NCBI GenBank assembly: GCA_016839365.1
Contig: JAEOUH010000039.1
Coordinates: 4,136 to 28,135, forward strand
DNA length: 24,000 bases
Source of the DNA: Candidatus Hermodarchaeota archaeon
GTDB taxonomy: Archaea; Asgardarchaeota; Hermodarchaeia; Hermodarchaeales; Hermodarchaeaceae
Direction of reading: 5' to 3'
In this document: in pieces, positions 1-24,000 of the stretch
Layout of the letters: each line of letters begins with the position of its first letter
Position numbering within the stretch: position 1 is the stretch's first letter
Translations under genes and position numbers: made by a program
Notes under the pieces: generated by a model
Database searches by the model: none
What the model saw: the letters and a program-made list of their open reading frames with translations, nothing else
What the model was told of the DNA's origin: nothing

Positions 1-986
1 ATGAGGACCGTTTCCTAATGACTGATTGTGACATCATCACAACAACTGAACGTTTCAAGGCGACATTGAAAGCCGCCAAATCTAGTGATATGGCTTTATC
101 GTTATTTGAGGTGCCAAATCCTTGGCAGTTTGGGGTTGTCGCTCTGGAAGGGACTGAAATCACAACTATTGTTGAGAAACCCAAGAAAGGAACTGAGCCA
201 AGTAATCTCGCTGTAGCAGGTGTCTACGTTTTCAACAATGCAATCTTTGACATGCTTCGAAAAACTCAGGATTTAGAAGTGGGGATTCAGAAACTTATCG
301 ACGAAGGGCATACTGTCCATGGAAGCCATTCAAAGGATCCTTGGGTTGACGTTGGACGCACCTGGAATATCCTCGAAGCTTCTCCAATCCTCTTCGACCG
401 ATTGCACCAACAGAAAGGCGATCCCGTCCATCCAACAGCAACCGTTAGTGATTCTGCACATCTCAGTGGGGACGTGTGGATAGGTCCACAAGCCCGCGTG
501 TTTCCAGGGGCAGCCTTAGTGGGACCCGTTTATATCGGTCCCAATGCCATTGTTGGCAATAACTGTCTAATTCGTGATCACGTTGTAATCGATCAAGGAG
601 CAAGAGCCGGCTTTTCCTGTGAAGTTCGAAATACCGTTATGTTACCTGAAAGTAGAATTGGTCACCTCGCCTTTGTTGGTGATAGCATCCTTGGATTTGA
701 TGTGGAGATTGGGGCGAGTGTTGTGTTGGCCAACTACCGATTCGATGGCTCAGAAGTTCAGGTAATGCTAGGCGGGCAATTAGTTTCTACGCATACAGAC
801 AAATTTGGCGCCGTCATCGGGGACGCATCGAAAATCGGATGTGGTGTCGTTGTATTGCCAGGGCGAACTATTGGGTATAACTCATGGATTGACCCCTCGA
901 TTGTTGTCCAAAGGGATGTGCCCGACAATACGCATGTTAAGCTCAAGCAAACCACAACAGAAGATCATCGCCACGCCCCTACCTAA
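1..986 (+). CDS. Sugar-1-phosphate nucleotidylyltransferase / acyltransferase, GlmU- or ST0452-like; 5' end cut by the window edge
   Basis: The frame of the 18..986 ORF stays open back to position 3, so the N-terminal Rossmann and G-x-G-T-R-L part lies outside the window. The visible part has nucleotidyltransferase-core motifs (FGVVAL..G..TTIVEKPKKG..SNLAVAGVYVF, W.DVGRTWNILEA). A long left-handed beta-helix hexapeptide region follows (IGPNAIVGNNCLIRDHVVIDQGARAG...IGDASKIGCGVVVLPGRTIG). Confidence 0.75.
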   Translation, partial: EDRFLMTDCDIITTTERFKATLKAAKSSDMALSLFEVPNPWQFGVVALEGTEITTIVEKPKKGTEPSNLAVAGVYVFNNAIFDMLRKTQDLEVGIQKLIDEGHTVHGSHSKDPWVDVGRTWNILEASPILFDRLHQQKGDPVHPTATVSDSAHLSGDVWIGPQARVFPGAALVGPVYIGPNAIVGNNCLIRDHVVIDQGARAGFSCEVRNTVMLPESRIGHLAFVGDSILGFDVEIGASVVLANYRFDGSEVQVMLGGQLVSTHTDKFGAVIGDASKIGCGVVVLPGRTIGYNSWIDPSIVVQRDVPDNTHVKLKQTTTEDHRHAPT

Positions 987-2382
987 TTTCCCGTTTTAAT
1001 GTCTCTTGGGCATTTTTGAGAAGGCCCTTCGCCCTTTGCGCTGAAAATGCTTCAACTGTAATGCGGATGACCGGCTCTGTACCAGACGGCCTGATGAGCA
1101 CCCAGCTAGAGTCATGGAAACTGGCACGAATACCATCAATTCGATTCACTTCTTCGATGTTCTTCCATTCTTCGAATACTGATTTGATTGCTTTCATCAC
1201 AGCCTCTTTTTTCTCGTTAGGACAAGTCACAGATGCCCTTAGTAGATGGGTTGATGGTAGATCATCTGCGAGTTGACTCAAGGAGCGGTTTGCCCATTCG
1301 AGGAGTTCAAGTATTTTACATGCTGCAAGTGGTCCATCGGGACAATAATGCACCTCTGGAAAGATGAACGGCCCAGAGGGTTCGGCACCCATCACGGCTT
1401 TATGTTCTTTGACTAGATTGGAAACAAAAACGTCGCCAACTCGGGATCGCTCAACCCGTGCACCGTGCTGTTTTACAACCTGATCGACGACACTCGAACT
1501 TGACACGGTAGTGGCAATGACCTTACCTCCCCGGGTAGCAAGATAGTAATCTGCAACTAATGCCAAGAGGATATCCCCTGCTAGAACTCGTCCTTTATCA
1601 TCGACTGCTAACACGCGGTCTGCGTCGCCATCATGGGCAATTCCGACATGCGCTTTGGTTGATGTGACGATTTCACTGAGATTATCAAGGTGTACGAAAT
1701 GTTGCCATTCTGCAGCTGCGGCACTTTGTATCTTTGATGGAGGGCAATGCTGTGCATATTCCTGTCCATCAGGGGGAGTATTAAGAGGTTTGACGCTAGC
1801 GTGTAGTTGCTGAAGCGCTGAGGGGGTGACTAAGCTTCCAACACCGAGTGCGCCGTCCATAACAACATTGTATGATCGGGTCACCTCGCATGCATTCACT
1901 ATAGCATCGAGGTGATGCGGAATGGCTTCAAATGAGCTGAAATCAGTGAACTGTTTCCAATCTACGGGCTCAGCTTTCATAATCCGCTTTTCGAGTTCTT
2001 CCTGTTGGATCGCTGTGAAGCCCGCCCCATCGGGATTGTGGAATTTGAAACCATTGTATTCGGGAGGATTGTGACTTGCAGTCACAATTATCGATGCGTG
2101 CATGCCCTCTTTTCCTGACGCATAGGCAATAGATGGTGTGGGTGCCATCTCGGTTCTTGTGACGGTAACTCCTCCCTCTAGTAGTCCGGCCATTAACGCT
2201 GAAGTCAACATTGGGCCAGTAGTCCGATGATCATGCCCCACCATTATCTGTGGATGCTTCACTATAGCACTTAGATAGTCTGCAGTCGCCAGACCAATTC
2301 GGATAGCCAATGGACCAGTGATTAACTCATTGACTTTTCCCCGGATACCTGAGCTTCCAAACAAGGATCGTGTTGAATACAT
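979..2382 (-). CDS. Phosphohexomutase (alpha-D-phosphohexomutase superfamily; phosphoglucosamine/phosphomanno/phosphoglucomutase), paralog 1
   Basis: It has the canonical catalytic loop TASHNPPEYNGFKF, the metal loop DGDADR and the phosphate loop RPSGTEP. A GGAGA Shine-Dalgarno sits 6 nt upstream of the ATG. There is an 8-nt convergent overlap with the upstream nucleotidyltransferase gene. Confidence 0.85.
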   Translation of the reverse strand: MYSTRSLFGSSGIRGKVNELITGPLAIRIGLATADYLSAIVKHPQIMVGHDHRTTGPMLTSALMAGLLEGGVTVTRTEMAPTPSIAYASGKEGMHASIIVTASHNPPEYNGFKFHNPDGAGFTAIQQEELEKRIMKAEPVDWKQFTDFSSFEAIPHHLDAIVNACEVTRSYNVVMDGALGVGSLVTPSALQQLHASVKPLNTPPDGQEYAQHCPPSKIQSAAAAEWQHFVHLDNLSEIVTSTKAHVGIAHDGDADRVLAVDDKGRVLAGDILLALVADYYLATRGGKVIATTVSSSSVVDQVVKQHGARVERSRVGDVFVSNLVKEHKAVMGAEPSGPFIFPEVHYCPDGPLAACKILELLEWANRSLSQLADDLPSTHLLRASVTCPNEKKEAVMKAIKSVFEEWKNIEEVNRIDGIRASFHDSSWVLIRPSGTEPVIRITVEAFSAQRAKGLLKNAQETLKREIR

Positions 2383-2409
2383 GATAATTCTCCATTTAAT
2401 GTTGCTTTA

Positions 2410-3789
2410 TTATGAAGCAGCAGATTTGAGTACATCTTCAATCCAATCAAGCCCTAGTGTAAGGAGTTCCTGAGCTCGTTTTTCCTGACGCGATTCCGCA
2501 AAGCACCGAAAGACCGGTTCTGTACCGGATGGACGGAGAAGCAACCAGCCATCATCGAAAATGACTTTGACTCCATCTGCGGTATTGACTTGTACATTGG
2601 GATAATCTTTTCTCACCATTTCTAGAGCATACAAGGTAACAGCTTCTTTGAGATTATTAGGGCAATCAATTGCGCGTTTTAATTGGGTGTACTTGGGGAA
2701 TGCATCAATAATCTCACTTAGCGTCTTTTCGGTACGTGCCAAATACTCCAACAAATAAGCGGTACCAAGACCACTATCCGAAAGGTAGTTGAGACGAGGG
2801 TAGATTATTTTACCAGATTCTTCAAAAGCAAACAGTGCGTTGTGCTTTTTGATGGCAGCCACTATCGCTGGTGGTCCAACGCGGCTATACACGATGCGCG
2901 CTTTAAATTGCCCAACGACATCTTCAACTAGGTTACTAGAATTGATTGGTGTGACGATGGTGCCTCCCCCCTCACGGATTAGCTCAATCTGAGCCAGCAG
3001 GGTGCCTGAAACATCACCCATGATTGCCCGTCCTTTATCGTCGACAAAGAACGCACGGTCAGCATCACCATCAACAGCGACACCCAGATCTGCCCTTTGT
3101 TGTTTTACCAACTGAACCGCTTGATCCAAGAGGTTAACTCGTAAATTAGGAGATCGACCAGGAAACGTAGGATCCCGTTCGGTGTTAAGCTCGATAACTG
3201 TACAACCCAGTTGTTTGATGGCATCTAGCAGCCAGGGGATAGCTGTGCCATTTGCAGCATCAACAACTACACGAAAATTTCGTTTGGCAATAAGACCTGC
3301 ATCCACTTGTGTTACGACCTTGTTTATCCAAAAGGAACCTACATCAGAAGCTTGTCGGAGGCGTCCATAATTCTGCCAATTCACAGGTGCGGCTTTTGAA
3401 ATATTGAGCGCTTCGATTTGTTTTTCAACATCACGTGGGACTGGGGCACCATCATGGTCGAGTACTTCAATCCCAGACATATGAGCGGGGATATGGCTGC
3501 CAGTGATTAAGATTGCCCCTCCCAAATCGCAATGGCGGGGATACAAGCTTACAGCTGGTGTGATGACTTCGCCTCCATAATGAGCGTCAGAGCCTCCTGC
3601 CATTAATCCACTAACGACAGCGTTTGTCAGCATTGGGCTGCTTGTACGGTTATCGTGGCATACTAAAAGAGGTGCACCCTTGAAAACCGTGGCGACACTA
3701 TAGCCGATTTGCCAAGCAACCTCTGGATGCAGTTCATCGGGGACAGAGCCACGAATACCACTAGTGCCAAAGCAGGGCGTCCATGTCAT
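2410..3789 (-). CDS. Phosphohexomutase-family protein, paralog 2, with a divergent catalytic loop
   Basis: The gene is full length and collinear with the other two paralogs (FGTSGIRG, DGDADR, EESG, RPSGTEP). The phosphoserine loop reads ITGSHIPAHMSGIEV instead of T-A/G-S-H-N-P-P-E-Y-N-G. A GAGGT SD lies upstream of the ATG. It is 27 nt upstream of paralog 1 on the same strand, so the two are probably an operon. Confidence 0.8.
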   Translation of the reverse strand: MTWTPCFGTSGIRGSVPDELHPEVAWQIGYSVATVFKGAPLLVCHDNRTSSPMLTNAVVSGLMAGGSDAHYGGEVITPAVSLYPRHCDLGGAILITGSHIPAHMSGIEVLDHDGAPVPRDVEKQIEALNISKAAPVNWQNYGRLRQASDVGSFWINKVVTQVDAGLIAKRNFRVVVDAANGTAIPWLLDAIKQLGCTVIELNTERDPTFPGRSPNLRVNLLDQAVQLVKQQRADLGVAVDGDADRAFFVDDKGRAIMGDVSGTLLAQIELIREGGGTIVTPINSSNLVEDVVGQFKARIVYSRVGPPAIVAAIKKHNALFAFEESGKIIYPRLNYLSDSGLGTAYLLEYLARTEKTLSEIIDAFPKYTQLKRAIDCPNNLKEAVTLYALEMVRKDYPNVQVNTADGVKVIFDDGWLLLRPSGTEPVFRCFAESRQEKRAQELLTLGLDWIEDVLKSAAS

Positions 3790-3836
3790 TATGAAACCTC
3801 ATTCAAGAGCTGCGTCTTACATCATATCGCTATGCT

Positions 3837-3854
3837 TAAAAAGCCCTTTTTATA
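3837..3854. promoter_or_regulatory. Putative bidirectional archaeal TATA element (palindromic) between divergent genes
   Basis: TAAAAAG (3837-3843) and CTTTTTA (3846-3852) form a perfect 7-bp inverted repeat, so a TTTTTA(TA) box appears on both strands. It lies about 50 nt from the minus-strand ATG (3789) and about 70 nt from the plus-strand ATG (3922). Confidence 0.35.
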
Positions 3855-3921
3855 GCGTGGTTTTTTCTACAATGCACAAAGCAAAGAAGTTAAATTCGCA
3901 GACTACTCTAAGCTTGTTAGG

Positions 3922-4632
3922 ATGCGGGTCGTTAAGTCTGCAGATTCCCTCGGGAATCCTCAATCAATGGATGAAGACCATCTTGCTGCGGTCATCCGTG
4001 AGTTCGGACGCTCAATGCGTGAGGTCACCGGAGGTCTGGATGATGCTATGAATCGGTGGGAATCAGCCCACCGCGGTTCACTTCGACCCATTCGAGTCAT
4101 CCTTGGCTCATTATCTAAAATTAATTACCTTCGTAATATTGAGGATCTTGGAAAACTTACTTCTTTTGAGGGTATCGTCGATAGAGCTATCACAAAGAAC
4201 ATGGGACTCCTCGATAAAGTGCTCCCCAAGTTGTTAGCCCTAGCGTCCGATTTTGAAAGTTCGATCAGAAAAATGCGGCTAATGGAAAAACGAGTCTCCG
4301 AATTGCAACGTCGTGGAGGCAATCTACTTAGTTCTGAGGGAAGCAACGAACCACGGATTTATCAATTGGTTGAAAACGTCGACGCCCTTAGCCGGAAGCT
4401 TCGTGAAATAGTGTGCATGTACGAGGATGAATACCTATTTCGATTGAAAACAATCCGGAATATCGAAGAGCTGTTGGATCCAAAGGAGCTCTATACCGGA
4501 CTGCTCTTATGGACCATGGAGCCATACCTGGAGGCGGATCGTATCGAAGTGATCCGTAAAGAAATCGGAACTCACATTGAAGAGACTCGATCACTTGTGT
4601 CCCGCCAAAACATTTCCCCGAATATGTTTTAG
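3922..4632 (+). CDS. Hypothetical all-helical protein; possible distant CINP/C1orf109-like fold (speculative)
   Basis: The 236-aa ORF has protein-like composition and heptad-rich helices. Its C-terminal motif is LLLWTMEPYLEADRIEVIRKEI. An alternative start is the Met at 3967. No catalytic motifs were recognised. Confidence 0.5.
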   Translation: MRVVKSADSLGNPQSMDEDHLAAVIREFGRSMREVTGGLDDAMNRWESAHRGSLRPIRVILGSLSKINYLRNIEDLGKLTSFEGIVDRAITKNMGLLDKVLPKLLALASDFESSIRKMRLMEKRVSELQRRGGNLLSSEGSNEPRIYQLVENVDALSRKLREIVCMYEDEYLFRLKTIRNIEELLDPKELYTGLLLWTMEPYLEADRIEVIRKEIGTHIEETRSLVSRQNISPNMF

Positions 4633-4710
4633 TTGGATATCGCGGGACTGAACTAGCCCACAGATTAATACCTTCGCAGGTAGGTTTGATGATTACAAGA
4701 GGAGACTCCG

Positions 4711-6090
4711 TTGACCCGATTGTTTGGGACGCAAGGGTTCCGAGGCATTGTCAATAGAGAACTCACGGCATCAGTGGCATATGATGTGGGCCGTGCATTA
4801 GCTGATTATCTTGAAGGACCGAAGACCATTGGTCTAGGATGGGATTCCCGCCAATCCAGTGAAATGCTTGGATTTGCCTTTAGTGCGGGCTTGATGACTG
4901 GAGGTTGTAACGTTCATATTCTGGGTCTGGTTCCCACGCCTCTGTTATCTTATGCTATTCCTCAACTCAAATTGGATGGGGGAGTAATGATTACAGCAAG
5001 TCATAACCCACCGGAATACAATGGCATTAAATTGTGGGGTCCAGATGGCGCATCTTTTACAATGGAAATGGGACGGGCAGTTGAGGACTGTTATTTTGTT
5101 GAAGACAGACCTTTACCTGAATGGCAGGCTTGTGGGCGTCTCGTTCCCTCTGAGGATTTCAGGTTGCAGTATATCGAAGCCCTGCTCGAGCAGGTTAATG
5201 GACAACGTCTCATGAAACGACAGTTCCAAGTTGCTGCTGATTGTGGTGGAGGCGCCGCGGCTATGGTTGTTCCGGCCCTGTTGAATGCAATAGAGGTACG
5301 GACCAAGCTTCTTTACTGCGAACCTGATGGTCTCTTTTCTAACCGGTTACCAGAACCTAAAGAGGCTAATCTCCAAAAATTAATTCAGACCGTTAAAAAG
5401 AATGAACTCGATGTAGGGATGGCCTGGGATGGTGACGCCGATCGAATTATCCTAATCACAAATCAAGGGCGATACCTTATGGGTGATCGTGTCTTCGCAC
5501 TCGCAGCATATCATTCGCTTCGAGACCTCCAAGAGAAGCCAAAGCGTATCGTTACACAAGTGGCGACCAGCGATGTCATCCACGAAGTTGCGCTCCTTGT
5601 TGATGCAGAGATAATCGAAACGCGGGTCGGTGAACCCTTCATAGTCCAGGCAATGAAATCTAAGAATGCGGTGATTGGTGGTGAAGAAAATGGGGGAGTT
5701 ATCTACCGCGGATGGTCTTGGACCCGAGAAGGGATGCTTACGGCATTGAAGATTCTTGAACTCATGGAATTAGAAGACAAATCTCTAGAAGAGCTAGATA
5801 GCCAATTTTCCACCTATCATCAGGTTAAAGAGAGTGTTCACTGCGACCTTCAAGAGAAGGATACACTCCTTGAGCTCATTAAAGAATATGCTCCCTCTGA
5901 GGTTGAGTGCAGCACCATCGATGGAATCAAAGTTCGATACTCTGATGGGTGGGTTCTTCTCCGCCCCTCTGGAACCGAACCCATCTTTCGCGTCTTTGCA
6001 GAGGCAAAAACTGAAACCCGAGCAAAAACATTAGTCAATCAAGGGCTCCAAATCGTATCTGATGCTCTTGGAGATATGAAAACAAATTAA
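4711..6090 (+). CDS. Phosphohexomutase (PGM/PMM/GlmM family), paralog 3
   Basis: It has ITASHNPPEYNGIKL, DGDADR, GGEENGG and RPSGTEP. The start is TTG at 4711, preceded by GGAG at 4701-4704 with a 6-nt spacer. Confidence 0.85.
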   Translation: MTRLFGTQGFRGIVNRELTASVAYDVGRALADYLEGPKTIGLGWDSRQSSEMLGFAFSAGLMTGGCNVHILGLVPTPLLSYAIPQLKLDGGVMITASHNPPEYNGIKLWGPDGASFTMEMGRAVEDCYFVEDRPLPEWQACGRLVPSEDFRLQYIEALLEQVNGQRLMKRQFQVAADCGGGAAAMVVPALLNAIEVRTKLLYCEPDGLFSNRLPEPKEANLQKLIQTVKKNELDVGMAWDGDADRIILITNQGRYLMGDRVFALAAYHSLRDLQEKPKRIVTQVATSDVIHEVALLVDAEIIETRVGEPFIVQAMKSKNAVIGGEENGGVIYRGWSWTREGMLTALKILELMELEDKSLEELDSQFSTYHQVKESVHCDLQEKDTLLELIKEYAPSEVECSTIDGIKVRYSDGWVLLRPSGTEPIFRVFAEAKTETRAKTLVNQGLQIVSDALGDMKTN

Positions 6091-6107
6091 TAATATGGTG
6101 AAATGCG

Positions 6108-6530
6108 TTGCGTTTGTTGATTTTTCATGGGAATATAGCCTACAAGCCTACTGAAGCAGTAAGGATCAGTATTCGTGATGAAGCCAAGGAGGATACCTGG
6201 CAAGAATTCGAAAACTGCTTAACTGTTTTTTGTGCCGTAGAAGCTTCTGATGAAGGGCGGTTATCCGAAATTGTGCAAAAGGCGACAGAAGAAATTCAGT
6301 TGGTGGCTAACAGAGTCAAGGTTGGGAACATTGTGTTATATCCACATGCACACATCTTTCCCCGGAAACTCGCCAAACCCAAGTTCGCTGTTAGGATATT
6401 GCAGAATTTACTGAAGGCCTTAGAAGATCAAGGCTTCGTGGTGCACCAAAGCCCATTCGGTTGGTACAAAGCCTTTAAGCTCGAATGCTATGGCCACCCC
6501 CTAGCTGAAAGCGGAAGAAGTATAGATTAG
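6108..6530 (+). CDS. Free-standing archaeal ThrRS-type editing domain (tRNA-Thr-ED / DTD-like fold) protein
   Basis: The 140-aa protein is collinear with the N-terminal editing domain of archaeal ThrRS as I recall it (MRLL..H.....E; VLYPHAHI versus V/LYPFAHLS; PFGWYKAFKLECYGHPLAES versus [22 protein letters not shown]). The start is TTG, with a GGTGA SD 6 nt upstream. It begins 17 nt after mutase paralog 3. Confidence 0.7.
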   Translation: MRLLIFHGNIAYKPTEAVRISIRDEAKEDTWQEFENCLTVFCAVEASDEGRLSEIVQKATEEIQLVANRVKVGNIVLYPHAHIFPRKLAKPKFAVRILQNLLKALEDQGFVVHQSPFGWYKAFKLECYGHPLAESGRSID

Positions 6531-6648
6531 ATGCGTGTGAGAGCACAAAGTTTTTCAATCAAGGACACATGCTCCACTCAGGCGGTCATGGAATCAGCTT
6601 AAAGGAAGGCTGATTACACCCGCTGTGAATCTTCGAGATGATCATATA

Positions 6649-6924
6649 TTGCCATCTAAACGGAAAAGTGGCGGTCGCAGCAAAGGTGCGACTGGCCGTG
6701 GAGCCACAGTTCAGTGTACTAAATGCGGAAAAATAGTCCCTCGGGATAAAGCGAAAAAAAGAACATCACGTACTTCTTTTGTCGACCCACAGATGGCGCG
6801 CGAACTACGACGTACAGGCACCTTTATTCCTGCGCGACAGACCACTAAGTGGTACTGTATCAGTTGCGCCGTGCATAGTGGAGTTGTAACCATCCGGAGT
6901 CGCAAAGACCGAAAAGGAAGGTAA
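6649..6924 (+). CDS. rps26e: Ribosomal protein eS26 (S26e)
   Basis: (M)PSKRKSGGRSKGATGRGATVQCTKCGKIVPRDKAKKR...YCISCAVHSGVVTIRSRKDRKGR matches the eS26 pattern, including the CxxC...CxxC zinc ribbon and the basic tail. The start was chosen by homology as TTG 6649. The ORF track's GTG at 6625 is the longer alternative. Confidence 0.85.
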   Translation: MPSKRKSGGRSKGATGRGATVQCTKCGKIVPRDKAKKRTSRTSFVDPQMARELRRTGTFIPARQTTKWYCISCAVHSGVVTIRSRKDRKGR

Positions 6925-6980
6925 CCGGCACAAAACAGGTTCTCCATACAGCAGAGGGCTAGTCACTGGAGGGGCAGAAT

Positions 6981-7595
6981 TTGGACCTGAACATCATTGT
7001 AGACGCACCACGGGTACGCACCTCAGACGATTTTCTGATACGGGATGTTCCAGGAACAAGTGGACGACTGGATGTTATTTGCCGCATTCTCGTATCTGCG
7101 TATCGAACAGTTCCAGAGCTCTCACCCACCATTCAAGTTGACGCTATTTTTGAAGGGCCTCCCAACCCACCACTTCGACTCCAAGTCACCAATGTAAACC
7201 CAAGAGATTTCCCTGAGAGTGAACTTGAATGTGCACTCATTTTGAAAGGCCTACTTTATCGGTATCGATCCCAATCTGTTTCACAGGATCCACATTGGCC
7301 CCAATTTACAATCACACCTCAAGACTTTGAGCAAACCCTTGAGGATGTGATCCAGGATAGAAACCAAATCCTCTATTTGGTTGAAACCGGTCAACCACTA
7401 GAGCAAGTAAAGCTAGGGTTGGATGAGCCGATTGTTGTGATTTTGGGCGATGACCAGGGGCTTTCCTCAGCGCATGAAAAAAAGGTCAGAACGAAGGCAG
7501 TCCAAGAAATCAGCATTGGAACGAGAAGCCTTTTGGGAAGCCAAGTGATTAGTTTATTTCTACTCGAACTATTCCGACGAAAAGAAACACAATGA
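6981..7595 (+). CDS. trmY: tRNA (pseudouridine54-N1)-methyltransferase TrmY (SPOUT, DUF358)
   Basis: The motifs DVPGTSGRLDVICRIL, EGPPNPPLRLQV and the C-terminal knot region VVILGDDQGLS...ISIG..SLLGSQVI match the TrmY family as recalled (DLPG..GRLDLLCRC, PNPP). The start is TTG, with a GGAGGGG SD 6 nt upstream. Confidence 0.75.
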   Translation: MDLNIIVDAPRVRTSDDFLIRDVPGTSGRLDVICRILVSAYRTVPELSPTIQVDAIFEGPPNPPLRLQVTNVNPRDFPESELECALILKGLLYRYRSQSVSQDPHWPQFTITPQDFEQTLEDVIQDRNQILYLVETGQPLEQVKLGLDEPIVVILGDDQGLSSAHEKKVRTKAVQEISIGTRSLLGSQVISLFLLELFRRKETQ

Positions 7596-7605
7596 AACTA
7601 TAGAC

Positions 7606-7995
7606 GTGGACCGCATGACTGATAATTCCGAGTTTGTTCATGCTCTGGACAAGTATTCGAAACATCAGACGAAAGCTATGCGACGGTTAGTGTCTCGGAC
7701 GACCAAAGACAATCTTTGGCTGTATGTCCTGACTCTATTGGAAGAGAGGGATTACTTCGGATACGAAGTGCAAGGAAGTGTTAAAGAGCGATTTGGAGTG
7801 GACATGGCTTCAGTGACAGCCTATGTGCTCTTACATAAACTCCAACGTGATGGAATAGTAGAACTCAGTGAAGAACGAAAAGAAGGTCGTCGACCACCTC
7901 GAAAATATTATCGGATTACCGACTTGGGCCGAGAAACCCTCAAGCAGGCTAGGCTGTTTCTCGATTTGTTGGCTCAGACTCTGACTCCATCTTAG
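7606..7995 (+). CDS. PadR-family winged-helix transcriptional regulator
   Basis: LWLYVLTLLEERDYFGYEV...VTAYVLLHKLQRDGIVEL......RKYYRITDLGRETL is the typical PadR wHTH signature. The start is either GTG 7606 or ATG 7615. Confidence 0.8.
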   Translation: MDRMTDNSEFVHALDKYSKHQTKAMRRLVSRTTKDNLWLYVLTLLEERDYFGYEVQGSVKERFGVDMASVTAYVLLHKLQRDGIVELSEERKEGRRPPRKYYRITDLGRETLKQARLFLDLLAQTLTPS

Positions 7996-8626
7996 AAAGT
8001 GCACGGTAGGCATATATCGTGCGTTGAATCACTGTGACATGGGCAAGGATGGCAACAAGCACAACGCCATAAGCTATCCAGTTGTCGAGACCGAAGAAAA
8101 GCGGTGGAATAAAGAGGACGCCAATTACGGTAAGATACTGTAAGAGGGTCACGACCATTAGAATGATTAGGCGTTCAGGGCGTTCTGCAATTCCTATACC
8201 TAACTGGGTAATCCCTGCGGCTTCCGCGCGGGCTCGAACATAGCTGACAAGCAGGCTCCCCACAATGGCAATGATACCCCAAAGGGTGGAGACCCAGCCA
8301 CCAAGGATTATTCCAAAGAGAACGATGGCATCGCTATAGCGATCGCAGATGCTGTCTAGCACTCCGCCAAAAGCTGAGATCTTCCCCATCTCTCGAGCCA
8401 CGGCACCATCAAGGGCATCCACAAAGCCTGAAAGCAATAAAAGTAGAAGCGCTAGCGCCAGTTGCTGTTGAATATACATCAATGCGGCAAAGGTGGCAAC
8501 GACTGGCCCTAAGAGAGTGAGCGCATTGGGTGGGACGCGTGACCTGGCGATGACACGTGCAACTGGTGAAAAAGCACGTTTGAATTGTTCTTTGATACGT
8601 CCGACGACCACTGTGACCACTCTCAA
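7949..8626 (-). CDS. CDP-alcohol phosphatidyltransferase (archaeal polar-lipid head-group transferase; AIP/AGP/AS-synthase class not resolved)
   Basis: It has a perfect D-x2-D-G-x2-A-R-x8-G-x3-D-x3-D motif (DALDGAVAREMGKISAFGGVLDSICD) and is a multi-pass hydrophobic protein. Confidence 0.85.
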   Translation of the reverse strand: MRVVTVVVGRIKEQFKRAFSPVARVIARSRVPPNALTLLGPVVATFAALMYIQQQLALALLLLLLSGFVDALDGAVAREMGKISAFGGVLDSICDRYSDAIVLFGIILGGWVSTLWGIIAIVGSLLVSYVRARAEAAGITQLGIGIAERPERLIILMVVTLLQYLTVIGVLFIPPLFFGLDNWIAYGVVLVAILAHVTVIQRTIYAYRALSKMESESEPTNRETA

Positions 8627-8701
8627 GTTTGATTACATTCCTGTGGAGCTGTGCCTATTAAGTTTCTTCGCATCGTTGGATAACTCGAAAGACTGAAAAG
8701 C

Positions 8702-9379
8702 GTGTTTTCCGCAGATAAGGTATTAGAAGTATTGGATCTCCATTTTTTTCTGGGAGCCCGTGACATCGTTATGCAAGAGGAACTTCAAGAAGTCGAATAT
8801 CAACCCATCCCAGTTCGTGACTTACTTGTGGAAATGAAAGACCTCAGTGAGTTAATGATTGACCTGGCTTACTCGGCAGTTATGTTCAATGACCGGGATT
8901 TAGCTGAAGAAGTCATGGATATGGAAGAACGCGTCGATTACCTCAGCTATTTACTACTCATGAATGCATCTTTGGCTGTTCGTGATAAAAGAGACGCTGA
9001 ACAAATCGTCAGTATAATGAAAACAGCTTCATCTGCGAATAAAATCAGTGATGCCGCCGCAGACATCGCGGGACTTGTCCTGCATGATATTGGCATACCC
9101 GGGATACTATGGCTCGCCATGAGTCAAGCTGAAGAAATTGTTGGACGAGCAACTATTCTGAAAAAATCGATGCTCGTGGAGAAGAGTCTAGCTGATATCA
9201 ATCTCGAAGAGGAAATTGGTGCAGATATCATCGCGATTCAACGAAAAAGAAAATGGACCATCAACCCACCTGAGATCTTTGAATTACAAAAAGGTGATCG
9301 AGTCATCGCTCGGGGTTCAGCTGATAGTATAATGAAATTACAGAGGTTAGCCGCTGGTGAGCTTGAAAAGATTGCTTAA
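8702..9379 (+). CDS. PhoU-like helical domain + TrkA-C (RCK C-terminal) domain protein (COG3273-like), copy 1
   Basis: The N-terminal helical bundle is VRDLLVEMKDLSELMIDLAYSAV..ND.DLAEEV..ME..VD. The C-terminal module is IVGRATILKKSMLVEKSLADINLEEEIGADIIAIQR.....NP......L.KGDRVIARG, which is typical TrkA-C. The start is uncertain (GTG 8702 or ATG 8771). Confidence 0.65.
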   Translation: MFSADKVLEVLDLHFFLGARDIVMQEELQEVEYQPIPVRDLLVEMKDLSELMIDLAYSAVMFNDRDLAEEVMDMEERVDYLSYLLLMNASLAVRDKRDAEQIVSIMKTASSANKISDAAADIAGLVLHDIGIPGILWLAMSQAEEIVGRATILKKSMLVEKSLADINLEEEIGADIIAIQRKRKWTINPPEIFELQKGDRVIARGSADSIMKLQRLAAGELEKIA

Positions 9380-9974
9380 AACACCTACTGGAGAGCAAAC
9401 GACAGAAGAACGTATCCTGACAATGCTAATCCAATTGAAGGACACCTCTGAGCTTCTCATCAGCCTAGCTTATACTGCCTTGTTAACGAATAATAAAGAC
9501 ATAGCTGAAGACATCTTTGAATTAGAAGAAACCTTCGATGGCTTTCATACTGAATTTGAACTTGAAGTTTTACGTATGGAGCTCGAAGAAGGAGAAGAGA
9601 AACGCCGATTGGGTCTCATCAGGCTTGGCGTTGCTGCTGAAAACCTAGCAGATGCCGCCTCGCAAATGGCGGAAATTGTGCTTCGTGGCGTCGACGTCCA
9701 TCCTCTCATGCGTCTGGCATTGAAAGACGCTGAGGAAAGGGTTAGCCGTCAAGTTGTTGATGCTAACTCGATCCTTGCCCACAAAACCTTAGGACAGCTC
9801 CGATTGGAAGATCATGGTACTCGCATCTTTGCCGTGAAGCGCAAAGACCAGTGGACCTATGATCCACGAGGGCGATTCAAACTTCTTCCTGGCGACATCA
9901 TCTATGCTGGTGGGTATAAAGAAGCGGTCGAAAAACTTGAAGAAGTTGCTCAAGGGAAGGTCCAAGAACTGTAA
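9357..9974 (+). CDS. PhoU-like helical domain + TrkA-C domain protein (COG3273-like), copy 2
   Basis: It has the same two-domain layout as the upstream gene (ILTMLIQLKDTSELLISLAYTAL..NN.DIAEDI; ...LGQLRLEDHGTRIFAVKR......DP......L.PGDIIYAGG). The GTG start overlaps the previous gene by 23 nt. Confidence 0.65.
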   Translation: MSLKRLLKTPTGEQTTEERILTMLIQLKDTSELLISLAYTALLTNNKDIAEDIFELEETFDGFHTEFELEVLRMELEEGEEKRRLGLIRLGVAAENLADAASQMAEIVLRGVDVHPLMRLALKDAEERVSRQVVDANSILAHKTLGQLRLEDHGTRIFAVKRKDQWTYDPRGRFKLLPGDIIYAGGYKEAVEKLEEVAQGKVQEL

Positions 9975-9978
9975 CTGC

Positions 9979-9989
9979 TCTTTATTTTT
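9979..9989 (+). terminator. Oligo-T tract, possible archaeal intrinsic terminator after the PhoU/TrkA-C pair
   Basis: tctttattttt begins 5 nt after the stop codon at 9972-9974. Archaeal RNAP terminates at T-runs. Confidence 0.3.
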
Positions 9990-10066
9990 CAAAGAACTTG
10001 ATGTGCTAAGCCAAAATGTACATATAGCGGACAAACTGTGATGCCTGAGTTGAGGCGAATTAAGTA

Positions 10067-10990
10067 ATGGTAGAGAAGCGTGATCTCATAATTGTTGGGT
10101 GCGGACCTGCCGGTATGACCGCAGGCTTATACGCAGCACGAATGGGCTTGAATGCAGTAATTTTAGAAACAGGAATTTGTGGTGGCCGAATGATGAATGC
10201 CTGGGAAATTGAAAATTACCCTGGCTTTGAGAAAATCAGTGGAGGCGATTTGACCATGAAAATGAAAGCCCAAGCTGAAAACGCAGGAGTAGAAATCCGT
10301 GAGATGACTGCGGCAGAGGAGTTCCGATTTTCGAAACCAACGAAAGTGGTGGTCACTGCAGATGGAGATGAATTTCACGCCCCAGCTGTGGTTTTGGCGA
10401 TGGGAGCCTGTGATGCGGAACTAGGGGTACCAGGTGAGACCGAATATCACGGACGCGGCATCAGTTATTGTGCCACCTGTGATGGCCCTCTGTATCGTGG
10501 AAAACGCGTGGTTGTCGTCGGCGGAGGGAATACTGCTGCAATGGATGCCCTCTTTTTAGCTAATATCGTTGAAAAAGTGTATGTAGTGCACCGCCGAAAT
10601 CAACTACGAGCAGAAAAAACCTATGCAGATCGGCTAAAGGCTATGTCTAATGTTGAAATCCTATGGGACACCATTCTGTTAGAAGTTTTAGGTGAAGAAG
10701 CGGTCACAGGTGTGAGATTGCGCAACAATAAAATTGACAAGGAATGGACCTTGGAATCCGATGGTGTGTTTATTGCCGTCGGTTGCACGCCTAACAGCTC
10801 GTTTTGTGAATCAGTAGGAGTGAATCTTGACGATGAAGGAAACATCATAGTTGATGCAAATCAGCAAACGAACATTAAGGGTGTCTATGCCGTAGGAGAT
10901 ATAACTGGTGAACCCCGACAGATTGTAAAAGCTTGTGGCGATGCAGTAAAAGCTGTTACCCATTGGCTTATGGTCAGACCCATCGAATAA
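10067..10990 (+). CDS. trxB: Thioredoxin-disulfide reductase
   Basis: The FAD motif is IIVGCGPAGMTAGLYAAR and the redox-active site is CATCDG. The second dinucleotide fold is VVVVGGGNTAAMDA...HRRNQLRA, followed by GVYAVGDITG. Confidence 0.9.
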   Translation: MVEKRDLIIVGCGPAGMTAGLYAARMGLNAVILETGICGGRMMNAWEIENYPGFEKISGGDLTMKMKAQAENAGVEIREMTAAEEFRFSKPTKVVVTADGDEFHAPAVVLAMGACDAELGVPGETEYHGRGISYCATCDGPLYRGKRVVVVGGGNTAAMDALFLANIVEKVYVVHRRNQLRAEKTYADRLKAMSNVEILWDTILLEVLGEEAVTGVRLRNNKIDKEWTLESDGVFIAVGCTPNSSFCESVGVNLDDEGNIIVDANQQTNIKGVYAVGDITGEPRQIVKACGDAVKAVTHWLMVRPIE

Positions 10991-11043
10991 TTGTCGCTGA
11001 CCACAAGGTTTTAAGGTATATTTTGCCGTGAACGTCGGTACAC

Positions 11044-12252
11044 GTGAATTTGGAGGACCATTGCTTGCGTAGGTTCACTAACACCTTGATTCTCGGGCTT
11101 ATTCTTATTGTATTGGCTAGCCCTTTGACTGCCTTGGCGGCGCCTTCTCGACAGGATGTTATCATTCCCTTCTCCGTGACTTGTTTAGATAGCTCTGGTG
11201 GTGCAGTCTTGCGACCAGGTGAGTCACTTCCCCAAATATCTCATACCTTTGCCATAGCCAACGTCTTTGACACCCTTGATGCCTGGATTGCGGCGGACCT
11301 CCTCACCCCAGATCGGGGTTTAATTGAAAACATGACAACTTGGGTCACTGGACTTTTCGTCGATGAAATCGCTTCGGATCCAAGCTATGGGGGATTCCGA
11401 CCCTATAATGGATTTCCGAACGCAACGCTCTCAGCAAGTGCCTTTGCAGCCCAAACCCTCGATCTCCTCAATCAAACAGATAGTATTGATTCCTCTATTC
11501 TCATTGATTTCACTATAAACCTACAGCACACCAATGCCACTTTGTATCCTGACACGATTGGTGGGTTCATGGATTGGGCTAACACCTCTGCTACAGTGTC
11601 TGCAACCTATTCTGCAATCCAAATCCTTAACGTGTACGACGCGATTTCACAAATGAACACCTCTTTAGCAATTGACTGGTTGAATTCCAGCCAACTCTTA
11701 ACAGATTCACTCTCTCCCAGCTATGGAGGGTTTGCTAACGGGCGAAACTCTACAACAGCAGACTTGCAGACAACTTATATGGCCTTGCGTAGCCTCGAAA
11801 TACTCGGAGCCCTATCAATAATCGATGAAGAAGCCGCGATTGATTACATTCTTCCCCATTATCGCGACGATGCAAATTATCCTCAACACCAAGGAGGCTT
11901 CAGTTATACGCCAGACAACCCCGTCGCTACCCATCTGGCAACTTTTTATGCAGTAGCTAGTTTACAAATCCTTGGCGCAGAGAGCCAGCTAGTTACAGAG
12001 GATATCACCGCATGGATACTCAGCAAACAGACTCTTGACGGCGGCTTTAATGATATCAGCGGAATCAATGGAACTGCCCCACAAACAAATTTCGCAGTTT
12101 CCACTCTAGCCTTACTTGACCAACTTGCCCTGCTTCATTTACCAGTGGGACCTGATCTCTTCGTCTTTCCATGGTGGATTGTCGCTGTTGTCGTAATTAT
12201 CGTTTTGATCGTATTGTGCATTATTATCGCTCGACGGGCTGAAATATTCTAG
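11044..12252 (+). CDS. Secreted, C-terminally membrane-anchored protein with prenyltransferase-beta/terpenoid-cyclase-type (alpha-alpha toroid) repeats
   Basis: The N-terminal signal peptide is RRFTNTLILGLILIVLASPLTALA|AP. There are five spaced GGF repeats (SYGGFRPY, TIGGFMDW, SYGGFANG, HQGGFSYT, LDGGFND), each followed by the T/Y..A...L..L pattern of PFTB-type repeats. I count nine N-x-S/T sequons. The C-terminal TM anchor is WWIVAVVVIIVLIVLCIIIARR. Confidence 0.6.
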   Translation: MNLEDHCLRRFTNTLILGLILIVLASPLTALAAPSRQDVIIPFSVTCLDSSGGAVLRPGESLPQISHTFAIANVFDTLDAWIAADLLTPDRGLIENMTTWVTGLFVDEIASDPSYGGFRPYNGFPNATLSASAFAAQTLDLLNQTDSIDSSILIDFTINLQHTNATLYPDTIGGFMDWANTSATVSATYSAIQILNVYDAISQMNTSLAIDWLNSSQLLTDSLSPSYGGFANGRNSTTADLQTTYMALRSLEILGALSIIDEEAAIDYILPHYRDDANYPQHQGGFSYTPDNPVATHLATFYAVASLQILGAESQLVTEDITAWILSKQTLDGGFNDISGINGTAPQTNFAVSTLALLDQLALLHLPVGPDLFVFPWWIVAVVVIIVLIVLCIIIARRAEIF

Positions 12253-12349
12253 AGCCCGAGTGACTTGAAGAAAAAACCAGCTAATGGGTTGAGAGTGGAG
12301 GGAAGGTTTTTTAATCGCAAAATAGTGAGTGCTCTCCGAGGAGAAGAAA

Positions 12350-13729
12350 TTGAGTGCTTGGTCTATACTTACTGCTGTGCGTGAAAATCCCGAAATACTT
12401 CGAAGGTCTCAACGGCGTAGAGGGCTGGATCCTACCGTTGTTGATGAAGCCATCCAACTAGATGAAGCTTGGAGAAAAACGCGATCTGACCTTGCAGAGT
12501 TCCAACGCCAGCGAAATGAAGTGGCAAAAGAAATTGGGAAAACTAAAGACAAAACTAAACGAGAAGCCCTTATCAAAAAATCTAAACAACTCTCAAAGAA
12601 AGTCGAGGCAGGAGAGAAACAACTTGCTGATCTTGAGAAACAGCGGATGGACATGCTCTGGGGCATTGCCAACATTGTACATGATTCTGTTCCGGATGGC
12701 ATGGATGAAACCGCAGCGAAACCTATGAAATATGTTGGTAAGCCACGGGTTTGGACCAATCATGTAGACCAATTCCTTGCAGCGGCCCAGGGCTTAAAGA
12801 CTGAATACCAAGTTCTTGAAGATGTACCAAAAAGCCACTATGTTATCTCAGAGGAAATTGGTTTAATCGATACGACTCGTGCAGCCAAGGTTGCGGGATC
12901 TCGGTTCTACTATCTCATTGATGATATCGTCTGGCTCGATCTTGGATTGGCACTCTACGCTCTTGATAACATTACAAAACAGGGATTTACTCCCCTCATT
13001 CCCCCACATTTACTCAACCATGCAGCTTACAGCGGAGTCACAGATATCACTGCCTTTGAGGACTCATTATACAAGCTCGAAGATCAGGACCTCTATCTCA
13101 TTGCTACCTCCGAACACCCGATTGCCGCCCAGTATATGAACGAAGTTCTCGAAATCGACGAACTCCCCCTCAAATTCGCCGGCTATAGCCCATGCTACCG
13201 GAAAGAAGCTGGAGCTCACGGGAAGGACACGAAAGGAATATTCCGCGTCCACCAGTTCTCCAAGGTCGAAATGTTCGTGTTTTGTCTCCCTGACGATTCC
13301 TGGGATTGGATTGAAAAGATGATTGCCATCGAAGAGGAAATCTGGACACCGCTAGGCATACCCTTTCGTATCGTGATTTTACCTAGTGGAGACTTCAGCC
13401 GGGTAGCCTCGAAAACCTATGATTTGGAACTCTGGATGCCTTCTCAAGGGCGATATCGAGAATTTGTATCCTGCAGCAACTGTACTGATTACCAAGCATA
13501 TCGTCTCAACACCCGCTTCGCTGAAGCGCGTGGACACCCAACAAAGGGGTTCGTACACACCTTGAACTCAACTGTGATTGCGACCACCCGATCCATAACC
13601 GCTGTGTTGGAGAACAACCTCCAACCAGACGGACGCATTCTGATCCCGAAACCCCTTCAAGCCTATCTTAAGCCCATTGAAGCCGCTCCAGACAAATACA
13701 TCACACCAGCCCATATGAAAAGCAAATAA
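12350..13729 (+). CDS. serS: Seryl-tRNA synthetase
   Basis: The N-terminal coiled-coil arm is followed by class II motifs (GSRFYYL; YSPCYRKEAGAHGKDTKGIFRVHQFSKVE; CSNCTDYQAYRLNTRF; TLNSTVIA). The TTG at 12350 is preferred because GAGGAG sits at 12338-12343 with a 6-nt spacer and the N-terminus then aligns with the usual M......REN.PE. The ORF-track alternative is GTG 12329. Confidence 0.9.
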   Translation: MSAWSILTAVRENPEILRRSQRRRGLDPTVVDEAIQLDEAWRKTRSDLAEFQRQRNEVAKEIGKTKDKTKREALIKKSKQLSKKVEAGEKQLADLEKQRMDMLWGIANIVHDSVPDGMDETAAKPMKYVGKPRVWTNHVDQFLAAAQGLKTEYQVLEDVPKSHYVISEEIGLIDTTRAAKVAGSRFYYLIDDIVWLDLGLALYALDNITKQGFTPLIPPHLLNHAAYSGVTDITAFEDSLYKLEDQDLYLIATSEHPIAAQYMNEVLEIDELPLKFAGYSPCYRKEAGAHGKDTKGIFRVHQFSKVEMFVFCLPDDSWDWIEKMIAIEEEIWTPLGIPFRIVILPSGDFSRVASKTYDLELWMPSQGRYREFVSCSNCTDYQAYRLNTRFAEARGHPTKGFVHTLNSTVIATTRSITAVLENNLQPDGRILIPKPLQAYLKPIEAAPDKYITPAHMKSK

Positions 13730-13895
13730 GCCAGCTAGTGGCATGATGTTTACCTTAAATTGGCATATCCGTTAGGATTAATGACCACTAAATATTAGAG
13801 GTAAACTCTGCATTCCCAGAAAACAATTATTAACACATAGAAGTATGTAGTTCTGTCCGTTGGGGTTGGTGACCTGCGTGCCTAGAGAATTAGTG

Positions 13896-14723
13896 ATGCT
13901 CCGCATTGTTGACACCGGTGAAACAGTTCAAATCACCGATGCAGCTCCAGCGAAGACCCACTTGAAAGACGATGAAGTCCTCATTGTCATCGACGATGAG
14001 GAACGGCTAATTTGGATATGGAAAGGTAATGATGCCCCTGTCCGAAGAAAGTTCATTGCAGCCCGTCGTGCATCTGGCATCCGAGACCAGCGAGGTCTTG
14101 TTTATAAGATTCTATCTGAGGACCAAGGTCAAGAGGGAGCGAAATTCCTGGAGTGTATGGGATTACCACTCTCAACCAAGCCTGATGAGGCCATGAAAGC
14201 ACCACCTTCCGCCCCACCCATGCCGAGGCAAGCCACGGAGCCGGTAGCTGAACCACCAAAACCAACTCCAATCCAAGGAACGAAACCTGCGGACTATCGA
14301 GAAGCTGTGGTGACAGCGACTAGAACACCAGACCGTCAGACAGTACAGGTTCCGCATGTGCCATCTGAAATTATTGAACAGGTTGAAAAACTTGAACCAG
14401 TTCCAGGTTTTCGCCGAGAATTCGTGTTGATTGGGTTCGATGCCTTTGGCATCACCGAAGAAATTACCAGTGTCTTAGGTAAAACAACGAAAACACGAAA
14501 ATTACAGCGTATTGATTCGTTACCTGAAGGTACTGTCTTCGCCCAAGGATATACCCCACGGGTAGTGATTAAGGATGGACAAGTCTTGGCTATCGAATTC
14601 CTCAAACATCTAGAGGAAGAAGAATACGTGCACGAAAAAGAAGCTGTTAAGGAAGAGATGGCACGACAGATTACTGAACTAATTGAAGCATCTCGAAGTG
14701 AAAAGAGCCGTCAAAAATCATAG
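13896..14723 (+). CDS. Gelsolin/villin-repeat domain protein with a Pro-rich linker and an unknown C-terminal domain ('1DGelX'-like architecture)
   Basis: The N-terminal ~90 aa follow the gelsolin-repeat pattern: L.DDEVLIVIDDEERLIWIWKGNDAPVRRKFIAARRASGIRDQRG...ILSEDQGQEGAKFLECMGL (compare sDvFiLD.g..iyvWvGk.as..Ek.kA...A..i........v.eg.E...F...lG). A Pro-rich segment follows (APPSAPPMPRQATEPVAEPPKPTP), then an unassigned ~90-aa domain and a charged helix. The start is uncertain (ATG 13896 or TTG 13860). Confidence 0.6.
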   Translation: MLRIVDTGETVQITDAAPAKTHLKDDEVLIVIDDEERLIWIWKGNDAPVRRKFIAARRASGIRDQRGLVYKILSEDQGQEGAKFLECMGLPLSTKPDEAMKAPPSAPPMPRQATEPVAEPPKPTPIQGTKPADYREAVVTATRTPDRQTVQVPHVPSEIIEQVEKLEPVPGFRREFVLIGFDAFGITEEITSVLGKTTKTRKLQRIDSLPEGTVFAQGYTPRVVIKDGQVLAIEFLKHLEEEEYVHEKEAVKEEMARQITELIEASRSEKSRQKS

Positions 14724-14740
14724 GATTACGAGGGGATAAA

Positions 14741-15136
14741 ATGCAACAGTTTGCGATGAGCGAAGAAGAAGCCAAACAACTAGCAATGTATCTGCGCGAA
14801 ATCACGTTGTATACAGAACTTGAAACACTGGCAGTGGTCACAAAAGCGGGTCGACGGGTAGCATTCAGCTCAACGAAGGGTGTTAACATTGATCCAGATT
14901 TATTATCAGCGATTTCTGCGGTCTTGCTACAGACAGGTATCGAAGCGGTGGAGAAACTAGCTTTCGAACCATTGTTTGAACTCATCGTTCGCGGGGAAAA
15001 GGGTATTATTGTGGTCACAGACGCTGGACCTTTAGTGCTCATTGGGGCAGGAGTCAAGATTGAATCATTGGGACATGTCGTATCTGTGTTCCGACACTTT
15101 GGGCGCGAAATCGCCTCGTTATTTTCCAAAAAGTGA
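14741..15136 (+). CDS. Roadblock/LC7 (MglB-like) domain protein
   Basis: The 131-aa protein shows the Roadblock pattern: ...LETLAVVTKAGRRVAFSS.....DPDLLSAISAVLLQTGIEAVEKL.....ELIVRGEKGIIVVTDAGP.LVLIG. It begins 17 nt downstream of the gelsolin-domain gene on the same strand. Confidence 0.7.
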   Translation: MQQFAMSEEEAKQLAMYLREITLYTELETLAVVTKAGRRVAFSSTKGVNIDPDLLSAISAVLLQTGIEAVEKLAFEPLFELIVRGEKGIIVVTDAGPLVLIGAGVKIESLGHVVSVFRHFGREIASLFSKK

Positions 15137-15139
15137 GCC

Positions 15140-15145
15140 TTTTTT
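15140..15145 (+). terminator. Oligo-T tract, possible terminator after the gelsolin-Roadblock pair
   Basis: A T6 run starts 4 nt after the Roadblock stop codon (15134-15136). Confidence 0.25.
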
Positions 15146-15170
15146 CAAGGACCAGCACTAAGTGTGAGAG

Positions 15171-15758
15171 ATGACACTATTCCAATTTCTCACCATTTGT
15201 GATAGCCTTAAGTGGATTCCCCGAACCGGTTGGCTGCTTCGAGGTGTCCCACTCTCGAGTGCAGAAAATGTTGCTGCGCATTCACACACCACAGCTTTGC
15301 TTGCCTATCTTTTCGCGCTCCAATCAGAAGAGCAAGTGGATATTCAACGGCTTCTTGTCATGGCATTAATTCACGATCTCCCTGAAGCAGAAATCGGTGA
15401 TATTCCGATGAGTGCTCAACGGGCAGATTCAGACTTTCGAAAAGCCAAGGAGAAGGCAGAGGATAACGCAATGCGAAACATCCTTGCCCATCTTCCACCC
15501 AAACTTCAAGCACTTCTACTAGATACGTGGAAAGATTATCAGAAGGGTGCTTCCCTTGAAGCGCGGCTTGTCGAAACCGCGGACCGTTTGGCTACCGCCC
15601 TACATGCAGCGCAGTTAGTTAAAACAGGTTTTCCAGCTAAAACCTTTCAACCATTTTTAGATCACGCTCAATTGACTGTGACAAAACTCCAAGTACCCCA
15701 GGCAATGGATTTCATCAAAGAGTTACAGCAGATATTTACCCCCAATTCCAAGAAATGA
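15171..15758 (+). CDS. HD-domain phosphohydrolase (YfbR/HDDC2-like 5'-nucleotidase family)
   Basis: RTGW..RGV...ENVAAHSH....LAY......ALIHDLPEAEIGDIP......K...E is the typical H...HD...D signature of the YfbR-like HD subfamily. Confidence 0.75.
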   Translation: MTLFQFLTICDSLKWIPRTGWLLRGVPLSSAENVAAHSHTTALLAYLFALQSEEQVDIQRLLVMALIHDLPEAEIGDIPMSAQRADSDFRKAKEKAEDNAMRNILAHLPPKLQALLLDTWKDYQKGASLEARLVETADRLATALHAAQLVKTGFPAKTFQPFLDHAQLTVTKLQVPQAMDFIKELQQIFTPNSKK

Positions 15759-15817
15759 ACGGAAGCTTGAGAAAGAAACGTTTAAGACACGCATCAACCG
15801 AGAACCCGCAGGAGTAG

Positions 15818-17185
15818 ATGAAGATCACACTAAAACCAAAGTCACCGAACAAATCTAGCAACGGAATGCTCCAACGAACCCACTATTCCAATGAGCTCAA
15901 TCCGGAATTAGCGGGGGAGAATATTACAGTTGCTGGATGGGTGCAGCGTATTCGACGCTTAGGCAAGATTAGCTTTCTATTGGTTCGGGATCGAGAGGGA
16001 ATTGTACAGTGTACACTTCCCCATGCTAAAACAGCTCCTGAACTCCTTGAGATGCTGGACAAACTGGATAACGAATATGCCGTTGTGGTAAAAGGGAAAG
16101 TCAAGGCAGAGAAGCAAGCAAAACGAGGTATTGAGCTCATCCCTGAACAGATTCTATTAGTAAATTCTGCCCCTGCAACTCTGCCCTTAGATACATCAGG
16201 GAAGGTTGAAGCAGATATTGGCACACGATTCGATAATCGTGTCATGGATTTACGACGAATAGAAGCACAACAACTCTTCAAAATACAACATTTCACAGTT
16301 TCTCGAATGCGACACTTCCTCGAGGAGCACGGTTTTCGCGAAATTCACACACCAAAAATCGTTGCCACAGCCACAGAGGGTGGAGCTGACTTATTTGAAG
16401 TACAATACTTCGAACGGAAGGCGTTCTTGGCTCAGAGTCCCCAATTTTACAAGCAGCTCAGCCTTGTGGCAGGCTTCGACCGAGTCTATGAAGTTGCCCC
16501 AGTCTATCGCGCGGAGAAGCATAATACGCCGCGCCACCTGAATGAATACACGAGTTTCGATTATGAAATGGCCTGGATTCAAGACGAAGAAGAAGTAATG
16601 CGCCTTGAAGAGCATATGCTTGTAGATGCCTTCAAAGCTGTCAACAAAACCTGTGCAGAAGAACTCAAAGAACTCAATGCTGAGATCAAGGCACCCAGAA
16701 TTCCGATTAAGCGGATTGAGGTTCGAGAAGCCCTTGATATGTTGCGTGATGAGGGGTTTGAGCTTCCTCCAGATTCTGACATTCCCGCTGAAGGGGAAGA
16801 AAAGCTCTACCACCGCATGAAAAAAGAAACAGGCGAGGAGTTCTTCTTTCTGACCCGATACCCTACTGCCATTCGACCCTTCTATACAATGCCATTGGAA
16901 AGTGATCCAACGCTAACTCGTGGCTTCGATTTAATTTATCGGGGAATGGAAGTCACTACTGGAAGTCAACGGATTCACACATATGACCTGTTAGTCGAGA
17001 AACTTAAGGAAACAGGATTGAATCCCAAGACCTTCGCTTTCTATGTTGAGCCCTTTAAATTTGGAGCTCCACCTCATGGGGGGCTGGCAATTGGTGTGGA
17101 GAGGTTGACGATGCAAATGCTGGGTTACTCCAACATCCGTGAAGCAGTTCTTTTTCCACGGGACCGAACCCGACTTGTCCCCTAA
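15818..17185 (+). CDS. aspS: Aspartyl-tRNA synthetase, archaeal/eukaryotic type
   Basis: It is collinear with archaeal AspRS: RTHYSNEL...VAGWV...R.LGKISFLLVRDREGIVQ (OB fold), FREIHTPKIVATATEGGA, QSPQFYKQ, RVYEVAPVYRAEKHNTPRHLNEYTSFDYEMAW and GAPPHGGLAIGVERL...REAVLFPRDRTRLVP. ATG 15818 has a GGAG SD. By homology the start could instead be ATG 15866 (MLQRTHYS). Confidence 0.9.
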   Translation: MKITLKPKSPNKSSNGMLQRTHYSNELNPELAGENITVAGWVQRIRRLGKISFLLVRDREGIVQCTLPHAKTAPELLEMLDKLDNEYAVVVKGKVKAEKQAKRGIELIPEQILLVNSAPATLPLDTSGKVEADIGTRFDNRVMDLRRIEAQQLFKIQHFTVSRMRHFLEEHGFREIHTPKIVATATEGGADLFEVQYFERKAFLAQSPQFYKQLSLVAGFDRVYEVAPVYRAEKHNTPRHLNEYTSFDYEMAWIQDEEEVMRLEEHMLVDAFKAVNKTCAEELKELNAEIKAPRIPIKRIEVREALDMLRDEGFELPPDSDIPAEGEEKLYHRMKKETGEEFFFLTRYPTAIRPFYTMPLESDPTLTRGFDLIYRGMEVTTGSQRIHTYDLLVEKLKETGLNPKTFAFYVEPFKFGAPPHGGLAIGVERLTMQMLGYSNIREAVLFPRDRTRLVP

Positions 17186-17238
17186 TGGTGTCTTGATACA
17201 GGTAAATTCAAGAGGATAACAGCATACAGGATAGATGG

Positions 17239-17448
17239 GTGTATTCGATGTCAAAACCAAGTGACCAAATGAGTGCCTATTTTCAAAAGAAGGGTGAAAA
17301 CCTCGAAGAGCTAGCGGATCACCATGCAGCGATTGGTGAAGTACCCCAGGCCAAAGAGCTCTATGCTCAAGCTCGTTCGATGTTTGAACGATTAGGCAAT
17401 GAGGAACTAATTTCTCGCATTGACGGAAAAGTAGGGAAGCTCAAGTAG
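17239..17448 (+). CDS. Small hypothetical protein (single TPR-like helical hairpin?)
   Basis: This is a 66-69 aa ORF in an otherwise unassigned gap. It has a helical, TPR-like stretch (AAIGEVPQAKELYAQARSMFERLGNEE). There is no other support. Confidence 0.25.
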   Translation: MYSMSKPSDQMSAYFQKKGENLEELADHHAAIGEVPQAKELYAQARSMFERLGNEELISRIDGKVGKLK

Positions 17449-17482
17449 TTCAGCGGAGTGGTTTTTCAGCGTCGTTTTCACT

Positions 17483-18631
17483 TTAGAAGATGGTAATAAA
17501 CCGGGTTGCAGGCTCACTGCGAAGTCGTACAGCAACATGGTCATTATTAAGCTGGAGAAAATGCCGTTCATGTTCTGTTAGCTTTTGATCAAGGGGGGAA
17601 AGGACTGCATCGAGGCCATTTGTGAGAATGAAGTTACCAACCTGATTGACCATTGGATTTGATTGATTGACCTTCGTTTCAAAAAAGACCAAGGGACTCT
17701 GTAAAGCCGCATAACGAGTACAGAGCCAATAAGCCAGCTTGGGGGAGAGCTCAGGTGGATTAACTAGGAAGAGGGGAGGAAGAGAATTTTCCTCGCGTGA
17801 AATAAGCTTCATGAGCAGTAGGTTCATTGCAAAAACGCTAGTTGGTGTATCAGTAACCGAGATTATTGTTGGAAGATGCGTGATATGAGACAAGGCGACA
17901 TTGTCATAATTTGGTTTGAGTAGGTCATGGGGGAGGGCATCAATTAAGCGGCGTATTTCAAAATAAGAAGCACCATGATGGTGATAAAATGATAGAGTAT
18001 TTTGGAGGTACTCAATTGACGGTTGAGCAGCCGACAGAAGTATTTTCCAGATAATTACGTGAAGAAGATTCCGAGCTGTAGGAGAGAGAGGATAGAACTC
18101 TTCAAAGAGTCTTATAAGGATGCTAATCTGCTGCGAGGGATGCAGTCCACCGCCTAAGTTCAAGGCGTTGAAGGTGATTTCATCCTTTTCTAAGTCTAGA
18201 TGCCACAGGGGACCTTCACAGACTTGTTGTTCGAGACCCTCTGAGGGCGCCCCTTTGATGACAATGACTGGGATGCGGTGATCGTCATGAAGTTGTATGA
18301 GCAGATTGAAGTAGATGTCTTGAGCCCTGGGACCGACAACGAAGAGGTTGATGAGGTCTTGAAGTGTCAATGAAAAGGGGTGAGTTTGATGGTTCTGTAT
18401 TAGGTATCCGATTTGAATCAACCCGGTCGTGTGGTGCGATTCGAAGTTAAAATGCGAACTTTCATCCGACAAGCCGTTTCCCCACATTCCATGCGGGTTC
18501 CGCCTCTTTTTTAGGTATTCGTGATAGTCTGTTTTAATAGACAGACATACTGCAGAGAGGTCACTGAAAGTAATCGCTGACCTTACTCCACTATGCCGTT
18601 TCCTATTTAAGCGATAAGCGGTAATGCTCAT
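17483..18631 (-). CDS. Hypothetical protein; possible HerA/DUF87-like P-loop NTPase fold with eroded Walker motifs
   Basis: The 382-aa ORF has a layout resembling HerA/DUF87 ATPases (IGYLI....HPFSLTLQDLINLFVVG-PRAQDIY-FNLLIQL...RIPVIVI). At the expected Walker A position, GPRAQDIY replaces GxxGxGK[ST]. At the expected Walker B position, PLFLVNPPE replaces hhhhDE. This is inference from pattern only. Confidence 0.45.
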   Translation of the reverse strand: MSITAYRLNRKRHSGVRSAITFSDLSAVCLSIKTDYHEYLKKRRNPHGMWGNGLSDESSHFNFESHHTTGLIQIGYLIQNHQTHPFSLTLQDLINLFVVGPRAQDIYFNLLIQLHDDHRIPVIVIKGAPSEGLEQQVCEGPLWHLDLEKDEITFNALNLGGGLHPSQQISILIRLFEEFYPLSPTARNLLHVIIWKILLSAAQPSIEYLQNTLSFYHHHGASYFEIRRLIDALPHDLLKPNYDNVALSHITHLPTIISVTDTPTSVFAMNLLLMKLISREENSLPPLFLVNPPELSPKLAYWLCTRYAALQSPLVFFETKVNQSNPMVNQVGNFILTNGLDAVLSPLDQKLTEHERHFLQLNNDHVAVRLRSEPATRFITIF

Positions 18632-18652
18632 TTCATCGATGAGGCGAAGCCT

Positions 18653-19567
18653 ATGAAAGTGAAACCATTCATTGCGATAATGCGCCCCGCGAATCCATTA
18701 TTTGGTAGCCTCACCGCCATAATCGGCATTCTTACCACAAACTACTTCATCATCACCAACTTTGGATTAGTCCGCTGGACGATTCCGGAACTAATCATCG
18801 TTTTGATTCTAACAGCACTCACCTACATTTTTCTCGCTTCAGCAGGCAACGTAGTCAACGACATCTACGACATAGAGGTCGACAAGGTCAACCGTCCTGA
18901 ACGGCCTCTTCCCAGTGGACAAATCACACTGCGCCAAGCTAGGGTGTGGACAGTAATACTTGTCCTCATCTCCCTATTCTTCTCAGCTCTAACCATTCCA
19001 TACTCAGCGATTGGTTTTTGGACAGTTGCCATTGCGACCCTGTTTGCGCTTGTCGGATTAGCCTATGCAGCTAAAGGAAAGGTTATGGGCATATGGGGGA
19101 ACTTCACGGTCGCGATTAGCTTTGCTTTTGGACTCTTCTATGGATCTCTGGTAACCTTTTTGTTTATTCCACCAGTCATCTTCATCTACTTCTTAACCGC
19201 GGCTAGTGTTCTTCAGGGACGAGAAATCATAAAAGGAATTGAAGATGTGGAAGGTGATGCGCTTCGTGATGTCCAAACAATTGCCCGAAAATACGGTGTC
19301 CGCAAAGCAGCTATTGCCGCAGCAATCTGTAACGTCATCGGTATTATCGGCTTTTGGATACCATGGATTGCCAATTTGCAAAGTTTTCAATGGACCGGAA
19401 TTCTTTACATCGTGTTATTAATTCCAGGGTCCATCTGTGTAGCATTATCAACAATCATCATACTAGGAAACCCTGAGAAGAACGCATCTAGAGCTAGTTT
19501 CTTTGACAAACTGGGCGCCTATCTGGGCTTGTTAAACTACGTGCTTGGATCGATTTTTATTATATGA
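18653..19567 (+). CDS. UbiA-family prenyltransferase, most likely digeranylgeranylglyceryl phosphate (DGGGP) synthase
   Basis: The first Asp-rich motif is N-DIY-D-IEV-D followed by KVNRPERPLPSG. The second motif is KGIEDVEGDALRDVQTIARKYG. The protein has roughly 8-9 hydrophobic spans. Confidence 0.8.
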   Translation: MKVKPFIAIMRPANPLFGSLTAIIGILTTNYFIITNFGLVRWTIPELIIVLILTALTYIFLASAGNVVNDIYDIEVDKVNRPERPLPSGQITLRQARVWTVILVLISLFFSALTIPYSAIGFWTVAIATLFALVGLAYAAKGKVMGIWGNFTVAISFAFGLFYGSLVTFLFIPPVIFIYFLTAASVLQGREIIKGIEDVEGDALRDVQTIARKYGVRKAAIAAAICNVIGIIGFWIPWIANLQSFQWTGILYIVLLIPGSICVALSTIIILGNPEKNASRASFFDKLGAYLGLLNYVLGSIFII

Positions 19568-20271
19568 AAGGAGAGAAAACGAGGCTGCGAATTGCTGCCA
19601 CAAGTGACATTCATTGGCCCCAATATCAGGGATTGTTCATCAAAGCTTTACGACAATTACCCAAGCCTGATCTTTTACTCCTCGCAGGTGACCTTGTCAA
19701 TCGGGGAAACCCACACAGCATTACTCCGGTCATTGAAAAGCTGAAAGAAGCCAAATTAGAGTGCCCAATACTCGCTTGTTTTGGAAACGACGACTATGAT
19801 TCCATTAAAGATACAATGCGCACGCAAGGACAAGACACTATACAATTTTTAGATGATGAACTCGTGACACTTCCCATTCAAGGAAAACAGGTTTCAATCG
19901 TGGGGAGCCGTGGCGTCCTTGACCAACCTACTTTTTGGCAGTCTCGAAACATCAAGGAAATAAAAGAAGTTTATACGAAAAGACTTGATGTTCTCGATTC
20001 CTTACTCGAGAAGGCAAAGGCACTGAGCCGATATTTGATTCTCCTCACTCACTACACCCCCACCTTTATGACGTTGAAAGGCGAAACTAAACGATCCCAC
20101 GCCCAAATGGGCAGTCGACGGGTCGAAGAACTGCTCAAAAAACACTCGCCAATGCTTGCAGTTCACGGACACGCACACAACGGATTGCCTAAAGCCAAGT
20201 TGAACAAGGTGCGAATCTACAACGTTGCCCTCCCCTTGAACCGTCGGATTGTCGTCATCAATCGATTATAA
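19564..20271 (+). CDS. Calcineurin-like metallophosphoesterase
   Basis: The motif series is SDIH (DxH), LLLAGDLVNRG (GD), CFGNDDY (GN[HD]), LLTHY and VHGHAHNG (GHxH). The ATG overlaps the UbiA stop codon (ATGA, 4-nt overlap). Confidence 0.8.
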   Translation: MKGEKTRLRIAATSDIHWPQYQGLFIKALRQLPKPDLLLLAGDLVNRGNPHSITPVIEKLKEAKLECPILACFGNDDYDSIKDTMRTQGQDTIQFLDDELVTLPIQGKQVSIVGSRGVLDQPTFWQSRNIKEIKEVYTKRLDVLDSLLEKAKALSRYLILLTHYTPTFMTLKGETKRSHAQMGSRRVEELLKKHSPMLAVHGHAHNGLPKAKLNKVRIYNVALPLNRRIVVINRL

Positions 20272-20377
20272 TCGAATTCTTGTGAAGATGAGCTGCGCGC
20301 TATCGCAAGGATTTAAGTCGGACGGAAACTCGTTTCCAAGCCTGTTTGCGCCCGTTTTACTGAATTAGGAAAAGTAT

Positions 20378-21889
20378 ATGTGGTTTCCAAGAAACGGAAG
20401 GCTCATGTCCCAGCCAGCGGTGGATCCAAAAAACAGTGGTTTCTGTCCCTCCTGCCATATCAATATGGCAGAACGTTACTGCAAAGAATGTGGACAAGTC
20501 TTTTGTCTCCCTTGTTCACGTCAGGATAACAGCGAATTCTACACCTGTGCCCGCTGCGGACCGGACACCATCGAAGAACGGGAAGAGGGTGAATGGGTTT
20601 GCACCGAATGTGATGGACCCGCTCAGTTGGCGACCCGCCGAGTCCATCTTTGCCCAAATTGTGGCTCCGAGGGAATCGTCCCAATTCACAATATGCGACA
20701 AGAACTGGTTGGCCGCTATCGGACGACTTACTACAGGCTTAGAACAGGTCATGAACTGCTATCAGGATTTGCTGCCCGGTTGCGGATTTTACGATGGCGA
20801 ATCCGAGAATTACGAACAGCGAGTTTTCTGCATGACCCAGATGTGGAAAAGGAACTCCTTGATCTGATTAAATCTGACTTGTCTAGCGTCCAAGAACGTA
20901 TTCTCTTTCGTGCACGGAGTGTAGTCGAACGGCATCGAGCAAGCAAGATTCGCTTTTTGCACCCAGAACGTTGGACCATCACAGACTTTCCCTTGCTGGC
21001 TGGTCTAATCGAAGCGATCCAAGAAGACGTGGCAGACTACCAGGCCTATTGTCGTGATCTTGTCGGTGAGCTAGACGTAAAACTTGCTACCATCGAGGCC
21101 CGGCTAACCAAGATTGCCGAATGGCACAAACTCTTCGATGACCACATCGAATATCTTCCACTTATTGAGAATGAACGACCCGTTGCTGCTATTCATCCTG
21201 TGAGCCTGAACAAAACCGACACGAATGAAAGGATGGGTAACGGAATCTTATTCATCACCAGCAAGCGTTTGATCTTTCTGGGGCGGAAAGGGTTCTTTAC
21301 CAAAGAAACTAGGGTCATCCGTTCATTAGCCCTTGCGGAAATCACCGATGTTGAGCTTGAAGGACGGATTCGCAAACGGCTACGAGTCGCAATTGAAAAT
21401 GATGAGTTGAAACTTGGTGGCCCCTCAAGAGTATTGGAAGACATCCCGGATGCCATTAATTTAGCAACAAGCTTCTCGGAGCACAGCCTGGTCACTACCT
21501 CGGGTTCTCTGCGTATTCTAAATTTAAAGGTCGATGTGACTTCTCTGCGGGATGAATTGGATCAACTCATTAATTACGCAATTTCTCCTGAGGACGGAGA
21601 CCTATCTCGCCAACCTGAGGGGTCTCGCCCTTATCCATATCCCGATGGGTATTATCCTCGGTTTTCTTCACGATCTGATGGGTTAGAGCGAGATCCTGTC
21701 TTCCAGCTAGAGCAACAGCGGTTTAGCATCGAATCCACTATGGAGTTGCTCAAGAAGCAGTTCGAGGAAGGAAAGCTGTCTGATGAGAAATTCTTCAAAC
21801 AGTACCGTTCCCTAACTCAAGAACTGTATCTTGTGGAAGCCCGGATACGAGACACACAATCTCGTAAGGGTTTCGAAGACAAACGATAA
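20378..21889 (+). CDS. Multi-zinc-ribbon protein with a helical middle region, a PH/GRAM-like (bPH-type) domain and a SHOCT-like C-terminal helix pair
   Basis: Six CxxC pairs are present (C23/26, C35/38, C43/46, C57/60, C75/78, C92/95; nt 20444-20662). The PH/GRAM-like signature is NGILFITSKRLIFLGRKGFF..ETRVIRSLALAEITDVELEG....RLRVAIENDELKL (about nt 21170-21472). A Pro/Tyr-rich stretch (SRPYPYPDGYYPRF) follows. The C-terminus is a SHOCT-like MELLKKQFEEGKLSDEKFFKQYRSL (about nt 21719-21835). An alternative start is ATG 20405. Confidence 0.6.
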   Translation: MWFPRNGRLMSQPAVDPKNSGFCPSCHINMAERYCKECGQVFCLPCSRQDNSEFYTCARCGPDTIEEREEGEWVCTECDGPAQLATRRVHLCPNCGSEGIVPIHNMRQELVGRYRTTYYRLRTGHELLSGFAARLRILRWRIRELRTASFLHDPDVEKELLDLIKSDLSSVQERILFRARSVVERHRASKIRFLHPERWTITDFPLLAGLIEAIQEDVADYQAYCRDLVGELDVKLATIEARLTKIAEWHKLFDDHIEYLPLIENERPVAAIHPVSLNKTDTNERMGNGILFITSKRLIFLGRKGFFTKETRVIRSLALAEITDVELEGRIRKRLRVAIENDELKLGGPSRVLEDIPDAINLATSFSEHSLVTTSGSLRILNLKVDVTSLRDELDQLINYAISPEDGDLSRQPEGSRPYPYPDGYYPRFSSRSDGLERDPVFQLEQQRFSIESTMELLKKQFEEGKLSDEKFFKQYRSLTQELYLVEARIRDTQSRKGFEDKR

Positions 21890-21919
21890 ATCAAGCTAAC
21901 ATTTGAAGGCGTACGTAAG

Positions 21920-22552
21920 TTATTCTTTAACTTCCTTTTTCAGGCGTTCAAGTTCTCGCTTTGTTCGCTCGCGTCGTTCCTCTGAGGTTTCGAGGAGCTC
22001 TTCTTCGCCTTCAGGCACAGAAGGTAGTTGACCTGCTTCTTCGAGGGCGATCATGGTTTCGATGTCCTCAAGTTCGGCATCAACCTCAGCGTCCATTTCT
22101 TCGTCCTCAAGGCCGAGTCCCAGGATTTCTTCGGTGGCTTCAGCTTCCTCAATGAGGGCTTGTGTTTCAAGAATAACTTCACGTGCGACCTCTGGTGAAG
22201 CTGTCTCTCGTAGGTTCTCCAGTTCAGCACCGATGCCTTTGAGGGCACTGATAACTTCAGTTTCTCCACGAGCTTGATCGATGGCTTCAACGCCACGTTC
22301 CATCAAATCGATTTCTTGCTCAATCAGACGGGCTTTGCGCAGATAGCGTTGACGTCTACGAAGCTGTAACTTCGCCGCCTTTCGATCACCCCGACGAACA
22401 TAACGGATAGCTTTAATCCTCGAGTCCTTGGCCTTCGTTTCATATTGACGACCACGGACTTCAAGTTTGTCTGTTACCCGATGAATCCGGGCAATCGTGT
22501 CTTCTTTAGGTTCAGGTTTTTTCGGAAAGAGTTTTTCCCAGAATTTAGCCAT
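21920..22552 (-). CDS. ESCRT-III family protein, Snf7/CHMP4-Vps20-like class
   Basis: The N-terminus is hydrophobic and amphipathic (MAKFWEKLFPKK). The basic helical hairpin is ...RGDRKAAKLQLRRRQRYLRKARLIEQEI..., followed by ALKGIGAELENL and a very acidic tail. A proline motif QLPSVPEGEE resembles the MIM2 class. It lies 4 nt downstream of the other ESCRT-III gene. Confidence 0.8.
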   Translation of the reverse strand: MAKFWEKLFPKKPEPKEDTIARIHRVTDKLEVRGRQYETKAKDSRIKAIRYVRRGDRKAAKLQLRRRQRYLRKARLIEQEIDLMERGVEAIDQARGETEVISALKGIGAELENLRETASPEVAREVILETQALIEEAEATEEILGLGLEDEEMDAEVDAELEDIETMIALEEAGQLPSVPEGEEELLETSEERRERTKRELERLKKEVKE

Positions 22553-22556
22553 TTGT

Positions 22557-23198
22557 CTAGCCCTCCTCCTTTAATCGTTCAATTTCTTTTTCTAATTCAG
22601 AGACGCGCTTTTCGGGTTCGGGGAGTGAGGTACCTGTTTCTACTTCGATTTCTGAATCGAGCTCCCGAAGTGCGTCTTTCACTTCGCCATCAGTGACCTC
22701 GGTGGAAACGGCCATCCGGTCCATTCCCGCTTCGGCGACTTCTTGGGTCATTTCGAAGTGACGAAGGTTGCCTTCGATCTGATCAACAAGTTGTGCAACC
22801 TCAGGAACCTTAACCTGGTTCTTCAGTCCGCCAAGGGCAGAGTTGAGCTGGCCTAGGATTTTAGCCACTTCACCCATGGCTTCACTTTGGCGTAGTTGGG
22901 TTTGTAATCCTTCAATACGGAGACGATAGGCATCTACGCTCAGAGCCCATTTTTGGAATCGCAGATGATGTTGAAGGTACATCCGCGTGGCATCCATATT
23001 ACCCGATAACCGGTACTTTTTGGCCCGTTCACGGCTTTTACTCGCTTCTTTTTCGAGCATCTTCCGTTGTAAATCGAGCTTCCGGCAGAAGACATCAAGA
23101 CGGAAGATGAGCTTCTTCAGATCGGGTCCACCGCCCAGCCAATTCATAAATCGGCGAATAGCAGACATTGTCATTAACCTACCACTGACACCCTTCAA
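22557..23198 (-). CDS. ESCRT-III family protein, CHMP1/2/3 (Vps2/24/46)-like class
   Basis: SGNMDATRMYLQHHLRFQKW parallels GQMDAVRIMAKDLVRTRR of CHMP2 as recalled. Further matches are AMGEVAKILGQLNSALGGLKNQVKVPEVAQLVDQIE and an acidic linker. The C-terminal helix SELEKEIERLKEEG is MIM1-like. The likely true start is ATG 23168 (MSAIRRFMNWLGG) rather than TTG 23198. Confidence 0.8.
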   Translation of the reverse strand: MKGVSGRLMTMSAIRRFMNWLGGGPDLKKLIFRLDVFCRKLDLQRKMLEKEASKSRERAKKYRLSGNMDATRMYLQHHLRFQKWALSVDAYRLRIEGLQTQLRQSEAMGEVAKILGQLNSALGGLKNQVKVPEVAQLVDQIEGNLRHFEMTQEVAEAGMDRMAVSTEVTDGEVKDALRELDSEIEVETGTSLPEPEKRVSELEKEIERLKEEG

Positions 23199-23512
23199 AT
23201 CGGGACTATTATACTTTTGGTCTATTAGCCTTTAATTGCACGGTTCCATATATCGATTCGCAAAACCCAAGAGGTTTAGAAGCCTTTTAATGGCGTAGGA
23301 CTTTGCCATGGAACAGCTTATGAATTGATAATTGGTTTAGGTTCAAAGGATCTACAAGACCGTCTTTTGTAAAGGGTCTCAATTACTGGGTTCGCCATTA
23401 CCATCACTGTCCAAGGACTGACATTATATGCATAAAAACGTTTAACATTCAATTGTAAAGAGATACAGAGACCAACATACATCAAAATAGTAACAAGTTA
23501 GGTGGTGGAAAC

Positions 23513-24000
23513 TTGCAAATAAACTCCGGTTTGTTGATTGCGATAGCAGAAATCGCAGGTATCTTTGTAGGATTCGGTGCCCTCATCGGAATCACTCGCG
23601 AGAACAAGATTGCGATAGCCCAACTTGCACGGATTCGCGGTGTGGTCATAGTTGGACTAGGATTAATAATCGCCGCCCTTATACCGGTCGGTCTTAGCCT
23701 TTACGGCCTCACTGATCACACCCTCTGGTTTATTTCTAGCCTCATCTTCTTTTCTCTCAACTGGACCGGCATCATCTTGTCTATGCGAGATCCTTTGTAT
23801 AGAGAACTTATGAAAACCGAGATGCAGACCAGCCCAGTTATCTACGTACTTTTTTGGCTCGGCCTAGAGCTCCCCCTTCAAGCACCATTGGTTCTAACCA
23901 TGCTTGGCTTGTTTCCTAATCTAGAATCCGCCTTCTACATAACTGCGCTCTTGTTTAACCTCTTTCAGGCTGCGTTCGCACTGGTGCAACTAGTCCATTC
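23513..24000 (+). CDS. Polytopic membrane protein of unknown function; 3' end runs off the window
   Basis: I translated this frame by hand and it is open from TTG 23513 to the window end (162 codons). GGTGGTGG at 23501-23508 is a strong SD. There are at least five hydrophobic spans (LLIAIAEIAGIFVGFGALIGI, VVIVGLGLIIAALIPVGLSL, LWFISSLIFFSLNWTGIIL, VIYVLFWLGLELPL..LVLTMLGLF, AFYITALLFNLFQAAFALVQLV). It is missing from the ORF track because it has no stop codon. Confidence 0.6.
   Translation, partial: MQINSGLLIAIAEIAGIFVGFGALIGITRENKIAIAQLARIRGVVIVGLGLIIAALIPVGLSLYGLTDHTLWFISSLIFFSLNWTGIILSMRDPLYRELMKTEMQTSPVIYVLFWLGLELPLQAPLVLTMLGLFPNLESAFYITALLFNLFQAAFALVQLVH

Follow-up and report, generated by a model that had tools for sequence, protein, structure and literature searches.

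The closest described counterpart of the gene pair considered here is 1DGelX, a protein from Thor SMTZ1-83 in which one gelsolin domain is followed by a linker and by a C-terminal region, X, that has no known homologue (Akil et al., PNAS 2020, PMC7444086). Thor 1DGelX binds rabbit actin with a Kd of 7.7 uM and severs and nucleates filaments without Ca2+ dependence; its severing is robust, whereas ProGel, which is a gelsolin domain alone, does not sever (PMC7444086). In cells, a GFP-1DGelX fusion shows weak association with filaments and is concentrated at ER and nuclear-envelope-like regions (PMC7444086). 1DGelX is the most potent Asgard severing protein so far and has been characterised alone. 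The published account contains no mention of a Roadblock neighbour, the protein was assayed by itself, and the recombinant form acts on actin in the absence of any Roadblock protein (PMC7444086), from which it follows that a Roadblock protein is not needed for the basal activity.

In the present work, we have analyzed a stretch of 24,000 nucleotides (referred to as the window) from a Hermod-type genome, which encodes a protein of this kind, here called GelX, with a Roadblock/LC7-family gene directly downstream of it. Across distant Asgard lineages the Roadblock gene is a near-invariable neighbour of GelX, which points to a two-protein module for the control of actin. This conserved pairing appears to be unreported so far, and its species distribution, sequence characteristics and possible significance are described below.

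Organization of the locus and the gelsolin domain of GelX

The positions of the gelsolin-like N-terminus, Pro-rich segment, domain X, helix, Roadblock gene, 17 nt spacer and T6 tract, as given in a preliminary description of this DNA, were all verified in the sequence. The features of the locus are as follows:

13730-13877, + strand: upstream intergenic region of GelX, candidate promoter (a role proposed from the sequence)
13789-13797, + strand: TATA-like AT run TAAATATTA, 5' of GelX
13825-13833, + strand: TATA-like AT run AATTATTAA, 5' of GelX
13860-14723, + strand: GelX gene (1DGelX-type), maximal ORF, 287 aa from TTG 13860
13868-13872, + strand: GGTGA, Shine-Dalgarno-like motif before GTG 13878
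13878, + strand: GTG, likely start of GelX (281 aa), where homologue N-termini (MPRELV) align
13896, + strand: ATG, alternative start of GelX
13896-14168, + strand: gelsolin-fold domain, residues 13-103 (PDB phmmer, AlphaFold2, Foldseek)
14169-14351, + strand: disordered linker, residues 104-164 (AlphaFold2 pLDDT <50 over 114-164)
14352-14609, + strand: domain X, residues ~165-250, ~86 aa, a short helix and then five long beta-strands
14640-14714, + strand: charged C-terminal helix, residues 261-285 (AlphaFold2)
14724-14740, + strand: GelX-Roadblock spacer, 17 nt, free of T-tracts and too short to hold a promoter
14730-14736, + strand: GAGGGGA, Shine-Dalgarno-like motif inside the spacer
14741-15136, + strand: Roadblock/LC7-family gene (PF03259), GelX-linked subfamily, 131 aa
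15140-15145, + strand: T6 tract, candidate archaeal terminator, 4 nt past the Roadblock stop codon

The SerRS gene ends with a stop codon at 13729, just 5' of the GelX intergenic region. The 33 close homologues of GelX are from Asgard genomes throughout and every one of them is annotated as hypothetical; the nearest relatives of the window protein belong to Hermodarchaeota-type genomes and not to Thorarchaeota proper. Among the GTDB species genomes we have confirmed 154 GelX loci, and all of the named matches to the family are from Asgard archaea (viz. Hermod, Loki, Sif, Odin, Thor-labelled, Hod-labelled, Borr, and Ran).

The gelsolin fold consists of a central beta-sheet packed on one long and one short helix. 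In phmmer searches against the PDB, the N-terminal part of GelX matches Loki 2DGel (7whg_G, 1.1e-6), Thor ProGel (7c2f_B, 4.7e-6) and villin (9jus, 9.8e-5), and AlphaFold2 models the gelsolin-domain residues 11-103 with pLDDT values of 86-96. The top Foldseek match of this domain is again Thor ProGel (7c2f_B; E 7e-7, TM 0.89, rmsd 1.6 A), and it is followed by human gelsolin G3, G2 and G1, adseverin, CapG and villin with E values of 1e-5 to 1e-4. The residues D45, W54 and G56, which form the 'DWG' core motif, are invariant in 34 sequences; this motif, in which the Asp is H-bonded to the Trp and a Gly follows, has been described in the 1DGelX preprint. Searches with the 287-aa protein returned no Pfam family, PF00626 included, at E<=1, and none of the 33 homologues carries a precomputed Pfam domain. 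This miss is a sensitivity limit of the Pfam model for Asgard gelsolins and is no argument against the fold, and the identification of the gelsolin domain relies on the sequence matches in the PDB together with the fold. The gelsolin/villin-repeat assignment made in the preliminary description is thus borne out by both of these lines of evidence; of the profile and structural comparisons that it had proposed, Foldseek matches to Asgard and eukaryotic gelsolin domains and a match of the downstream protein to PF03259 were obtained, whereas a match to PF00626 was not.

The residues R62-R63, where the long helix begins, align opposite the D-E of the Ca-regulated Loki 2DGel, a correspondence that is drawn from the phmmer alignment only, and R62 is invariant among the GelX homologues. 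The substitution suggests that the type II Ca2+ site (strand Asp and long-helix Glu) has been lost in GelX, which would fit the Ca-independent behavior of 1DGelX.

On the basis of its modelled architecture, in which a single gelsolin domain is joined by a linker to a non-gelsolin X region, GelX fits the published 1DGelX class, as the preliminary description had proposed from its resemblance to Thorarchaeal proteins; the type of protein is consequently not new in itself. Both proteins are also restricted to Asgard archaea, and in both of them Thor ProGel (7C2F) is a homologue of the gelsolin domain. One protein that carries the same X domain as the window family (P0058) is 35.7% identical to ProGel, compared with the published value of 35% for Thor 1DGelX.

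Domain X and the C-terminal helix

Domain X is the best-conserved part of GelX and is conserved more strongly than the gelsolin domain. Its conserved motifs are PGxxRE, LGK, LPEG, YxPR and AxEFLK, and it carries invariant charged motifs on its surface. An AlphaFold2 model of X by itself (pLDDT 86, pTM 0.64) consists of a five-stranded beta-domain with one long helix after it, in contrast to the coiled coil that was modelled for the X region of 1DGelX with I-TASSER (PMC7444086). This model had no match in a Foldseek search against the PDB (best E 0.43, TM <=0.23), a profile of the domain found nothing significant in the PDB (best 0.007), and the whole GelX protein had no significant match in Pfam or NCBIfam. 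Two specific relationships were considered and rejected. A cryptic Roadblock/longin/profilin-like domain has an hhalign probability of 0.8% against Roadblock, and a degenerate second gelsolin repeat has one of 0.1% against the gelsolin profile; neither reading found a Foldseek match in the PDB. Domain X is present in 86 representative clusters, nearly all of which have the Gel-X architecture. A gelsolin domain is detectable in 83 of the 115 X-containing proteins, and the remainder are mostly fragments.

A tail of more than 25 aa follows domain X in 123 of the 127 GelX homologues that are paired with a Roadblock gene. It is missing in the Lokiarchaeum ossiferum/Harpocratesius subclade, where the Roadblock partner persists, and in Lokiarchaeum ossiferum (locus at about 4.894 Mb of CP104013.1), Harpocratesius and locus L026 the paired GelX protein stops 2-4 residues past X. 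The candidacy of the C-terminal helix as a universal docking site for Roadblock is weakened by these tail-less paired proteins.

Reciprocal conservation of the GelX-Roadblock pair

The gene downstream of GelX was reported in the preliminary description to encode a Roadblock/LC7 protein, and our searches agree with this: the protein scores 23.7 bits against Pfam PF03259 (gathering cutoff 23) and covers 81 of the 91 profile positions, two of its orthologues score 25.9 bits (L041) and 21.2 bits (L167), and a profile of the subfamily matches the solved Roadblock proteins 9jue_D (8.1e-10 over 119 residues) and 7f8m_A (3.8e-8). Its close homologues are annotated at source as 'predicted regulator of Ras-like GTPase activity'. 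Proteins of this family are generally dimeric, and Roadblock/LC7 dimers are known to dock segments of partner proteins such as the dynein intermediate chain, LAMTOR1 and MglA. We know of no Roadblock protein that partners a gelsolin-family actin regulator.

The Roadblock gene is located directly downstream of GelX, on the same strand, in all 17 of the close loci and in 51 of 59 distant loci in which GelX is only ~30% identical; in 3 of the 8 exceptions it remains adjacent but is inverted. The other neighbours in the window (SerRS, HD, AspRS and prenyltransferase) are kept in none of the 59 distant loci. Many of these loci are from a single clade that has a conserved synteny of its own, and the number of independent observations is therefore about five flanking contexts and not 59. 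The pair is found in at least five such contexts (viz. Hermod-type, Loki-type, Sifarchaeum, Odin, and a Thor-ProGel-like lineage), and it is the only pair common to all of them. In the reverse direction, GelX is directly upstream in 69 of the 72 metagenome loci that were seeded with Roadblock, and it is adjacent in another arrangement in 2 more. The conservation of the gene pair in relatives, on which the functional link proposed in the preliminary description depended, hence holds in both directions. GelX copies without an adjacent Roadblock gene are found in Borrarchaeota, Ranarchaeia and 'Asgardarchaeia', and as second paralogues in two MAGs. Natural fusions of GelX and Roadblock were sought among ~115 X-containing proteins and 160 loci, and none was found. 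Between clades, the Roadblock proteins are 42-49% identical, compared with ~30% for GelX. It was reportedly pointed out by Dandekar and co-workers in 1998 that a gene order kept across deep lineages strongly predicts physical interaction.

The divergence of the Roadblock protein also follows that of domain X and not that of the gelsolin domain. In 127 pairs, the partial correlation of pairwise distances is 0.90 for Roadblock and X given the gelsolin domain, and 0.11 for Roadblock and the gelsolin domain given X. When an unrelated neighbour serves as a proxy for phylogeny, the values are 0.69 (Roadblock and X), 0.40 (Roadblock and the gelsolin domain) and 0.50 (X and the gelsolin domain), and with a control protein no preference for X is seen; the method of distance correlation is a soft one and is affected by saturation and by the non-independence of the pairs. 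An analysis of APC-corrected mutual information between the two proteins (127 pairs, Neff 39) is underpowered and is dominated by high-entropy columns of the tail and linker, its sole usable signal being that 18 of the top 100 pairs involve X and 2 involve the gelsolin domain.

Oligo-T terminators are in general use in archaea, and the T6 tract after the Roadblock gene is the sole run of >=5 T on the + strand within 12313-15653. The short same-strand spacer, the Shine-Dalgarno-like motif within it and the T6 tract that follows suggest that GelX and Roadblock are probably expressed from one transcript in the lineage of the window. Among the 31 loci with spacers of <=60 nt, 30 are without a run of >=5 T and one has such a run. 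The Loki-type spacers, in contrast, are 100-260 nt long and 83% AT, and runs of >=5 T are present in 39 of 41; the two genes may be separately transcribed in these archaea, and a single transcript is not a universal property of the pair. The co-transcription proposed in the preliminary description agrees in this way with the signals in the window and does not extend to the Loki-type loci.

Possible roles of the pair and comparison with known systems

The explanation that we favor, and which we judge to be somewhat more probable than not, is that GelX and Roadblock form a dedicated and ancient Asgard module in which GelX is under the control of a Roadblock protein bound to its X region. By analogy with the Thor protein, the single gelsolin domain of GelX would bind actin and would sever, cap and nucleate filaments without calcium control. 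The Roadblock protein, a specialised one that is found essentially only beside GelX, would dock on the non-gelsolin part of the molecule, that is on domain X and possibly on the C-terminal tail. The resulting complex could bring two gelsolin domains together into a functional 'two-domain' gelsolin, or it could confine the severing activity to a particular site and gate it there, and domain X would then serve as a docking and regulatory module, instead of or besides a module that binds the side of actin filaments.

Coupling to a GTPase, in which the Roadblock protein would act as a GAP, a GEF or a platform (as MglB or Ragulator do) and GelX would be an effector or would be recruited by the switch, is in our judgment possible but unlikely. 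The partner is a genuine Roadblock/LC7 member whose homologues carry the Ras-related annotation given above, Asgard genomes encode many small GTPases and Roadblock proteins, and a Ras-family gene is located less than 4 kb away in the loci L029, L032, L048, L052 and L078. However, GTPase genes are absent from the 24-kb window, Ras-like genes are found near only 5 of 80 loci from genomes and 1 of 80 from metagenomes and are not conserved with the pair, and Roadblock roles that are independent of GTPases exist (e.g., dynein LC7). In MK-D1 the GTPases are generally outside the Roadblock operons, and partners are in consequence unpredictable from gene layout (Tran et al. 2024). The link to GTPase signalling drawn in the preliminary description is an analogy taken entirely from the roles of other Roadblock proteins. 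Such coupling would be compatible with the module that we favor, since the Roadblock protein could bind X as well as a GTPase.

It has also been proposed that X is an F-actin side-binding module which positions the gelsolin domain for severing (Akil et al. 2020, PMC7444086), and in this case the Roadblock protein would serve the same process and be co-regulated with GelX without being bound to it. The difference in severing between 1DGelX and ProGel indicates that the C-terminal extension adds a function, and the strong conservation and invariant charged surface motifs of X, as well as the activity of recombinant 1DGelX without Roadblock, are in accord with this proposal. Its probability is nonetheless low in our view: the GFP fusion is only weakly on filaments and is concentrated elsewhere in the cell, X is unlike any known actin-binding fold, and co-regulation alone leaves both the near-obligate reciprocal adjacency and the X-specific rate co-variation unexplained.

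The recruitment of profilin or profilin-actin by the Pro-rich linker, in a formin- or Ena/VASP-like manner, was suggested in the preliminary description, and we now consider it very improbable. The linker of the window protein is 21% proline, a relative from locus L009 has a P6 run, and Thor and Heimdall profilins have been reported to bind polyproline. A profilin-type polyproline tract (~5 or more consecutive prolines, conserved) is, however, absent from the window protein, whose longest proline run is 2, and is not conserved in the 127 paired homologues, of which 126 have runs of <=3 (the longest run is 0 in 4 linkers, 1 in 65, 2 in 46, 3 in 11 and 6 in the single close relative from L009). 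The linker is moreover the least conserved part of GelX, with a length of 0-105 residues and a median proline fraction of 0.095 (range 0-0.34) in these homologues, and the Loki and Odin lineages, whose profilins reportedly do not bind polyproline, keep the module all the same. Within the linker, a clade-conserved DYxxVVxxAxR motif is located around residues 145-155, in which D145, Y146, V150 and A153 are near-invariant. Passive synteny without a specific functional link can be virtually dismissed, for although other neighbours are equally conserved within clades (e.g., YjeF, which is upstream in 53 Loki-type loci), they are lost across clades (0 of 59), whereas the pair is retained in five or more contexts, is adjacent in 71 of 72 loci of the reverse search, and adjoins even where the Roadblock gene is inverted.

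The most far-reaching form of the module of GelX and Roadblock would be an ancestral Asgard complex in which X, a domain without a match among solved structures, docks a Roadblock dimer and so couples actin turnover to a Roadblock platform; we hold this form to be rather doubtful. If it is correct, the complex would employ the same kind of platform that eukaryotes later used for the attachment of dynein cargo, for Rag/Ragulator and for MglA-type GTPase signalling at membranes, it would represent a prokaryotic precursor of the coupling between cytoskeleton, membranes and trafficking, and 1DGelX would so far have been studied without an obligate regulatory subunit. With such a complex, gelsolin and Roadblock would be paired for the first time in any organism, and Asgard actin dynamics would have a candidate connection to Roadblock platforms. 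If there is no complex, the two genes still rank with the best-conserved pairs that are specific to Asgard archaea, and their association calls for an explanation. In either case, a reciprocal near-obligate neighbour, the co-evolution of this neighbour with X and a confidently modelled fold without relatives make the role of domain X experimentally approachable.

In comparison with the known gelsolins, GelX shares its fold and the DWG core motif with the repeats of eukaryotic gelsolin, villin, CapG and adseverin and with Asgard ProGel and 2DGel. It differs from them in having a single repeat where these gelsolins have 2-6, in falling below the detection of PF00626, in adding a non-gelsolin C-terminal domain and, relative to the Ca-regulated 2DGel, in having R-R in place of D-E. 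The Roadblock protein belongs by sequence to the Roadblock/LC7/MglB family (viz. dynein LC7, MglB, LAMTOR2-5, and the Asgard RB proteins), and its size of 131 aa and its C-terminal helix are those usual for the 'RB' type (Tran et al. 2024). It is set apart from other members of the family by a subfamily that is nearly confined to the neighbourhood of GelX and by having no associated GTPase gene. Domain X has no homology to the segments of the dynein intermediate chain or LAMTOR1. The docking of GelX on Roadblock would be analogous in function only to the binding of the dynein intermediate chain on the LC7/Roadblock dimer and to the wrapping of LAMTOR1 around Roadblock dimers, in both of which the partner segment is dimerised or anchored.

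Domain architecture of GelX and its relationship to the 1DGelX class

The GelX gene of the window encodes a gelsolin domain, a Pro-rich linker, a domain X and a charged C-terminal helix, and it is directly followed by a gene for a Roadblock/LC7 protein (here Roadblock). Re-reading of the sequence bore out all of the coordinates in the preliminary description, and MPRELV, the N-terminus of close GelX homologues, corresponds to GTG 13878.

Features of the GelX-Roadblock region of the window
13860-14723, + strand: GelX ORF, 287 aa
13868-13872, + strand: GGTGA Shine-Dalgarno-like motif, ending 5 nt before GTG 13878
13896, + strand: in-frame ATG downstream of GTG 13878
14741-15136, + strand: Roadblock ORF, 131 aa
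15140-15145, + strand: TTTTTT tract, 4 nt past the Roadblock stop

Although the GelX protein matches neither PF00626 nor any other Pfam family at E<=1, plain sequence searches match its residues ~13-103 to gelsolins in the PDB (viz. Loki 2DGel, 1.1e-6, and Thor ProGel, 4.7e-6) and to villin (1e-4). This region has a pLDDT of 86-96 in an AlphaFold2 model (34 sequences) and is matched by Foldseek to Thor ProGel (7c2f_B; TM 0.89, rmsd 1.6 A) and to dozens of eukaryotic gelsolin, adseverin, CapG, fragmin and villin domains; the sequence and structural matches uphold the earlier gelsolin-domain call. The D...W.G core motif (D45, W54, G56) is invariant in the homologue alignment. R62-R63, of which R62 is invariant, lie opposite D-E of the Ca-regulated Loki 2DGel, where the long helix begins; in the light of gelsolin type II sites in general, this suggests that the calcium site may have been lost in GelX. 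The linker (residues 104-164) is predicted to be disordered (pLDDT <50) and consists of 21% proline. Within it, DYxxVVxxAxR is found in the window's clade (window 14290-14325, residues 145-155; predicted short helix 147-154), and N(T/V)GP(L/I)YTG is kept inside the otherwise variable linkers of Loki-type GelX; these conserved motifs could be linear binding motifs.

Domain X (residues ~165-250) is the best-conserved portion of GelX, with the motifs PGxxRE, LGK, LPEG, YxPR and AxEFLK. Residues 150-287, modelled separately from 57 diverse sequences (pLDDT 86, pTM 0.64), form one short helix, five long beta-strands and then the long C-terminal helix. The preliminary description could not assign this domain, and the same holds after database searches: Foldseek against the PDB gave a best E of 0.43 (TM <=0.23), its profile found nothing significant among PDB sequences, and Pfam and NCBIfam searches returned no match. 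Its identification as a cryptic Roadblock (hhalign probability 0.8%) or a second gelsolin repeat (0.1%) was rejected. What appears to be new about X is its confident prediction as a beta-rich domain that matches no other fold, in place of a coiled coil.

The published 1DGelX class of Asgard proteins combines a single gelsolin domain with X (Akil et al., PNAS 2020, PMC7444086). Thor 1DGelX has a Kd of 7.7 uM for rabbit actin, and its nucleation, capping and severing of filaments do not depend on calcium; within human cells the protein is located at ER / nuclear-envelope-like regions and not on filaments, with weak filament association of GFP-1DGelX (Akil et al., 2020, PMC7444086). Crystallisation of 1DGelX failed, and X was modelled as a coiled coil and proposed to bind the filament side (Akil et al., PMC7444086). 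An exhaustive HMMER search with the X region of the window matched 86 representative clusters. A gelsolin domain is detectable before X in 83/115 collected X-containing proteins and the remainder are mostly contig-end fragments, so that X is essentially exclusive to the Gel-X architecture. All named members are annotated as 'hypothetical', and their genomes are labelled Hermod, Loki, Odin, Ran, Sif, Borr, Thor or Hod; the window is nearest to Hermodarchaeota-type genomes (X identity 86-97%). The family protein P0058 shares this X domain, and its identity to Thor ProGel, 35.7%, agrees with the published value for Thor 1DGelX. The suspected likeness to 1DGelX is borne out by this agreement and by the shared gelsolin, linker and X architecture, and membership of GelX in the class, as judged from its architecture, is well supported. 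Variant architectures include a Gel-X-X protein (P0113, 480 aa), Gel-X followed by a ~230-residue coiled coil (P0111, 430 aa), and a protein with X at its N-terminus and then ~350 unassigned residues with Cys-rich motifs (P0085, 444 aa).

Genomic context and transcription of the GelX-Roadblock pair

The downstream ORF scores 23.7 for Roadblock/LC7 in Pfam (gathering cutoff 23), and the profile of its subfamily matches solved structures named 'Roadblock/LC7 domain' (8e-10 and 4e-8), confirming its identity. Roadblock is better conserved between clades than GelX (42-49% vs ~30% identity).

The X-domain alignment was searched against one genome per GTDB species, which confirmed 154 loci, of which 80 were retrieved; duplicates were dropped, and the count covers loci long enough to include a downstream gene. 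A same-subfamily Roadblock is located directly downstream on the same strand in 17/17 close loci and 51/59 distant loci (~30% identical), and in 3 of the 8 distant exceptions (L030, L045 and L046, of one subclade) it adjoins GelX on the opposite strand, in convergent orientation. Control neighbours (viz. prenyltransferase, SerRS, HD hydrolase, AspRS and two ORFs) are retained in most close loci but in 0/59 distant loci. The distant loci belong mostly to one Loki-type clade with conserved flanks, and independent observations are therefore counted as distinct contexts, at least five of which have only the GelX-Roadblock pair in common.

Distinct genomic contexts of the pair
Context 1, Hermod-type: SerRS ... 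HD, AspRS
Context 2, Loki-type: NAD(P)HX epimerase/dehydratase upstream; Pro-rich vWA protein downstream
Context 3, Sifarchaeum: POR and MetE upstream
Context 4, Odin: LeuRS and a CBS-domain gene upstream; Macro and LysRS downstream
Context 5, ProGel-like P0058 lineage: ABC transporter upstream, aminotransferase downstream; 18-nt spacer

Reciprocally, metagenome contigs were scanned from Roadblock seeds, yielding 80 loci, 72 with enough upstream sequence. GelX is directly upstream on the same strand in 69/72, otherwise adjacent in 2/72 and absent in 1/72, so this Roadblock subfamily occurs essentially only beside GelX; the pairing first seen in the window is thus conserved in both directions. 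GelX genes lacking an adjacent Roadblock (L025, L066, L071, L078, L168 and L169) form no single paralogue clade; some belong to Borrarchaeota, Ranarchaeia or 'Asgardarchaeia', and others are second copies in MAGs where a paired copy is present as well.

The spacer between the two genes is exactly 17 nt in the window (gattacGAGGGGAtaaa), the T6 tract at 15140-15145 is the only run of >=5 T on the + strand between 12313 and 15653, and the SerRS-GelX intergenic region (148 nt, 60% A+T) contains two TATA-like runs. Spacers of <=60 nt are found in 31 loci, including the window's clade, with a T-tract in 1/31 and a run of >=5 T within 60 nt after Roadblock in 19/31. These short spacers and the signals of the window fit a bicistronic mRNA. 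In Loki-type loci (n=41), by contrast, the spacer is 96-260 nt long and 83% A+T, with runs of >=5 T in 39/41, which are expected by chance because the genomes are AT-rich; separate transcription is plausible there. Hence the single transcript that had been suggested is likely in the window's lineage, judging from these sequence signals, but it is not general and does not define the module.

Elsewhere in the window, the ESCRT gene cluster at 20378-23198 confirms its Asgard origin, and a relative has the same Vps23-like gene after the syntenic block; three phosphoglucomutase/phosphomannomutase paralogues lie within 5 kb (979-6090).

Other features of the window
18-986: nucleotidyltransferase with hexapeptide repeats, adjoining the phosphoglucomutase/phosphomannomutase paralogues
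979-2382 (-), 2410-3789 (-), 4711-6090 (+): phosphoglucomutase/phosphomannomutase paralogues
6108-6530: stand-alone archaeal threonyl-tRNA synthetase editing domain (PF08915, 3.5e-39), a separate 140-aa protein
17239-17448, +: 69-aa ORF, syntenic in the window's clade (66-aa genes)
17483-18631, -: 382-aa ORF, no Pfam match, syntenic in the window's clade (~325-332-aa genes)
20378-21889, +: 503-aa protein, weak Vps23_core and bacterial-PH matches
21920-22552, -: Snf7/ESCRT-III gene
22557-23198, -: Snf7/ESCRT-III gene

Roadblock as a putative partner of the X region

Among 127 distinct pairs, the pairwise divergence of Roadblock correlates more strongly with that of X than with that of the gelsolin domain (Spearman 0.87 vs 0.71), and the partial correlation is 0.90 for Roadblock and X given the gelsolin domain vs 0.11 for Roadblock and the gelsolin domain given X. 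An unrelated upstream enzyme used as a control (43 loci) shows no preference for X (0.41 vs 0.52); with this control removed as a proxy for phylogeny, the values are 0.69 for Roadblock-X, 0.40 for Roadblock-gelsolin and 0.50 for X-gelsolin. Column-level covariation was underpowered, and no natural GelX-Roadblock fusion was found among ~115 X-containing proteins and 160 loci. The divergence correlations are a soft, mirror-tree-type signal that points to X as the Roadblock-related part. The C-terminal helix is present in 123/127 paired GelX; the Lokiarchaeum ossiferum / Harpocratesius subclade lacks it but retains Roadblock; hence, this helix is not the sole docking site.

We consider it somewhat probable that Roadblock binds the X region as a dedicated partner. 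The gelsolin domain of GelX would act on actin, as shown for a homologue, and Roadblock would either make GelX dimeric or anchor and gate it at a particular site, by analogy with the Roadblock dimers of dynein LC7 with the intermediate chain, LAMTOR and MglB. The ER / nuclear-envelope-like site and weak filament association of GFP-1DGelX are no less compatible with a localisation or platform role of the non-gelsolin half than with filament-side binding. An obligate complex is argued against by the activity of recombinant 1DGelX alone and by the GelX lineages or paralogues without an adjacent Roadblock.

A version of this partner binding in which Roadblock couples GelX to a GTPase is compatible with it, and has its basis in what other Roadblock proteins do; we regard it as unlikely, since Ras-like genes lie near only 5/80 genome loci and 1/80 metagenome loci and are thus not conserved with the pair. 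The 24-kb window contains no GTPase, actin or profilin gene. The Ras-like ORFs, all <=4 kb from GelX in the 5/80 genome loci, include a 592-aa protein that joins a Ras-family GTPase domain to an M20 peptidase (L032:12-1790) and one of 743 aa whose central part is a Ras domain (L078:5402-7633, -). It is similarly doubtful that X is purely an actin side-binder and Roadblock merely co-regulated.

The proposal that the Pro-rich linker recruits profilin is weakly supported, although it keeps some plausibility in the window's clade, where a close relative has a P6 run: consecutive prolines number at most 2 in the window and at most 3 in 126/127 paired homologues, proline content (0 to 0.34) and linker length (0 to 105 residues) vary, and Loki and Odin retain the module while their profilins are reported to lack the polyproline binding reported for Thor and Heimdall profilins. 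In 42 Loki-type loci (e.g. L050:5107-7281), a 724-aa protein follows Roadblock on the same strand (median ~0.7 kb past the GelX stop). Its N-terminal domain is followed by a long region that contains true polyproline runs (PPPPK, PPPPPS), and its C-terminus carries a vWA domain. Its polyproline is a better candidate for profilin binding than the GelX linker, and the module may be a three-gene unit in this clade. Passive synteny of GelX and Roadblock is very improbable, at least five contexts having nothing but the pair in common.

With regard to known systems, cls.008013 (Lokiarch_14920; HHpred to 3FG7), described as villin/gelsolin-like and strongly diverged, is one of the three gene clusters that occur in 7-8/8 Asgard genomes and had no earlier arCOG assignment (Makarova et al., 2019, PMC6393860); 3fg7_A is also among the Foldseek matches of GelX, and cls.008013 may be the GelX family. 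Asgard Roadblock proteins have been treated with gelsolin unmentioned (Tran et al., 2024), and we found no earlier report of the pair in the literature. A pairing of the GelX and Roadblock genes that is ancient, reciprocal and nearly obligate appears to be new, as does the X-specific co-evolution with Roadblock. GelX itself adds a member to a class already known and characterised, and the gelsolin-X call alone is not novel; it is the pair, together with the co-evolution and predicted fold of X, that makes domain X directly testable.

Follow-up and report, generated by a model that had tools for sequence, protein, structure and literature searches.

The product of the gene at positions 20405..21889 (+) of the 24,000-nucleotide stretch of Candidatus Hermodarchaeota archaeon DNA analysed here (the window) is probably the orthologue, in Hermodarchaeota, of Znr_CC_PH_SB, an Asgard-specific protein that would act as an ESCRT-I-like adaptor by the mechanism proposed below; we give this reading a probability of about 0.6. 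Makarova et al. (2024, mBio 15:e00335-24, PMC10936438) published the architecture as Znr_CC_PH_SB (also Znr_PH_CC_SB), asCOG cog.011556, and predicted that it is a component of ESCRT-I associated with the membrane. The window protein has the module order given there for the family, i.e. three Zn sites, a coiled coil, a PH domain, a linker and a steadiness box, and shares with it an Asgard-only distribution and a gene listed in ESCRT neighbourhoods (Makarova et al., 2024, PMC10936438). An analogy with the GLUE domain of Vps36 has also been drawn for such a protein in the literature. As the family was named in 2024, the novelty implied by a preliminary description of this DNA falls, and the finding is a rediscovery of a family already described.

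The open reading frame reported in that description, 20378..21889 (+), 503 aa, is present in the window, but the true start is most likely M10 at nucleotide 20405, giving a CDS of 494 aa. This start is preferred because MSQPA stands at the N-terminus of a near-identical NCBI protein (P0001) and of every homologue. An A/T-rich, possibly TATA-like element lies ~27–35 nt 5′ of the M10 ATG. The AlphaFold2 model of the 503-aa protein has a mean pLDDT of 81.

An ESCRT assignment comes from the C-terminus, where a helical hairpin at residues 440–496 (21695..21865, +) closes the protein in the AlphaFold2 model. By profile comparison, this hairpin is a Vps23-core steadiness box, the ESCRT-I assembly module. 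The best PDB matches of the family profile are to the yeast Vps23/Stp22 ESCRT-I core (2p22_A, E 3.3e-5; 2caz_A, 8.8e-5; 2f66_A, 1.8e-4), Pfam Vps23_core is matched in 16/16 family members (best E 5.3e-6), and two homologues carry a precomputed PF09454 match. The window protein by itself scores 19.8 bits for Vps23_core, under the curated threshold of 26.8, and the Thor-clade profile by itself reaches Vps23 at an E of only 0.92. Of the other proteins examined that match only the steadiness-box part of the profile, several also give weak Vps23_core or CdvA matches. The preliminary description had read the helix pair as SHOCT-like; SHOCT found no match at E ≤ 1 in the window protein and none among the 16 members. 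It had also held that the ESCRT link depended on gene proximity alone. Since the hairpin corresponds to an ESCRT-I steadiness box, the link rests on homology too, alongside an adjacency that is conserved across the phylum.

Residues ~265–370 (21170..21487, +) form a PH domain of the GRAM/GLUE/bacterial-PH type, with seven strands and a helix at 268–369 arranged in PH topology in the AlphaFold2 model. Pfam bPH_3 matches the window protein at E 1.7e-4, accompanied by weak Vps36 GLUE and GRAM matches; the score of 22.4 bits is just under the curated threshold of 23, and the Vps36_ESCRT-II match (E 0.021) is also below threshold. Across the family, 12 of the 16 members match bPH_3, the best of them at E 9.4e-6. 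When the isolated PH model was searched with Foldseek, PH, GRAM and GLUE domains were matched with a probability of 1.00, and the first match was the yeast Vps36 GLUE/PH domain (2cay_B, E 2.4e-5), followed by the MTMR2 GRAM-PH, bacterial PH and Lam6 GRAM domains; the lead of GLUE is small, with GRAM and bacterial PH within one order of magnitude. The human EAP45 GLUE domain (2hth_B) aligned with a TMq of 0.66. A profile of the PH segment alone gave no significant match among PDB sequences, GLUE included. The PH domain (pI 9.3) is the sole basic module of the protein, in the Hermod and Thor clades alike, and has conserved basic residues at R297, K304, R312, R330 and R332. The GRAM/bacterial-PH segment proposed from sequence in the preliminary description, and the beta fold on which its idea depended, are thus borne out by the model and by Foldseek on the isolated domain.

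The N-terminal zinc module (residues 20–102; 20435..20683, +) carries six CxxC pairs at residues 23/26, 35/38, 43/46, 57/60, 75/78 and 92/95, with three predicted Zn sites. All six pairs are kept in 16 Hermod-clade homologues, and the Thor clade, with an identity of ~25%, has them as well, in line with the multi-zinc N-terminus described earlier. The module is acidic, and beta-hairpins are modelled at residues 32–102. Pairs 1–4 follow the spacing CxxC-x8-CxxC-x4-CxxC-x10-CxxC, which resembles B-box, FYVE and RING modules, while pairs 5–6 make up a classical ribbon; in distant members the third ribbon does not keep its W-x-C-x2-C start. Pfam returns weak DZR, B-box, FYVE and TFIIB-ribbon matches for this region. 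Ubiquitin-binding fingers of the NZF/RanBP2 type were sought with Pfam, and PF00641 did not match the window protein. A FYVE-type PI3P binder was likewise rejected: the matches are weak only, and the (R/K)(R/K)HHCR motif, which we take to be the FYVE signature, is judged absent because the sequence there reads ERYCKECG.

Between the zinc module and the PH domain, residues 103–259 (20684..21154, +) form three long helices (103–147, 154–194 and 203–259; pLDDT mostly >85), a long helical hairpin or coiled-coil stalk where a helical region had been proposed. The Pro/Tyr-rich stretch PYPYPDGYYP, also pointed out previously, lies in a linker at residues 406–436 (21593..21685, +) that is disordered in the AlphaFold2 model and holds a conserved RPYPYxDGYY motif.

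Homology to the described family was measured on the Loki clade and its member P0044, standing in for the type protein, Lokiarchaeum GC14_75 As_004-p_01543, which was sought by name and is not among the 120 matches listed. The profile alignment to the Loki clade (hhalign) has a probability of 99.9% and an E of 1.8e-32, and the family profile matches P0044 at E 3.2e-53. The P0044 locus is the same, gene for gene, as the GC14_75 cog.011556 locus in the published account. The Hermod/Thor form is compact (~495–525 aa), whereas the Loki form reaches 640–750 aa, its added length being a ~200-aa N/P/Y-rich linker. A related Heimdall asCOG, cog.006820, is described as ‘triple Zn ribbon fused to PH’. 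Neither the window protein nor the Thor and Loki proteins match an NCBIfam family; many members are named ‘B-box zinc finger protein’ by NCBI, and some homologues ‘RNA-binding Zn-ribbon protein involved in translation, DUF1610’ by JGI.

The gene faces an ESCRT-III operon tail to tail. Its stop codon is separated by exactly 30 nt (21890..21919), as previously noted, from the stop of a convergent Snf7 gene (21920..22552, −; 210 aa) whose product, earlier called CHMP4-like, is Vps20/32/60 (ESCRT-IIIB, CHMP4–7)-like. Upstream of that gene in the same operon lies a second ESCRT-III gene (22557..23198, −; 213 aa), Vps2/24/46 (CHMP1/2)-like. By eye, the 30-nt gap shows no obvious oligo-T or hairpin terminator. 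Conservation of the pairing, a check proposed in the preliminary description, was found across the phylum: a convergent Snf7 gene lies directly downstream in 25/26 informative Hermod/Thor loci, and directly downstream or one gene off in nine of the ten distant members (Loki, Jord, Asgardarchaeia and one Odin-labelled MAG). In total, 34/36 informative loci, down to ~25% identity, keep the Snf7 neighbour amid complete turnover of the remaining flanking genes; the exceptions are member P0037 and Hermod locus L015. From stop to stop, the convergent genes usually lie −4 to 100 nt apart, and one locus reads Znr-PH-SB → ← Snf7 ← Snf7 Vps4 → Vps25 →. The adjacent paralogue is Vps20-like in Hermod and CHMP1/2-like in Thor, and the neighbouring ESCRT-III proteins are 206–213 aa long, with Snf7 as their only Pfam match. 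Linkage to ESCRT-III, and not to Vps28 or Vps22, is unexpected for a classical ESCRT-I subunit and counts against the ESCRT-I reading.

Among known ESCRT proteins, Vps23/TSG101 of ESCRT-I shares with the window protein a homologous C-terminal steadiness-box hairpin, a helical stalk, a Pro-rich linker and an N-terminal recognition module. It differs in that the window protein has a triple-Zn module and a PH domain in place of a UEV (Pfam found no UEV or UBC match in it), that the PH domain sits between stalk and steadiness box, and that the linker precedes the steadiness box and not the stalk. Vps36/EAP45 of ESCRT-II is similar in that it too is an ESCRT protein in which zinc fingers occur together with a GRAM-like PH fold. 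However, the zinc fingers here are N-terminal, not inserted in the PH domain and not of the NZF/RanBP2 type; there is no Pfam match to EAP30 or an ESCRT-II core and no winged helix in the AlphaFold2 model; and the window protein bears the hallmark of ESCRT-I, the steadiness box, not that of ESCRT-II. The proposal of an ESCRT-linked partner that recognises membranes or cargo, much as the GLUE domain of Vps36 does, fits the evidence, 2cay_B being the top Foldseek match, but ESCRT-I, with a Vps23-like scaffold, is the better comparison. The accompanying statement that archaeal Vps22/36-like proteins have no GLUE module agrees with what is reported for Asgard archaea (Hatano, 2022).

In the mechanism we propose, the basic GRAM/GLUE-type PH domain would bring the protein to the membrane or to a ligand close to it, while the steadiness-box hairpin would pack against its counterparts in Vps28 and other steadiness-box proteins to build an ESCRT-I-type headpiece, with the long helical hairpin as the stalk. 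Binding of cargo or further partners may fall to the acidic triple-Zn module and the P/Y-rich linker, and the assembly could then hand over to ESCRT-II/Vps25 and the neighbouring ESCRT-III proteins. Counting against the first step, no PI3P equivalent is known among archaeal lipids as a ligand for the PH domain. We infer this membrane binding, steadiness-box assembly and order of recruitment, and also that the protein may be the main Vps23-like subunit in lineages reported to be without UEV-Vps23, i.e. Thor- and Lokiarchaeia. A yeast two-hybrid interaction between a free-standing steadiness-box protein, other than Znr_CC_PH_SB, and Vps28 has been described in Loki and Thor (Hatano, 2022). The literature search found no experimental study of any Znr_CC_PH_SB member.

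A different route to ESCRT-III is offered by CdvA, the cell division adaptor of Thermoproteota. On that model the PH domain would sit on the membrane and the protein would recruit or nucleate the adjacent ESCRT-III directly, bypassing ESCRT-I and ESCRT-II, as CdvA does with CdvB. The conserved genomic partner is indeed an ESCRT-III gene, and CdvA too is a membrane-binding adaptor encoded beside ESCRT-III (membrane binding being predicted for the window protein), with a shared layout of membrane-binding domain, coiled coil and C-terminal hairpin. The CdvA hairpin is reported to be related to steadiness boxes, and one steadiness-box protein that matches the family profile also matches Pfam CdvA. 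Yet CdvA has a PRC-barrel and neither PH domain nor Zn module, and its recruitment of CdvB depends on an E3B peptide and a winged helix. The neighbouring ESCRT-III proteins here have the length and the Snf7-only Pfam match given above, so that Pfam shows no CdvB-type winged-helix extension on them, nor is an E3B-like peptide evident. The change of adjacent paralogue class between Hermod and Thor speaks against a single fixed binary partner, and Vps25 is also present where the full locus is kept. We consider direct recruitment somewhat unlikely. Much less probable in our view is that the N-terminal Zn module, cross-braced on this view, is an E3-like or oligomerisation module that regulates or modifies ESCRT, the PH domain and steadiness box serving for targeting only. 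The family profile does match the RINGs of RNF4 (E 4.3e-4), COP1 (3.7e-3) and TRIM proteins, Pfam zf-B_box reaches 3.5e-4 in Thor, the CxxC spacing resembles B-box1 and FYVE, and the NCBI label points the same way. These matches are weak, however, and span just ~28–48 residues; models of a double zinc ribbon (DZR) and of the TFIIB ribbon do just as well, the ligands are all Cys with no His of the RING/B-box type, and ubiquitin has so far not been identified in Thorarchaeota (Hatano, 2022).

That the protein is an unrelated Zn-ribbon/bacterial-PH protein lying fortuitously beside ESCRT-III is strongly disfavoured. The JGI name, the sub-threshold single-sequence Pfam matches and the two loci without a Snf7 neighbour would suit such a coincidence, but it is opposed by the persistence of the linkage despite turnover of the other flanking genes, by Vps23_core homology in every member and by best PDB matches to the ESCRT-I core. 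At the other extreme, the ESCRT-I-like adaptor reading may be extended: Znr-CC-PH-SB would be the ancestral membrane-targeting Asgard ESCRT-I subunit, standing in for UEV-Vps23 in Thor and Loki; its Zn-finger and GLUE-like PH domains would be the source of the eukaryotic Vps36 GLUE; and the near-zero convergent gap, found phylum-wide, would force 3′ transcript overlap, coupling or balancing the expression of adaptor and filament. Taken as a whole, we regard this extension as speculative and improbable.

Among prokaryotes, the ESCRT proteins of Asgard archaea are most closely related to the machinery that remodels eukaryotic membranes, and this family is the obvious candidate for membrane or cargo targeting where ESCRT-0, the Vps36 GLUE domain and sometimes ubiquitin or UEV are missing. 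Such a targeting role has already been put forward in the literature on computational grounds. What is added here is that the C-terminus is assigned to a steadiness box and not to SHOCT, that the Vps36 GLUE domain is the nearest solved structure to the isolated PH domain, and that the tail-to-tail pairing with ESCRT-III, with its count across loci, accompanies the published family. Together these results supply a clear, testable set of partners for biochemistry.

The Znr-PH-SB gene (window positions 20378–21889, + strand; 503 codons in the ORF listing) meets an ESCRT-III gene tail to tail (21920–22552, − strand; 210 aa; Pfam Snf7, E = 1.1e-17), and the gap between the two stop codons is exactly 30 nt (21890–21919), as the preliminary description had it. 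Next to this neighbour lies a second ESCRT-III gene (22557–23198, − strand; 213 aa; Snf7, E = 5.4e-17). Comparison with solved structures makes the 213-aa protein CHMP1B/CHMP2A-like and the 210-aa protein Vps20/32/60-like, with matches to 9fn1_U (E = 1.4e-12) and the Heimdall ESCRT-IIIB structure 9ftl, so the latter had rightly been called CHMP4-like. The true start of Znr-PH-SB is probably M10 (nt 20405), because the near-identical NCBI protein P0001 and all homologues begin MSQPA. An A/T-rich element ~27–35 nt 5′ of the M10 ATG may be a promoter; no oligo-T terminator was seen in the window's 30-nt gap.

Steadiness boxes are the modules from which the headpiece of ESCRT-I is built. In the window protein alone, Pfam Vps23_core matches residues 450–490 below threshold (E = 8.1e-4), while family-wide it is matched by all 16 members (best E = 5.3e-6), and the AlphaFold2 model (full protein; mean pLDDT 81.1, pTM 0.62) has a helical hairpin at 440–496. 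When the family profile was compared with all PDB sequences, the three best matches were to the yeast Vps23/Stp22 ESCRT-I core (2p22_A, E = 3.3e-5; 2caz_A, 8.8e-5; 2f66_A, 1.8e-4), aligned to the last ~60 residues, and by this sequence comparison the C-terminal helix pair is therefore identified as a steadiness box. The preliminary description had called it SHOCT-like, missing this ESCRT-I hallmark; Pfam gave no SHOCT match in the window protein, and it is Vps23_core that matches there.

The central segment had been likened to GRAM and bacterial PH domains, and modelling bears this out: three long helices (103–259) precede seven strands (268–347) and a helix (350–369), which is PH topology. 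Sub-threshold Pfam matches in the window protein alone are to bPH_3 (residues 281–356, E = 1.7e-4), Vps36_ESCRT-II (GLUE; 261–304, E = 0.021) and GRAM (E = 0.16), with bPH_3 matched by 12 of 16 family members (best E = 9.4e-6). Foldseek with the full model against the PDB found PH domains at probability 1.00, the compact single-domain matches being bacterial PH (3dcx and 3hsa), MTMR2 GRAM-PH, Lam6 GRAM and human EAP45 GLUE (2hth_B). Residues 255–375 modelled alone (pLDDT 83, pTM 0.77) gave the yeast Vps36 N-terminal PH/GLUE domain as best match (2cay_B, E = 2.4e-5), followed by small margins by MTMR2 GRAM-PH (1.9e-4), then bacterial PH and Lam6; human GLUE had a TMq of 0.66, a value shared with MTMR2 (1zsq) and exceeded by no other match listed. 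The sequence profile of the segment had no significant match in the PDB. It is safely described as a PH domain of the GRAM/GLUE/bPH subgroup, with no specific homology to Vps36 claimed. It is also the sole basic module (pI 9.3; net charge +2 in the window protein, +4.8 in Thor).

The zinc module is acidic. Its six CxxC pairs, noted previously and starting at residues 23, 35, 43, 57, 75 and 92, are kept in 16 homologues as well as in a second, ~25% identical clade; the model places beta-hairpins at 32–102, and the window protein alone has weak Pfam matches to Zn-ribbon, FYVE and B-box. Pairs 1–4 (20435–20560, aa 20–61) are spaced x8/x4/x10 and weakly match RING (RNF4, COP1, TRIM), B-box, FYVE and double-zinc-ribbon models alike. 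Residues 406–436 are disordered in the model and contain the Pro/Tyr-rich stretch, where a motif R-P-Y-P-Y-(P)-D/E-G-Y-Y-P (21626–21658, aa 417–427) is kept in the Hermod main clade; some Thor members, for example at L021 and L022, have it as RRYPYDGYYRKPE. The linker around it is disordered and shows no further conservation, and the motif itself is a candidate short linear motif for binding. In Loki homologues this position is occupied by an N/P/Y-rich linker of ~200 aa.

Near homologues (52–91% identity) belong to MAGs that carry a Hermodarchaeota or Promethearchaeota label, and the second tier (~25%) is Thorarchaeota; Hermod and Thor profiles are collinear across 477 columns including the steadiness box (hhalign probability 100%, E = 1.5e-41). 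When 1.84 billion representative proteins were searched exhaustively with HMMER, only 151 clusters came up at E ≤ 1e-3, the named ones being Loki-, Jord-, Odin- and Asgardarchaeia. The Loki-clade profile aligns with that of Hermod over the zinc, coiled-coil, PH and post-PH helices (probability 99.9%, E = 1.8e-32), and its C-terminal hairpin consensus, ERYSLxETLKxLDxKFDQGxISExDYFRTFKNLQKEIYLI, is plainly like the window's QQRFSIESTMELLKKQFEEGKLSDEKFFKQYRSLTQELYLV. The locus of the Loki member P0044 reads PepD, L35Ae, ..., Znr gene, MetE, Snf7(−), DHQS. This is the order published for Lokiarchaeum GC14_75, where a supplement lists cog.011556, 'Znr_CC_PH_SB', on the + strand, then MetE, then a convergent Vps20 gene (Makarova et al., 2024; PMC10936438). 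Through this profile and locus order, the evidence that the window protein belongs to asCOG cog.011556 is indirect but strong. The same mBio paper calls Znr_CC_PH_SB 'a likely ESCRT-I component' and, drawing a parallel to the GLUE domain of Vps36, expects its PH domain to associate with membranes (Makarova et al., 2024). Four things were thus already in print in 2024: the family, how it is built, its occurrence in Asgard ESCRT neighbourhoods and the analogy with Vps36 GLUE. Where that paper discusses its Fig. 6A, Hermodarchaeia are said to 'have none', a remark that may apply in a narrower sense, yet the genome of Ca. Hermodarchaeum yapensis Yap4.bin9.105 (L008, 6001–8824) carries the gene with two Snf7 genes. 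A Vps36 homologue is reported to be absent from Asgard archaea, and Thorarchaeota ubiquitin genes were not yet identified (Hatano et al., 2022; PMC9192718). Our literature search found no experimental work on the protein.

What the present analysis adds is the linkage counts. Across 27 species-representative genome loci surveyed by tblastn with the window's proteins (26 informative; L027 ends too early to judge), a convergent Snf7 gene lies directly downstream in 25 of the 26 Hermod and Thor loci, the sole exception being a Hermod-clade locus (L015, 6544–7683) where an unrelated 379-aa ORF replaces it. The entire neighbourhood is common to the Hermod loci (Roadblock, HD, AspRS, orf69, orf382(−), UbiA, metallophosphoesterase, Znr-PH-SB and two Snf7(−) genes); Thor loci have other upstream genes (TldD/PmbA and others) and still keep the convergent Snf7. 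This neighbour is CHMP1/2-like in Thor (L018, 7543–8163) and Vps20/32/60-like in Hermod; the constant partner is some ESCRT-III gene and no one fixed paralogue. The Thor gene is followed by one for a 1087-aa protein without a Pfam match. Among ten distant members, six adjoin a convergent Snf7 directly (L032, L033, L035, L036, L037 and L038; L036 is counted on a weak precomputed match only) and three have one gene between (L029, L031 and L034); L028 has no Snf7 within 6 kb. The order at L033, Znr-PH-SB→ ←Snf7 ←Snf7 Vps4→ Vps25→, is a complete core ESCRT locus. Conserved convergent gene pairs are unusual, and adjacency by chance is effectively excluded. Since stop-to-stop gaps are so short (Hermod 5–47 nt, Thor 0–3 nt, directly adjacent distant cases −4 to 99 nt), the transcripts would be expected to overlap at their 3′ ends in most lineages.

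Other genes in the window also drew attention. A 382-aa ORF (17483–18631, − strand) without a Pfam match keeps its position in all Hermod-clade loci at 33–85% identity. The gene at 14741–15136 encodes Roadblock/LC7, which in Asgard archaea counts as a eukaryotic-signature family; a 287-aa ORF without a Pfam match (13860–14723) precedes it. At L028, two genes upstream of the distant Znr-PH-SB member, there is a Roadblock-Arf/Ras fusion. Three phosphoglucomutase/phosphomannomutase paralogues occur within 5 kb (979–6090); between the second and third, a 236-aa ORF (3922–4632) weakly matches C1orf109-like, a eukaryotic ribosome-biogenesis family (E = 2.4e-4, below cutoff). The window also encodes a free-standing ThrRS editing domain of archaeal type (6108–6530; 140 aa) and, at 11044–12252, a protein of 402 aa that contains a prenyltransferase alpha-alpha toroid domain.

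The domain identities, family membership and linkage established here are best read as those of an ESCRT-I-like adaptor, from which we infer binding and assembly. The PH domain would bind membrane, the steadiness box hairpin would combine with Vps28 or other steadiness box proteins in a headpiece of the ESCRT-I type, the helical hairpin would form the stalk, the zinc module and Pro/Tyr-rich linker would bind cargo or partners, and the assembly would hand over to ESCRT-II/III. The chief alternative, direct recruitment of ESCRT-III in the manner of CdvA, is favoured by the genomic pairing exclusively with ESCRT-III and by a reported relationship between the steadiness box and CdvA; however, the adjacent paralogue changes between lineages, and of the CdvB-type winged helix and E3B feature neither was detected. 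The RNF4/COP1/TRIM and B-box matches point faintly to the zinc module as a RING/B-box-type regulator.

The earlier idea of an ESCRT-linked membrane or cargo partner was largely right in its functional intuition, its C-terminal assignment being the part that fell. Two features remain of interest, the very close convergent pairing with ESCRT-III throughout the phylum and the GLUE-like PH domain; neither alters this picture without experiments.
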